This document shows, one piece after another, positions 1 to 34,262 of a stretch of 34,262 nucleotides of DNA. How positions within the stretch are numbered: position 1 is the stretch's first letter; every line of letters begins with the position of its first letter. The DNA lies in NCBI GenBank assembly GCA_021781865.1, contig JAJXVZ010000001.1, positions 1-34,262 on the forward strand, read 5' to 3'. The notes beneath the pieces were generated by a model. That model worked only from the letters and a program-made list of their open reading frames with translations, was not told the origin of the DNA and did no database searches. The translations under genes were made by a program, and so were the position numbers. Origin of the DNA: a bacterium (lineage in GTDB: Bacteria; Patescibacteriota; Minisyncoccia; Phycocordibacterales; Phycocordibacteraceae).

Positions 1-2
1 CG

Positions 3-830
3 GTACTCAAAACGTGGCTCATAGAAGAAAAGGAGGGGAAATTTGATAATCGGCCCATCGTCATTGGTCCGACATCGGGGAATTGGGGTATGATTTCTGG
101 TCTCGTCGCTCCACTTTTTAATGTGGCTGGATTCCAGGCGGTTGTCGGGAGCGATGTTCCCGATGGCAAACTGGTTCACCTCAAGTCATCGGGGGCAGAG
201 GTTCTTGTGGCACCCGAAGGCGTATCAGCAATTACGTATGCGCTTGAGCTCAGCAAAAAATCTGGATACCATTTAATAAATCAATATACGCATCGTGGGA
301 CATATGAAGGTGGTAGGTGGACGATGAATCACATCGTAAATGAATTTCACAGAATTGGGAATATACCATCGGTTTTTGCTGCGGTGACCGGCACTTGCGG
401 TACGCTTGTCGCTGCTGATCTTTATTTAAAAAAGGAGCATCAACCAAATCTTAAGATTTTTGGCGTCGCGTCCATGTCCAAAGCGGAAGATATTCCAGGG
501 AGTCGGTACCCAGAGAAACTCGAAGCTTTGAAAGAAATTGGTGGATTTTCTTATGAAAATATTATCGAACTTCCACTGATCGCTGGCGTAACGAAAGACC
601 GAGTATTCGCGCTGAACGCAAAACTTTTTCAGCAATATTTTCTTTCGGTCGGACCGACAGCAGCGCTTCTTATAGCAGGTTTCTATGATCGATTGCGAGA
701 ACATTATGAGCACGGAACAATAGATTCTCTAAAAAATAAAGATGGCAAAATTATCGCCGTCTTGTACTTTATGGACATGCATCTCCCATATCTAGAAGAT
801 CCTGAATACCTCAGCTTCTTCCAAAACTAA
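3..830 (+). CDS. PLP-dependent enzyme of the cysteine synthase / Trp-synthase-beta (PALP) fold; 5' end runs off the window
   Basis: The frame of ORF 90..830 stays open back to nt 3 (VLKTWLIEEKEGKFDNRPIVIGPTSGNWGMISG...). 'PTSGNWG' resembles the xSSGNxG phosphate-loop region of cysteine-synthase-like enzymes. A later 'VTGTCGTL' glycine-rich loop is also present. Confidence 0.55.
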   Translation, partial: VLKTWLIEEKEGKFDNRPIVIGPTSGNWGMISGLVAPLFNVAGFQAVVGSDVPDGKLVHLKSSGAEVLVAPEGVSAITYALELSKKSGYHLINQYTHRGTYEGGRWTMNHIVNEFHRIGNIPSVFAAVTGTCGTLVAADLYLKKEHQPNLKIFGVASMSKAEDIPGSRYPEKLEALKEIGGFSYENIIELPLIAGVTKDRVFALNAKLFQQYFLSVGPTAALLIAGFYDRLREHYEHGTIDSLKNKDGKIIAVLYFMDMHLPYLEDPEYLSFFQN

Positions 831-879
831 TTTTCCTTTCTGAACTTAAAGAGACTAACTGTTTATTAGGTTGTTTGAA

Positions 880-1410
880 CTAATCTCTAATAACACGATT
901 GCCAAGAAAGCTAAAAAATTCATCACGACGATCTTCCATACCTATTTCCAGTATGTGTGAAAGAGGTCGATATTCTGGCGTATATTCGTAATGACCTCGA
1001 ACTTCCCCATCCTTGAAGACACGAATGTGGTATTGAAAATAAAAGTTTTTTAAGTAACGGAGACTAACCAACTCATCGTGATCTTTCCATGCAACGAAAT
1101 GGTTCTTGAAACCCTTTTGAACCAAAAATGATATGAATTCTTTCATCGATTGATTTGGGGCGACTCTCCCCAAAATAAAATCTTGACGTCCTTTGTGTCT
1201 GACAATGCGCAATCTGAGAGTGATATCTCTGATAAAAGGATGATAGGGAGTATAAAGTCTCCAAAAAACGTACTTAAGACGATCATGGAATGCGTAGGGA
1301 AATAGAATCTTTGAGCGGGGGATACTTTTGACAAATACCTCCAGAGAGTTTGGTGACTCGGATTTCATAATCAGACGATTTTTTAGTATACTAGCATCTC
1401 GCTGATTCAT
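880..1410 (-). CDS. hypothetical protein (about 176 aa, basic and aromatic-rich)
   Basis: Long ORF on the minus strand. I prefer the ATG at 1408-1410 over the GTG at 1417-1419 given in the track. I recognise no family. Confidence 0.5.
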   Translation of the reverse strand: MNQRDASILKNRLIMKSESPNSLEVFVKSIPRSKILFPYAFHDRLKYVFWRLYTPYHPFIRDITLRLRIVRHKGRQDFILGRVAPNQSMKEFISFLVQKGFKNHFVAWKDHDELVSLRYLKNFYFQYHIRVFKDGEVRGHYEYTPEYRPLSHILEIGMEDRRDEFFSFLGNRVIRD

Positions 1411-1508
1411 TATCCACACTTACGTAATCATTATCTCATCTTTCGCGATGATGCTAGATTTTGATGCTATCGTATAGCAGAGTTTTGTGCTAAAATAATC
1501 AAACAGTT

Positions 1509-2150
1509 ATGATTATTACGCATCACGGTGGACAGTGTTTTAAAGTGACGTTCGGCGATCTCACACTCGTTTTTGATCCTATCGCCAAGGGCGCGACGCT
1601 TCCCGCGGTGCGCTTTGGTGCGGATATCGCGCTCGTGTCGCGTGATCATCCAGATATGAATGGTATTGAAGAAGTAACCTATGGTGACAAGACCCCTTTC
1701 TCTATCACAGGTCCTGGTGAATATGAGCGACAAGGCGTTGTTGTTCAGGGATTTCTCTCGCACAGCAAATATGGTCTGTCAAAAGGCCAGACAGAATCTG
1801 TAAACACTATTTACATGGTCAATCTCGAAGATATGACACTCGTGCATCTTGGCGCACTTACCGATACTGAACTTCCACTTGAGGCGCGCGAAGGTATTGA
1901 TAAAATAGACGTTCTTTTTGTACCGGTTGGTGCGAGTGGCGTACTTTCTGCGACTGACGCACACAAGCTCGCGGTGTCACTTGAGCCGAAGATCATTGTC
2001 CCGATGCATTGGAATGGCATGGGAGAGCCCAAGGCACTTGAGGCTTTTCTGAAGGAGGTGGGGAATGACGGTAAGAAAGTTGATAAACTCACTCTTAAGA
2101 AAAAGGATCTCACTAATCATGATGGGAGTATACTAATACTAACATCCTAA
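1509..2150 (+). CDS. MBL-fold (metallo-beta-lactamase superfamily, UPF0173/UlaG-like) protein with a degenerate metal motif
   Basis: The N-terminus 'MIITHHGGQCFKVTFGDLTLVFDPI' and the later 'ADIALVSRDHPDMNG', 'VPVGA' and 'PMHW' follow the layout of small MBL-fold hydrolases. Confidence 0.6.
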   Translation: MIITHHGGQCFKVTFGDLTLVFDPIAKGATLPAVRFGADIALVSRDHPDMNGIEEVTYGDKTPFSITGPGEYERQGVVVQGFLSHSKYGLSKGQTESVNTIYMVNLEDMTLVHLGALTDTELPLEAREGIDKIDVLFVPVGASGVLSATDAHKLAVSLEPKIIVPMHWNGMGEPKALEAFLKEVGNDGKKVDKLTLKKKDLTNHDGSILILTS

Positions 2151-2155
2151 CTTAC

Positions 2156-2506
2156 ATGAAAACTGTCTTCGACCATATTGAGCGGGTAAAAGGGAAGCCA
2201 TACCATATTCGTAAAAAAATTGCTTTTACGGCGGCGGCCTCGTGTGCAACGCTCGTCGGTCTGGTATGGTTCATTGGTAACATTTCTTTCGGCGCGTTTA
2301 CCATTCAGGGAAGTTCGTTTGCCGAAAGCGTCGGGCAAGCAGGTGTAATTACAACCAGCGGCAGTGGCGAGCCTTCGAATCTCGCGGGTGCCGCCGCCGC
2401 TCTACCTTCCAAGAACACAAACGCACCGGCGCATATTGAAATTATTGATACCGCGTCTTCGACCGTGGGACAAGCAGGGGCAGAGCAGACAACGATTCCA
2501 TTTTGA
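2156..2506 (+). CDS. hypothetical membrane-anchored protein (one TM, Ala/Gly/Ser-rich tail)
   Basis: ORF starts 5 nt after the preceding stop. Hydrophobic segment 'FTAAASCATLVGLVWFIGNISF'. No recognisable domain. Confidence 0.45.
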   Translation: MKTVFDHIERVKGKPYHIRKKIAFTAAASCATLVGLVWFIGNISFGAFTIQGSSFAESVGQAGVITTSGSGEPSNLAGAAAALPSKNTNAPAHIEIIDTASSTVGQAGAEQTTIPF

Positions 2507-2539
2507 TAATTGCGAATACAAATATTTAAGAAATAGACA

Positions 2540-5008
2540 ATGGCTTCGAAAGATAAAAACTCCAATACACCTCCTATGGCAGCGAATGTTATCGATCAAC
2601 CGATCGTTTCGGAGATGCGCACATCGTATCTCGATTATGCGATGTCAGTCATTACGGCACGCGCATTGCCAGATGTACGTGACGGTTTGAAACCAGTACA
2701 TCGTCGTATTCTTTATGCAATGAAGGATATGGGGCTCATACCTGGGGCAAAATTTCGCAAAAGTGCAACTGTAGTCGGTGAAGTGCTCGGTAAGTACCAC
2801 CCACATGGAGATACAGCAGTTTATGATTCAATGGCCAAGATGGCGCAGGAATTTTCCTACCGTTATCCGCTTGTGCTCGGTCAAGGAAACTTTGGTTCCA
2901 TTGACGGTGATTCTCCAGCGGCCATGCGATATACCGAAGCAAAGATGTCGCGCATTGCGGAATCGTTACTTGCCGATCTCGAAAAAGAAACCGTCACCTG
3001 GAACCCAAACTATGACGCGACGCGTGAGGAACCGAATGTGCTTCCCGCGACATTACCAAATCTTCTTTTAAATGGCACGCTTGGTATTGCCGTTGGTATG
3101 GCAACGAATATTCCACCCCACAATCTTCGTGAAGTCGTTGCTGCGGCCATTCATCTCATTGAAAATCCAGAAGCAACGACAGGCGATCTTCTTTGGTTCG
3201 TGAAAGGTCCCGATTTTCCGCTCGGAGGCATTGCCTTCAATCAGACGGACATTGCACACGCTTACAGTTCAGGCAAAGGACCAGTAGTTGTGCGTGGTGA
3301 GGCAGAAATCATTGACGATGGAAAGAAAGATGTGAGCATCGTTATTACTTCTATCCCATATCGTGTGAATAAGAGCGAGCTAATTGCGCGTATCGCGGAT
3401 CTGGTGCAAGAGAAAAAGCTTGAAGGTATTCGTGATTTACGCGATGAATCAACAAGTGACATTCGTGTCGTAATCGAACTAAAAGGAACAGCACATCCAC
3501 AAGCCGTTTTGAACGCACTATATAAAAACACAGAACTTGAGAGCACTTTTCATTACAACATGCTCGCCCTAGTTGAGGGCGTTCCAGAGATACTTTCTTT
3601 GGACGGCATGCTTAGGTATTTCGTCAAACATCGTCAGGAAGTAGTGAAACGTCGTACCGAGTTTGATTTGCGTAAAGCGGAAGAGCGTGAACATATTCTC
3701 CTCGGTCTCTCAAAGGCACTCGATCATATCGATGAGGTTATAGCCCTTATAAAAAAGGCACCGGATGTTCCGAGTGCCGATACCGCACTCCGCAAAAAAT
3801 TCGGGTTTTCCGAAAGGCAAACAGCAGCAATCCTTGCAATGCGACTCCAGACGTTGGCAGGCCTCGAACGTAAGAAGATCGAGAACGAGCTCATGGAAGT
3901 ACAGACACTCATCAAGAAGCTCAAAGATATCCTTTCTACACCAAAGAAAATCCTCGCTGTCGTAAGAAAGGAACTTGAAGAGCTTTCTGAAAAATATGGA
4001 GATGATCGACGGACAAAAATAACGCGTGGCGGGGTGCAAAACATTTCAGTTGAAGATCTCGTTCCGGATGAGGAATCAATGTTGCTTCTTACCCAAGGAG
4101 GTTATGTAAAGCGAACGAATCCAGACGAGTACCGGGTGCAGAAACGTGGTGGTGTCGGTGTTGTTGACATAGCAACAAAGGAAGAAGACGCAGTGACACA
4201 TTTCCTAGTCGCAAGTACTCACAGTGATCTTCTTTTCTTTACCGATTTCGGCAAGGTATATCAACTCAAGATGTATGAACTCCCAGAAGGGAGACGTGCG
4301 ACTAAAGGTAAGAGCATTATGAATTTTCTTTCGCTCGCAGCCGAGGAGAAGATAACCTCCATCTTGCCAGTACCAAAAGGGGCCGCGCTTGAAGTTTCCT
4401 CAGTCGTGTTTGTGACTGAGGCGGGTATAGTAAAACGAGTGGCGGCGCGTGCTTTCGCAGATGTGCGTCGTTCGGGAATCATCGCAATCAATTTGAAGAA
4501 AGGCGATAGACTTGTTTCAGCACGCCACGTTTCGGAGAATGACACGGTGTCTATTGTAACTGCGAAGGGGCAGTCGATTCGTTTCGAGGTCGAGAATATC
4601 CGTGAGATGGGACGTGCCGCAGGCGGTGTACGCGGAATGAATGTACGAAAAGGAGATCGTGTGGTCTCGGCGGAAGTCATTCCTGCTGTTGAAGCAAAAG
4701 ATTCTTCTTTACTTGTTATTATGAGCAAGGGTTACGGGAAACGTACTAAGATTTCTGAATATAAAATACAAGGCCGTGGCGGTTCTGGCATCAAAACTGC
4801 AAAAATGACACCAAAGACCGGTGAGATTATCGGTACAAAGGTTATCGCGGGTAATCTCGACGGTGAGGAGATCGTGGTCGTTTCAAAGAAAGGACAAGTG
4901 ATTCGCACATTGGTTTCTGAAATTTCAATACTTTCTCGCGCTACTCAAGGTGTCCGTATTATGAAAATGCGCGATGGTGATGCTATTGCAAGTATGGTGT
5001 CATTGTAA
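2540..5008 (+). CDS. gyrA: DNA gyrase subunit A
   Basis: 822 aa. Contains '[11 protein letters not shown]', '[14 protein letters not shown]' (QRDR region) and '[10 protein letters not shown]' (catalytic Tyr), followed by C-terminal beta-pinwheel repeats with 'QGRGGSG'. Confidence 0.97.
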
Positions 5009-5412
5009 TGATTCTCACATACGTATCGTGTGGGTGAATGCGTACATCAGAAGACAAATCTCACGGCAGTTTTTTGGAGGCTCTAAATTATCTAACGATC
5101 TCATTCTCGACTGGTAACACATTCGCACTAATCATGTAATCAATACGTGGACCGCAGGGGTGGCAATGTGAACAGTATACAGAATTTCTGGAGCATCGAA
5201 AACGTCGGATTGCCAAATTCAACGACGTCTCGCAAAAGATCTTCCCTCGGCATTTTAGAAGAATGTAAATTTAGTTAAAAATCCACAAAGGAGAAGTATT
5301 CGAAATACTTCTAGGTATGATTCATGTGTCTTAGTTAATTTAGAGTTTTTTATATTGTTGATTGTGCATATACAATTACAATTATGGTTAGTATATGTGC
5401 TATTTTATAGGC

Positions 5413-5949
5413 ATGAGCGCGTTGTTTAGTAATCCGCAAAAGAATGTCTTACAACTAGGATTGCGCGAGGGTATGAAAATTGGTGATTTTGGCGCAGGTT
5501 CTGGTCATTATTCTCGCGCGGCGGCAGCCGTTGTTGGGGTAAGCGGTAAGGTCTACGCGATTGATATACAAGAGGATATCTTAAAACATTTAAAACTAAA
5601 TACTAATGAACGTCATCAAGGAGTCATTGAGACATTATGGGGCGATATAGAGAAACCGGGAGGTACACACCTGCGTGATATGTTGCTCGATGCCGTCATT
5701 CTTGCCAACACGTTCTTTCAAGTCGAGAATCGTTTTGGATGTTTGGGAGAAATAAAACGTGTTTTAAAATCAAGCAGCAAACTCGTGGTTATTGACTGGG
5801 CGGGTAGTTATAGCGGCATGGGTCCAGCGCCTAAAAAGGTCGTTTCCGAACACGAAGCTGAGGATTTTTTTATTAGTGGCGGTTTCCATAAACTGAAATC
5901 GTTTCGTGCAGGTTCGCATCATTACGGGATTGTATTCACTGCTCCATGA
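5413..5949 (+). CDS. class I SAM-dependent methyltransferase
   Basis: Motif I 'IGDFGAGSGHYS', then 'VYAIDI' (motif II acidic residue) and 'LVVIDW'. The start could also be the ATG at 5395. The stop overlaps the next start (ATGA at 5946-5949). Confidence 0.75.
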   Translation: MSALFSNPQKNVLQLGLREGMKIGDFGAGSGHYSRAAAAVVGVSGKVYAIDIQEDILKHLKLNTNERHQGVIETLWGDIEKPGGTHLRDMLLDAVILANTFFQVENRFGCLGEIKRVLKSSSKLVVIDWAGSYSGMGPAPKKVVSEHEAEDFFISGGFHKLKSFRAGSHHYGIVFTAP

Positions 5950-7256
5950 AAATTTCCCTCTTCCAAGGCATTCTATTTGCTGTTTTCGGTTTTGGTGCGA
6001 TAATTGGGCTCTTTGTCTTTACAACGCATACAGGGAATACGAATAATAGCAATACTATCGGCACCGTTGTTATTTGGGGAACGTTGCCCAAGGCGAATAT
6101 GCAAAACTTCCTCACCGAGATAGGTCAAACTGACCAAGCAATTAAGAATGTCTCATATGTTCAGGAAAATATATCCACCCTGCCGAATGATCTTTCCGCT
6201 GCTATTGCGACTAACAATGCTCCGGACCTCATTCTAGCTTCGCAGGAAGAACTCACATCAATTTCAAAATATCTTATGCCAATTCCGGTAGCAACACTTC
6301 CCACGAGCACATTCGTAAATACCTTTATTGGAGAAGGGAATCTTTTCGCCATCCCCGGGGGTAGTGGTTACTACGGAATACCATTTCTAGTTGATCCACT
6401 CGTACTGTATTCAAATCACACAATTCTTTCCTCTAATGGCATAGCGAAGCCTCCTACGACTTGGGAAGCGTTGATGGGGCTTGTACCAAATGTCGTATCT
6501 CTTACCCCCGCACAGCAGGTTACACGGGGTCTTATCGCGCTCGGCACGTACGACAATATCCACGATGCTCGTGGAATACTTTCTACCTTTTTCTTACAAG
6601 CAGGTGTTCCAATATCTTCATATACATCAAGTGGCAGTTTAGCAGCTGATCTAGGCACGCAGGGGACTTCAAGCGGAATACCACCAGGTGAATCGGTCAT
6701 TGGATTTTATACGCAATTCGCCGACCCATCGAAGGTTTCATATACTTGGAACGCCTCGTTGCCCGATTCGCAGCAAGCGTTTCTCGCAGGCGATCTTGCA
6801 CTTTATCTTGGGTACGCTTCTGAAGCACGTTTCTTCACGCAAGCGAATCCAAACCTCGATTTCGATGTTACTCCGATACCACAACCAGCGACCGCTACTA
6901 CAAAAAATGTTTATGGTCTTGTTTATGCATTCATGATTCCACGTGGAGCTGCGAATTCTTCAGGTGCGTATCAAGTCGCTGGGCTTTTCTCAAACTCGTC
7001 TGAACAGATTGCTGCCGCAGCGACGGGTCTCGCACCCGCGACCCTCAATCAACTTGAAGAACCCCCTACTGATCCAGTCAGTGCCGTTTCATATGCTGAA
7101 GCACTTTACGCAAATGGCTGGTTGTCCCCAGCGCCTGCTAGTACAGACACGGTGTTTTCAGGTATGATTGGGAATGTGATAAGCGGTCGTTCCTCGATTA
7201 GTATCGCTCTTTCTTCCGCAGAACAGGCATTAAACTCTTATTTGCAACAGCAATGA
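5946..7256 (+). CDS. extracellular solute-binding-protein-like protein (ABC-type SBP family 1 fold), N-terminal TM anchor, no cognate permease or ATPase nearby
   Basis: N-terminal hydrophobic helix 'ISLFQGILFAVFGFGAIIGLFVF'. 'APDLILASQEEL', 'YGIPFLVDPLVLYSN' and 'PPTTWEAL' resemble sugar-type SBP signatures. 4-nt overlaps with both neighbours. Confidence 0.6.
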   Translation: MKISLFQGILFAVFGFGAIIGLFVFTTHTGNTNNSNTIGTVVIWGTLPKANMQNFLTEIGQTDQAIKNVSYVQENISTLPNDLSAAIATNNAPDLILASQEELTSISKYLMPIPVATLPTSTFVNTFIGEGNLFAIPGGSGYYGIPFLVDPLVLYSNHTILSSNGIAKPPTTWEALMGLVPNVVSLTPAQQVTRGLIALGTYDNIHDARGILSTFFLQAGVPISSYTSSGSLAADLGTQGTSSGIPPGESVIGFYTQFADPSKVSYTWNASLPDSQQAFLAGDLALYLGYASEARFFTQANPNLDFDVTPIPQPATATTKNVYGLVYAFMIPRGAANSSGAYQVAGLFSNSSEQIAAAATGLAPATLNQLEEPPTDPVSAVSYAEALYANGWLSPAPASTDTVFSGMIGNVISGRSSISIALSSAEQALNSYLQQQ

Positions 7257-7861
7257 TCACACACGTTTTCACTACTATTCGTCGGAATGTGATTAAACTT
7301 TATCTCACTCCATTCCTTGTGTTTTTTCTTTTTTTGATAGGGGTTATACCTGTGTCTGTTCACGCTACAGGTAGTTATTGTGATGCCTCAATACCTTGTC
7401 CAGCTGGTGAGACTTGCTATATGCCGCAAGGAGGTCCTTTTGTGTGTGTCGAGGCAACAAACCCATCACCGACTAGTAATCTAAATCCGTCACCGACTAG
7501 TAATCCAAACCCATCACCGACTAGTAATCCAAGCTCTAGTAATAATCTTACTCCTGGCCCAAGCATCACCCTTATCAATCCGCTGAGTGGGGTCGATTGT
7601 AGTGCGGGCAATGGTAGTTGCTTAAATGCTTTTCTTCTTAACATCCTGCAATTCGTCATACTTATAGGTTCTATCGTTATTGTTTTAATGCTGGTGTTTG
7701 TTGGTTATAAATTCGTCGCGGCACAAGGTTCTCCAGAAAAAATAAAAGAAGCACGAAATATGCTCCTCTGGACCGTTATTGGCGCTCTAGTGCTCCTTGG
7801 GGCACAGGCGATAGCCATGGGTATTCAAGCGACGGTGACTGCACTCACAAGCGGTAGTTAA
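7253..7861 (+). CDS. pilin paralog P1: Cys-rich and Pro/Ser/Thr-repeat N-terminal region fused to a VirB2/TrbC-like two-helix pilin module
   Basis: Signal/anchor 'LTPFLVFFLFLIGVIPVSVHA', then CxxxxxCxxxxxC...C, then 3x NPSPTSN[LP]. The C-terminus has helix - 'AAQGSPEKIKEARNM' - 'LLWTVIGALVLLGAQAIA'. Confidence 0.65.
   Translation: MITHVFTTIRRNVIKLYLTPFLVFFLFLIGVIPVSVHATGSYCDASIPCPAGETCYMPQGGPFVCVEATNPSPTSNLNPSPTSNPNPSPTSNPSSSNNLTPGPSITLINPLSGVDCSAGNGSCLNAFLLNILQFVILIGSIVIVLMLVFVGYKFVAAQGSPEKIKEARNMLLWTVIGALVLLGAQAIAMGIQATVTALTSGS
7460..7531 (+). repeat. 3 x 24-bp in-frame tandem repeat (NPSPTSN[L/P]) inside P1
   Basis: The units are aacccatcaccgactagtaatcta, aatccgtcaccgactagtaatcca and aacccatcaccgactagtaatcca. 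They are read directly from the sequence and are in frame with CDS 7253. Confidence 0.9.
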
Positions 7862-7863
7862 AT

Positions 7864-8151
7864 ATGAATTTAGGTGGTGGCACAAGCTTCAAAAATTTCG
7901 TCGGGAGTGGCACGACGGGTGTTATTGGCATTATTAATACTTTTATCGTGCCAGTTATCTTCACACTTGTATTTGCCGTTTTTGTCTGGAGTATAGTGAA
8001 TTATTTTTTTATCCATGGCGGTGAGGAGGCAAAACGAGAAGAGGGTAGACAATTTATTCTTTGGGGAATAATTGGAATGGTAATACTTTTCGCCGTATGG
8101 GGAATATTGAATATACTGTTATCCACGCTCGGCATTACGCCATCTGCGTGA
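7864..8151 (+). CDS. pilin paralog P2 (VirB2/TrbC-like two-helix small membrane protein)
   Basis: 95 aa. Helix 'IINTFIVPVIFTLVFAVFVWSIVNYF', charged loop 'GGEEAKREEGRQF', then 'ILWGIIGMVILFAVWGILN'. 2-nt gap after P1. Confidence 0.7.
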   Translation: MNLGGGTSFKNFVGSGTTGVIGIINTFIVPVIFTLVFAVFVWSIVNYFFIHGGEEAKREEGRQFILWGIIGMVILFAVWGILNILLSTLGITPSA

Positions 8152-8169
8152 TATGGCATACTTTGGCAT

Positions 8170-8571
8170 ATGAGATCCGTAATTCGTTCCTTCGTTCTTT
8201 TATCGGCATTTGCCCTACCGGCATTTGCATTTGCTCTTCAAATATCTGTAAGTATTGGCATTGGTAACAGTTGCGGTGCGAGTAGTATATGCCAGGTCGC
8301 AAATACTATCCTTTTTCTCATAAATGAGGTCCTAGTGCCGCTCATTTTTGCGATCTCATTCTTGGTTTTTCTCTACGGCGTTTTTAAGCAGTATATATGG
8401 AGTAGGGGAGATGAGGCGGCGGTCACAAAAGGGCACACACTCATTCTTTGGGGAATTATTGGTTTTGTGGTGATGGTGTCGCTCTGGGGGCTCGTGAATG
8501 TTGTTGCAAATACGTTCGGACTTGGCGGCTATACGGCACCACCCTTACCCGTATCGTATCCAACGTATTAA
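8170..8571 (+). CDS. pilin paralog P3 (signal peptide plus two-helix pilin module)
   Basis: Signal peptide 'MRSVIRSFVLLSAFALPAFAFA', a Cys pair (CGASSIC), 'INEVLVPLIFAISFLVFLYGVF', loop 'SRGDEAAVTKGHT', then 'LILWGIIGFVVMVSLWGLVN'. Confidence 0.7.
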   Translation: MRSVIRSFVLLSAFALPAFAFALQISVSIGIGNSCGASSICQVANTILFLINEVLVPLIFAISFLVFLYGVFKQYIWSRGDEAAVTKGHTLILWGIIGFVVMVSLWGLVNVVANTFGLGGYTAPPLPVSYPTY

Positions 8572-8578
8572 TCAATAT

Positions 8579-9043
8579 ATGAGACATTCAGCGCTTACAA
8601 AAATTCTTATCGTTGAATTTCTTCTTCTTTGCTTCGTCGAAATTTTTTCCAGCCCAATGATATTGTTTGCTGCCGTCAAGCCGCCCTGCTTAAGTGGTTA
8701 TATTGGTATAAACTGCACTCCCGTCTCTTCCGTCTCACCTAGTTCCAGCGGCATCAATACCTATTATTTACAAAATTATTCAACGAGCATCATTAATATT
8801 ATTAATGGAATCGTCGCACCAGTGATGCTTGCCGTTGCATTTGTCTTCTTTCTCTACGGTGTGTATAAATATTTTTTCTTAGGCGCAACGAATGAGTCTG
8901 AACGTGCAAACGGTCGACAATTTGTTCTCTGGAGTATTATTGGTTTTGTTGTCATATTTTCAATCTGGGGACTCGTAGGGCTCGTAGGTAGCACATTCGG
9001 TCTTTCGTCGGGCGGTTACGCGCCTCCATATCCGACGTTGTAG
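8579..9043 (+). CDS. pilin paralog P4 (signal peptide plus two-helix pilin module)
   Basis: The internal ATG at 8579 avoids the overlap with P3 that the track start at 8498 creates. 'IINGIVAPVMLAVAFVFFLYGVYKYF', loop 'ATNESERANGRQF', then 'VLWSIIGFVVIFSIWGLVG'. Confidence 0.65.
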   Translation: MRHSALTKILIVEFLLLCFVEIFSSPMILFAAVKPPCLSGYIGINCTPVSSVSPSSSGINTYYLQNYSTSIINIINGIVAPVMLAVAFVFFLYGVYKYFFLGATNESERANGRQFVLWSIIGFVVIFSIWGLVGLVGSTFGLSSGGYAPPYPTL

Positions 9044-9072
9044 AGACTATCCCCATAGGGTGCGGAACTCAG

Positions 9073-9100
9073 TTGACTCAATTCATAAGGACATTATAAT
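9073..9100 (+). promoter_or_regulatory. candidate sigma70-type promoter inside the pilin array (TTGACT-16 nt-TATAAT)
   Basis: TTGACT at 9073-9078 and TATAAT at 9095-9100. They lie in the only sizeable (83 nt) gap of the array, 27 nt upstream of the P5 ATG. Confidence 0.45.
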
Positions 9101-9126
9101 TACCTTGTTACTCACTTATCGACATT

Positions 9127-9504
9127 ATGAAAAAATTTCTCGCCCTTTCTTCAGGAATCCTTGCGGTATTTGCATTACCTCTCATCTCACTTGCTGCGAT
9201 CAATAACGTTTCGGACGCTGGTAATTTTATCATCAATACAATTAATGGCGTTATTGTTCCAGTCATATTTGCCTTGGCGTTTATTGTTTTTCTTTGGGGC
9301 GCATTTTCCACATTTATTATTGGCGCGAACAGCGATGATGTAAAAAAGAAAGGAAAGAATCTCATGCTCTACAGCCTTATCGGTTTTGTGGTAATGGTTT
9401 CCATTTGGGGTCTTGTAAACGCTCTTACCGGTACGATTGGTTTTGGTAACAGTTCTGGCATTACGGGTGGTACACCTAAGGCAGGGGTTCAAATCGGCGG
9501 ATAA
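9127..9504 (+). CDS. pilin paralog P5 (signal peptide plus two-helix pilin module)
   Basis: Signal peptide 'MKKFLALSSGILAVFALPLISLA', 'INGVIVPVIFALAFIVFLWGAF', loop 'ANSDDVKKKGKNL', then 'MLYSLIGFVVMVSIWGLVN'. Confidence 0.7.
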   Translation: MKKFLALSSGILAVFALPLISLAAINNVSDAGNFIINTINGVIVPVIFALAFIVFLWGAFSTFIIGANSDDVKKKGKNLMLYSLIGFVVMVSIWGLVNALTGTIGFGNSSGITGGTPKAGVQIGG

Positions 9505-9810
9505 ATGTCCGTTCTTTACGCGTTCGTCGGAAGAGTTGCTGCACAGATAATCAATCCGATTATCTTACTTCTGGCTGCCGCTGCATTTGTTTTATTTATT
9601 TGGGGCGTGTTCGAATTTGTTCGACAGGCAGGGGATGTTTCGAAACGGAAAAAAGGCCGCGAAGCCATTCTATGGGGTCTCGTTGGACTTCTTATCATCT
9701 TTGGCGCTTATGGCATCATTGACATGGCTATCGGATCATTTAATTTAAGCCCCAATGGCCAATCAACAATCGAAAATGTCCTTCTGCCAATACATCAATC
9801 AAAACCGTAG
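9505..9810 (+). CDS. pilin paralog P6 (two-helix pilin module, no cleavable signal peptide evident)
   Basis: The ATG directly abuts the P5 stop. 'IINPIILLLAAAAFVLFIWGVFEF', loop 'QAGDVSKRKKGREA', then 'ILWGLVGLLIIFGAYGIID'. Confidence 0.65.
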   Translation: MSVLYAFVGRVAAQIINPIILLLAAAAFVLFIWGVFEFVRQAGDVSKRKKGREAILWGLVGLLIIFGAYGIIDMAIGSFNLSPNGQSTIENVLLPIHQSKP

Positions 9811-9835
9811 AAAATTGATAAGAGATAAAAAAGAA

Positions 9836-9858
9836 GGCCGCCAAAAATTTTGGCGGCC
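9836..9858 (-). terminator. rho-independent terminator hairpin between convergent genes
   Basis: Palindrome ggccgccaaaa-a-ttttggcggcc. On the minus strand it is followed by a T-rich run (the complement of aaaaaagaa at 9826-9834). It lies 15 nt past the stop of CDS 9873..10658. Confidence 0.65.
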
Positions 9859-9872
9859 TGATTCACGGCATC

Positions 9873-10658
9873 TTATGTACCCATGAACCAATATCGTGGA
9901 AGGGGTACGCCCTTTTGTGGCGTGAATTGAAATGTATTTCCGATACGTTCGTGGCACGTATTAGAAACGACCTCCTCTTCGGTACATGTATATGGTTTTT
10001 CGGGTCCAACCCCGTCAGAAGTTCTATATCCAAGACGGCTAAGATTCATCCAAAACGAAGTTTCAAAGCATACGTTCTTACCGTCCGGTACAGATACTAT
10101 TTTGGTGGACCCATCAGTTCGCACATGAAGGGTATAAAGATGTGTTGCGCGAGTTATATTACACTCAGGAACAACCACCTGGACAATTTTTTTATGAGCC
10201 CCCGGCATTTTTTTACCGTGTGTGATCGGGGCGGCAGCATTGATCCCCATAACGATCGCGACTACGATCGCGACAAAACGTACGAGACTCGACGTCTCTT
10301 TTGGTATGATGACTTCTTTTGCCGTCATTAACGCGAGCTCGCTCTTGCCAAGGCTAAGGGTGCGAATCTCGCATAACAAGGGAACCCAATGCCTCCCCTC
10401 AGAACATTTTATCTCGGTTCTTTTACCAAGAAAGAAAATCGTGCCCTCATGATTTGTAGGTACGTCACGCTGGTGCCTCACAAGCGTGTTGAAGGTAACG
10501 ATACACCCGAGACTGATCCCAATAACTCTTCCAACGAAGGGAAGGGGGTAGTAAAATTCTTTGGCGAAGAACCACCAAGAAACATAAGCAACCTCAGTCC
10601 CTGCGAATATACTCACGATCAGTCCTAACAGCTGGCTCTTGAGGGGGTTAATCTTCAT
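9873..10658 (-). CDS. hypothetical multi-pass membrane protein with a Cys-containing C-terminal domain
   Basis: 261 aa. Hydrophobic segments 'LLGLIVSIFAGTEVAYVSWWFF', 'VIGISLGCIVTF' and 'LVRFVAIVVAIVMGI'. A strong SD (AGGAGG) lies 7 nt upstream of the ATG at 10656-10658. Confidence 0.6.
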   Translation of the reverse strand: MKINPLKSQLLGLIVSIFAGTEVAYVSWWFFAKEFYYPLPFVGRVIGISLGCIVTFNTLVRHQRDVPTNHEGTIFFLGKRTEIKCSEGRHWVPLLCEIRTLSLGKSELALMTAKEVIIPKETSSLVRFVAIVVAIVMGINAAAPITHGKKMPGAHKKIVQVVVPECNITRATHLYTLHVRTDGSTKIVSVPDGKNVCFETSFWMNLSRLGYRTSDGVGPEKPYTCTEEEVVSNTCHERIGNTFQFTPQKGVPLPRYWFMGT

Positions 10659-10704
10659 TATACAACCTCCTAAGTATCATGTGGCAAGAACATCTTCCCG
10701 TGTA

Positions 10705-10733
10705 TAATATATTATGTATTATAATAAAGTCAA
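10705..10733 (-). promoter_or_regulatory. candidate promoter for CDS 9873..10658 (TTGACT-16/17 nt-TATATT on the minus strand)
   Basis: The reverse complement reads cTATTGACTttattataatacataaTATATTatac. The AT-rich context makes the exact -10 ambiguous. Confidence 0.3.
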
Positions 10734-10963
10734 TAGATTCATGATGGTTCAACGCCGTGTGAACATTAAGTTCACTTTAACGGTTCGTTTTCAGGCATAA
10801 AGCATACATTACTAATCCCATCGAGCCCGCAGGGTGTCCAGTGAAAAACTCAAAAAGAAGTACTTAACGAAAAGTTGTAGAGTCACTCCTCAGTAAATGC
10901 TCTCAAAAGTGTTCAGGAGGTGCGTTAGATATTACACAAAATCTGACTCTGTCCCATGTCTTG

Positions 10964-11045
10964 TGCTGAGGAGAGGACTCGAACCTCCATGGGTTGCCCC
11001 GTCTGCTCCTAAGGCAGGTGCGTCTACCAATTTCGCCACCCCAGC
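10964..11045 (-). tRNA. tRNA-Leu (anticodon UAG), class II with long variable arm
   Basis: I folded the reverse complement GCTGGGGTGGCGAAATTGGTAGACGCACCTGCCTTAGGAGCAGACGGGGCAACCCATGGAGGTTCGAATCCTCTCCTCAGCA by hand. It has a 7-bp acceptor stem, anticodon loop CTTAGGA (U33, G37), a 13-nt variable arm and T-loop TTCGAAT. CCA is not encoded. Confidence 0.9.
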
Positions 11046-11086
11046 ATTTTGAAACAATACTATAGATCTGTTATATTTTCTTTAAC

Positions 11087-11159
11087 GCGCCTATAGCTCA
11101 GTTGGTAGAGCAGCTCCCTCTTAAGGAGACGGTCCCTGGTTCGAGCCCAGGTAGGCGCA
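11087..11159 (+). tRNA. tRNA-Lys (anticodon CUU)
   Basis: GCGCCTATAGCTCAGTTGGTAGAGCAGCTCCCTCTTAAGGAGACGGTCCCTGGTTCGAGCCCAGGTAGGCGCA. Acceptor GCGCCTA/TAGGCGC, anticodon loop CTCTTAA, T-arm CCTGG-TTCGAGC-CCAGG. 73 nt, no encoded CCA. Confidence 0.9.
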
Positions 11160-11213
11160 CATTAGTACGTTGCGTGTGCCAAGCCGCAGAACGGTTTAAT
11201 GCGTATTCCCAGT

Positions 11214-11245
11214 AAAAAAGGCCTCACACGTAAACGTGTGAGGCC
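11214..11245 (-). terminator. rho-independent terminator for CDS 11272..12216 (may also stop read-through from tRNA-Lys)
   Basis: 11-bp perfect stem ggcctcacacg/cgtgtgaggcc with loop taaa. On the minus strand it is followed by TTTTTT (the complement of 11214-11219). Confidence 0.75.
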
Positions 11246-11271
11246 TGTATGTAACCCCGTCTAAGGGGCGA

Positions 11272-12216
11272 TCATTTTCTAGGGGTGGTTATCACCGTAA
11301 CGTTCTTGACCACATTAACGTGGTTTCGAACAAAGCCACAGTAATATCCCTGTGGGACCGGTTTACCCTCACAGAGAATCGGGCCTCTCGGTTTTTTGAA
11401 CAAGCGATATTTTCCACCTGCTGCTAACACATCTACCTTGGGCGTGTTAAGCCCAACCGTCAAAGGTCTTGGATACGCTTTTTCTTCAGAAAAAACGCAC
11501 CTCACGGCTACTTCCGCAACAATTCCATAAGTACTGTTAGCAGCAAGTCCAGTGCCTATGCCAACTGCCGTTCTGGCGGCATAGTTCGCTGCACCACCTG
11601 CACTTCCACCTTGACCGTCATTCCCGACGGCAATGTATAACTGATCACCCCAGACTGTCAGTATTTTCTCCCCCCCATATTCTTGGGGCAGGAAAACCTT
11701 GCTGTAGATGAAGGGTCTTTTTGCTGGACCCACTATCTTTCCTTGCAGAGATCTGACAGGGACTCCTTTTTCATAAAGCCCAAAGATTTCGGGCACATGC
11801 GTCTCGCGAGAGAACGGCCTGACCTTTGTTCGCGGTCCGCAAGCACCACTTTTCACCAGTGTGATACCGCCAGTGACGATGGTTGGTGGAAGTTCCGGAA
11901 CTTGTACCGGGTAAGGGGAATTATAAGAGACAATCGCCCCATTTCCTGAAGAAATCGAGCTTGAACTCCCTGTTTTGACGTTGTTCGACATGCCAGTCGA
12001 GGCTGTTATGCTGCTTGAGCTTTTCGATGCACCTCCTTCGCCACCAATTCCAACCGCGCTGGATTTCGACTCTGAACCAGCGATAGCCTGAGCCGCAGCG
12101 GTTGTATTCACAATTGGAGGAGGACCCAGTTTGTCGTGTGTACCACAGTTGGCTGCAAATGCCACACCCCCCATTGATAAGCCGAGGAGCAGACCAAACG
12201 TCAATGCGATTTTCAT
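11272..12216 (-). CDS. hypothetical secreted protein (signal peptide, Ser/Gly-rich linker, globular C-terminal region)
   Basis: 314 aa. Signal peptide 'MKIALTFGLLLGLSMGGVAFA', then a low-complexity 'SESKSSAVGIGGEGGASKSSSSITASTG...SSSSISSGNG' stretch. SD-like AAGGTGA precedes the ATG. No family recognised. Confidence 0.6.
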   Translation of the reverse strand: MKIALTFGLLLGLSMGGVAFAANCGTHDKLGPPPIVNTTAAAQAIAGSESKSSAVGIGGEGGASKSSSSITASTGMSNNVKTGSSSSISSGNGAIVSYNSPYPVQVPELPPTIVTGGITLVKSGACGPRTKVRPFSRETHVPEIFGLYEKGVPVRSLQGKIVGPAKRPFIYSKVFLPQEYGGEKILTVWGDQLYIAVGNDGQGGSAGGAANYAARTAVGIGTGLAANSTYGIVAEVAVRCVFSEEKAYPRPLTVGLNTPKVDVLAAGGKYRLFKKPRGPILCEGKPVPQGYYCGFVRNHVNVVKNVTVITTPRK

Positions 12217-12355
12217 TTGTCACCTTAACCTTATGGGATCAATTGATTGATTAGGTTTATCTGCTGCTACTTGAAGGAGAACCTCCGATCTCTCAGTTTT
12301 TTTGAACGTACAATTACACGGTCGGCACTCATTGTGTCTCCCGCCCCTGTTTCTT

Positions 12356-12384
12356 TATATAGCATGTTATACTAATATTGTCAA
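12356..12384 (-). promoter_or_regulatory. candidate sigma70-type promoter (TTGACA-17 nt-TATATA, minus strand) for CDS 11272..12216
   Basis: The reverse complement reads atatTTGACAatattagtataacatgcTATATAaag. It would give a 5' UTR of about 130 nt. Confidence 0.45.
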
Positions 12385-12930
12385 ATATAATGAAAGCAAC
12401 TTCATTAAAGTAAATGCAATTATGCCGTTGCTTATCGTGGCGAATTAAAGCGAGGATATTCCAATCTATGCATATATCTCAAATGTCGATACAAGAGACG
12501 AAAATACCGTATCTTCAGGCCGATCAGACTCCAATTGATGCTCAATTTCTCTCTGTCAAAGAAAAACTTGAACATTGGTAACTGGGAAGGCGAGAGTACA
12601 TACATTGACGATCAAAAATGGCGCAAAACGGAGGAAGCGACAAATGCATAAGTATACTTTGTCCGTTCGTGTCGCTCTTGAGGGCCGTGGGACCAATAAA
12701 AATACGAATGATTGGTGCGCTCGTATTCCCATAAGGGTATCATTCCACTCCTGTATTAGGAGAAGAAATTGCTGCGGTGGGATATGGTTCTGAAACACGG
12801 TAGAAAAAGCGATGGGGGTACTGGGTGCCCATTAAAAGTGTCTAATTGGAGCATTACATTTAAATTTTGAATGTGCCGACATTTATGACGAACAGAGTTC
12901 GTTTCAGTAGCTATGAAGTCTAGAAAGACT

Positions 12931-14355
12931 TCATAGTATCTGTACCATCACCATGTTAGTTCCTCCAACTTTTCCGAATGGAATACCAGCCGCGATGATA
13001 ATATGATCATTTTTAATCGCAATCTTTTGGTGAATCATAGTACGTTTTGATTCAGCGACAACATCAAGCAGGTTCTCAAATGAGCTCGCGATAAGCGGAT
13101 GGCAGGCGAAAGACAGTGCGAGTCGGCGTGCGGTTTCCGCGCGAGGCGTGAATACGATGATCGGGCGAGTAGGCCGATAACGCGAAATCATACGCGCGGT
13201 GAACCCGCTTTCAGAAAGGGCAACGATAGCCTTTGCCTTCGTGGCATGAGCGACGTCTACGACTACACGACCGATTGCGTCAACAGTCTCAGTTTCATCA
13301 CTCGCATGAATGCCGCGGAAGAGGTCGCGATATATACTGTCATTCTCAGTTTTCTTTGCTATCTGTGCCATCATCGTCACCGTTTCCACTGGATATTTTC
13401 CCATAGCGGTTTCTTGCGAAAGCATGACTGCATCTGTGCCATCGAGAATTGCATTAGCAACATCACCGACCTCGGCGCGCGTTGGTACGGGATTCTGAAT
13501 CATGGATTCGAGCATTTGAGTTGCGGTAATAACTACCTTACCAGCAGCTACGCTCTTATGGATGATCTGTTTTTGCATAAGCGGTACATTTTCAGGTGAT
13601 GCCTCCACCGCTAGGTCGCCGCGTGCAACCATTACACCGTCGGCTTCCAAAATTATTGCATCGATATCTGCGACCGCTTCGTTGGTTTCTATCTTTGCGA
13701 TGACGGCAGGTGCATGTTTGGACGATTGTTTCTCAATGAGCGCGCGAAACTTTCTCACATCGTTTGCAGAGCGCACGAATGAAAGTGCAATAAAGTCAAC
13801 ACCTTGCGCGAGACCAAAGCTGAGATCAGCACGATCTTTCTCAGTGACGGGATTAATCCTGCGAAACGCGCCAGGGATGTTGACGCTACGTCGGCCCTTG
13901 ATATCGCCGCCCACGATGATACGGGTTTCTACATCATGACCACGCACTGTGATGACCTCAAGCTTTCGGCGGCCATCATCGAGCAAGATGATGTCGCCCT
14001 TTTTAACCTCCTTATAAAGATATGGATAATTAATGAACACGCGTTTCTCCGTGCCAGCACACTTTTTTGTAGTAAACGTAAATCGCATCCCTGGCACAAG
14101 AGTAATTTCGCCTTCGGCGAAATCTCCGATACGAATTTTCGGTCCCGAGAGGTCCTGTAGAATAGCAACATGCTCGTTGAGTTTTTTCGATACTGCGCGA
14201 ATATTTTTGATGTAGCGTGCATGTTCTTCGTGTGAACCATGCGAAAAATTAAGACGAGTAACGTTTACGCCAGCCATGATGAGGTCTGTAAGTGTTTTCG
14301 TGTCGCATGAGGATGGACCGATAGTCGCTACAATTTTCGTTCGCTTAAATCGCAT
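12931..14355 (-). CDS. pyk: pyruvate kinase
   Basis: 474 aa. 'RTKIVATIGPSS', 'NVTRLNFSHG', 'GPKIRIG', 'IIAKIE', 'MVARGDLAVE' and 'ATQMLESM' are the canonical PK motifs. Confidence 0.95.
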   Translation of the reverse strand: MRFKRTKIVATIGPSSCDTKTLTDLIMAGVNVTRLNFSHGSHEEHARYIKNIRAVSKKLNEHVAILQDLSGPKIRIGDFAEGEITLVPGMRFTFTTKKCAGTEKRVFINYPYLYKEVKKGDIILLDDGRRKLEVITVRGHDVETRIIVGGDIKGRRSVNIPGAFRRINPVTEKDRADLSFGLAQGVDFIALSFVRSANDVRKFRALIEKQSSKHAPAVIAKIETNEAVADIDAIILEADGVMVARGDLAVEASPENVPLMQKQIIHKSVAAGKVVITATQMLESMIQNPVPTRAEVGDVANAILDGTDAVMLSQETAMGKYPVETVTMMAQIAKKTENDSIYRDLFRGIHASDETETVDAIGRVVVDVAHATKAKAIVALSESGFTARMISRYRPTRPIIVFTPRAETARRLALSFACHPLIASSFENLLDVVAESKRTMIHQKIAIKNDHIIIAAGIPFGKVGGTNMVMVQIL

Positions 14356-14497
14356 ACATTAATGAATGTATACCTCGTTTTTTGCAATAAAGAAAGAGCG
14401 AGACAGTAAAAATAAGACATTCATTTGCATTTGCGCAAATTAACTTTGGTGCTTTTGCTGGTATCAGCTAGAATGATTTGTACTTTAATTATTTAAT

Positions 14498-15577
14498 ATG
14501 TTTAAGACGATACGTTGGATAAGTATAGGTGTTGTCGTGCTTGTAAGCGCTTATTTTTTTTGCCTCGCTGATTTCTCCTCGCTCGCATATCGCTCGGAGA
14601 CTTTTAATAGTGGTCCCGAACGTTTCATTCCGCTCCCGATACTCAATAAGGCTGAATATGCTGCGCGTCTTTTTGCGCTTGCGCACGTGAGTACCTCAAC
14701 ACTTGCTGTCTCACCGGAAACGGCATGGGATTCTACAACCACGGCGGTGACTCAGCGACTTTGGCCAGCAAAAACAGTGTATCCAAATGCGGGCGCTATT
14801 TTACCTTTCAAACGCATCGTTGCCTATTATGGAAATTATTATTCCACAAAAATGGGTGTTCTTGGAGAGTATCCAGCGACGCAGATGCTCGCGATGCTCG
14901 CGAGTACAACGGCGGAATGGGCTGCTGCTGACCCGAATACGCCCGTGATACCAGCATTGGAATACATAGCTGTCGTCGCACAGGGAGATCCAGGGCCAGA
15001 TCATATGTACCGTCTGCGAATGCCGGATGATCAAATCGAAAAAACGATCCAGTTAGCAAATCAGATACACGGGCTCGTCATCCTTGATGTGCAAGTCGGG
15101 CTAAGTGATTTGCAGAAAGAACTTCCCTTGCTCGAACCATATTTGATAATGCCACAGGTTGAGCTCGCTATTGATCCAGAATTTTCTATGAAGTATGGTA
15201 ATCCGCCTGACTCTGTTATTGGTACTTTTGATGCCTCTGACATAAATTATGCCGCCACTTATCTCGCAGGTATTGTAGATAAATACCATTTGCCGCCAAA
15301 GGTTCTTATCGTAGACCGTTTTACGGAGGCTATGGTCACTAATTACAAAAATATACGTCCTCTGCCAGAAGTTGAAATAGTTATGAACATGGATGGGTGG
15401 GGCTCACGAAGGAAGAAGAAGGGGACTTATAATGCGGTCATTTATCCAGAACCGGTACAATTTACAGGCATAAAACTTTTTTATAAAAATGATCTTAGAC
15501 CACCTTCGCACGGCATGCTAACACCTGCTGAAATATTGAAACTTACTCCCGCGCCAATTTATATTCAATATCAATAG
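14498..15577 (+). CDS. hypothetical exported or membrane-anchored protein (possibly a TIM-barrel glycoside-hydrolase-like fold; not verified)
   Basis: 359 aa. N-terminal TM 'WISIGVVVLVSAYFFCL'. The alternating beta/alpha-like pattern 'LVILDVQVG ... VELAIDPEF ... VLIVDRF ... IVMNMDGWG' suggests a barrel enzyme. This is a guess only. Confidence 0.45.
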   Translation: MFKTIRWISIGVVVLVSAYFFCLADFSSLAYRSETFNSGPERFIPLPILNKAEYAARLFALAHVSTSTLAVSPETAWDSTTTAVTQRLWPAKTVYPNAGAILPFKRIVAYYGNYYSTKMGVLGEYPATQMLAMLASTTAEWAAADPNTPVIPALEYIAVVAQGDPGPDHMYRLRMPDDQIEKTIQLANQIHGLVILDVQVGLSDLQKELPLLEPYLIMPQVELAIDPEFSMKYGNPPDSVIGTFDASDINYAATYLAGIVDKYHLPPKVLIVDRFTEAMVTNYKNIRPLPEVEIVMNMDGWGSRRKKKGTYNAVIYPEPVQFTGIKLFYKNDLRPPSHGMLTPAEILKLTPAPIYIQYQ

Positions 15578-15744
15578 GAAGTGTGGATCACAAGGCGTGT
15601 CTGTGCTAATACTCTCGGCACTCTCTTTTCGCCTCAGAGAAGTCCGCTACGTTAATTAAATTATGAGAGGTGCCACAAACATTGAGTTCTTGTGAGAATT
15701 TCTCCTGGTTGCAAGTTTTGATCGTATGGTATTATTCCTCGTAT

Positions 15745-16452
15745 ATGGATACCAATAATACGGGCAATAAATATTTCTTACCAATATCGGTTCTACTCGC
15801 CGCATTTATTATTGGAGGAGCGGTTCTCTGGAGCAATGCTCACCCGCCCACTACTACGGTTGGAACGACCGCTGGGACTGCGACGCCGCCAGTGAATGTT
15901 AAGAACGTAAAAACTGACGGTGAACCGTTTATTGGCCAGGCAAATGCTCCAGTCACTATCGCTGAGTGGTCAGATTATCAATGTCCCTATTGCAAAGAGT
16001 TCGAAATTACAACACTACCGTTGATCATTCAAAATTATGTAAATGAGGGTAAGGTCAAGGTTGTTTTCAAGGATTTCCCATTCCTCGGTCCTGATTCAAT
16101 GGTAGATGCTGAATATGCACGGGCCGTATGGGCGCTCTATCCAACTCAATTCGCTGCATGGCGCACTGCTCTTTATGCGACAGAACCTCAAGAAAACAGC
16201 TTGAACGCGGCAGACAATCTCACCTTCCTTGCCAAGGTAACGAACTCAGTGAGTGGTATTGATCTTACCAAAATTAAAGCCGCTGTTGCCGCAAATCAAG
16301 TCACTTATGATGCGGCAATCAGTGCTGACCGCACCGAAGCGGCGAACTTTGGTATCCAAGCAACTCCATCGTTTGTGATCGGGACACAGATGATTGCAGG
16401 TGCGTATCCGTACAATACATTTCAGAACGCAATCAACACAGTGTTGAATTAA
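15745..16452 (+). CDS. DsbA-family thiol:disulfide oxidoreductase (thioredoxin fold, CPYC), membrane-anchored
   Basis: 'WSDYQCPYCKEF' active site, N-terminal TM 'FLPISVLLAAFIIGGAVLW', and C-terminal 'ATPSFVIG' (cis-Pro loop). I prefer the ATG at 15745 over the GTG at 15670 used by the track. Confidence 0.8.
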   Translation: MDTNNTGNKYFLPISVLLAAFIIGGAVLWSNAHPPTTTVGTTAGTATPPVNVKNVKTDGEPFIGQANAPVTIAEWSDYQCPYCKEFEITTLPLIIQNYVNEGKVKVVFKDFPFLGPDSMVDAEYARAVWALYPTQFAAWRTALYATEPQENSLNAADNLTFLAKVTNSVSGIDLTKIKAAVAANQVTYDAAISADRTEAANFGIQATPSFVIGTQMIAGAYPYNTFQNAINTVLN

Positions 16453-16453
16453 T

Positions 16454-16798
16454 ATGAAATTGTTCTTTCATTGGCTCATTGCGACTCTTGCAATCCTGAT
16501 TGCGGCGTACATTGTACCGAATGTTTCCGTAACCCTTATTGCAGCACTTATCGCTGCGATTGTTCTTGGGGCGCTCAATCTCTTCATTCGCCCTATTCTT
16601 CTAGTTCTTACGTTGCCGATAAACATTCTGACACTCGGTCTTTTCTCGCTCGTCATCAACGCGCTTCTTGTGATGCTTGCGTCCTATCTTGTCCCCGGGT
16701 TTGTCGTTGGTGGATTCTGGACAGCACTTCTCTTTGCTCTTGTCCTTATGGTGGTAAATTGGGTTTTCCATTTCTGGAGTCGTCCGTTGCACGCTTGA
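16454..16798 (+). CDS. small 4-TM membrane protein, YvlD / 'phage holin family 4'-like (DUF360-type)
   Basis: 114 aa, almost entirely hydrophobic. 'LNLFIRPILLVLTLPINILTLGLFSLVINALLVMLASYLVPGF' matches my memory of that family. 1-nt gap after the DsbA-like gene. Confidence 0.6.
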   Translation: MKLFFHWLIATLAILIAAYIVPNVSVTLIAALIAAIVLGALNLFIRPILLVLTLPINILTLGLFSLVINALLVMLASYLVPGFVVGGFWTALLFALVLMVVNWVFHFWSRPLHA

Positions 16799-16968
16799 TT
16801 CTTGACTCATTGCAAATCTCGAGCGGCATTAATTACAATTATGTTTAATGTTTTTGCGGCATTAGGCAGCAAGTGATTTTTAAATGTGAACAATCCACAT
16901 AATCCTCTTTCCGATTTCCCAAGCCTTGCTTATAATCGAACATAGACTGCTTGAAATGGAGACATCAT

Positions 16969-17178
16969 ATGAGCACTATAAAATGGCCTGACTTGCGTTT
17001 CGGGCCGGTAAATCTGTGGACAGTGATGCCCGCAGACATGTTTTATGCTAAACCCGAAGAACAATACCGAATCGTATGGTCAGGACACAAATCTAACCGT
17101 GTTGCCATATCTCGATTACCAACACGGGCGAATGGCCAATTACTCAGAAATATTTTTTCGCTCACAGTTTGTCGTTGA
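16969..17178 (+). CDS. small hypothetical protein (69 aa)
   Basis: The ATG at 16969 is preceded by GGAGA with 6-nt spacing. The protein starts MSTIKWPDLRFGPVNLWTVMPADMFY.... A good terminator hairpin follows at 17192-17221. Family unknown and coding status unproven. Confidence 0.35.
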   Translation: MSTIKWPDLRFGPVNLWTVMPADMFYAKPEEQYRIVWSGHKSNRVAISRLPTRANGQLLRNIFSLTVCR

Positions 17179-17191
17179 TGACAACAAAATA

Positions 17192-17221
17192 AAACCGATG
17201 GAGATACCTCCACCGGTTTTT
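17192..17221 (+). terminator. rho-independent terminator
   Basis: Stem aaaccgatggag, loop atac, stem ctccaccggttt (one mismatch), followed by a T-rich tract (ttttatat counted from the last stem T). Confidence 0.55.
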
Positions 17222-17721
17222 ATATGAAAAATTCATTCATACATTCGTATGCCAACACAATTGAAATGTCGAGGTAAAATTCTCAACTCAGAAAAAATGA
17301 AGAGCGGCTGTAGAGAATTTTCGAAACGACTTGCAAGTAGAAACATTAAGAGTGTTATTGAGTCTAGCATTCAAGAAGACCGTATTTATCTCTGCCTATT
17401 CACCACGCCGATAAAATCGGTCGTATACATCACGCAAATACTGTAAGGCAAAAACTCTGTGTGGATGAAAGAAGATCAAATGCGCCCCGCGGCCTCTACG
17501 ACTGACGCCTGTTCTGGGCGTGAGGATACCTCGTCTCGACCGTTTGCATCGACGAATTCATTATTTCATCGCTATATTAAATACCAATAACGAAGTGGAG
17601 CAGTCATCACCTTTCGTTAAGTTAACCGCTCCGTTGTTTCTAGCGAGCAGACACAAGCTATTGACTCCCGGGTCGATAGTTCATTTTGTCTAAGTAAATT
17701 ACTTGATAGTTCGAGAGATTA

Positions 17722-18339
17722 TTAGATCGCTTGTTTGCCACGAGCGAGATTGAAGAGAATTGGGAGGAAGGAGACCACAACGATGACGAGCGAAAGAGGA
17801 AGTACATATTTCCCGCTGTTGGGGACTAGTGAGCCGAGGAAGAATCCGAGCGAAATCATTCCTGCGCCCCAAAGTAAACCGCCAATGATGTTATAGGAAA
17901 TAAATTTTCGATATTTCATGGAGCTTGCGCCGGCGAGGATGGGTGCGATTGTGCGCACGGCTGGCACAAAGCGAGCAAGCACAATCGCACGCCCGCCATA
18001 TTTTTGATAAAACCGTTCAGTGCGCCTGAGGTATTCCTGCTTAAAGAAACGCGAATCCTTGCGCTTGAAAAGTGTGCTACCCATTTTCGAGCCAAACCAA
18101 TAACCGGTCGAGTCACCGAATACTGCGGCGATAACAGTGGAAAAAACGAGTGGCCAGAAAAAGAGGAACCCTCCGGCGGATAAAAGTCCTGCCGCGAAAA
18201 GGATCGAATCGCCAGGAAAAAAAATTCCTATGAAGAGTCCGCTTTCGATGAAGATGAGAAGCGCGATACCGATATAGCCACCAGTCCTTACAATAGCGAA
18301 CGGGTCGAGGTGTATACAGGCGAGTAGAAAATTCGTCAT
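17722..18339 (-). CDS. DedA-family (SNARE-associated / VTT domain) membrane protein
   Basis: 'IFIESGLFIGIFFPGDSILFAAG', 'GYWFGSKMG' and 'RFVPAVRTIAPILAGASSM' are typical DedA motifs. I prefer the ATG at 18337-18339 (MTNFLL...) over the track start at 18378. Confidence 0.85.
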   Translation of the reverse strand: MTNFLLACIHLDPFAIVRTGGYIGIALLIFIESGLFIGIFFPGDSILFAAGLLSAGGFLFFWPLVFSTVIAAVFGDSTGYWFGSKMGSTLFKRKDSRFFKQEYLRRTERFYQKYGGRAIVLARFVPAVRTIAPILAGASSMKYRKFISYNIIGGLLWGAGMISLGFFLGSLVPNSGKYVLPLSLVIVVVSFLPILFNLARGKQAI

Positions 18340-18362
18340 ATTGGTGCAGTATACTGTAACAA

Positions 18363-21137
18363 ATGGAATCCGTACCAAAATTGTCCACGCCTGAGGAGGA
18401 GCTTGCTTACTTGCGTGAACAGGTGCTCCGCAAAGAAGCGGAACTTACTAGGCGTGGAAGGGAACCGGGGATACTCGAGCGCTCTCATATTATTTCCGAA
18501 CAGATTCACGCACATCACATAGCCCCGGAGGAAGTTTTGACACCCGGATATCGCATCAGCGAAACAATGCAAAAGAGCGAAGCAGAGGCGATACTTGCTG
18601 AGCTAAATCTTGGAGAGGACAAACAGGTGATCAAAGGTCTAGAGAGAACTATGAGTGAGAAGGGTATAAAAAACGCACTATCGGTGCTTGAGAAACTTCA
18701 CGATCCACATATTACGGATGACTTCCACCGATATCTTGTACGTTACATCGCGGCGAAGCTTCCAATGCTTGGCGTCAATGAAAAGGCACCGCGTTTCCAA
18801 GCGTTGAGGATGACGCTCTACGAGGTTACGCTCCCAGAACCGAAAAGTGCGGAAACGAACCAGCATGTGAAGACGCTTAAGGAACTTATCTCCGGGATGG
18901 AGCAATTGTATGCGGGGCTTCTTTCGGTCGAGAATGCGGTGATTGGTGAACCTCGCTATTACGCGCTCGAGCTTGCCGTTCCAATGGAAGGTTCTGAACT
19001 CCAATTTTATGTGGCGGTTCCGAATGGAAAGCGCGATCTTTTCGAAAAACAACTCCTCGCTATATTTCCTGATGCGCAAGCGGTACCACAACCATTCGAT
19101 TACAATATCTTTTCTTCACACGGTACCTCGATTGCTTCGACAGCGACGTTTGCAGATGATCCTGCACTACCTCTGAAAGACTATACTGATTTCGACTATG
19201 ACCCAATCAACGCGATTACAAATGCATTCGCCAATATAGAATCCATGGGCGAAGGTGCCGCACTTCAGATAATTATCGAGCCCCGCGCGGAACGGCATGT
19301 GAAGCATTATGCGAAAATTCTTAAGGCTCTGCGCAAGGGTGAAAAACGTATAACAGCATTTAGTACGCCGGAAACAACACTTGGAGAACTTACTCGAGAT
19401 TTTGGAAAAATTCTCTTCTCAAATAAACCCAAGGATGAACAAAAAGCAAAAGAGGCCGAAATACGTCAGATTGAAGAGAACAAGACATATATCGAGCAAG
19501 TTGAAAAAAAGATTGAAGCGCCAATTGTTGGTGCAACAATACGACTCGTTGTTTCCTCTTCCGATGAGCATAAGGCGGATCGAATACTCGGCACGATTGA
19601 GGCAGCATTCAATCAGTTCTCGAATACACGAGGGAACAGACTTGTGTTCAAACGTATTCCGCCAGCAGCACGACATGCGCAAGCGGTTCTCGACGAATTT
19701 TCATTTCGTTTACCTGGCTCCTCAGTCCTTCCGTTATCGATACGGGAACTTACGACTATTTATCATTTCCCGCCAACAGGCATCAAATCTTCGCCACATT
19801 TGAGGCAAGTACGCTTTACGCACGCACCTGCACCGCTTTTACTCCCGCAAACAGGAATGCTTCTTGGTGTTAACACGTATCGTGGGCGGGAGACACGTGT
19901 TTACCTTGACTCTGAAGATCGTCTGCGTCATCTCTACATAATCGGTCAGACCGGTACCGGTAAAACCGGGCTCATGAAATCGATGATTATCCAGGACATC
20001 GAAAACGGAGAAGGTTGCTGTTTCATAGATCCGCACGGTTCCGATATTCTAGACATCCTTGCCGCCGTACCACCTGAGCGTTATAAAGACGTTATCTATT
20101 TCGATCCCGCAGATCTTTCGCGACCATTTAGTCTCAATTTTCTTGAATATGATGTATCACGTCCCGAGCAGAAGACATTCATCGTGAATGAACTCCTGAT
20201 GATCTTTCGTCGACTCTACGGCGACGTGCCGGAAAGCATGGGTCCTGCATTCGAACAGTATTTTCGCAATGCGACGCAACTTGTGATGGAGGATCCCGCG
20301 AGCGGTTCAACTATTCTCGATATCGCGCGCGTGCTCTCTAACAACGAATTTCGTCGCGAGAAACTAGCGAAAAGCATGAATCCAATTGTAAATCAGTTCT
20401 GGAACGAAATTGCGGCAAAAGCTGGTGGCGAAGCGGCGCTTGAAAATATTGTTCCGTATATCACCAACAAATTTGATGATTTTACCGCGAACGATTTTAT
20501 TCGCCCCATCGTTGGACAACAAGAATCATCATTCAAGTTCCGCGAAGTAATGGATACGAAGAAAATCCTTCTCATAAATCTTTCCAAGGGTCGTCTTGGC
20601 GAAAAAAACGCAAACCTTCTCGGGCTTATTATCGTCGGGAAACTTTTCATGGCAGCGCTCTCTCGCGCCGATAATCCTCGTGCACCATACCAACCTTTTT
20701 ATCTATATATTGACGAGTTTCAAAACGTAACTACAGACTCCGTTCCCGGTATTCTTTCTGAAGCGCGTAAGTATAAACTCTCGCTCACGGTGGCGCATCA
20801 ATTTCTCAACCAGATCGAAGAGAAAACCCGTGATGCGATTTTCGGTAATGTCGGTAATATGGTGATTTTCCGTGTAGGTGAAGAAGATGCCGAATTTTTC
20901 TCAAAACAGTTTGCGCCCGTTTTTGAGACACTCGATTTCGTTAACATAGAAAATCGCAACGCCTACGCGAAGATTCTCGTGCGTGGTGTGCCACAAAAGC
21001 CGTTTGATATGAAAACACCAAATTTACCTGCACAAAATTTGGCGCAAGTGGACGATCTTATTCATCTTTCCTCGATCACATACGGTCGCGACCGTGCTAC
21101 AGTTGAAAACACGATTCGCGAGCGTTATCTCTCGTAA
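18363..21137 (+). CDS. T4SS-type P-loop ATPase (VirD4/TraD coupling-protein-like or VirB4-like, FtsK/HerA superfamily) with a large non-membrane N-terminal domain
   Basis: 924 aa. Walker A 'GQTGTGKTG' (nt 19944-19970), 'CCFIDPHG', Walker B 'LYIDEFQ' (nt 20703-20723) and 'RKYKLSLTVAHQFLNQI'. No hydrophobic TM segment is seen in the first ~500 aa. Confidence 0.75.
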   Translation: MESVPKLSTPEEELAYLREQVLRKEAELTRRGREPGILERSHIISEQIHAHHIAPEEVLTPGYRISETMQKSEAEAILAELNLGEDKQVIKGLERTMSEKGIKNALSVLEKLHDPHITDDFHRYLVRYIAAKLPMLGVNEKAPRFQALRMTLYEVTLPEPKSAETNQHVKTLKELISGMEQLYAGLLSVENAVIGEPRYYALELAVPMEGSELQFYVAVPNGKRDLFEKQLLAIFPDAQAVPQPFDYNIFSSHGTSIASTATFADDPALPLKDYTDFDYDPINAITNAFANIESMGEGAALQIIIEPRAERHVKHYAKILKALRKGEKRITAFSTPETTLGELTRDFGKILFSNKPKDEQKAKEAEIRQIEENKTYIEQVEKKIEAPIVGATIRLVVSSSDEHKADRILGTIEAAFNQFSNTRGNRLVFKRIPPAARHAQAVLDEFSFRLPGSSVLPLSIRELTTIYHFPPTGIKSSPHLRQVRFTHAPAPLLLPQTGMLLGVNTYRGRETRVYLDSEDRLRHLYIIGQTGTGKTGLMKSMIIQDIENGEGCCFIDPHGSDILDILAAVPPERYKDVIYFDPADLSRPFSLNFLEYDVSRPEQKTFIVNELLMIFRRLYGDVPESMGPAFEQYFRNATQLVMEDPASGSTILDIARVLSNNEFRREKLAKSMNPIVNQFWNEIAAKAGGEAALENIVPYITNKFDDFTANDFIRPIVGQQESSFKFREVMDTKKILLINLSKGRLGEKNANLLGLIIVGKLFMAALSRADNPRAPYQPFYLYIDEFQNVTTDSVPGILSEARKYKLSLTVAHQFLNQIEEKTRDAIFGNVGNMVIFRVGEEDAEFFSKQFAPVFETLDFVNIENRNAYAKILVRGVPQKPFDMKTPNLPAQNLAQVDDLIHLSSITYGRDRATVENTIRERYLS

Positions 21138-21143
21138 TAGACT

Positions 21144-23786
21144 ATGTCATTAGAAAAGATTCCACGATCGGGAAAGGGGAAATCAATACAGCCGAGCGTA
21201 ATGAATCAAGCGTTTGAAAAAGCTGGAGTTGCGGGAAATAAAGAGGAGTCAGAACGAAGATTCGGTACGTCCATTGGAGAAGAGGTTTTTGAGACGATAA
21301 AAAATATTCCAAAAACAATATTAGAGCGGTCGGAGGAGATACCGATTGAACTCGCAAAAATTTATAAGAATGAAAGACCACCGAAGGATATCACGGACCT
21401 ATATTTGAAACTTCCTCCGCAAAAGCGATCAAGTTATCTTCAATTGTTAACTGATAAGAGAAATGGAAAGGCATCTAGAAAACCAGTAAACAAAAAAAAT
21501 AGACATCCTCGACACCAGGAAAGGGGAAAGAGGTCTCGAACCGTTCAGATGATCGCTGGGAAAGATAAATCAGACCTTGTGAACCCCTGGGGAGTTTATG
21601 GTAAGCGTCGCGAGACTGCTCAGGAAGAGTTTAAGAGAATGTATCCATCTGGACAACCGATACCATTGGATACTCTTAAAAAATATAAATTTTTGATGAA
21701 TGAACAAATCAAAAGTTTCGGTTCTGGGGATGTTGATGAGCAGAAAAGAATCGCTTCAGAAATAGAATCATTCATTATCGAACAAAGGGCGAAAATAGCT
21801 GAGAACTTATCTTCTCAAGACCTTTTTAGTGGTGTTGGGGTAGTAAGGGGGCAGGTGAATAGCGACGACACAAAGAGGGCACGAATAAAAAAGCTTCGTG
21901 ACGATATCGCTACGTTCGAATTGGAAATCGCACATCCAACATACCCACGCACACATGACGTTATTGAGAGGGATGCTCTCGCGGCTGAAGAAGAGTTACG
22001 AAATTTGGAATTAACATTGAGGACGGGAAGTGTCGAGAACAAAGTTCCCGCGACTGGGGACGAATTGCGAGAGCCAGATTTAGCAACTCGATCCGTCCTG
22101 GAAGAAGGGATGCTCATTGCAAACCCCGACCTTGCGCTTGATTCGAAACACGCACGAAGGACGCAAGAATACACACCGAGAGAGTGGCGCAATAAATTAC
22201 GGGTACTTCTTGAAAAATTTGGCGTGAATGAGCGCGATAAGAGTCTAGAGAAATATTCAAAAAATCGTTTGGATGAATTAGATGCTGAATCAAAAAAGCT
22301 AGGAAGAGGGGAAAATATAATTCGTTCACTGGGCGAGAAATACAATAAGTTTAACTTTTTACAGAAACTCGGTATTGGTCTCACGCTTGGCGTGGGAGCG
22401 GCAGCATTTACAGGCGTCTCATTTCCCGTGGCAACCGCCTGTACATTCGGTCTTGGCGTGCAACGTGCATTCGGTATGGCGAGCATGTTCTTGAAATTTG
22501 AGAAACAACTACAAGAATCAACGGAAGGTAAGTCAGAAGGTTTTATCACGCGACGAGGATGGTATAAAGCTTTTGCTGAGAAGACGAAAAATCGGCAGAA
22601 GGAAACTGCAATACTTATGGCCGTTGGATATTCTCTCCTAATGAGTGCTGCTATTAAGGAGACAGTACAGATAGTGAACGAATCTCTCTTAGGTGAGCGG
22701 ATACATGAATGGCTCGGGTATACACTTGGACATACTACTTCTGCTTCTGCACCAGAAGCAACCGCGCCCCTTTCCGTAACACCAGATAATGTCTCTCTTC
22801 CTACTGAAATAGTCCAACAGAATCACGTAGGAATGATGACTGGAATGCCAACTATTGACGCGTCAACCGGACATGGCTATGAGTACATGGCTAAGAAACT
22901 CTGGGAAGAATTGAACGCGAGAGGTATTAAATTGCCTGCAAATGCGAATCCACACAGTGACCTCGCAAGACTTCTTGCGGCTCACGATGATGCATCCATT
23001 AATAAAGTCGTACAGCAGATTGCTAGTGACTCAAGACATGCATTTTCCCATGCTAACGGGATGAGTGTTCGCATTGACCCAAACACACACATGACAATCG
23101 GTACAGACGGACAGATTCATTTGTCAATAGGGAAGGAAAACTTCGTTCATGCGCCAGTGAATGCCACCGTAACACCACCCTATCATGCAGTGGCGTCGAC
23201 TCAGATTCCATCTGTGAATGTAACCCATCATGAAAGCATGATCGCTCATTCGAGTACTCACCAGACACACGAGGTTGGATCTGTCGACAATGCCATGTCA
23301 ACAGAACGAGTCGTTCACCCGCACATGACAACGGAACACATTACTCAACCAGTATCTACTGATTCAGTAGTACACGATGGTACCGGTGGTGTGGTGCATG
23401 ATGGAGAAGGAAATCCGGTCTACGAAAGAAGAACTTATCATAAGGTATCCGATCGCGTATCGACCCCTGTACACGCGCAAGAAGTATTCACGAATGTCCA
23501 CAACATCCATGTTAATTTGACTGAAACACATGGATACTCAAATGGTGAGGGGGTTCTTTATGTCATGGGTGGCGATAAAGCCGTTATAGATAATCAGGCT
23601 CAGGATTATGCGCTAACACACCATGTGCCCGTATTCGTTGATAAATCATACAAACTTCTAGGCGTCATAAATGTTCCAAGGGTTGTCGAGTACGTTCCAA
23701 CTAATAACGGGTCGTTGGAAATGGTTATCCACTCTGGTCCGTCATGGATCCCAAATCCGAAAAACTTTACGAAACGTATTTTCTAA
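21144..23786 (+). CDS. large hypothetical bitopic membrane protein (charged coiled-coil-like N-terminal ~400 aa, hydrophobic segments at aa ~406-450 and 488-504, His-rich C-terminal ~350 aa)
   Basis: 880-aa ORF starting 6 nt after the ATPase stop. 'LGIGLTLGVGAAAFTGVSFPVATACTFGLGV' and 'AILMAVGYSLLMSAAI' are the only hydrophobic stretches. No family recognised. Confidence 0.6.
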   Translation: MSLEKIPRSGKGKSIQPSVMNQAFEKAGVAGNKEESERRFGTSIGEEVFETIKNIPKTILERSEEIPIELAKIYKNERPPKDITDLYLKLPPQKRSSYLQLLTDKRNGKASRKPVNKKNRHPRHQERGKRSRTVQMIAGKDKSDLVNPWGVYGKRRETAQEEFKRMYPSGQPIPLDTLKKYKFLMNEQIKSFGSGDVDEQKRIASEIESFIIEQRAKIAENLSSQDLFSGVGVVRGQVNSDDTKRARIKKLRDDIATFELEIAHPTYPRTHDVIERDALAAEEELRNLELTLRTGSVENKVPATGDELREPDLATRSVLEEGMLIANPDLALDSKHARRTQEYTPREWRNKLRVLLEKFGVNERDKSLEKYSKNRLDELDAESKKLGRGENIIRSLGEKYNKFNFLQKLGIGLTLGVGAAAFTGVSFPVATACTFGLGVQRAFGMASMFLKFEKQLQESTEGKSEGFITRRGWYKAFAEKTKNRQKETAILMAVGYSLLMSAAIKETVQIVNESLLGERIHEWLGYTLGHTTSASAPEATAPLSVTPDNVSLPTEIVQQNHVGMMTGMPTIDASTGHGYEYMAKKLWEELNARGIKLPANANPHSDLARLLAAHDDASINKVVQQIASDSRHAFSHANGMSVRIDPNTHMTIGTDGQIHLSIGKENFVHAPVNATVTPPYHAVASTQIPSVNVTHHESMIAHSSTHQTHEVGSVDNAMSTERVVHPHMTTEHITQPVSTDSVVHDGTGGVVHDGEGNPVYERRTYHKVSDRVSTPVHAQEVFTNVHNIHVNLTETHGYSNGEGVLYVMGGDKAVIDNQAQDYALTHHVPVFVDKSYKLLGVINVPRVVEYVPTNNGSLEMVIHSGPSWIPNPKNFTKRIF

Positions 23787-23799
23787 CACCTATGTTATA

Positions 23800-24105
23800 A
23801 TGCTCTTTATGCAAGATGAACTCACTGCTCTCATCGCCGCCGATCTCGGTATTAAGGATCTCCCGGTTGCCGAGCAACAAACAATCATTGCACAGTTTGG
23901 CGAGATTGCACTCAAAGCGGCAACCTTGTCAGTGATAGGGAAACTTGCTAGTGATAAGCGCGATGAATTCACTAAACTCGCAGAAACTGGTGACGCAACA
24001 GCGCTTAAGACCTTCCTTGACCGAGAAGTCCCTGGGCATGAGAATATCACGCGAGCCGCCGTTGCCGAGGAGGTAAAACGATTTAGAGCTTTTCAAGCCA
24101 CGTAG
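23800..24105 (+). CDS. small acidic helical protein (~100 aa), reminiscent of small DUF-type proteins common in CPR genomes
   Basis: 'MQDELTALIAADLGIKDLPVAEQQTIIAQFGEIALKAATLSVIGKLASDKRDEFTKLAETGD'. The start is the ATG at 23800 or 23809. The track start at 23671 overlaps the upstream gene. Confidence 0.5.
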   Translation: MLFMQDELTALIAADLGIKDLPVAEQQTIIAQFGEIALKAATLSVIGKLASDKRDEFTKLAETGDATALKTFLDREVPGHENITRAAVAEEVKRFRAFQAT

Positions 24106-24137
24106 TATACTGCTACTGTACATAATAGCTATTACAT

Positions 24138-24674
24138 ATGAAACCAACTCAAACTGGAATCGCCATCACACTTGCACTTGTCGTGGTCATAATGTTTTTT
24201 GTTCTCCCAAGTCTTTCGGTTTTCGGAACACCCACCTCATCAGGTACATCAGCTTCCGGAGCCACTATTAATAACAATACTCAAACCGCAACAACTACCA
24301 CTATGCCTAACCAAACCAACACTACTCCGCCCGTGACTCAACTTATAGAGCAAGATGAGGTTATTGGAACAGGCGCTACTGCCGTGGCGGGTGACACTGT
24401 AACCGTAAATTATGTCGGCTCGCTTACCGACGGCACAGTCTTTGACGCCTCTGCTGATCATGGGACTTCGGGTTTCACCTTTGTCCTGGGTGCTGGAAAT
24501 GTTATCAAGGGTTGGGATGAAGGTATTGTTGGGATGAAGGTAGGTGGTAAACGCAAACTTATCATTCCCGCATCGCTCGCGTACGGTAATCAGGCAGTTG
24601 GGAATATCATCCCGGCGAATTCCACACTTATTTTTGAAGTGGAACTCTTAAAAGTTAAAAAAGCAGGAAGCTAA
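24138..24674 (+). CDS. FKBP-type peptidyl-prolyl cis-trans isomerase, membrane-anchored with a Thr/Asn-rich linker
   Basis: 'VTVNYVGSLTDGTVFDAS', 'FTFVLGAGNVIKGWDEGIVGMKVGGKRKLIIPASLAYG' and 'LIFEVELLKV' are canonical FKBP_C motifs. N-terminal TM 'IAITLALVVVIMFFVL'. Confidence 0.9.
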   Translation: MKPTQTGIAITLALVVVIMFFVLPSLSVFGTPTSSGTSASGATINNNTQTATTTTMPNQTNTTPPVTQLIEQDEVIGTGATAVAGDTVTVNYVGSLTDGTVFDASADHGTSGFTFVLGAGNVIKGWDEGIVGMKVGGKRKLIIPASLAYGNQAVGNIIPANSTLIFEVELLKVKKAGS

Positions 24675-24682
24675 GTATCATA

Positions 24683-24711
24683 TTGACAATTGTTATATTG
24701 TAGTTTAAAAT
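24683..24711 (+). promoter_or_regulatory. candidate sigma70-type promoter (TTGACA-17 nt-TAAAAT) for the beta-barrel gene pair
   Basis: TTGACA at 24683-24688 and TAAAAT at 24706-24711, about 88 nt upstream of the ATG at 24800. Confidence 0.5.
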
Positions 24712-24799
24712 ATAAAAGGAAACGACGAACAAAATATAGAGTCGTTCAGTGTGTGATCATTGGTAACTAAACAACTTAAAAAGAGGAAGGAGGTGTTCT

Positions 24800-25333
24800 A
24801 TGCGTCACTGGGCCATATTCGTGATGGCACTTGGTATGTGTGTCTCTTCTTATACTGCTGCTGCTTCTTCTAGCCAGAGCAGGAAGGGAGAGCTCATACT
24901 GTACTTTGGGGAAACTCGGGTCAATTCTTACGTGGACCCCAAAAGCCTGAGTGTCTCTGCAGATTTCAGGCAGAGAATTTCACCGGGTGCCGAGTATTCG
25001 ATTATGCTTATTAACGAAGGGAACCCGCACGGTTTTCCCAAGCGAGATGGTATCGCCGGGGAGATGTGGTGGCGGTTGCCTTTCACTGACGCGAGTCATC
25101 GTCTGGTGATTACGTTAGGCACCGGGCCCTACGTGTATTACGCGACCACCGTGAAGAAGGGAGCCACACCAGGTGGGTACTCCGATGAACATCGACTGGG
25201 TTGGCTCGTGAGCGCGAATGTTGGGTACAACATGAGTCGACATCTCACGCTCAATGTGGGGTGGATTCGTGTCGGGACCGGGAATAGCACCGATACGGAT
25301 ATTCCTCGCGTGGGCATTGGGTACAGAGAGTAA
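24800..25333 (+). CDS. exported small beta-barrel-like protein, paralog A (OmpX/OmpW/PagL-size OMP-like)
   Basis: 177 aa. Signal peptide 'MRHWAIFVMALGMCVSSYTAAA', alternating hydrophobic beta-strand patterning, and C-terminus 'VGIGYRE'. A perfect SD (AGGAGGTG) precedes the ATG. Confidence 0.6.
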   Translation: MRHWAIFVMALGMCVSSYTAAASSSQSRKGELILYFGETRVNSYVDPKSLSVSADFRQRISPGAEYSIMLINEGNPHGFPKRDGIAGEMWWRLPFTDASHRLVITLGTGPYVYYATTVKKGATPGGYSDEHRLGWLVSANVGYNMSRHLTLNVGWIRVGTGNSTDTDIPRVGIGYRE

Positions 25334-25347
25334 CAGGAGGAAGTTCC

Positions 25348-25845
25348 ATGAAGAACGTCATCATCATATTTTTGATGATGGCCGGTGCATTTGTGATCAC
25401 CACAGATGCGTTGGCCGGTGAGGTAGCTGTTTCGGGAGGTACAGTAACTGCTACAGACACCATGGAAGCAGGTCGGGAAGGAACTGCATTGTCCATCAAT
25501 TATCAAGGGCGACTCACGTCTGCGGCGAGGTGGTCAGTAGGATGGATGCAGGAAGATTTTTCACAGGGCTTTCTGAAGAGGAGGGGCGTAGTGACGGAAG
25601 TCATGTTGGAACTTCTCCCGAGTACAAACCGGTTCAACGTTTCTCTTATCCTAGGCCCCTATGCTTATCATGCAAGCGGTAATTATGGAAAAGGGGATGG
25701 ATATGGGATTGCGTTGCAGTCTGGTTTTGACGCCACGTATAAACTTAATAAGAATCTCACGTTCGATGCGGGGTTTCGGAATACCATGACCACAACCACA
25801 TCGAACACGGACCTGATTCTTATAGGGTTGGGCTACAGGAAATAG
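25348..25845 (+). CDS. exported small beta-barrel-like protein, paralog B
   Basis: 165 aa. Signal peptide 'MKNVIIIFLMMAGAFVITTDALA'. Shares 'LGxGPYxYxA' and the C-terminal 'IGLGYRK' with paralog A. SD AGGAGG lies 7 nt upstream. Confidence 0.6.
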   Translation: MKNVIIIFLMMAGAFVITTDALAGEVAVSGGTVTATDTMEAGREGTALSINYQGRLTSAARWSVGWMQEDFSQGFLKRRGVVTEVMLELLPSTNRFNVSLILGPYAYHASGNYGKGDGYGIALQSGFDATYKLNKNLTFDAGFRNTMTTTTSNTDLILIGLGYRK

Positions 25846-25861
25846 TGTGCCCAATCTATTT

Positions 25862-25894
25862 AAAGCCGCACGTTATCAACGCGCGGCTTTTTTA
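25862..25894 (+). terminator. rho-independent terminator after the beta-barrel gene pair
   Basis: Stem aaagccgcacg, loop ttatcaa, stem cgcgcggcttt (one mismatch), with the stem-closing T's running into a TTTTTT tract. Confidence 0.7.
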
Positions 25895-25942
25895 TAAGCA
25901 AAAATATTTCTAACTTTAGAATGTTCATTCAGCTATTCAGAA

Positions 25943-25977
25943 TAAAAAATGGGTGACGGATTGCAACCGTCACCCAT
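25943..25977 (-). terminator. rho-independent terminator for the lipoprotein gene
   Basis: 11-bp perfect stem atgggtgacgg/ccgtcacccat with loop attgcaa. On the minus strand it is followed by a T-run (the complement of aaaaaa at 25944-25949). Confidence 0.7.
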
Positions 25978-25988
25978 TACTATAGCTA

Positions 25989-26621
25989 TTACTGTCCGGG
26001 TGGAAATGGCATATAACCACCCCCATTGATGTATCCCGACATTGGTTTGTTTGAACTGTCTGCCGCTTTCGGAAGTGTCGTTCGACCATTCCCAAACCAT
26101 GGGATAATCTCAATTCCCCCCAAAATATGATAATGGTGATTGGCGTCTCTCACCTGCTGTTCCACACAGTATCCTTGAGCACTTTTCTCACTCGTGCTTT
26201 GCCGATAGCGACCCGTGTTCATTCCAGCAGTGAAGCCGTACCCAAGCCCGCCGAGCATATATCGGACGATATCCGCTCCAGGAAATGCTGCTGCAAAACC
26301 TCCTTCGCCAACTGCAATTGCCAGAGCAGACCATCCGCCCTCTTTCGCTATCGCCTGTGCCCAGCCCGGGAGTTGATGAAAAAGTTTCCCCTGGCAGTAC
26401 TTGTCCAAGTAGAGAATTTGGGTTCTCTCCACCTTTGACCATCTCGCCTGTTTCCCGTTTGAAGCAGGGACGTAAGGGATGTCGCCTGCTGCCGGTACGA
26501 CAGCATACGCGCCAGAAAACTTTTCCCCCCGATCCCCGATCGTGCTAGTGCTGGCGCATGCCCCCAATAATCCGAGGGTTGTTATCACCAGAACAATCTC
26601 GACGACCGACTTTACCGTCAT
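25989..26621 (-). CDS. hypothetical lipoprotein
   Basis: Lipobox 'LGLLGAC' after a hydrophobic h-region, and a Gly-rich 'GGLGYGFTAGMNTG' segment. I prefer the ATG at 26619-26621 (GGAGG 5 nt upstream) over the GTG at 26633. Confidence 0.6.
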   Translation of the reverse strand: MTVKSVVEIVLVITTLGLLGACASTSTIGDRGEKFSGAYAVVPAAGDIPYVPASNGKQARWSKVERTQILYLDKYCQGKLFHQLPGWAQAIAKEGGWSALAIAVGEGGFAAAFPGADIVRYMLGGLGYGFTAGMNTGRYRQSTSEKSAQGYCVEQQVRDANHHYHILGGIEIIPWFGNGRTTLPKAADSSNKPMSGYINGGGYMPFPPGQ

Positions 26622-26642
26622 AAAGACCTCCACTTATCTATA

Positions 26643-26667
26643 GAGTTCAATCCCTCTGATTGAACTC
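26643..26667. promoter_or_regulatory. perfect 9-bp inverted repeat (GAGTTCAAT-N7-ATTGAACTC) in the divergent lipoprotein/tgt intergenic region
   Basis: Read directly from the sequence. It lies 22 nt upstream of the lipoprotein ATG. It could be an operator or a 5'-UTR hairpin. Confidence 0.3.
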
Positions 26668-26733
26668 ACCTGAAATTACGATACTCAATTATTATCGTTT
26701 GTCAATATCGCGTTGGTACATTAAGGTGAAGAG

Positions 26734-27954
26734 ATGGACGCAATCTCATTTGTGATAGACAGGCATGTATCGCGAAATGGCGCACGTGCGGGCAGTATCA
26801 CCACGCCGCATGGCATCATTCATACGCCAGCTTTTATACCAGTTGGTACAAGGGCGAATGTAAAAGGCATACTACCGAGCGCACTTACAGCACTTGGTGC
26901 TGAAGCCGTATTGGCAAATACCTATCATCTATATCTGCAGCCAGGCGAGAGAATCATTCAGGATGCTGGCGGTCTTGGAAAGTTCATGGCATGGCCTGGA
27001 CCAACCATAACTGATTCAGGCGGTTTTCAAGTTTTCTCTCTCGGTGCGGCTTTTGGGAAGAAAATTTCAAAATTTGTAAAAGCGAACACACCCGGTGAAA
27101 AAGGTGTTGCGGTATATGACGAGGACGTTGCGAGTCAGCATGGGCAGCTCGCAATTATCGACAATGAGGGTGTCTCATTCACCTCACATCTCGATGGCTC
27201 GTTACATCGTTTTACTCCAGAGCGTTCAGTTGAAATTCAGCACACACTTGGCGCGGATATCTTTTTTGCTTTTGACGAATGTACTTCACCGGATGAATCA
27301 TACGATTATCAACGTGAGGCGATGGAACGTACGCACCGTTGGGCAGATCGTTCGCTTAGGGCACATCGACAAAACCTTAATGCGAACAAAAAACAAGCGA
27401 TCTTTGGTATTGTGCAGGGTGGCCGGTACGAGGATCTGCGTCGAGAATCCGCACGCATAATTGCCGCTCTTGGCTTTGATGGAATCGGCATCGGGGGCTC
27501 GTTCTCAAAAAAGGATATGGGGAGTACGCTTGCGGCGGCGGTTGACGAACTTCCCGAGGAACTACCGCGGCATTTTCTCGGCATCGGTGAACCAGGGGAC
27601 ATTCTCGAGGGTATTGCGAATGGCATGGATTTATTCGATTGCGTTGCAGCAACACGGATTGGTCGTCACGGCTCAATCTACACGAAAAAGGGCATCATTC
27701 ACTTAAAAAACGGGAAGTATCGTGATGATTTTTCTTTGCTTGATCCAGAAACCGTCATTTCAGGCACTGAGCAGTTCACCCGTGCCTACGTATCGCATCT
27801 CGTCCGTGCAGGTGAAATGCTTGGCTCCGTCCTTGCTTCTATGCACAATGTCGGTTTCGTCCTCAATCTTGTCGCCGGTGCACGTATAGCCATTCTTGAT
27901 GGTCGATTCGAAGAATATCGCTCGAATTTCACACGTAAATATTACGGCAGATAA
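26734..27954 (+). CDS. tgt: tRNA-guanine transglycosylase family protein (divergent; zinc motif absent)
   Basis: 406 aa. 'TPAFIPVGT', 'LANTYHL', 'TDSGGFQVFSL', 'AFDECT', 'IFGIVQGGRYEDLR' and 'GMDLFDCV' align with my recollection of E. coli Tgt. Confidence 0.85.
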   Translation: MDAISFVIDRHVSRNGARAGSITTPHGIIHTPAFIPVGTRANVKGILPSALTALGAEAVLANTYHLYLQPGERIIQDAGGLGKFMAWPGPTITDSGGFQVFSLGAAFGKKISKFVKANTPGEKGVAVYDEDVASQHGQLAIIDNEGVSFTSHLDGSLHRFTPERSVEIQHTLGADIFFAFDECTSPDESYDYQREAMERTHRWADRSLRAHRQNLNANKKQAIFGIVQGGRYEDLRRESARIIAALGFDGIGIGGSFSKKDMGSTLAAAVDELPEELPRHFLGIGEPGDILEGIANGMDLFDCVAATRIGRHGSIYTKKGIIHLKNGKYRDDFSLLDPETVISGTEQFTRAYVSHLVRAGEMLGSVLASMHNVGFVLNLVAGARIAILDGRFEEYRSNFTRKYYGR

Positions 27955-28015
27955 ATAAAAGACGTTCGAGTTTCTCCTTAGCAATTTACTTGTTTGTCTT
28001 ATACACTGCTTCTTT

Positions 28016-30067
28016 ATGGCAAACAACTTCAACTTGCACGCCCCGTTTCCACCAGCTGGAGATCAACCGCAGGCGATCGAAAAGCTCAAAGAAGGGCTTA
28101 GTCAGGGCATGCAACATCAGACCTTATTTGGTGTCACGGGAAGCGGGAAAACATTCACGGTCGCAAATGTTATTGCCGCAAATGATAAACCGACGCTCGT
28201 TCTTGCACATAACAAGACGCTTGCAGCACAGCTTGCACAAGAGTATCGAGAATTTTTCCCCGAAAACGCAGTACATTACTTTGTTTCATATTATGACTAC
28301 TACCAGCCAGAAGCGTATATCGCACACTCGGATACCTATATAGAAAAGGAAGCGATGATCAACGCGGAAATAGACCGTCTGCGTCATGCGGCAACACAAG
28401 CGCTTCTCACGCGTACTGACGTTATCATTGTCGCCTCAGTTTCCGCCATTTACGGTCTCGGTTCACCCAAGGAATATGAAAAGATGCATGTAAAGATCGT
28501 AGAAGGTTGTGTTGAAGATCGTGCAGGGCTTATACGCAAACTCATTGGAATCTACTTTGAGCGAACGAATGCTGATTTGAATCCAGGGCAATTGCGCGCC
28601 ATTGGTAATTCCCTTGAGTTTATGCCGGTTAATGAACGCGTCATATATCGGGTGACATTCGATGGTGTTACGATCGCTCATATCGATCAGCTCGATCCAG
28701 TCTCGCGTGCGAAGATTGCGGAACCAAAATCAATTTTTGTCTTCCCAGCAAAACACTTCGTTACAAATGAGGATGAGCGCAATCGCGCCGTCGAAAACAT
28801 CAAGCTTGAACTTGATGAACAGCTGGCAAAATTCAAACGTGAAGAAAAACCGCTCGAGGCAGAACGGCTAAAACGGCGGACTCTTCATGACCTTGCACTC
28901 ATCCGTGAGCTTGGCTACACGAGCGGTATTGAAAATTACTCACGTCACTTTGATGGTAGGTCACCTGGACAACCACCATACACGCTCCTTTCATATTTTC
29001 CACATACGAAAGATGGTTCGGCCGATTTTTTTACGGTTATTGATGAGTCGCACGTAACTGTTCCGCAGATAGGCGGCATGTACGCAGGTGACAAATCACG
29101 TAAGGACACACTTATTGAATACGGCTTTCGTCTTCCTTCGGCGCGTGACAACCGCCCGCTCCGATTTGAAGAATTTGAGGAACGTGTTGGTCAAGTTTTA
29201 TACACGAGCGCGACACCGGGACCTTACGAACGTGAGCATTCCGAACAGATTGTCGAACAAATTATACGACCGACCGGTCTCATTGACCCCGAGCTCACAG
29301 TACGTGCGGTAGGTGAGGCAGGAGGCTACAAAGGGCAAGTTGCCGATTTTATTAATGAAGCGGAGATAGTTATAAAACGCGGTGGCCGTGCGCTTGCGAC
29401 AACTCTTACCAAACAAATGGCTGAAGATCTTTCTGCGTTTCTGCGCGAGCGTGGTGTGAAAGCCGAATACCTTCACTCGGACGTGAAGACGATTGATCGC
29501 ATTGATATTCTAACCAATTTTCGTAAGGGTATATTCGATATTCTTGTCGGAGTCAACCTATTGCGCGAGGGTCTTGATCTCCCTGAGGTTGAGCTTGTGG
29601 GTATTTTAGACGCCGATAAGGAAGGTTTTTTACGTAGTGAAACCTCACTCATCCAGACCATCGGCCGTGCGGCGCGCAATGTTCTTGGTCGTGTCATTCT
29701 CTACGCCGATATCATGACGGGTTCGCTCGAACGCGCCATTGGCGAGACAAATCGCCGCCGCGAACTGCAACTTAGTTATAATAAGAAACATGGGATCACA
29801 CCGACCACTATCAAGAAGGAAATTCATGATATCGCGGACTCGATGCGCACGGAACACCAACATACCATCGACGAACTCCTCGCGCTTGACATGCTTGCGT
29901 ATGCGGACGATCCGGCCGAGTTCATAAAGCGAAAAAGAAAAGAGATGGCCGAAGCAGTGGAGCAACTTGATTTCGAGACGGCTGCGCTTATTAGAGATGA
30001 ACTTTATAAACTTGAGGGCACGGGGCCTAAAAGTAAGAAGCATCGCAAACGCAAGCTTTTCAGTTAA
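28016..30067 (+). CDS. uvrB: excinuclease ABC subunit B
   Basis: 683 aa. 'GDQPQAI', 'GVTGSGKT', 'FVSYYDYYQPEAY', 'DESHVT', 'VGVNLLREGLDLPEV' and a C-terminal UVR motif 'LDFETAALIRDEL'. Confidence 0.97.
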   Translation: MANNFNLHAPFPPAGDQPQAIEKLKEGLSQGMQHQTLFGVTGSGKTFTVANVIAANDKPTLVLAHNKTLAAQLAQEYREFFPENAVHYFVSYYDYYQPEAYIAHSDTYIEKEAMINAEIDRLRHAATQALLTRTDVIIVASVSAIYGLGSPKEYEKMHVKIVEGCVEDRAGLIRKLIGIYFERTNADLNPGQLRAIGNSLEFMPVNERVIYRVTFDGVTIAHIDQLDPVSRAKIAEPKSIFVFPAKHFVTNEDERNRAVENIKLELDEQLAKFKREEKPLEAERLKRRTLHDLALIRELGYTSGIENYSRHFDGRSPGQPPYTLLSYFPHTKDGSADFFTVIDESHVTVPQIGGMYAGDKSRKDTLIEYGFRLPSARDNRPLRFEEFEERVGQVLYTSATPGPYEREHSEQIVEQIIRPTGLIDPELTVRAVGEAGGYKGQVADFINEAEIVIKRGGRALATTLTKQMAEDLSAFLRERGVKAEYLHSDVKTIDRIDILTNFRKGIFDILVGVNLLREGLDLPEVELVGILDADKEGFLRSETSLIQTIGRAARNVLGRVILYADIMTGSLERAIGETNRRRELQLSYNKKHGITPTTIKKEIHDIADSMRTEHQHTIDELLALDMLAYADDPAEFIKRKRKEMAEAVEQLDFETAALIRDELYKLEGTGPKSKKHRKRKLFS

Positions 30068-30168
30068 CCGTTCCGTAAGTTGTTTGCAATAATATTTTCA
30101 ACAAGAAAAAATGAAATTGTATGCTACAATACACAGTGTACCTGTCCCTCCACGGGCAGGAGTTTTGT

Positions 30169-32811
30169 ATGGCGAAACACACGAAAAAAGAAGAACATGA
30201 ACACAGGCACGGGAGCGACTGGCTCGCGGTGAAAGGTGCGCGCACGCATAACTTGAAAAACATTTCGATTAAGATGCCACGTGGCGCGATGACGGTCATC
30301 ACCGGTCTCTCTGGGAGCGGTAAGTCTTCGCTTGCTTTCGACACCATCTTCGCCGAGGGCCAGCGGCGCTACGTCGAATCGCTTTCCGCGTATGCGCGAC
30401 AGTTTCTCAACCAAATGGCGAAGCCGGATATTGATGAGATATCCGGACTCTCACCGGCTATCTCTATAGACCAGAAAAGTCGTTCGAATAACCCGCGCTC
30501 GACGGTGGCAACAGTTACTGAAATTTATGATTACCTGCGTGTCCTTTATGCGCGTGCGGGACAACCTTACTGCATTCATCACGACGTGCCCATCGTACGA
30601 CTTTCAAAGGAAGAGATGATCAAAATGGTGCTTTCGCGTGTAGACGCGAAACGTGTTGATATGAATACGAATATTATGGGAGTTGCGGTGGACAAGAGCG
30701 CGGTAACCATTTTGAGCCCCGTTGTTGTTGGTAGGAAAGGCGAATACTATCAATTACTCTACGACCTTCTCAACAAGGGATATGAAAGGGTAATTATCGA
30801 TGGGAAACCGAAGTCGCTTCGTGAGAAAATAGAACTTGATCGAAATAAGCATCACAGCATCGACGCGGTCGTTGATCGTATATTTGCTTCAGAGTTTACA
30901 CGAACGATCGATGGTGCACGTGAGCGGCTCTCAGAAGCACTCGAACTCGCACTTAAAGAATCTGATGGTCTCGTGAAAATCCAGCATGCTGACGGGACAT
31001 CAGAAACCCTTTCATCGAAGTTTATTTGTCCAAATGATGGTGCATCTTTCCCCGAAGTAGAACCACGTCTTTTTTCTTTCAATTCGCCATATGGCGCGTG
31101 CCCTGCTTGTCATGGTCTCGGAACAGAGTCTCTTTTTTCTGATAACCAATGTCTCGTATGCGAGGGGAAACGACTTCGTCCAGAAGCGCTGCGCGTATAT
31201 TTGAAAGGAAAAATGGATAAAACATTGGGGAAAAACATCGTCGATTTTACCGGATTATCGATTAGAGAAGCAAAAGAGTTTATCGATACAATTGAACTTT
31301 CGGCTATACGGAAAGACATCGCCGCGCCTATTTTGAGGGAAATCGAGAATCGTCTTACCTTCATGCTAAACGTTGGCCTTGACTATCTTACATTGAATCG
31401 TTCAGCAGCAACACTTTCTGGTGGCGAAAGTCAACGTATTCGATTAGCTTCCCAACTTGGCAGTGGTCTCACAGGCGCGCTTTATGTACTCGACGAGCCA
31501 ACCATTGGTTTGCATCAACGCGACAATGATCGTCTCATTAAAACACTTCTGACTTTAAAAGAGCTCGGAAACACAATCCTCATCGTCGAACATGATGAGG
31601 AGACTATTTTCTCCTCCGATTACATCGTAGATATAGGTCCTGGTGCGGGGAAACATGGCGGCACGGTTGTTGCTTCTGGTTGGCTTGATGACCTATTGAT
31701 CGCTGGAAAAAATGAAAGCGGCTCGTCAACACTCGCATACTTACGTGGGGAACGGGAGATTCCTTTGCCAAAAACGCGTCGCACGGGCGAAAAGGGTTCA
31801 CTGAAAGTGCGCGGCGCAACATTGCACAATATAAAAAATCAAAACATTGATGTCCCACTCGGGAAACTCGTTTGCATTACAGGTGTTTCTGGAAGCGGTA
31901 AGTCGACGTTTCTCTATGATATTTTGCATCGTAATATCGCGGCCCGCTTTGCTCGTCGTGAGGCAAAACTTGAGCACGTGGCGTCTCTGACGGGTACTGA
32001 ATATATTAGTCGCGCAGTGCTCATTGATCAGTCACCGATTGGACGCACCCCACGCTCCAACCCCGCGACTTATACCGGTGCTTTCACTCACATACGCGAT
32101 CTCTTCGCCTCTACCGCTGAGGCGCGCGCACGCGGATGGCGACCCGGCCGCTTCTCTTTTAATGTTCCGGGTGGACGCTGCGAGGCTTGTCAGGGAAACG
32201 GTTCTATTGCCGTAGAGATGCACTTCTTACCAACGGTATATGTAACTTGTGATGTATGTGAAGGGAAGCGTTTCATGAGAGAAACACTTGAAATCACTTA
32301 CCGTGGTAAAAACATTCACGAAGTGCTCGGCATGACCATCGAGGAGGCGGAAAAGTTTTTCGGAGATATTCCTGCGATTGCCGAACGTCTTGCGAGTCTC
32401 AATGCGACCGGGCTTGAATATCTTACGCTCGGACAGAGCGCGACGACTCTCTCGGGCGGGGAAGCACAGCGTGTAAAGATTGCGAGTGAACTTCATCGTC
32501 CAATCACAATGAAAACCATCTATCTTCTCGACGAACCGACGGTCGGTCTACACTATGAGGATGTACGGAAGCTCATTGAAATTCTTCAGGAACTTGTGCG
32601 ACGTGGTAACACGGTCGTCGTCATTGAACATAACCTCGACGTCATTAAGAGTGCTGATTACCTTATAGACTTCGGGCCTGAGGGTGGACAGGACGGTGGC
32701 ACCGTTATTGCGAAAGGTACACCCGAAGAAGTAGCTGAAATTTCCGGTTCGCATACAGGTGTCTACTTAGCAAAGGTTCTAAAACGTCATGCAGCTAAAC
32801 GAACTCATTAA
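30169..32811 (+). CDS. uvrA: excinuclease ABC subunit A
   Basis: 'ARTHNLKNI', 'GLSGSGKSSLAFDTIFAEGQRRYVESLSAYARQFL', two 'LSGGE.QR' signatures, and Zn-finger Cys pairs (CPACHG, CLVCEG, CEACQG, CDVCEG). I prefer the ATG at 30169 (GGAG 7 nt upstream) over 30121. Confidence 0.95.
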   Translation: MAKHTKKEEHEHRHGSDWLAVKGARTHNLKNISIKMPRGAMTVITGLSGSGKSSLAFDTIFAEGQRRYVESLSAYARQFLNQMAKPDIDEISGLSPAISIDQKSRSNNPRSTVATVTEIYDYLRVLYARAGQPYCIHHDVPIVRLSKEEMIKMVLSRVDAKRVDMNTNIMGVAVDKSAVTILSPVVVGRKGEYYQLLYDLLNKGYERVIIDGKPKSLREKIELDRNKHHSIDAVVDRIFASEFTRTIDGARERLSEALELALKESDGLVKIQHADGTSETLSSKFICPNDGASFPEVEPRLFSFNSPYGACPACHGLGTESLFSDNQCLVCEGKRLRPEALRVYLKGKMDKTLGKNIVDFTGLSIREAKEFIDTIELSAIRKDIAAPILREIENRLTFMLNVGLDYLTLNRSAATLSGGESQRIRLASQLGSGLTGALYVLDEPTIGLHQRDNDRLIKTLLTLKELGNTILIVEHDEETIFSSDYIVDIGPGAGKHGGTVVASGWLDDLLIAGKNESGSSTLAYLRGEREIPLPKTRRTGEKGSLKVRGATLHNIKNQNIDVPLGKLVCITGVSGSGKSTFLYDILHRNIAARFARREAKLEHVASLTGTEYISRAVLIDQSPIGRTPRSNPATYTGAFTHIRDLFASTAEARARGWRPGRFSFNVPGGRCEACQGNGSIAVEMHFLPTVYVTCDVCEGKRFMRETLEITYRGKNIHEVLGMTIEEAEKFFGDIPAIAERLASLNATGLEYLTLGQSATTLSGGEAQRVKIASELHRPITMKTIYLLDEPTVGLHYEDVRKLIEILQELVRRGNTVVVIEHNLDVIKSADYLIDFGPEGGQDGGTVIAKGTPEEVAEISGSHTGVYLAKVLKRHAAKRTH

Positions 32812-34027
32812 ATTCAACCTACCGGATATTCCAGGGGTTTATCTATTTAAACGAGGGCGAAAAGTTTTATATGTAGGTAAGGCGACATCGCTTCGCGATC
32901 GTGTTCGTTCGTACTTTGATGATGACCTTATCGCAATGCGTGGGCCTCGCATTGTTGATATGGTAACGAAGTCCGACCGACTTACTTACGAAACAACCCC
33001 GACAGTGCTTGAGGCTTTGGTACGTGAAGCGGCGCTTATTAAGCGATATCACCCACCTGCAAATGTGGAAGGGAAAGACGATTCAACGTTTCTTTACGCA
33101 TGTATCACGCAAGAGGAGATCCCACGTGTGCTTATACTACGAGGGAAAGAAATCGACTTTAAGGCGAAACGCACGTTCAATGGGCAAAAACTGAAAGCGT
33201 TGTATGGACCATTTCCTTCTCTCACACAATTACGCGAAGGATTGCGTATTATTCGACGCATCTTCCCATTTTTTGACACAGCAAAGCCAGTTATCGCAAA
33301 CGATAAACACCATTTGGCAAAGATGGAATTTAACAGACAAATTGGGCAGTATCCACATACTTTTAATGCAAAAGAATATCGACATTCAATGCGTCAAGTT
33401 GCGCTTCTTCTTTCTGGTCGTGGGAGGGAATTGCGGACGAGGCTTGAAAGGGAAATGCGAATAGCAGTAAAGAAAGAGCGTTTTGAAGAAGCGGCTGAGG
33501 CACGTAAGGCGCTCTTCGCACTCAATCATGTGCAGGATGTTTCTCTCATTAGAGGTGAAGGGCTCGTGGAACCAGTGGAAAATTCCGTACGCATAGAGGC
33601 CTACGACACCGCGCATCTTTCTGGCACGAGCGCCATTGGTGTCATGATAGTTATTGAAAATGATACATCAATTAAGAAGGATTACCGGATATTTCATATA
33701 CGTGGCGTTCAGAAGAACAATGACATCGCGTCGTTGAGGGAGATTCTCTTACGACGTCTCGGGCATTCGGAATGGCCTTTACCAAAAGTAATAGTTGTGG
33801 ATGGCGGGGTAGCTCAGAAGAGAACCGCAGAGACGGTACTTGCCGAGGCCGGCGTCGTCATTCCTGTTGTTGCGGTCGTGAAAGACGAACGACATCATCC
33901 CCGTGAGATTATCGGTGCACGTCGTGCCGGTATTACCGAGGCAAATGCCGTATTCGCTAATAGCGAAGCGCACCGTTTTTCTCTTGCACGACACCGTCAT
34001 GCGCGGAATAAATTATATAAGGCCTGA
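32789..34027 (+). CDS. uvrC: excinuclease ABC subunit C, shortened form (412 aa)
   Basis: GIY-YIG 'GVYLFKRGRKVLYVGKATSLRDRVRSYF', UVR domain 'ERFEEAAEARKAL', and an RNase-H-like endonuclease region 'IEAYDTAH ... NNDIASLREIL ... VVDGGVAQ ... EAHRF'. No C-terminal HhH2 domain. The start overlaps uvrA by 23 nt. Confidence 0.85.
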   Translation: MQLNELIKFNLPDIPGVYLFKRGRKVLYVGKATSLRDRVRSYFDDDLIAMRGPRIVDMVTKSDRLTYETTPTVLEALVREAALIKRYHPPANVEGKDDSTFLYACITQEEIPRVLILRGKEIDFKAKRTFNGQKLKALYGPFPSLTQLREGLRIIRRIFPFFDTAKPVIANDKHHLAKMEFNRQIGQYPHTFNAKEYRHSMRQVALLLSGRGRELRTRLEREMRIAVKKERFEEAAEARKALFALNHVQDVSLIRGEGLVEPVENSVRIEAYDTAHLSGTSAIGVMIVIENDTSIKKDYRIFHIRGVQKNNDIASLREILLRRLGHSEWPLPKVIVVDGGVAQKRTAETVLAEAGVVIPVVAVVKDERHHPREIIGARRAGITEANAVFANSEAHRFSLARHRHARNKLYKA

Positions 34028-34039
34028 TATACTTTGCTC

Positions 34040-34262
34040 ATGCAAACTATTGTCGGGGTGTTGCGAGGTGGGCCTTCGCGTGAACATGAAGTTTCGCTAA
34101 AGTCGGGCGCCGCCATTCTCGCGAATCTTCCAGAAAGTCATTTCGCCGCGCACGATATCTATATCGATAAAAGCGGACAATGGCACGAACGTGGTCGTCC
34201 GACCACGCCCGACCGCACCCTGCGACAACTCGACGCAGTTCTCATCGGTTTGCATGGCGAAT
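34040..34262 (+). CDS. ddl: D-alanine--D-alanine ligase, N-terminal fragment (runs off the window)
   Basis: 'MQTIVGVLRGGPSREHEVSLKSGAAILANL ... YIDKSGQWH ... DAVLIGLHGE' matches the conserved Ddl N-terminal domain. Confidence 0.8.
   Translation, partial: MQTIVGVLRGGPSREHEVSLKSGAAILANLPESHFAAHDIYIDKSGQWHERGRPTTPDRTLRQLDAVLIGLHGE

What the first reader, a model, noticed from the sequence alone, without database searches (positions are those of the whole stretch)
5413..9810. Translationally coupled chain: SAM-methyltransferase, orphan solute-binding protein, and six tandem VirB2/TrbC-like pilin paralogs
Seen in the sequence: the methyltransferase stop overlaps the SBP start (ATGA at 5946-5949), and the SBP stop overlaps the P1 start (ATGA at 7253-7256). 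The six small ORFs follow with gaps of 2, 18, 7, 83 and 0 nt, all on the same strand. All six share one architecture: an optional signal peptide, a hydrophobic helix (I-N-x-I-V-P-V-x-F-A-x-A-F-x-V-F-L-W/Y-G), a short charged loop ending in K/R-x-G-x, and a second helix of the type (I/V/M/L)-L-(W/Y)-(G/S/T)-(I/L/V)-(I/V)-G-F-V-V-M-V-S-I-W-G-L-V-N. P1 matches the second helix more weakly than the others. Established knowledge: this is the topology of VirB2/TrbC conjugative pilins, and a related 'T4SS pilin' family is expanded in CPR genomes. Inference: no VirB4, VirB6, VirB8 or VirB10 gene is adjacent. Instead the array is hard-wired to an SBP-fold protein with no permease or ATPase partner, and to a methyltransferase. 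This suggests a multi-subunit surface filament or adhesion module in which the SBP acts as a tip or ligand-binding component and the methyltransferase modifies a subunit. I do not know of that combination being characterised.
Basis: partly seen in the sequence, partly recalled or inferred. Interest (0 to 1): 0.72.

Follow-up and report, generated by a model that had tools for sequence, protein, structure and literature searches.

The report
Conserved methyltransferase, binding-protein, six-pilin operon
This is a real operon, conserved across many ultra-small Paceibacteria (CPR) species, that joins six different VirB2-like pilin genes to a sugar-type binding protein and a small methyltransferase; pilin arrays are already known in these bacteria, but I found no published description of this link, which may give a handle on what their type IV secretion-like surface apparatus does.

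Summary
Eight same-strand genes run from 5413 to 9810 with ATGA overlaps at 5946 and 7253 and gaps of 2, 18, 7, 83 and 0 nt. They encode a class I SAM methyltransferase, a MalE-fold solute-binding protein (SBP) and six two-helix proteins that all match Pfam T4SS_pilin (PF18895).

The layout is conserved, not chance. In 80 species-level genomes (SBP 36-69% identical), the methyltransferase sits directly upstream of the SBP in 77 of 77 usable loci. Four to eight pilin genes follow, most often six. The layout persists at 30-33% SBP identity.

The six paralogs are positional orthologs across genomes, so they form a fixed, non-redundant set. A conserved sigma-70-type promoter precedes P5, which is probably the major subunit.

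No ABC permease or ATPase lies within about 10 kb in 84 related loci or anywhere in the window.

Tandem VirB2-like pilin arrays in Patescibacteria are published (2023, 2025), and six are essential in a Saccharibacterium. I found no description of the SBP and methyltransferase linkage.

The "SBP at the filament tip" and "methyltransferase modifies pilin" ideas remain untested. Verdict: a new variant of a known kind, of moderate interest.

The parts
5356..5412 (+). Conserved sequence blocks just upstream of the methyltransferase start (TGTTGATTGTGC ... GTGCTATTTTATAGGC). This is the likely operon promoter or 5' region. It lies at the end of a ~400-nt gyrA-methyltransferase spacer.
   Evidence: Alignment of the spacer from the window, L007 and L008 and sequence. 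The exact promoter is not resolved.
5413..5949 (+). Cytoplasmic class I SAM-dependent methyltransferase, 178 aa, substrate unknown.
   Evidence: Pfam Methyltransf_31/11/25. Motif I DxGxGxG is invariant in 18 orthologs. Best solved relative is 3dh0, function unknown, E 1e-30. No hydrophobic segment. Directly upstream of the SBP in 77 of 77 loci.
5946..7256 (+). MalE-fold (family 1, oligosaccharide-class) solute-binding protein, 436 aa. It has an N-terminal hydrophobic helix (residues 5-27) and a linker, and no local permease or ATPase.
   Evidence: Pfam. AF2 model pLDDT 92.8. Foldseek against PDB gives E about 1e-21 to sugar SBPs. PDB profile search gives 4r9f at 2e-22. One face of the helix is conserved: F6, F14, G21, F25. 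No ABC genes nearby.
7253..7861 (+). P1: VirB2-like pilin paralog with a signal peptide, a Cys-rich head, a low-complexity PSPTSN linker (24-bp tandem repeat at 7458-7532) and a C-terminal two-helix pilin domain. It is the first pilin gene in nearly all arrays.
   Evidence: PF18895 2e-8 and TrbC 2.4e-5. tblastn hit (E 1e-4) to an Mbov_0395-family pilin-like protein next to a VirB4-like gene on a Pontibacillus plasmid. Positional orthology. Tandem repeat.
7864..8151 (+). P2: 95-aa two-helix pilin paralog without a signal peptide.
   Evidence: PF18895 1.3e-8. Hydropathy. Orthologs at the same position.
8170..8571 (+). P3: 133-aa pilin paralog with a signal peptide.
   Evidence: PF18895 7.4e-6, 26.4 bits, just below the gathering score. 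Positional orthologs are 51-68% identical.
8579..9043 (+). P4: 154-aa pilin paralog with a signal peptide and a variable N-terminal extension.
   Evidence: PF18895 7.6e-11. Positional orthologs in L008 and L009 (its best match in L007 is P2). Extensions differ between genomes, N-terminal or C-terminal and Cys-rich.
9073..9100 (+). Internal sigma-70-type promoter (TTGACT-16-TATAAT) in the 83-nt gap before P5.
   Evidence: 11 of 12 match. The -35 and -10 columns are invariant or near-invariant in four genomes. The motif lies in the intergenic gap before the penultimate pilin gene in 30 of the 77 arrays scanned.
9127..9504 (+). P5: 125-aa pilin paralog with a Sec signal peptide. It is the most conserved paralog and the probable major subunit.
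   Evidence: PF18895 1.7e-8. NCBIfam Mbov_0395 pilin-like 1.2e-8. 792 homologs, of which the best 120 are 71-94% identical and nearly all 122-131 aa. AF2 predicts a signal helix plus a helical hairpin at 28-68 and 70-103.
9505..9810 (+). P6: 101-aa pilin paralog without a signal peptide. It starts immediately after the P5 stop and is the last gene in most intact arrays.
   Evidence: PF18895 3.9e-6. Positional orthologs are 62-66% identical.
9835..9859 (.). GC-rich hairpin (AGGCCGCCAAAAATTTTGGCGGCCT) between P6 and the convergent gene. It is the likely operon terminator.
   Evidence: The terminator scan calls it on the minus strand, where a T-run follows the stem. The plus-strand role is inferred, and no T-run follows on that strand.
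18363..21137 (+). VirD4/TraD-like (type IV coupling protein-like) ATPase, 924 aa, with no predicted membrane helix. It is not part of the operon and its position is not conserved relative to it. It is listed as the only T4SS-type ATPase in the window.
   Evidence: Pfam TraG-D_C, DUF87, TrwB_AAD_bind. NCBIfam SXT_TraD 3.5e-15 and CD1115 VirD4-like 7e-12. No homolog within +-10 kb of the operon in the other loci.

Best explanation
This is a vertically inherited core operon of Paceibacteria-type (Parcubacteria/Kaiserbacteria-like) CPR bacteria. It supplies the membrane and surface subunits of their type IV secretion-like apparatus. Shown here: it encodes a fixed set of six non-interchangeable VirB2-like two-helix proteins, a MalE-fold SBP and a small cytoplasmic methyltransferase, tightly packed on one strand, with a second conserved promoter in front of P5-P6. 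Inferred: P5, which is the most conserved paralog, has constant length and has its own promoter, is the major subunit. P1, which always comes first and carries a variable Cys-rich head on a low-complexity stalk, and the other paralogs are specialised minor subunits of one heteromeric filament or stalk. That structure would be assembled by the VirB4/VirB6/VirB3-type machinery encoded elsewhere in the genome. The SBP is most likely tethered at the cell surface by its N-terminal helix. The invariant face of that helix suggests it packs against a conserved membrane partner, either the co-encoded two-helix proteins or the T4SS core. There it would capture or sense an oligosaccharide-class ligand at the base of the apparatus rather than at its tip. 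The methyltransferase is co-expressed, but its target is unknown.
For: Gene identities. Operon structure: 4-nt overlaps and small gaps, the upstream spacer and the terminator hairpin. Conservation: the same order holds in L007-L010 and at 30-33% SBP identity. At least 588 species genomes encode the SBP family. In the best 80 loci the methyltransferase is adjacent in 77 of 77, and 69 uncut arrays carry 4 (10), 5 (22), 6 (36) or 8 (1) pilin genes. The unit persists where gyrA is displaced or separated by an IS element. Fixed paralog set: in nearly every case each paralog's best match in another genome sits at the same position (41-78% identity, against 24-45% between paralogs). The order 123456 occurs in 27 loci, and P1 first with 5-6 last is the prevailing order in deeper clades. 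Pilins evolve at about the same rate as the SBP, with no sign of hypervariability. The internal promoter is conserved. Published transcriptomes place T4SS pilins among the five most expressed secreted genes of unknown function in Paceibacteria (PMC10936435). Link to T4SS: the P1 domain matches a pilin-like protein encoded four genes upstream of a VirB4-like ATPase on a Bacillota plasmid. Six PF18895 pilins are each essential and sit beside the T4SS genes in a Saccharibacterium (PMC10633639). SBP helix: F6 1.00, F14 0.92, G21 0.96, F25 0.96. The helix averages 0.64, against 0.58 for the globular part and 0.34 for the linker.
Against: No filament has been seen and no assembly machinery is linked. 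No VirB4 or VirB6 was identified in the window or in the flanks of the six relatives with gene-by-gene Pfam annotation. The other loci were not screened for them. The P5 model and pilin profiles give no significant match to any solved pilin. VirB2 kinship therefore rests on PF18895, sub-threshold TrbC and Mbov_0395 hits, and one tblastn hit at E 1e-4. Adjacency is weak evidence because the neighbouring housekeeping genes are equally syntenic. The SBP N-terminus could instead be a long cleavable signal peptide (consensus V-F-A before residue 27), which would change its location. A cognate ABC permease elsewhere in the genome cannot be excluded.
Confidence: 0.55

Rival explanations
1. Hitch-hiking. 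The SBP is an ordinary receptor for an ABC importer whose permease and ATPase are encoded elsewhere, and the methyltransferase is a housekeeping enzyme. Both share a transcript with the pilin genes only because these tiny genomes pack unrelated genes into operons on a highly syntenic backbone.
For: The fold and profile are those of canonical sugar-importer SBPs. MalE ligand residue E111 aligns with the near-invariant D150 (the MalE sequence came from memory). gyrA, Lactamase_B_3, IF-2 and other housekeeping genes are conserved neighbours too, so synteny is generally high. The methyltransferase family has close relatives in Aquifex and Sulfolobus, which are not expected to carry this operon (not checked).
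Against: No permease or ABC ATPase was found within about 10 kb in any of 84 loci. Insertions occur between gyrA and the methyltransferase but never inside the methyltransferase-SBP-pilin unit, and the unit survives where gyrA is absent. Start and stop codons overlap in 28 of 77 loci. The SBP's membrane helix has an invariant face, which is unusual for a passive anchor. Parcubacteria are reported to have a dearth of transporters (PMC4508563).
Confidence: 0.22
2. The SBP is a tip or ligand-binding subunit of a multi-subunit surface filament built from the six pilins, and the methyltransferase modifies a subunit.
For: Tight co-expression and deep conservation of the three gene types. If the N-terminus is a cleaved signal peptide, a released SBP in a cell without an outer membrane would need something to hold it. 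From my own knowledge there are precedents: the FliB lysine methyltransferase encoded next to flagellin, and the archaeal bindosome that joins sugar-binding proteins to pilin-like proteins.
Against: The SBP has no pilin-like two-helix domain and no G|FTLIE-type prepilin motif. AF2 predicts one continuous 23-residue helix followed by a short disordered linker, as in a membrane tether. P1 already carries a variable exposed head and is the more obvious adhesive subunit. The methyltransferase shows only generic class I similarity.
Confidence: 0.1
3. Not a filament at all. The six two-helix proteins (12 membrane helices in total) form a membrane-resident hetero-oligomer that works with the SBP as an unconventional uptake or signalling complex.
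For: The set is fixed and non-redundant with conserved order, as expected for a defined-stoichiometry complex. No assembly ATPase is linked. There is no significant structural or sequence match to any solved pilin. The SBP helix has a conserved face.
Against: All six match the T4SS_pilin profile, and P1 and P5 match pilin-like proteins of monoderm conjugation clusters. In Saccharibacteria the homologous six-gene array lies beside the T4SS genes. The variable Cys-rich extensions at the termini fit exposed filament surfaces better than a buried channel.
Confidence: 0.08
4. Lipid-supply idea. Because VirB2-type pili are pilin-phospholipid co-polymers and these bacteria cannot make lipids, the SBP (UgpB-like) and the methyltransferase (like a phospho-base or phospholipid N-methyltransferase) would procure or tailor the lipid partner of the pilins.
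For: UgpB is among the structural matches. Phosphoethanolamine N-methyltransferases are among the profile hits at about 1e-12. Parcubacteria lack fatty-acid and phospholipid synthesis (PMC4508563). That conjugative pili contain stoichiometric lipid is from my own knowledge.
Against: Those hits are no better than hits to many unrelated sugar SBPs and arsenite methyltransferases, so they carry no specificity.
Confidence: 0.03

Closest known systems
VirB2-like pilin arrays of Patescibacteria T4SS (Ca. Southlakia epibionticum ML1 SEML1_0014-0019; TM7x; survey of 3,035 genomes)
   Same: A tandem array of PF18895 two-helix proteins with low identity between paralogs (about 25%). Six genes in Southlakia as here. 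No relaxase context. The published proposal is a pilus or conduit for host interaction (PMC10633639, PMC12102498, PMC12857230).
   Different: In Southlakia the array sits beside VirB6, PrgI and VirB4 and has no SBP or methyltransferase. Here it is detached from any VirB4, embedded next to gyrA, and co-transcribed with an SBP and a methyltransferase. The survey paper suggests that paralog diversity aids adaptation to different host strains. Here each paralog is a conserved positional ortholog.
VirB2/TrbC/TraA conjugative pilins of Gram-negative T4SS (Pfam PF04956)
   Same: Small size, two hydrophobic helices joined by a short basic loop, frequent signal peptide. P1 gives a sub-threshold PF04956 hit.
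   Different: No supra-threshold profile match and no match to solved pilins. Monoderm host. Six obligate paralogs instead of one major pilin. No VirB5, VirB7, VirB9 or VirB10 context.
Mbov_0395-family pilin-like conjugal transfer proteins of Mollicutes/Bacillota ICEs and plasmids (NCBIfam NF045849)
   Same: P5 scores 34.5 bits (cut-off 40) and the P1 domain gives a tblastn E of 1e-4. The Pontibacillus homolog lies four genes upstream of a CD1110-type VirB4 gene, which is followed by a cell-wall hydrolase gene.
   Different: A single gene inside a mobile conjugation cluster, not a chromosomal six-gene core operon. No SBP or methyltransferase.
Orphan or dual-use SBPs that serve T4SS regulation: PrgZ/TraC of enterococcal pheromone plasmids, and ChvE-VirA of Agrobacterium (own knowledge, not tested here)
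   Same: An SBP genetically or functionally tied to a T4SS rather than to its own transporter operon, acting as a ligand sensor or capturer.
   Different: PrgZ and TraC are OppA-type peptide binders that borrow a chromosomal permease. ChvE signals to a histidine kinase. Neither is co-transcribed with pilin genes. Here the SBP is MalE-type, and no kinase lies next to the operon in the window or the annotated flanks (one related locus, L061, has a hybrid kinase about 6 kb upstream).
Archaeal bindosome (Sulfolobus Bas system) and the Ced DNA-import system (own knowledge, not tested here)
   Same: The bindosome combines sugar-binding proteins with small pilin-like proteins at the cell surface. Ced shows that a VirB2-like pilus and T4SS-like machine can work in the import direction.
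   Different: Bindosome SBPs carry type IV prepilin signals and use a type IV pilus-type assembly ATPase. The SBP here lacks such a signal. Ced has no SBP.

Membership tests
Pfam PF18895 T4SS_pilin (VirB2-like pilins of Patescibacteria) | Profile match at or above the curated gathering score | tested here: met
   P1, P2, P4, P5 and P6 score 27.3-42.4 bits against a cut-off of 26.6. P3 scores 26.4, marginally below. The precomputed annotation of the source contig agrees.
Pfam PF18895 T4SS_pilin (VirB2-like pilins of Patescibacteria) | Two hydrophobic helices joined by a short charged loop, in a small protein with or without a signal peptide | tested here: met
   Alignment, hydropathy and the AF2 hairpin at 28-68/70-103 in P5.
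Pfam PF18895 T4SS_pilin (VirB2-like pilins of Patescibacteria) | Tandem array of 2-11 divergent paralogs, as described for Patescibacteria | tested here: met
   Six here, 4-8 in 69 intact arrays. The published range is 2-11.
Canonical T4SS pilin (VirB2/TrbC, PF04956), as a component of a T4SS gene cluster | Profile match above the PF04956 gathering score | tested here: not met
   Only P1 hits, at 24.9 bits against a cut-off of 27.9. Some relatives give weak hits.
Canonical T4SS pilin (VirB2/TrbC, PF04956), as a component of a T4SS gene cluster | Encoded next to VirB4, VirB6 and VirB3 | tested here: not met
   No VirB4 or VirB6 in the 34-kb window or in the annotated flanks of six relatives. 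Only a VirD4-like ATPase lies 8.5 kb away, and its position is not conserved.
Canonical T4SS pilin (VirB2/TrbC, PF04956), as a component of a T4SS gene cluster | Sequence or fold similarity to a structurally solved conjugative pilin | tested here: inconclusive
   Foldseek on the P5 model has a best E of 0.4 to unrelated helical proteins. HMM profiles against PDB sequences find nothing relevant. Helical hairpins are poorly discriminated by these methods.
Canonical T4SS pilin (VirB2/TrbC, PF04956), as a component of a T4SS gene cluster | Polymerises into an extracellular filament with phospholipid | not testable with these tools
   Needs microscopy or biochemistry.
ABC-importer solute-binding protein, family 1 (MalE-like; SBP_bac_1/SBP_bac_8) | Profile match and two-lobe periplasmic-binding-protein fold | tested here: met
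   75.5 and 59.4 bits against cut-offs of 27 and 26. pLDDT 92.8. Foldseek E 3e-21 to sucrose-, maltotriose-, manno- and cello-oligosaccharide binders, with TM scores normalised to query length of about 0.6-0.7.
ABC-importer solute-binding protein, family 1 (MalE-like; SBP_bac_1/SBP_bac_8) | Encoded with cognate permease(s) and ATPase | tested here: not met
   None in the window. None in the ~4 kb upstream of the window on the source contig. None among multi-helix ORFs or Walker A + LSGGQ ORFs of 84 loci. The rest of each genome could not be examined.
ABC-importer solute-binding protein, family 1 (MalE-like; SBP_bac_1/SBP_bac_8) | Binds a small-molecule ligand in the inter-lobe cleft | not testable with these tools
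   Only suggestive. Near-invariant polar and aromatic residues occur (W44, Y71, D150, N204, Y266, W268, F404), and D150 aligns with MalE E111.
Class I SAM-dependent methyltransferase | Rossmann-type methyltransferase profile and glycine-rich SAM motif I | tested here: met
   Methyltransf_31 48.8 bits and Methyltransf_11 47.6 bits. D25, G29 and G31 are invariant and G27 nearly so in 18 orthologs. 3dh0 at E 1e-30.
Class I SAM-dependent methyltransferase | Assignable substrate class (protein, RNA, lipid or small molecule) | tested here: inconclusive
   All NCBIfam hits are far below their cut-offs. The nearest structures have unknown function.
Archaeal bindosome-type SBP (type IV prepilin-like signal) | Class III signal peptide with Gly/Ala at -1 followed by a hydrophobic pilin-like helix | tested here: not met
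   The N-terminal consensus M-K-x-S-x-F-Q has no conserved Gly or Ala before F6.

The most novel reading that the evidence does not exclude
The SBP is a working part of the T4SS-like machine. It captures a host-derived oligosaccharide-class molecule and hands it to a heteromeric VirB2-like conduit that operates in the import direction. That would make this the first substrate-binding-protein-dependent type IV secretion-like uptake system, and a main nutrient gateway for a bacterial class that otherwise has very few transporters.
Probability: 0.12. Interest if true: 0.85.

Novelty: new variant of a known kind. Interest (0 to 1): 0.55.

Why it matters
The T4SS and its six-pilin array are essential for the epibiotic growth of the one genetically tractable Patescibacterium. 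What they transport, and in which direction, is an open question. Reviews only speculate about a conduit for uptake.

Paceibacteria are among the most represented CPR classes in genome surveys (PMC12102498). In this class the pilin set is co-transcribed with a soluble-domain protein of a fold whose ligands can be screened in vitro. Identifying the SBP ligand, and testing whether the SBP contacts the pilins, would make that question experimentally approachable.

The positional orthology of the six paralogs also argues for a heteromeric structure with defined roles. That differs from the published suggestion of host-range or antigenic variation.

Tried and rejected
- **Fold search with the P5 model** against PDB gave no significant hit (best E 0.4, chemoreceptor and pore-toxin hairpins).
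- **Pilin HMM profiles (A1, A6)** against PDB sequences gave only noise, such as FliL and cytochrome oxidase subunit II.
- **R388 trwL** could not be fetched for a profile-profile test because the accession is not in the plasmid collection.
- **The 924-aa ATPase and the 880-aa protein after it** found no solved relatives by sequence. The ATPase was rejected as a VirB4 because its best family hits are TraD/VirD4-type.
- **Rfam** found only two tRNAs in the window, so no riboswitch or leader precedes the operon.
- **Downstream genes** (261 aa and 314 aa, minus strand) are not conserved next to the array and were dropped as parts.
- **"The SBP is exceptionally conserved"** was my first impression from 64-76% identities. 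It did not survive comparison with GyrA and the methyltransferase in the same genomes. The SBP evolves about as fast as the pilins.
- **A prepilin-type signal on the SBP** (bindosome analogy) was rejected.
- **Literature searches** for the SBP-pilin combination found nothing relevant.
- **Model coordinates** are not exposed, so conserved SBP residues could not be mapped onto the cleft.

Full report

Yes. The ORF table and the bases themselves show eight consecutive plus-strand genes:

| Gene | Coordinates |
|---|---|
| Methyltransferase | 5413-5949 |
| SBP | 5946-7256 |
| P1 | 7253-7861 |
| P2 | 7864-8151 |
| P3 | 8170-8571 |
| P4 | 8579-9043 |
| P5 | 9127-9504 |
| P6 | 9505-9810 |

ATGA stop/start overlaps occur at 5946-5949 and 7253-7256. 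The remaining gaps are 2, 18, 7, 83 and 0 nt. The start at 5413, rather than the upstream in-frame ATG at 5395, is supported by the gene calls on the source contig and by the conserved ATGAGCG start in relatives.

Pfam confirms the three gene types:
- The methyltransferase matches Methyltransf_31/11/25.
- The SBP matches SBP_bac_8 (8e-21) and SBP_bac_1.
- All six small proteins match PF18895 T4SS_pilin (E 4e-6 to 8e-11). P3 is 0.2 bits below the curated cut-off.
- P1 also gives a sub-threshold TrbC/VirB2 hit.

Hydropathy shows signal-peptide-like N-termini in P1, P3, P4 and P5 and none in P2 and P6.

**2. Source and conservation**

The window is part of contig DAICAV010000031.1 of MAG GCA_027422755.1. 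The closest named relatives of its proteins are labelled Minisyncoccota, Paceibacterota or Kaiserbacteria.

The SBP belongs to a large family. There are 2,317 cluster representatives at 50% identity with E<=1e-3, and 705 at <=1e-30. Those listed (the best 150) are mostly full length, about 430 aa.

Gene neighbourhoods were read at decreasing SBP identity:

| SBP identity to the window | Layout |
|---|---|
| 75%, 69%, 67% | gyrA - methyltransferase - SBP - 6 or 7 PF18895 genes |
| 43% | methyltransferase - SBP - pilin genes (3.5-kb contig, cut at both ends) |
| 33% | gyrA - methyltransferase - SBP - 6 small genes (5 PF18895) |
| 30-32% | gyrA - methyltransferase - SBP - 5 or 6 PF18895 genes |

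I surveyed the best 80 loci with my own HMMs:
- The methyltransferase is directly upstream of the SBP in 77 of 77 loci that have room for it, and 28 of these have the 4-nt overlap.
- gyrA is upstream on the same strand in 51 of 54.
- Pilin genes follow the SBP directly in every locus with downstream sequence.
- The 69 arrays not cut by a contig end have 4 (10 arrays), 5 (22), 6 (36) or 8 (1) pilin genes.

**3. A caveat on guilt by association**

The surrounding housekeeping backbone is syntenic too: HisRS, signal peptidase, Pth, S1, Lactamase_B_3, a 116-aa protein and gyrA upstream, and RbfA and IF-2 downstream. Conserved adjacency alone therefore proves less here than it usually does.

Several points single out methyltransferase-SBP-pilins as a tighter unit:
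- The stop/start overlaps.
- The ~400-nt spacer with conserved blocks in front of the methyltransferase.
- Insertions are tolerated between gyrA and the methyltransferase (an IS200-type transposase in L009, and 2-3 kb of extra DNA in several loci) but never inside the unit.
- The unit persists where gyrA is not upstream.
- A GC-rich hairpin follows P6.
- The genes downstream of the array are not conserved.

**4. The six paralogs are a fixed set**

In an all-against-all comparison of four genomes, in nearly every case each paralog's best hit in another genome is the gene at the same position. Those matches are 41-78% identical, against 24-45% between paralogs within a genome. L009 has simply duplicated P5.

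Across the 80 loci, the order 1-2-3-4-5-6 is found in 27. These fall among the roughly 32 loci of the close clade, where several of the rest are cut by contig ends. In deeper clades the prevailing order still has a P1-type gene first and a 5-6 pair last.

Measured against the window, the pilin cores diverge at about the same rate as the SBP. The medians below are for the close, middle and far groups of loci:

| Protein | Close (%) | Middle (%) | Far (%) |
|---|---|---|---|
| GyrA | 83 | 74 | 64 |
| Methyltransferase | 75 | 60 | 40 |
| SBP | 64 | 43 | 37 |
| Pilins | 55-71 | 41-49 | 33-37 |

This is purifying selection on six distinct genes. It is not the pattern expected for the diversity-driven variation (adaptation to different host strains) suggested in the survey paper (PMC12102498). 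It agrees with the finding that all six array genes of Ca. Southlakia epibionticum are individually essential (supplement of PMC10633639).

What does vary are the N- or C-terminal extensions. These are Cys-rich heads and low-complexity stalks, including a 24-bp tandem repeat in P1. They appear on different paralogs in different genomes. For a two-helix protein with both termini outside the cell, those extensions would be exposed (inference).

**5. A second promoter and a probable major subunit**

The 83-nt gap before P5 holds TTGACT-16-TATAAT, an 11 of 12 match to consensus. The -35 and -10 columns are invariant or nearly so in four genomes, including before both P5 copies of L009. A strict version of the motif lies in the intergenic gap before the penultimate pilin gene in 30 arrays of the 77 scanned. 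Only three other intergenic occurrences exist inside arrays.

P5 is the most conserved paralog. Its best 120 homologs are 71-94% identical, and nearly all are 122-131 aa, mostly 125. A published Paceibacteria metatranscriptome lists T4SS pilins among the five most highly expressed signal-peptide genes of unknown function (PMC10936435). I infer that P5, perhaps with P6, is the abundant structural subunit and that P1-P4 are minor or specialised ones.

**6. The SBP**

The AF2 model is confident, with pLDDT 92.8. It shows:
- one helix at residues 5-27;
- a disordered stretch at 29-34;
- a two-lobe binding-protein body.

The best structural matches are oligosaccharide binders and UgpB, at E 1e-21 to 1e-19 and 14-20% identity. 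They include Atu4361 (sucrose/maltotriose), a cyclic-maltosyl-maltose binder, CpMnBP1 (manno-oligosaccharides) and CbpB (cello-oligosaccharides). The family profile finds CpMnBP1 (4r9f) at 2e-22.

There is no lipobox cysteine. Unusually for a membrane anchor, the N-terminal helix is at least as conserved as the body. Mean top-residue frequency is 0.64 for the helix, 0.58 for the body and 0.34 for the linker. F6 (1.00), Q7 (0.84), F14 (0.92), A18, G21 (0.96) and F25 (0.96) fall on one helical face. I read this as a specific helix-helix contact in the membrane. This is an inference. The alternative is a long cleavable signal peptide with a V-F-A site, which I cannot exclude.

No ABC permease or ATPase is encoded in the window, in the ~4 kb upstream of it on the source contig, or within about 10 kb in 84 related loci. 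Whether one exists elsewhere in these genomes could not be tested. Parcubacteria are reported to have a dearth of transporters (PMC4508563).

**7. The methyltransferase**

It is a minimal cytoplasmic class I enzyme with a conserved SAM motif. Family-specific invariant residues include D-W at 128-129, G-P at 137-138 and H170 (H169 nearly invariant). The closest solved structures are 3dh0 and 3i9f, both of unknown function. Everything else is generic similarity to arsenite, phospho-base, isoaspartyl and RNA methyltransferases. Its target cannot be assigned.

**8. Relation to type IV secretion**

No VirB4 or VirB6 was identified in the window. One 880-aa ORF, at 21144-23786, has no detectable family. 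A 924-aa VirD4/TraD-like ATPase lies at 18363-21137, with no predicted membrane helix. Its position relative to the operon is not conserved. This matches the report that such coupling-protein homologs are common in Patescibacteria and usually far from virB4.

The link of the two-helix proteins to T4SS rests on four points:
- the PF18895 matches;
- the near-threshold match of P5 to the Mbov_0395 "pilin-like conjugal transfer protein" family;
- a tblastn hit of the P1 domain (E 1e-4) to such a gene four genes upstream of a CD1110-type VirB4, itself followed by a cell-wall hydrolase gene, on a Pontibacillus plasmid;
- the Saccharibacterial array beside VirB6, PrgI and VirB4.

Direct comparison with solved pilins was uninformative.

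**9. Most likely mechanism and rivals**

Best-supported reading (0.55): this is the subunit operon of the Paceibacterial T4SS-like surface apparatus. It makes a heteromeric VirB2-like structure with P5 as the major subunit and P1 as an exposed, variable subunit. A membrane-tethered oligosaccharide-class SBP is co-produced and probably docks in the membrane next to it, as a ligand-capturing or sensing element. The methyltransferase is co-produced with an unknown target.

Rivals:
- **Hitch-hiking of an ordinary importer SBP and a housekeeping methyltransferase (0.22).**
- **A membrane-resident 12-helix complex rather than a filament (0.08).**
- **A lipid-procurement role (0.03).**

The most novel reading not excluded is an SBP-dependent, import-directed T4SS-like conduit (probability about 0.12). 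Reviews already speculate that the pilus could be an uptake conduit (PMC12857230).

**10. Novelty**

Tandem VirB2-like pilin arrays in Patescibacteria, their essentiality, and the idea of a pilus on a monoderm T4SS are all published. Four things were not found in the literature I could search:
- the class-wide methyltransferase-SBP-pilin operon beside gyrA and detached from virB4;
- the positional orthology of the six paralogs;
- the internal P5 promoter;
- the conserved face of the SBP helix.

I therefore rate this a new variant of a known kind, with moderate interest.

Noticed in passing
window 18363-23786 (+): A 924-aa VirD4/TraD-like ATPase with no predicted membrane helix is followed 6 nt later by an 880-aa protein with no Pfam, NCBIfam or PDB match. 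The pair looks like a two-gene unit and is not found near the pilin operon in the relatives.
   Followed up: partly
window 24800-25333 (+): A 177-aa ORF scores just above the Pfam gathering score for OMP_b-brl (outer-membrane beta-barrel domain; 30.0 against 28.7 bits). This is odd for a lineage thought to lack an outer membrane. The next ORF (25348-25845) has no family.
   Followed up: no
window 5009-5412: The ~400-nt non-coding spacer between gyrA and the methyltransferase is kept at similar length in L007 and L008, in otherwise compact genomes. Only short blocks near the methyltransferase start are conserved. L007 and L008 carry a GC-rich hairpin (GCGGCCCGCAGCGGGCCGC) there that the window lacks. 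There is no Rfam hit.
   Followed up: partly
window 7458-7532: A 24-bp tandem repeat (3.1 copies, 88% matches) encodes the NPSPTSN linker of P1. Linker composition and length differ between orthologs, so the stalk length may vary.
   Followed up: partly
L009 2511-3221 and 8628-9320: Two IS200-type (Y1_Tnp) transposase genes lie in the Kaiserbacteria RIFOXYD1 locus. One is inserted exactly between gyrA and the methyltransferase and leaves the methyltransferase-SBP-pilin unit intact.
   Followed up: partly
L009 13331-14264; L083 11303-14706: Local expansions of the array: P5 is duplicated in L009, where each copy has its own copy of the promoter, and L083 carries eight pilin genes.
   Followed up: partly
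L092 12842-13855, L093 12146-13096, L009 17169-18272 (minus strand): In several distant relatives a Band_7 (stomatin/SPFH-like) gene plus an unannotated gene lies convergent to the end of the pilin array. The window instead has two unannotated membrane or secreted proteins there (9873-10658 and 11272-12216).
   Followed up: no
window 15670-16798 (+): A DsbA-like thioredoxin with an N-terminal extension is followed 1 nt later by a 114-aa Phage_holin_4_2 family membrane protein. An extracytoplasmic disulfide oxidase would fit the many Cys-rich pilin extensions.
   Followed up: no
L014, L020, L023 and other loci; L061: Many loci with this Paceibacteria-type operon come from records titled 'uncultured Candidatus Saccharibacteria bacterium' (TPA assemblies), and one from a 'Bacillota bacterium' MAG. 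These titles look like unreliable automatic labels or mis-binned contigs.
   Followed up: no

Follow-up and report, generated by a model that had tools for sequence, protein, structure and literature searches.

VirB4-based T4SSs are found in 80% of Patescibacteria assemblies (VirB4 in 2,417 of 3,035), often together with pilins (PMC12102498). Homologs of T4SS coupling proteins (T4CPs) number 5,713 in 2,918 patescibacterial genomes and are mostly orphans, only 148 of them lying near virB4 (PMC12102498). The t4cp homolog of S. epibionticum is non-essential, whereas T4SS genes are essential, and the authors raised the possibility of exaptation (PMC12102498). TraJ of plasmid pIP501 is a VirD4-type coupling ATPase without a transmembrane (TM) helix, and TraI has been proposed as its membrane anchor (PMC7434980, PMC12857230). 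The phage proteins 0305phi8-36 orf201 and SPO1 gp27.4 were read in 2012 as TM-less coupling ATPases or DNA translocases, and such phage ATPases may need a separate membrane protein (PMC3357382).

Here, we describe a three-gene cassette in a stretch of 34,262 nucleotides, hereafter called the window. The explanation that we favor, with moderate confidence, is that one gene encodes an orphan T4CP-like motor and the other two encode a lineage-specific accessory module at the membrane.

Layout of the locus

The cassette is followed by an FKBP gene on the same strand.

18363..21137, + strand: ORF of the 924-aa ATPase with DUF8128 and a T4CP-like motor, no TM helix (ORF call, hydropathy, Pfam, AF2)
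21144..23786, + strand: ORF of the 880-aa fast-evolving membrane protein (ORF call)
23800..24105, + strand: ORF of the 101-aa DUF5663-like protein (in-frame ATG 13 nt past the preceding stop)
24138..24674, + strand: membrane-anchored FKBP peptidyl-prolyl isomerase (FKBP_C at 2e-33)

The three ORFs, the ATPase motifs, and the gaps of 6 nt (ATPase to 880-aa gene) and 13 nt (880-aa to 101-aa gene), which an earlier note on this DNA had described, were all confirmed in the sequence. The cassette ORFs are real genes and not chance ORFs, since more than 3400 homologs of the ATPase were found. The FKBP gene, which starts 32 nt past the 101-aa gene, is a conserved co-directional downstream neighbor in the synteny comparison. 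No terminator-like site was found on the + strand from 18363 to 24674, and a strong promoter-like site first appears at 24683-24711 in the scan from 18363 onward. The FKBP gene is possibly on the same transcript as the three cassette genes.

Six PF18895 T4SS_pilin genes form an array at 7253-9810, which ends 8.55 kb upstream of the ATPase gene, as given before (8.5 kb). The previous statement that the window holds no other T4SS core gene agrees with a Pfam scan of about 32 proteins of ≥95 aa, encoded by the larger ORFs of the window, in which VirB4, VirB6, VirB3, VirB8, and relaxase were all absent.

Architecture and family of the ATPase

The 924-aa ATPase consists of an N-terminal helical region, a DUF8128 α/β domain, and a TrwB/VirD4-type (T4CP) ATPase.

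18363..18764, + strand: N-terminal helical region, aa 1-134, six predicted helices (AF2 secondary structure)
18765..19856, + strand: DUF8128 α/β domain, aa 135-498 (PF26449, library-wide search, HMM)
19857..21137, + strand: TrwB/VirD4-type nucleotide-binding domain with an inserted all-α region at about aa 600-725 (PDB profile, Foldseek)
19944..19967, + strand: Walker A GQTGTGKT, aa 528-535 (translation, homolog alignment)
20703..20723, + strand: Walker B LYIDEFQ, aa 781-787 (translation; aligns to the TrwB Walker B)
20778..20816, + strand: LSLTVAHQFLNQI motif, aa 806-818, T4CP sensor region (translation, homolog alignment, PDB profile)

The string GQTGTGKTG spans aa 528-536 of the translation. 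Among 28 diverse homologs, Gly528, Thr530, Gly531, Gly533, and Lys534 of Walker A are invariant, and the positions of Walker A, Walker B, and LSLTVAHQFLNQI are invariant or almost so. The AF2 model has a pLDDT of 84. The hydropathy should be noted. No 19-aa window of the ATPase reaches 1.6 on the Kyte-Doolittle scale, and the peak (1.57 at aa 749) lies within the ATPase fold, so that the earlier claim of an N-terminal half without a hydrophobic helix holds over the whole protein. The mean identity to the window ATPase is 60% in the helical region, 68% in the DUF8128 domain, and 85% in the motor (74 species), the last being close to that of the neighboring UvrB.

Pfam matches on the ATPase are TraG-D_C (9.5e-8), DUF87 (6e-7), and TrwB_AAD_bind (1.3e-4), and the precomputed Pfam match is PF26449 DUF8128. 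Among 28 diverse family members, TrwB_AAD_bind matches all, TraG-D_C 26, T4SS-DNA_transf 13 (best 7.8e-12), and CagE_TrbE_VirB none; P-loop matches of DUF87 and FtsK_SpoIIIE are also present. The best matches of the motor domain in the PDB profile search are TrwB (4.8e-5) and DotL (6.6e-4). In Foldseek, the motor gives TM-scores of 0.63-0.67 with TrwB (about 430 columns), 0.69 with the VirB4 C-terminal domain, and 0.54 with HerA. NCBIfam models of the T4CP type match the motor domain, but all score far below the curated cutoffs; the ATPase is therefore not an equivalog of any studied T4CP. The profile and Foldseek checks on the motor favor T4CPs (TrwB, DotL) over HerA and FtsK. The 924-aa protein is a T4CP-type motor without a TM helix, and the T4SS-type, TM-less ATPase of the earlier note is borne out by Pfam and NCBIfam, the PDB profile, Foldseek, and hydropathy.

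The similarity to VirB4 points to another reading, a divergent VirB4-like assembly ATPase that is soluble and docks on membrane partners as VirB4 does on VirB3/VirB8. The top PDB Foldseek matches of the ATPase model are full-length TrwK/VirB4 (E 2e-12, with about 900 columns aligned). Of all domain TM-scores, that of the VirB4 C-terminal domain is the highest, and in hhalign aa 445-560 (profile columns 435-547) correspond to VirB4 370-473 with 86.7% probability. However, full-length superposition on VirB4 gives global TM-scores of only 0.26-0.34 with an rmsd of about 16 Å, and no profile match to the VirB4 alignment is obtained with the DUF8128 domain by itself. The failure of CagE_TrbE_VirB in all 28 members, a TIGR00929 match confined to the P-loop, and the lack of an adjacent VirB3 or TrsD gene also speak against this reading. 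We consider it very improbable; over the full length, T4CP-like proteins of phages are by far the better match.

These phage matches extend through both the DUF8128 domain and the motor. phrog_5156 matches the ATPase at 1.8e-69 over aa 150-920, and an HMM of aa 140-470 matches residues 26-334 of SPO1 gp27.4 (E 3.4e-20). Full-length Foldseek against BFVD found phage G gp156 at 3.3e-40 and a phage JL protein with a TM-score of 0.6 over 842 columns. By tblastn, SPO1-like phages give 82% query cover with only about 21% identity. The neighbors of SPO1 gp27.4 are the Replic_Relax protein gp27.3, the actin-like gp27.9, and the 2-TM gp27.5.

Distribution of the ATPase and its downstream module

The ATPase family is wide in Parcubacteria, which belong to the candidate phyla radiation, being a chromosomal, vertically inherited core gene among housekeeping genes. 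The library-wide search with the DUF8128 domain gave 915 clusters at 50% identity (E ≤ 1e-3), and the best 120 ATPase homologs share 77-90% identity. The order holin_4_2 / DedA / ATPase / ... / FKBP / TGT / UvrB is kept across 80 species. The housekeeping contexts of the family include uvrABC and ribosomal-protein/secY clusters, with rmuC in two distant loci, and purifying selection on the ATPase is strong.

That the locus is what remains of an integrated mobile element, prophage, or anti-phage defense system is hardly credible in such a setting. The phage homologs, the PADLOC match of the ATPase to the mad8 ATPase (2.6e-15), and a downstream module that is variable in presence and fast-evolving would fit a remnant. 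On the other hand, the housekeeping synteny is stable, genes for an integrase, a relaxase, or other parts of such an element are lacking around the ATPase across the 80 syntenic species, the GC content of the window is uniform, and the 880-aa and DUF5663-like proteins have no PADLOC match.

The same contexts, together with the very strong conservation of this core gene, would suit a housekeeping DNA translocase that is independent of any T4SS and FtsK- or HerA-like in function. Such a translocase would act in chromosome segregation, in repair, or in the uptake of DNA, and would derive by exaptation from a coupling ATPase of conjugation or of phages. This reading also draws on the FtsK-HerA superfamily membership with its DUF87 and FtsK_SpoIIIE P-loop matches, on the phage homolog adjoining a nickase and an actin-like partition protein, and on the possible exaptation noted in the literature (PMC12102498). 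Nevertheless, it is rather unlikely: profiles and structures favor T4CPs over HerA and FtsK, the 924-aa ATPase has no HAS barrel, NurA partner, or FtsK γ domain, and gene context in tiny genomes is weak evidence.

In the other 80+ loci that were examined, the 10 kb on either side of the ATPase contained no pilin, VirB4, or relaxase gene. The proximity of the pilin array in the window is incidental, because none of the 80 other species has a pilin gene less than 10 kb away (0/80), and the proposed role of the ATPase as a motor for the pilin paralogs is unsupported. The ATPase may still be the coupling protein of a chromosomal VirB4-type T4SS encoded elsewhere, with the 880-aa/DUF5663-like pair as substrate or adaptor. 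We regard this as a tentative possibility. The motor is of the T4CP type by profiles and structure, and T4CP genes commonly lie far from virB4, which is itself widespread in Patescibacteria (PMC12102498). However, the other loci show no linkage to T4SS genes, conservation at the level of UvrB is unusual for T4SS parts, and the t4cp homolog of S. epibionticum is dispensable where T4SS genes are not, with exaptation raised (PMC12102498).

The module next to the ATPase consists of the 880-aa and DUF5663-like genes. The 880-aa gene always lies between the ATPase and DUF5663-like genes, and its product belongs to no Pfam, NCBIfam, PADLOC, or PHROG family. Four regions are distinguished in it.

21144..22163, + strand: hypervariable charged N-region, aa 1-340, predicted cytoplasmic (conservation profile)
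22164..22682, + strand: conserved juxtamembrane helix and TM cluster (hydropathy, conservation profile, AF2)
22839..23180, + strand: conserved domain 1, α+β, aa 566-679, predicted extracytoplasmic (AF2 pLDDT 81-95)
23478..23783, + strand: conserved C-terminal β-rich domain 2, aa 779-880 (conservation profile, AF2)

Weakly hydrophobic helices are found at about aa 405-424, 427-450, and 488-510, and the charge distribution suggests an N-in, C-out topology with three TM helices. The term bitopic, used previously, does not clearly apply to about three weak TM helices, but the assumed net split stands, with about 400 aa predicted in the cytoplasm and about 360 aa outside. Domain 1 has no Foldseek match in the PDB at E ≤ 1e-3, and domain 2 has no fold match. 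Pro-Pro occurs in the first 25 aa of 32 of 62 orthologs (3-10 of 62 in later windows) and could be a docking peptide. The 101-aa protein matches DUF5663 at a sub-threshold 1.8e-3; its orthologs score 1.3e-4 to 1.2e-3, and 50 of them were aligned.

The operon proposed by the earlier note is tight where it occurs but is not universal. In about 85% of the related species, the module follows the ATPase, the gaps being only a few nt long, and the tight arrangement is kept in 50-61 species (median gaps of 4 and 9 nt). The two module genes always co-occur, being gained and lost together, and their proteins diverge fast (25-50% identity), the 880-aa protein far above the rate of the motor. Among about 65 informative related species, 8-9 lack the module. 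They are dispersed across the ATPase tree, which corresponds to at least seven independent joint losses as scored at the locus next to the ATPase (a copy elsewhere in the genome is possible). No region of the ATPase is relaxed where the module is missing, and the module is absent beside three more distant TM-less family members. The pairing is thus conserved only in part, and the module is a lineage-specific, dispensable accessory.

The family has two forms. In the split form, a small helical protein accompanies a TM-anchored ATPase; in the fused form, to which the window protein belongs, the helical region is joined to an ATPase without a TM helix. Sister subfamilies carry an N-terminal TM helix on the ATPase and a separate small upstream ORF homologous to the helical region of the window protein. 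An HMM of aa 1-134 matches these upstream ORFs in L094 (1.7e-4) and L093 (2.7e-4), the only matches outside family ATPase ORFs among 15,588 ORFs. The E-values of this homology are modest, and it is seen in two of the four loci. The TM-anchored sisters lack the module in 4/4 loci, which fits the idea of an anchor supplied in trans.

The complementarity with these sisters bears on the proposal that the ATPase, the 880-aa protein as a trans-anchor, and the small protein make a minimal self-contained machine that serves pilins or exports DNA or protein. The tight operon, the predicted N-in/C-out topology with its large cytoplasmic part, and Pro-Pro as the only conserved feature of the 880-aa N-region would also fit, and a trans membrane contact for a TM-less coupling ATPase has precedents in TraJ/TraI and in the orf201/gp27.4 proposal (PMC7434980, PMC12857230, PMC3357382). 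Such a machine is nevertheless distinctly unlikely. The repeated losses with an unrelaxed ATPase, the distant TM-less members without the module, the far faster evolution of the 880-aa protein, and the lack of nearby pilins in the other species all argue against it, and the VirB4-based T4SS of most Patescibacteria accounts for the pilins (PMC12102498). Only two to three weak TM helices are seen in the 880-aa protein, and no fold resembling a channel or a T4SS component was detected in it. The minimal translocon has no direct support. Anchoring of the ATPase by the 880-aa protein in trans is plausible but not required.

For the favored orphan motor with its accessory module, the ATPase would represent the T4CP (TrwB/VirD4/TraG) branch of FtsK-HerA, with the helical region and DUF8128 replacing the N-terminal TM domain. 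It would work as an ATP-driven hexameric ring on the cytoplasmic side of the membrane, to which protein contacts made by its N-terminal half would recruit it. In the Kaiserbacteria-like clade, where the ATPase would be co-transcribed with the N-in/C-out 880-aa and DUF5663-like module, the module probably attaches to the motor and links it to the cell surface, in the role of a receptor, adaptor, or client rather than of an obligatory anchor. By analogy with conjugative and phage relatives, the substrate is most likely DNA or DNA-protein. No relaxase or nickase accompanies the ATPase genes of Parcubacteria, and the reading of DNA as substrate is by analogy only.

Comparison with known coupling systems

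The window ATPase fits the orphan T4CP homologs already counted in Patescibacteria, being placed there by description. The orphan T4CPs of Quinonero-Coronel et al. 2025 are chromosomal and VirD4-like and lie away from virB4, as does the window gene. That survey gives no description of a DUF8128 N-domain, of split versus fused forms, or of the 880-aa/DUF5663-like cassette.

TrwB (R388), VirD4, and DotL share with the window ATPase the Walker A, Walker B, and sensor motifs and a nucleotide-binding fold with an inserted helical domain. In contrast to them, the window protein has a soluble N-terminal half of 500 aa in place of the N-terminal TM domain, and its gene lies off mobile elements. VirB4 (TrwK of R388) is likewise a soluble, two-domain protein of similar length, but the TM-scores are low, the N-domain has no profile similarity, and no VirB3 is adjacent in the window.

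The pair of TraJ and TraI in pIP501, compared by description, resembles the window pair in that a TM-less coupling-type ATPase adjoins a membrane protein. TraI, however, is a small 2-TM protein in a complete conjugative T4SS operon with a relaxase, whereas the 880-aa protein is fast-evolving, has large cytoplasmic and external parts, and is lost in several lineages, at a locus without T4SS or relaxase genes nearby.

Bacillus phage SPO1 gp27.4, 0305phi8-36 orf201, and phage G gp156, grouped here under phrog_5156, have, like the window ATPase, a DUF8128-type N-domain and a T4CP-like motor without a TM helix. The phage genes are non-essential cargo adjoining a Replic_Relax nickase, an actin-like protein, and a small 2-TM protein. 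The window ATPase is a chromosomal core gene without a nickase and has an extra fused N-terminal helical region, and its partners, the 880-aa and DUF5663-like proteins, differ from those of the phage genes.

The ATPase operon and its coupling-protein motor

The three genes examined here are arranged as follows.

18363-21137, plus strand, ATPase of 924 aa
21144-23786, plus strand, long membrane protein of 880 aa
23800-24105, plus strand, DUF5663-like small protein of 101 aa, with its start taken at the in-frame ATG, 13 nt past the preceding stop

The gaps of 6 nt (ATPase/880-aa protein) and 13 nt (880-aa/101-aa protein) agree with the earlier note, and all the ATPase motifs it named are present in the translation, in columns that are invariant or nearly so in a 28-sequence family alignment. 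The ATPase indeed has no transmembrane (TM) helix, as no 19-residue window reaches a Kyte-Doolittle mean of 1.6 and the maximum (1.57) is located within the ATPase fold. No terminator-like site was found on the plus strand from 18363 to 24674, and a strong promoter-like site appears only 3' of this stretch (24683-24711), which is weakly consistent with a single transcript that includes the FKBP gene. The DedA/VTT gene (minus strand) begins just 23 nt away from the start of the ATPase (18339-18363). This spacing is repeated at many of the related loci (9977 versus 10001); the promoters of both genes must therefore be within the neighbouring coding regions.

The profile searches proposed in the earlier note for the C-terminal half of the ATPase favour the type IV coupling protein (T4CP) families. 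In Pfam, TraG-D_C (32.5 bits, cutoff 22) and TrwB_AAD_bind (21.4 bits, cutoff 20.5) score above their cutoffs, and T4SS-DNA_transf and DUF87 also match the C-terminal 420 aa. Among 28 diverse family members, TrwB_AAD_bind is found in all, TraG-D_C in 26, T4SS-DNA_transf in 13 (best 7.8e-12), and CagE_TrbE_VirB, the VirB4 N-terminal domain, in none. The NCBIfam matches are likewise SXT_TraD, the VirD4-like CD1115 (aa 516-847), and TOL_TraD, at scores far under their curated cutoffs (55.5 bits for a cutoff of 366, 44.9 for 250, and 40.1 for 648, respectively). The ATPase as a single sequence has no match in the PDB. A search with the family profile gives TrwB (4.8e-5) and DotL (6.6e-4) first and HerA much more weakly, and the Walker A, Walker B, and sensor regions of TrwB align with the motor.

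The AF2 model built from the 28-sequence family alignment has a pLDDT of 84. In a Foldseek search of the PDB, this model is superimposed on TrwB with TM scores of 0.63-0.67 over about 430 columns, essentially the whole TrwB(deltaN70) chain of roughly 430 residues. The corresponding scores are 0.69 for the VirB4 C-domain (4ag5), 0.54 for HerA, and 0.53 for DotL. The all-α domain inserted in the nucleotide-binding domain, a T4CP feature, is predicted at about aa 600-725 of the model. In contrast to canonical T4CPs, the N-terminal TM domain is absent from the window ATPase, which has no hydrophobic helix. No relaxase or VirB4-based T4SS was found within 10 kb of the ATPase in the window and 80+ related loci. 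The ATPase is a T4CP-type motor with a DUF8128 N-terminal half.

A VirB4-like N-terminal half should be considered, since the lowest Foldseek E-values of the ATPase are those for full-length TrwK/VirB4 (2e-12, about 900 columns). The TM scores of these full-length superpositions are only 0.26-0.34, with an rmsd of about 16 Å, and the NCBIfam VirB4_CagE match is confined to the P-loop. We compared the ATPase profile with a single VirB4 sequence and, by hhalign, with an alignment of eight VirB4 sequences from plasmids. The hhalign match (86.7% probability) covers only aa 445-560 (profile columns 435-547), which correspond to the linker and the P-loop. Since the N-domain alone gave no hhalign match to the VirB4 profile, the likeness of this half to VirB4 is unproven and the assignment was rejected. 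No VirB3 gene was found near the ATPase.

The HerA and FtsK families are also disfavoured. The HAS-barrel N-domain and the NurA partner typical of HerA are both missing, as are the 4-TM N-domain and gamma domain of FtsK, and the DUF87 and FtsK_SpoIIIE matches are restricted to the P-loop region. A literature search on FtsK in the candidate phyla radiation returned nothing specific to Parcubacteria. The mad8 ATPase of methylation-associated defence systems in PADLOC matches the motor at aa 522-850 (19926-20912) with an E-value of 2.6e-15. The 880-aa and small proteins have no PADLOC match, and no defined defence system is fully matched. Both a defence system and a mobile element were rejected on the basis of the stable housekeeping synteny described below.

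The DUF8128 half and its split and fused forms

DUF8128 (Pfam PF26449) precedes the motor in the window ATPase and all its close homologues according to precomputed annotation, an assignment that our own Pfam scan did not return. When aa 1-505 were run by HMMER against the whole library, 915 clusters at 50% identity were recovered (E ≤ 1e-3), and nearly all named members belong to Parcubacteria, Paceibacterota, Minisyncoccia, or Wolfebacteria. One homologue (P0141) is labelled 'Patiriisocius sp.' (MAG). Many contigs labelled 'uncultured Candidatus Saccharibacteria' (L010, L012, L028, L032, and others) have the same synteny, and their ATPases are ~80% identical to Kaiserbacteria/Paceibacterota proteins. 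Both taxon names are probably erroneous or the result of contaminated bins. No literature on DUF8128 or DUF5663 was found.

Shorter family members (790-840 aa, e.g., of Wolfebacteria) have a single N-terminal hydrophobic helix followed directly by the DUF8128 core, which aligns from about residue 145 of the window protein. Four loci with such a TM-anchored ATPase (792-840 aa) and an ORF upstream of it were compared.

L089, 7602-10379, TM-anchored DUF8128 ATPase and upstream ORF
L092, 5479-8415, TM-anchored DUF8128 ATPase and upstream ORF
L093, 5615-8472, TM-anchored DUF8128 ATPase and upstream ORF
L094, 5574-8523, TM-anchored DUF8128 ATPase and upstream ORF

In all four, a soluble ORF of 129-162 aa is located directly 5' of the ATPase, and the module of the 880-aa and DUF5663-like proteins is absent. 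An HMM of aa 1-140 of the window-type ATPases matches two of the four upstream ORFs (E 1.7e-4 and 2.7e-4), which are its sole matches outside the ATPase family among 15,588 ORFs. The homologous stretch corresponds to aa 64-137 of the window ATPase, and a G-x-x-x-A...NPH-x-x-D-x-x-H motif is common to all four ORFs and aa 100-125 of the window protein. These similarities suggest that a gene fusion or fission occurred in the family, the window form being a helical partner fused to an ATPase from which the TM helix has gone.

Two neighbourhoods in the family should be mentioned. A gene for the DNA recombination protein RmuC adjoins or is near the DUF8128 ATPase in two distant Parcubacteria lineages (L093, 8456-9460; L097, 9572-10630). 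The ATPase of L089 is followed, 1-8 kb downstream, by a ComF-like gene and a type IV pilus cluster (PilM/O/B/T/C).

A conserved ATPase beside a variable module

The best 120 homologues of the ATPase show 77-90% identity along the full length, and the block holin_4_2/DedA (minus strand)/ATPase/.../FKBP/TGT/UvrB is syntenic in the loci of 80 GTDB species. The mean identity to the window ATPase over 74 species is 60% at aa 1-134, 68% at aa 135-498, and 85% at aa 499-924; the neighbouring UvrB is about 85% identical. Within Parcubacteria the ATPase gene belongs to the core set, and it has relatives in phages. The bins WY3.bin61 (L042, L051) and S40-23 (L016, L065) each contain two contigs with a full or partial ATPase copy, 75-83% identical to that of the window; these could be strain mixtures or true paralogues.

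Otherwise, the window contains housekeeping genes (gyrA, pyruvate kinase, DsbA-like, DedA/VTT, FKBP, TGT, and uvrB/A/C). A Pfam scan of the larger ORFs (about 32 proteins) found six tandem T4SS_pilin (PF18895) genes at 7253-9810, and no VirB4, VirB6, VirB3, VirB8, or relaxase, in line with the earlier note. Within the stretch 5946-9810, the array is directly 3' of a solute-binding-protein gene, whose stop is overlapped by the first pilin start by 4 nt, and an uncharacterised 3-TM gene lies just downstream on the opposite strand (9873-10658). Pilin arrays are known in Patescibacteria, where 441 have been reported (PMC12102498).

The earlier note took the ATPase as a possible motor for these pilins. 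In the other loci, neither tblastn nor an HMM built from the six pilins of the window and run on all ORFs of 87 loci found a pilin within 10 kb of the ATPase, and VirB4 and relaxase genes are absent from every called neighbourhood. The ATPase therefore has no pilin or T4SS linkage in the loci examined, and the tempting connection to the array is removed as unsupported.

Between the FKBP and TGT genes, three further genes are inserted, in the stretch 24683-26633.

24800-25333, first signal-peptide paralogue
25348-25845, second signal-peptide paralogue, 24% identical to the first (E 4e-12)
25989-26633, minus strand, lipobox-bearing 214-aa protein adjoining the paralogues

The promoter-like site at 24683-24711, upstream of the paralogues, is near-consensus sigma-70-like. 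The first paralogue is just above the Pfam OMP_b-brl threshold; outer-membrane-barrel-like proteins are odd in a presumed monoderm. The pair is found in this species only.

In the majority of loci, the gene order is ATPase, a protein of 530-1120 aa with a TM cluster in its middle, a ~100-aa protein, and FKBP, with only a few nt between the ATPase and the long protein. The median gaps are 4 nt between the ATPase and the long protein (61 species) and 9 nt between the long and small proteins (50 species). The membrane protein is next to the ATPase in about 85% of related species, and the gene order is the same in a group at 59-64% identity in which BLAST misses the long protein. The small protein, whose sole match in Pfam, NCBIfam, PADLOC, and PHROGs is a DUF5663 score just below the Pfam cutoff, is 54-90% identical in the close group and recognisably homologous in the distant one. 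Where identity of the ATPase is 75-80%, that of the long protein is only 25-50%. A profile search recovered only 28 relatives from the database, none of them named or assigned to a Pfam family; the most divergent one is again located between a DUF8128 ATPase and DUF5663/FKBP.

The 880-aa protein has no credible match in Pfam, NCBIfam, PADLOC, or PHROGs (a Pfam FA_desaturase_2 match, E 0.0074, is sub-threshold), and none of significance in a PDB profile search or Foldseek. Its AF2 model, for which the database homologues served as the alignment, is partly confident (pLDDT 66). The weak hydrophobic cluster is modelled (aa 335-880) as three helices (about aa 405-424, 427-460, and 482-513) whose hydrophobic cores span roughly aa 405-424, 427-450, and 488-510, and the charges on either side are consistent with an N-in, 3-TM, C-out topology. 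Conservation is seen at aa 341-460, 566-679, and 779-880, the latter two being confident small domains with no PDB relative in Foldseek. In the hypervariable and charged aa 1-340, the sole recurrent feature is a Pro-Pro, present within the first 25 residues in 32 of 62 long proteins versus 3-10 of 62 in later 25-aa windows. The motif enriched at the N-terminus in orthologues (L009-L087) is a hydrophobic residue and Pro-Pro followed by basic residues; the window protein has the variant KIPRSGKGK, encoded within 21144-21220.

Both module genes are missing in seven loci (L020, L025, L030, L032, L038, L058, and L068), leaving a gap of 160-410 nt, and the module is degraded or absent in two more (L013 and L078). 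L030 is a 993-kb chromosome, and its module-less arrangement is confirmed by three independent assemblies. The module-less species are scattered over the neighbour-joining tree of the ATPase and have module-bearing sisters, indicating at least seven independent losses. Relaxed selection on the ATPase after these losses is not seen, as no region of it shows a difference in conservation between species that lost and species that retained the module (Mann-Whitney p 0.49-0.64). Three more distant TM-less ATPases (907-915 aa) stand alone among housekeeping genes, without the module. The operon that joins the ATPase to a fast-evolving membrane protein and a DUF5663-like protein is tight and conserved, yet dispensable.

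Possible roles and related translocases

The earlier note suggested that the 880-aa protein anchors the ATPase in trans. This is a reasonable idea; precedents exist, and the TM-anchored subfamilies without the module fit it. The necessity of such an anchor is argued against by the repeated module losses and the distant TM-less members without a module. The ATPase may form a hexameric ring at the membrane, recruited via its N-terminal half, and its substrate, by analogy, is probably DNA or a DNA-protein complex. The module would be a clade-specific receptor, adaptor, or client of the ATPase, not an obligatory anchor. We consider it very improbable that in Kaiserbacteria-like Parcubacteria the three proteins form an undescribed device for surface display or export that is independent of a T4SS. 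In such a device, the hexamer would engage the Pro-Pro-tagged hypervariable cytoplasmic arm of the 880-aa protein with the DUF5663-like protein as adaptor, and would either thread a substrate through the TM cluster or power or regulate the fast-evolving external domain, located at the host interface. Such a machine, with two or three components, would be new and would derive from parts of conjugation and phage DNA translocation. The clade-specific, fast-evolving cassette could link the motor to the surface of an epibiont cell.

Outside the candidate phyla radiation, relatives were found among phage proteins. The family phrog_5156 (PHROGs) matches aa 150-920 of the ATPase (1.8e-69), and tblastn finds SPO1-like Bacillus phages with 82% of the query covered. 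A DUF8128-only HMM matches residues 26-334 of SPO1 gp27.4 (3.4e-20). In BFVD, Foldseek matches the ATPase over its full length to phage G gp156 (3.3e-40) and to a phage JL protein (TM score 0.6, rmsd 7.7, 842 columns). SPO1 gp27.4, in which DUF8128 is joined to a T4CP-like ATPase, lacks a TM helix and ends in an acidic C-tail. It is flanked (L106, the SPO1 genome, 2965-8475) by the 73-aa, 2-TM gp27.5 on one side and the Replic_Relax nickase gp27.3 on the other, with the actin-like partition protein gp27.9 nearby.

In Patescibacteria, VirB4 is reported in 2,417 of 3,035 assemblies, usually near dnaA/dnaN and often with adjacent pilins. VirD4-like homologues number 5,713 in 2,918 genomes, only 148 of them near virB4, and the t4cp of S. 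epibionticum is non-essential; exaptation was suggested (PMC12102498). There are about two VirD4-like genes per genome, unlinked to the essential T4SS. One such orphan family now has a defined anatomy (helical region, DUF8128, and T4CP motor), a tie to the Bacillus phage 'DNA translocation' ATPases, and conservation equal to that of UvrB.

Earlier publications already cover orphan T4CPs in Patescibacteria and coupling ATPases that lack a TM helix and have a proposed membrane partner in trans; the family anatomy, split and fused forms, phage link, core-gene conservation, and 880-aa/DUF5663 cassette are new here. Orf201 of phage 0305phi8-36 and SPO1 gp27.4 have been described as TM-less coupling ATPases/translocases of a phage 'DNA translocation operon', and TM-less translocases as common, with membrane association possibly given by a separate protein (Pathria et al. 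2012, PMC3357382). A recognised T4CP subclass lacks the TM domain and has a membrane partner, as in TraJ/TraI of pIP501.

Follow-up and report, generated by a model that had tools for sequence, protein, structure and literature searches.

Classical outer-membrane (OM) β-barrels are a hallmark of double-membraned cells and organelles, where they are inserted via BamA/Omp85, and BAM recognizes the terminal aromatic residue of outer-membrane barrels. In vitro, barrels of only 8 strands, among them OmpA-TM, OmpX, and PagP, are able to fold into a lipid membrane without BAM. Phage "morons," for example lambda lom, which encodes an 8-stranded OMP of the Ail/Lom type, are autonomous promoter-gene-terminator units placed between resident genes. 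In Gram-negative bacteria, 8-8 "multibarrel" OMPs have been documented (Solan, Pereira, Lupas, Kolodny, and Ben-Tal 2021, PNAS; PMC8346858). CPR bacteria, on the other hand, are described as monoderm (PMC11665869, PMC12102498, 10.1101/2021.05.31.446380), and our search of the literature on OMPs, porins, or BamA in Patescibacteria/Parcubacteria found no earlier report of such barrels.

Here we analyzed a 34,262-nucleotide stretch of bacterial DNA (the window) in which two adjacent genes encode candidate OM-type barrels. The genome belongs to the Parcubacteria/Paceibacteria (CPR), with a sister genome in Candidatus Parcubacteria and relatives in Minisyncoccota, Kaiserbacteria, and Paceibacterota, in agreement with an earlier note on this DNA that had presumed a CPR host. 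We are confident that the two genes form an autonomous insertion of ∼1.24 kb encoding two Sec-exported paralogs of the OMP superfamily. ORF1 (24800..25333, + strand; 177 aa) begins with a Sec-type signal peptide (approximately residues 1 to 23/26), after which an 8-stranded OMP-type β-barrel is predicted. ORF2 (25348..25845, + strand; 165 aa) begins with a signal peptide ending in TDALA, followed by GE and by a divergent paralogous barrel, the fold of which is assigned from homology. The two are paralogs over their full length (24% identity, E=4e-12). They are separated by a stop codon, a spacer of 14 nt that carries a separate Shine-Dalgarno (SD) sequence, and the second signal peptide, so that the arrangement differs from two barrels carried in one polypeptide with a ∼20-aa linker.

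The expression signals of the unit can be read directly from the sequence, and they recur in a diverged strain (L021) and, in part, in a sister species (L012). A sigma-70-type promoter (24683..24711, + strand) reads TTGACA-17-TAAAAT and matches the consensus at 11/12 positions; its counterparts are TTGACA-17-TACAAT in L021 (11/12) and TTGACA-16-TATAAT in L012 (12/12). The SD of ORF1 (24788..24795, + strand) is AGGAGGTG, with the ATG 4 nt downstream, and that of ORF2 (25335..25340, + strand) is AGGAGG, with the ATG 7 nt downstream; the SD string aggaggtgttctatg is found again in L021 and in the remnant of the unit in L012. The unit ends at an intrinsic terminator (25862..25896, + strand) with a 13-bp stem containing one mismatch, a 3-nt loop, and a U-run, whose hairpin (25862-25890) folds at -16.4 kcal/mol (z=-3.0). 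This terminator is kept in L021 and 3' of the ORF2 remnant in L012. The earlier note had described the promoter, the two tandem ORFs with signal peptides, the strong SDs, and two strong terminators, and our analysis bears out all of these elements, with the second terminator on the − strand. Folding of the 5'UTR of the unit was no better than that of shuffled sequences (z=0.09), and an Rfam search of the unit and its 5'UTR returned only noise.

How did the unit come to lie at this site? To its left lies a resident gene for a membrane-anchored FKBP-type PPIase (24138..24674, + strand), the final + strand gene of a conserved T4SS-associated block. To its right lies a convergent lipoprotein gene, best read as 25989..26621 (− strand; 210 aa), which encodes the lipobox LLGAC that had been noticed before and a Gly-rich hydrophobic segment. 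The lipoprotein gene has its own terminator hairpin (25948..25978, − strand), a perfect 12-bp stem with a folding energy of -20.9 kcal/mol (z=-6.2). In L016, L018, and L020, the convergent FKBP and lipoprotein genes are ∼80 bp apart, and the only element in the gap is this shared resident terminator. Since CPR genomes exist in which the FKBP and lipoprotein genes stand back to back, the barrel genes constitute an insertion of ∼1.24 kb and the lipoprotein is resident. Alignment of the flanks to the empty site of L020 places the insertion at approximately 24700..25940 (+ strand), comprising the promoter -10, the 5'UTR, ORF1, ORF2, and the terminator. The promoter -35 box is found in the empty site of L020 as well, so that it either belongs to the resident site or was left behind there by a deletion. 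Thus, the empty-site comparison upholds the earlier idea of an acquired unit, here at a conserved syntenic site, but removes the lipoprotein from the cassette in which it had been included.

Several observations concern the lipoprotein and the ends of the insert. The lipoprotein gene adjoins FKBP and TGT in genomes that lack barrel genes, and it has 24 homolog clusters, whose named sources are all CPR (Kaiserbacteria, Paceibacterota); searches of Pfam, PDB, and PHROG gave no match. We considered the lipoprotein as a partner of the barrels and rejected it as a member of the cassette. In L006, the barrel gene has a 208-aa neighbor that bears no relation to the lipoprotein. We saw neither an integrase nor a transposase, and no terminal repeats that were convincing; the one candidate for transposon-like ends, a 20-nt inverted repeat of 75% identity around the insert, is probably due to chance. 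Like a phage moron, the CPR unit is self-contained (-10, SDs, and terminator), is intergenic, and carries small OM barrels as cargo. Unlike a moron, it has no phage context: PHROG gave no match, viral contigs contained no relatives, and the flanks are conserved chromosomal genes, so that a phage or moron origin found no support.

Base composition says little about foreignness. The GC content is 53.4% for ORF1, 48.4% for ORF2, and 52.4% for the lipoprotein gene, against a window mean of 45.9%. For the insert of ∼1.24 kb as a whole it is 48.4%, a value equaled or exceeded by 13% of windows of the same size, and its tetranucleotide distance is unremarkable, with 59% of windows equally or more distant. 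The GC3 of ORF1 (0.584, z=3.5) is the sole outlier and the highest among the 28 genes of the window, with ORF2 at z=2.2 and the resident lipoprotein gene at z=1.9. The description of a GC-richer cassette thus holds only in part, and the GC argument for foreign origin is weak.

We then compared ORF1 and ORF2 with known barrel families. ORF1 scores above the gathering cutoff of Pfam PF13505 (OMP_b-brl, clan MBB; 30.0 bits versus 28.7), ORF2 has no Pfam match above cutoff, and 7/9 family members match PF13505 at E≤1. An AF2 model of ORF1, built on a 9-sequence alignment, has 8 strands (pLDDT 80.6, pTM 0.74), and the best Foldseek match of this model is the OmpA TM domain (TM 0.71/0.73 and 0.66/0.83), with NspA, OprF-N, Ail, and OmpX among the further top matches. 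The model is that of ORF1; for ORF2, the fold is taken from its homology to ORF1 and to HMMs of diderm barrels. These data support placing both proteins in the outer-membrane β-barrel superfamily, as the earlier note had proposed, with ORF1 predicted to be an 8-stranded barrel nearest to OmpA-TM, NspA, OprF-N, Ail, and OmpX. The likeness to classical 8-stranded OM barrels (OmpA-TM, NspA, the OprF N-domain, and OmpX/Ail) lies in the predicted fold and strand number (TM 0.6-0.8), whereas sequence identity is just 10-18%. In contrast to classical OM barrels, all four loops of the CPR barrels are very short (6-8 residues), and it is in the loops that conservation is highest rather than lowest. At E≤1, no match was obtained to the more specific models, OmpA_membrane, Ail_Lom, OmpW, and PagL, a profile search of PDB sequences gave no match at E≤10, and NCBIfam gave nothing meaningful. 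Membership in the OmpA family was rejected, since ORF1 and ORF2 do not match OmpA_membrane, the resemblance is in fold only, and the CPR proteins end at the barrel, without the C-terminal peptidoglycan-binding domain of OmpA; the terminal aromatic of classical OM barrels is likewise missing. The kinship to PagL and OmpW suggested earlier is not supported either, as their Pfam models gave no match at E≤1 and the fold matches are weaker than those to OmpA and NspA: TM is just 0.44-0.54 for the lipid A deacylase PagL (2erv), which also trails OmpX, and ∼0.55 in Foldseek for OmpW/AlkL.

The clear sequence homologs of ORF1 and ORF2 are 8-8 multibarrel OMPs of the type documented in PMC8346858, for example Cupriavidus pinatubonensis WP_140952621.1. 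The family comprises 585 cluster representatives, mostly of ∼330 aa with two domains; the majority are fused diderm members, 8-8 double barrels with a classical terminal Phe, and the named carriers are Burkholderiales (Caballeronia, Cupriavidus, and Burkholderia). Profile E-values to the diderm relatives reach 1e-50, and HMMs of the diderm barrels score ORF1 at 104 bits and ORF2 at 60-62 bits (N- and C-barrel). In the model of one fused relative, P0009 (8+8 strands, ∼25-aa linker, pLDDT 90.6), each half matches OmpA-TM (TMt 0.72-0.83); the whole model compared with 14-16-stranded barrels gave TM ∼0.2, and we rejected the idea that the fused relatives are 16-stranded barrels. The CPR proteins share with the fused ∼330-aa relatives the motifs NEG[NH], [KH]RDG, GxGPYxY, and GxGYR, barrels predicted to be 8-stranded and OmpA-like (by homology in the case of ORF2), and the pairing of one full polar-rim barrel with one degenerate barrel. 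Between ORF1 and ORF2, the common motif is LxxGPYxYxA, a correction of the LGxGPYxYxA read earlier, as ORF2 has LILGPY. They differ from the fused relatives in that the CPR version consists of two genes with two signal peptides, whereas the fused version is one chain with a ∼25-aa linker, in that the CPR C-termini are charged, and in that the CPR host is a presumed monoderm.

Within the family, single-barrel forms are rare, and a rough NJ tree sets them apart as a separate clade in 21/25 bootstraps. Both ORF1 and ORF2 fall in this clade, and their scores against the N- and C-barrel HMMs are equal, so that we rejected their origin by the splitting of a fused gene. The outlying single-barrel member P0185 has a sigma-54 activator as its only neighbor, a weak hint that P0185 is non-CPR. 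The rough tree and this weak clue from gene context are what bears on the direction of transfer, and on their basis the single-barrel forms might derive from diderms. As for function, one fused relative lies in a surE-nlpD-rpoS/GspH context, and the neighborhoods of the Cupriavidus and Caballeronia homologs offered no functional clue.

The two paralogs differ at one end of the barrel. ORF1 carries the full family set of polar rim motifs (NEGNP, KRDG, T116, D129-x-H131, and D165-T-D167), whereas ORF2 matches at 5/16 positions and has lost most of these residues (QEDFS, KRRG, and D-G-Y). Standard OMP topology would put the rim residues at the surface end of the predicted barrel, where its loops are. 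With all conserved polar residues retained at the surface end, ORF1 probably bears the binding or catalytic function of the family, and ORF2, without them, would probably be a structural partner. The fused diderm proteins show a parallel asymmetry, with an N-barrel that is conserved and a C-barrel that is degenerate.

Is the unit maintained, or is it a non-functional or near-neutral acquired passenger that is being lost and has no role in the CPR cell? The same idea has been put forward for OMBB genes attributed to archaea (PMC8346858). In L012, the orthologous site on a 148-kb contig holds an ORF1 ortholog (46% identical), beside which only out-of-frame remnants of ORF2 are left; L020, another sister, lacks the whole unit and may retain the -35 box as a scar. 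Pattern scans of 185,579 species genomes and of 241 M metagenome records, both pattern limited and of low sensitivity, returned only one relative and nothing beyond known loci, respectively, and matched Parcubacteria loci exclusively. The barrel genes are very rare in CPR and dispensable. Their dN/dS values (0.24 for ORF1 and 0.23 for ORF2, at dS ∼0.35) are 2-4x higher than those of neighboring genes (0.06-0.13, with the lipoprotein gene at 0.13). Although these observations fit a passenger, dN/dS values of ∼0.23 indicate purifying selection on both genes. In addition, the ORFs, SDs, near-consensus promoter, and terminator are all intact in two diverged strains, and ORF1-type genes are intact in lineages only 37-58% identical, where none of the 15-16 family rim residues has been lost. 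We consider the passenger explanation improbable. The unit goes back to an ancestor shared by two or more sister species, probably by three, and the earlier suggestion of a recent acquisition is at odds with an orthologous site in a species so diverged and with purifying selection.

A second alternative is that the products are secreted as initially soluble barrels (toxins, pore-formers, or lipid carriers) that are not stably embedded in a membrane. A monoderm offers no obvious membrane for an OMP, charged C-termini would fit a soluble protein, and CPR bacteria take lipids and nutrients from their hosts (PMC11665869). The surface of the barrels argues otherwise. At lipid-facing columns, defined as those that are hydrophobic in the diderm relatives, 40/43 residues of ORF1 (93%) and 36/42 of ORF2 (86%) are hydrophobic, compared to a diderm mean of 0.90 ± 0.04, and just one residue (ORF1) or none (ORF2) is charged. 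Lumen columns are polar or Gly, with hydrophobic residues at just 5/46 (ORF1) and 4/46 (ORF2). A hydrophobic outside with a polar, Gly-rich inside is the opposite of what a soluble barrel would show. Moreover, a monomer of 8 strands leaves practically no room for a pore, and we detected no similarity to known β-pore-forming toxins. Soluble barrels are therefore distinctly unlikely.

A third alternative is that an outer membrane, or a layer resembling one, exists in this lineage together with BAM, and that ORF1 and ORF2 are ordinary OMPs. The proteins do carry the full set of sequence hallmarks expected of integral OM barrels, namely a signal peptide, a belt of hydrophobic residues around a polar lumen, and a last strand with G-x-G-Y-R. 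They end, however, in ..VGIGYRE (ORF1) and ..IGLGYRK (ORF2), so that this remainder of the β-signal is kept while the terminal aromatic is replaced by a charged residue, as had been noted before. A terminal aromatic (F, W, or Y) is present in 72% of fused proteins versus 35% of single-barrel proteins (Fisher p=0.004; p=0.045 with lineages collapsed). Its loss is not a trait of the family, since close relatives terminate in F, Y, or H (P0003 GIGFKF, P0005 KFY, and P0006 KFH), and the aromatic ends of P0003 and P0005 favor ordinary OMPs. Against them, CPR genomes both sister and further removed share the synteny in all other respects but lack the small insertion, which argues against a resident OM because the presence of an OM would not flip between sister species. 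We saw no other OM-type gene in the 34-kb window, the T4SS next to the unit is monoderm in type, and published work treats the phylum as monoderm (PMC12102498, PMC11665869). Taken together, we regard ordinary OMPs as very unlikely. Finally, an assembly or binning artefact, a concern raised in the earlier note, would here mean a proteobacterial fragment joined to a CPR contig. The GC3 of ORF1 speaks for it, but it has a negligible chance of being true: five assemblies made independently, three of them from ENA samples and two of them NCBI MAGs, contain the identical unit with both junctions, which excludes an assembly chimera, the unit recurs in the diverged strain L021 and at the orthologous site of the L012 species, and the tetranucleotide composition of the insert is ordinary.

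Our preferred reading, which we hold to be probable as a whole, combines an acquired two-barrel unit with BAM-independent membrane insertion. The products of ORF1 and ORF2 would undergo Sec export and signal-peptide cleavage, and the mature barrels would then fold into a lipid membrane without BAM. Folding of this kind fits the missing terminal aromatic that BAM recognizes; taken by itself, this mode of action is a tentative proposal, with a fair share of doubt attached. Which membrane would receive them is a matter of speculation, our best guess being the zone where the bacterium touches a host cell, such as a diderm host's outer membrane. The bacterium's own cytoplasmic membrane would be a less likely target, as a β-barrel there is to our knowledge unprecedented and would be potentially leaky. 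The full scenario, in which a CPR episymbiont's self-inserting barrels embed in the OM of a diderm host at the contact site, with ORF1 bearing the rim site and ORF2 as its degenerate partner, is doubtful as it stands.

These results show barrel genes under purifying selection, with a conserved strong promoter, in a lineage for which a single membrane has been described. They also draw attention to an uncharacterized family of 8-8 double-barrel OMPs that occurs in Burkholderiales and in numerous metagenomic bacteria; one of its two barrels bears a polar site, at the predicted surface end, whose conservation is unusual. If the host-OM reading were true, the pair could be an anchor or a device for access to lipids or nutrients, and these would be the first classical OM barrels to work outside a BAM-containing envelope. 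If the genome is truly without BAM, the locus would be a test case for barrel assembly without BAM in vivo and for the CPR cell's choice of membrane, its own or that of its host, and it would bear on the part that barrel genes may have in the attachment of CPR bacteria to their hosts.

The two barrel genes lie in tandem on the + strand, ORF1 at 24800-25333 (177 aa) and ORF2 at 25348-25845 (165 aa), and are followed by a convergent lipobox ORF on the - strand (25989-26633/26621). Both have strong Shine-Dalgarno (SD) sites, read from the sequence as AGGAGGTG for ORF1 (24788-24795, +) and AGGAGG for ORF2 (25335-25340, +), and the best sigma-70-like site of the region, TTGACA-17-TAAAAT (24683-24711, +; 11/12 match), stands upstream. 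Two terminator hairpins lie 3' of ORF2, one with a U-run at 25862-25890 (+; -16.4 kcal/mol, z = -3.0) and a second at 25948-25978 (-; -20.9 kcal/mol, z = -6.2). The two proteins are 24% identical over their full length (E = 4e-12) and end in GIGYRE (ORF1) and GLGYRK (ORF2). Sequence and folding leave these genes, signals and C-termini largely as the earlier note had described them. The public gene calls (P0001, 169 aa, for ORF1; P0007, 156 aa, for ORF2) start at internal Met codons and thus truncate the signal peptides of both proteins; the stretches concerned are 24800-24826 and 25348-25374. The longer ORFs are the better choice because they are supported by SD sites and kept in two relatives, a diverged strain (L021) and a sister species (L012). 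The ~88-nt 5' UTR of the operon carries a short hairpin, AACGAC..GTCGTT (24720-24750), whose position is conserved across three lineages (the window, L021 and L012) and whose sequence is partly changed. As a whole, the 5' UTR folded no better than shuffles (z = 0.09) and had no match in Rfam.

Does the lipoprotein gene belong to the same cassette, as had been claimed? It does not, as it adjoins the FKBP gene in three barrel-less genomes: L016 (Kaiserbacteria), L018 (Paceibacterota) and L020, a close relative whose UvrB is 90% identical. The gene order in all three is VirB4-like, large protein, DUF5663, FKBP convergent with lipoprotein, TGT and UvrB, with ~80 bp between the FKBP and lipoprotein genes and no barrel homolog at this site. 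In L016 and L018, the spacer holds the shared terminator hairpin alone. The lipoprotein gene and the 25948-25978 hairpin are therefore resident, and by this comparison of gene orders the barrels are an insertion of ~1.24 kb (~24700-25940). In L020 (6622-6699), TTGACAATGGTTA, which matches the -35 region of the window's promoter, stands directly before the shared hairpin; this stretch is a -35 box that was already resident and used by the insert, or else the scar of the unit's deletion. The lipoprotein family comprises 24 clusters, lacks a Pfam domain and, where a source is named, comes from Kaiserbacteria or Paceibacterota. The wider block (18363-26621; VirB4-like DUF8128 protein, a protein of ~770-940 aa, DUF5663, FKBP convergent with lipoprotein, TGT, UvrB and UvrA) is common to these Kaiserbacteria- and Paceibacterota-labelled genomes, and its large protein (21144-23786) evolves fast (62% identity in L020 versus 90% for VirB4). 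An imperfect 20-nt inverted repeat (75% complementary; 24642-24661 and 25907-25926) flanks the insert; it is AT-rich, its left arm is the coding end of FKBP, and it is probably a chance match.

Contrary to one suggestion of the earlier note, the acquisition is not recent. In the diverged strain L021 (dS ~0.35), the arrangement is that of the window. The orthologous site in the L012 species (5' of lipoprotein-TGT-UvrB) carries an intact ORF1-type gene, 46% identical, with a perfect promoter (TTGACA-16-TATAAT). This gene runs into an out-of-frame, internally deleted ORF2 remnant (L012:10474-10638; ..GLVTEVMWKLLPG..FRSTMTRTTSNTNMVLVGLGYRR, then stop) followed by the same terminator as in the window, and an orphan ORF2-like signal-peptide fragment (L012:~10797-10950) lies behind the same 'aggaggtgttctatg' SD. 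The dN of ORF1 is 3-4.4 times as high as in TGT and UvrB, and at that rate orthologs would be expected to be about 46% identical; the shared site places the unit before the species split. One lineage has retained it, a second (L012) has lost half of it, and a third (L020) lacks it. Comparison of the window with L021 (NG86) gave dN/dS values of 0.24 for ORF1 and 0.23 for ORF2, which indicate purifying selection on both barrel genes, looser than on their neighbors (lipoprotein, 0.13; TGT, 0.12; UvrB, 0.06). A nearly neutral passenger, a reading that the looser constraint and the losses would suit and the purifying selection would not, is unlikely.

Base composition, which had been taken as a sign of foreign origin, is a weak one. 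The GC content is 53.4% in ORF1, 48.4% in ORF2 and 52.4% in the lipoprotein gene against 45.9% in the window; that of the whole insert is 48.4%, a value equaled or exceeded by 13% of equal-sized windows, and its tetranucleotide distance is ordinary. The sole compositional outlier is the GC3 of ORF1 (0.584; z = 3.5), and the resident lipoprotein gene is likewise GC3-rich (z = 1.9). Elsewhere, a 197-kb Minisyncoccota-labelled contig (L006) carries a single barrel gene in an unrelated context. A PEP-CTERM-motif protein is encoded three called genes 3' of it (L006:11366-11833); PEP-CTERM/exosortase systems are mostly known from diderm bacteria. Pattern scans of low sensitivity (185,579 species genomes; 241 M metagenome records) returned Parcubacteria loci only, and we found no viral or PHROG link of the barrel unit.

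ORF1 matched Pfam OMP_b-brl (PF13505) at 30.0 bits, above the gathering cutoff of 28.7; ORF2 had nothing above cutoff in Pfam. The AlphaFold2 model of ORF1, built from a 9-sequence alignment, consists of an N-terminal helix (the signal peptide) and then 8 long strands (pLDDT 80.6, pTM 0.74). Its top Foldseek matches in the PDB are classical 8-stranded outer-membrane barrels, namely, OmpA TM (TM 0.71/0.73 and 0.66/0.83), NspA, OprF-N, Ail and OmpX; PagL and OmpW matched more poorly than the OmpA-type barrels. A word-indexed search returned 6 relatives of ORF1 and 2 of ORF2, and an exhaustive HMMER profile search returned 585 cluster representatives, most of them ~320-340 aa long with two profile matches each and mostly a C-terminal Phe. 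The model of one such fused protein, P0009, has 8+8 strands joined by a ~25-residue linker (pLDDT 90.6), and each half matches OmpA-TM (TMt 0.72-0.83, rmsd 2.6-3.9 Å). A single 14-16-stranded barrel was rejected for P0009 (whole-protein TM ~0.2, rmsd ~20 Å), so most of the family belongs to the "8-8" class of double-barrel OMPs reported by Solan et al. 2021 (PMC8346858). Named carriers of the fused family (P0009-P0154) are Caballeronia, Cupriavidus and Burkholderia chromids, with the annotation "hypothetical protein" (e.g., L025:5899-6912, Cupriavidus pinatubonensis WP_140952621.1); many members are metagenomic, one of them in a gammaproteobacterial surE-nlpD-rpoS/GspH context. In P0145 (644 aa, ENA metagenome), the two barrels are preceded by double zinc-ribbon domains at the N terminus and by what looks like a TM region; such a union of cytoplasmic-type domains with outer-membrane barrels is odd and may be a gene-call fusion.

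We rejected the idea that ORF1 and ORF2 are a split fused gene. They score equally with the N- and C-barrel HMMs (ORF1, 104/103 bits; ORF2, 60/62 bits), and in a rough NJ tree all single-barrel proteins group together (21/25 bootstraps), apart from the N-barrels (21/25); the pair is therefore an independent duplication within this small clade. Both proteins are additions to an established superfamily, found in a type of cell where they were not expected.

Is the membrane surface of these barrels preserved? At the lipid-facing belt, defined as the alignment columns where 70% or more of the diderm barrels have a hydrophobic residue, ORF1 is hydrophobic in 40/43 columns (93%) and ORF2 in 36/42 (86%), compared to a diderm mean of 90 ± 4% (minimum, 79%), with one charged residue in ORF1 and none in ORF2. 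Lumen-type columns are hydrophobic in only 5/46 (ORF1) and 4/46 (ORF2), with Gly, Ser, Thr and charged residues plentiful. As read from the alignment, this pattern is that of an integral-membrane barrel, from which a solubilized derivative would differ. That the proteins are soluble secreted barrels is distinctly unlikely.

A conserved polar set comprises N72-E73-G74-[NH]75, [KH]81-R82-D83-G84, T116, D129-x-H131 and D165-T166-D167. On the strand boundaries of the ORF1 model, all of these residues are predicted in or beside the S1-S2, S3-S4, S5-S6 and S7-S8 connections, the loop (surface) end in standard OMP topology. In the fused proteins, the set is near-invariant in the N-barrel (N-E-G-H, H-R-D-G, D-T and D-x-H, at the loop end) and degenerate in the C-barrel (mean maximum column frequency, 0.78 versus 0.54). 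Such short conserved loops, unusual for OMPs, suggest from sequence conservation a binding or catalytic site in the fused family. ORF1 and the other single-barrel proteins agree with the N-consensus at 11-12/16 positions, keeping the full polar set, and ORF2 at 5/16. The CPR pair has thus arrived on its own at the layout of the fused proteins, a complete barrel with a degenerate partner.

Among top matches, a terminal F/W/Y is found in 93/129 fused proteins (72%) and 6/17 single-barrel proteins (35%; Fisher P = 0.004, or P = 0.045 with close lineages collapsed). In close relatives of ORF1 the C-terminal residue is F (P0003), M (P0004) or Y/H (P0005/P0006); the terminal W of P0027, the ORF1-like protein of the L012 species (GIGKVW), arose from the deletion that fused the gene to the ORF2 remnant. 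Otherwise the last strand keeps its G-x-G-Y-R pattern. These mixed termini make the charged ends of ORF1 and ORF2 a lineage-specific state in a clade whose terminal position is apparently relaxed.

The host is a CPR bacterium. The window lies within DAICAU010000003.1 (GCA_027422725.1), and its context is CPR-like (four T4SS pilin paralogs, DUF8128/VirB4-like ATPase, DUF5663, membrane-anchored FKBP, TGT, UvrABC and GyrA). The four pilin paralogs (PF18895) are consecutive at 7253-9504, and the ORFs at 8170-8571 and 8498-9043 overlap. A sister species, with TGT and UvrB 85-90% identical, is titled "Candidatus Parcubacteria bacterium," and the source of P0004 is a "Minisyncoccota bacterium" (the NCBI name of the CPR phylum). 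Patescibacteria as a phylum have been described as monoderm (PMC11665869), with a T4SS of monoderm type that lacks outer-membrane core components (PMC12102498), and CPR have been grouped with the monoderm Chloroflexi clade (10.1101/2021.05.31.446380). Ordinary OMPs within an unrecognized diderm-like envelope would fit the intact belt and run against this monoderm assignment; we regard them as very improbable. An assembly artifact can practically be dismissed, since five independent assemblies carry the identical unit with both junctions, which excludes a chimera.

Small 8-stranded barrels are able to fold into membranes without BAM in vitro. Our data support the main idea of the earlier note, namely that a CPR genome carries OMP-type barrels which are foreign in origin and whose BAM signal is degenerate. 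An autonomous two-gene unit has been inserted there; its 8-stranded barrels belong to the OMP superfamily, keep an intact membrane belt and are homologous to diderm 8-8 OMPs. In its CPR host the unit is under purifying selection, and sister lineages dispense with it. We propose that both proteins would be exported by Sec and then fold into a membrane without BAM, which would account for the relaxation at the terminal position. ORF1 would bear the surface-rim function of the family, with ORF2 as its partner. Our preferred guess is that the target membrane may lie in the host-contact zone, e.g., the outer membrane of a diderm host.
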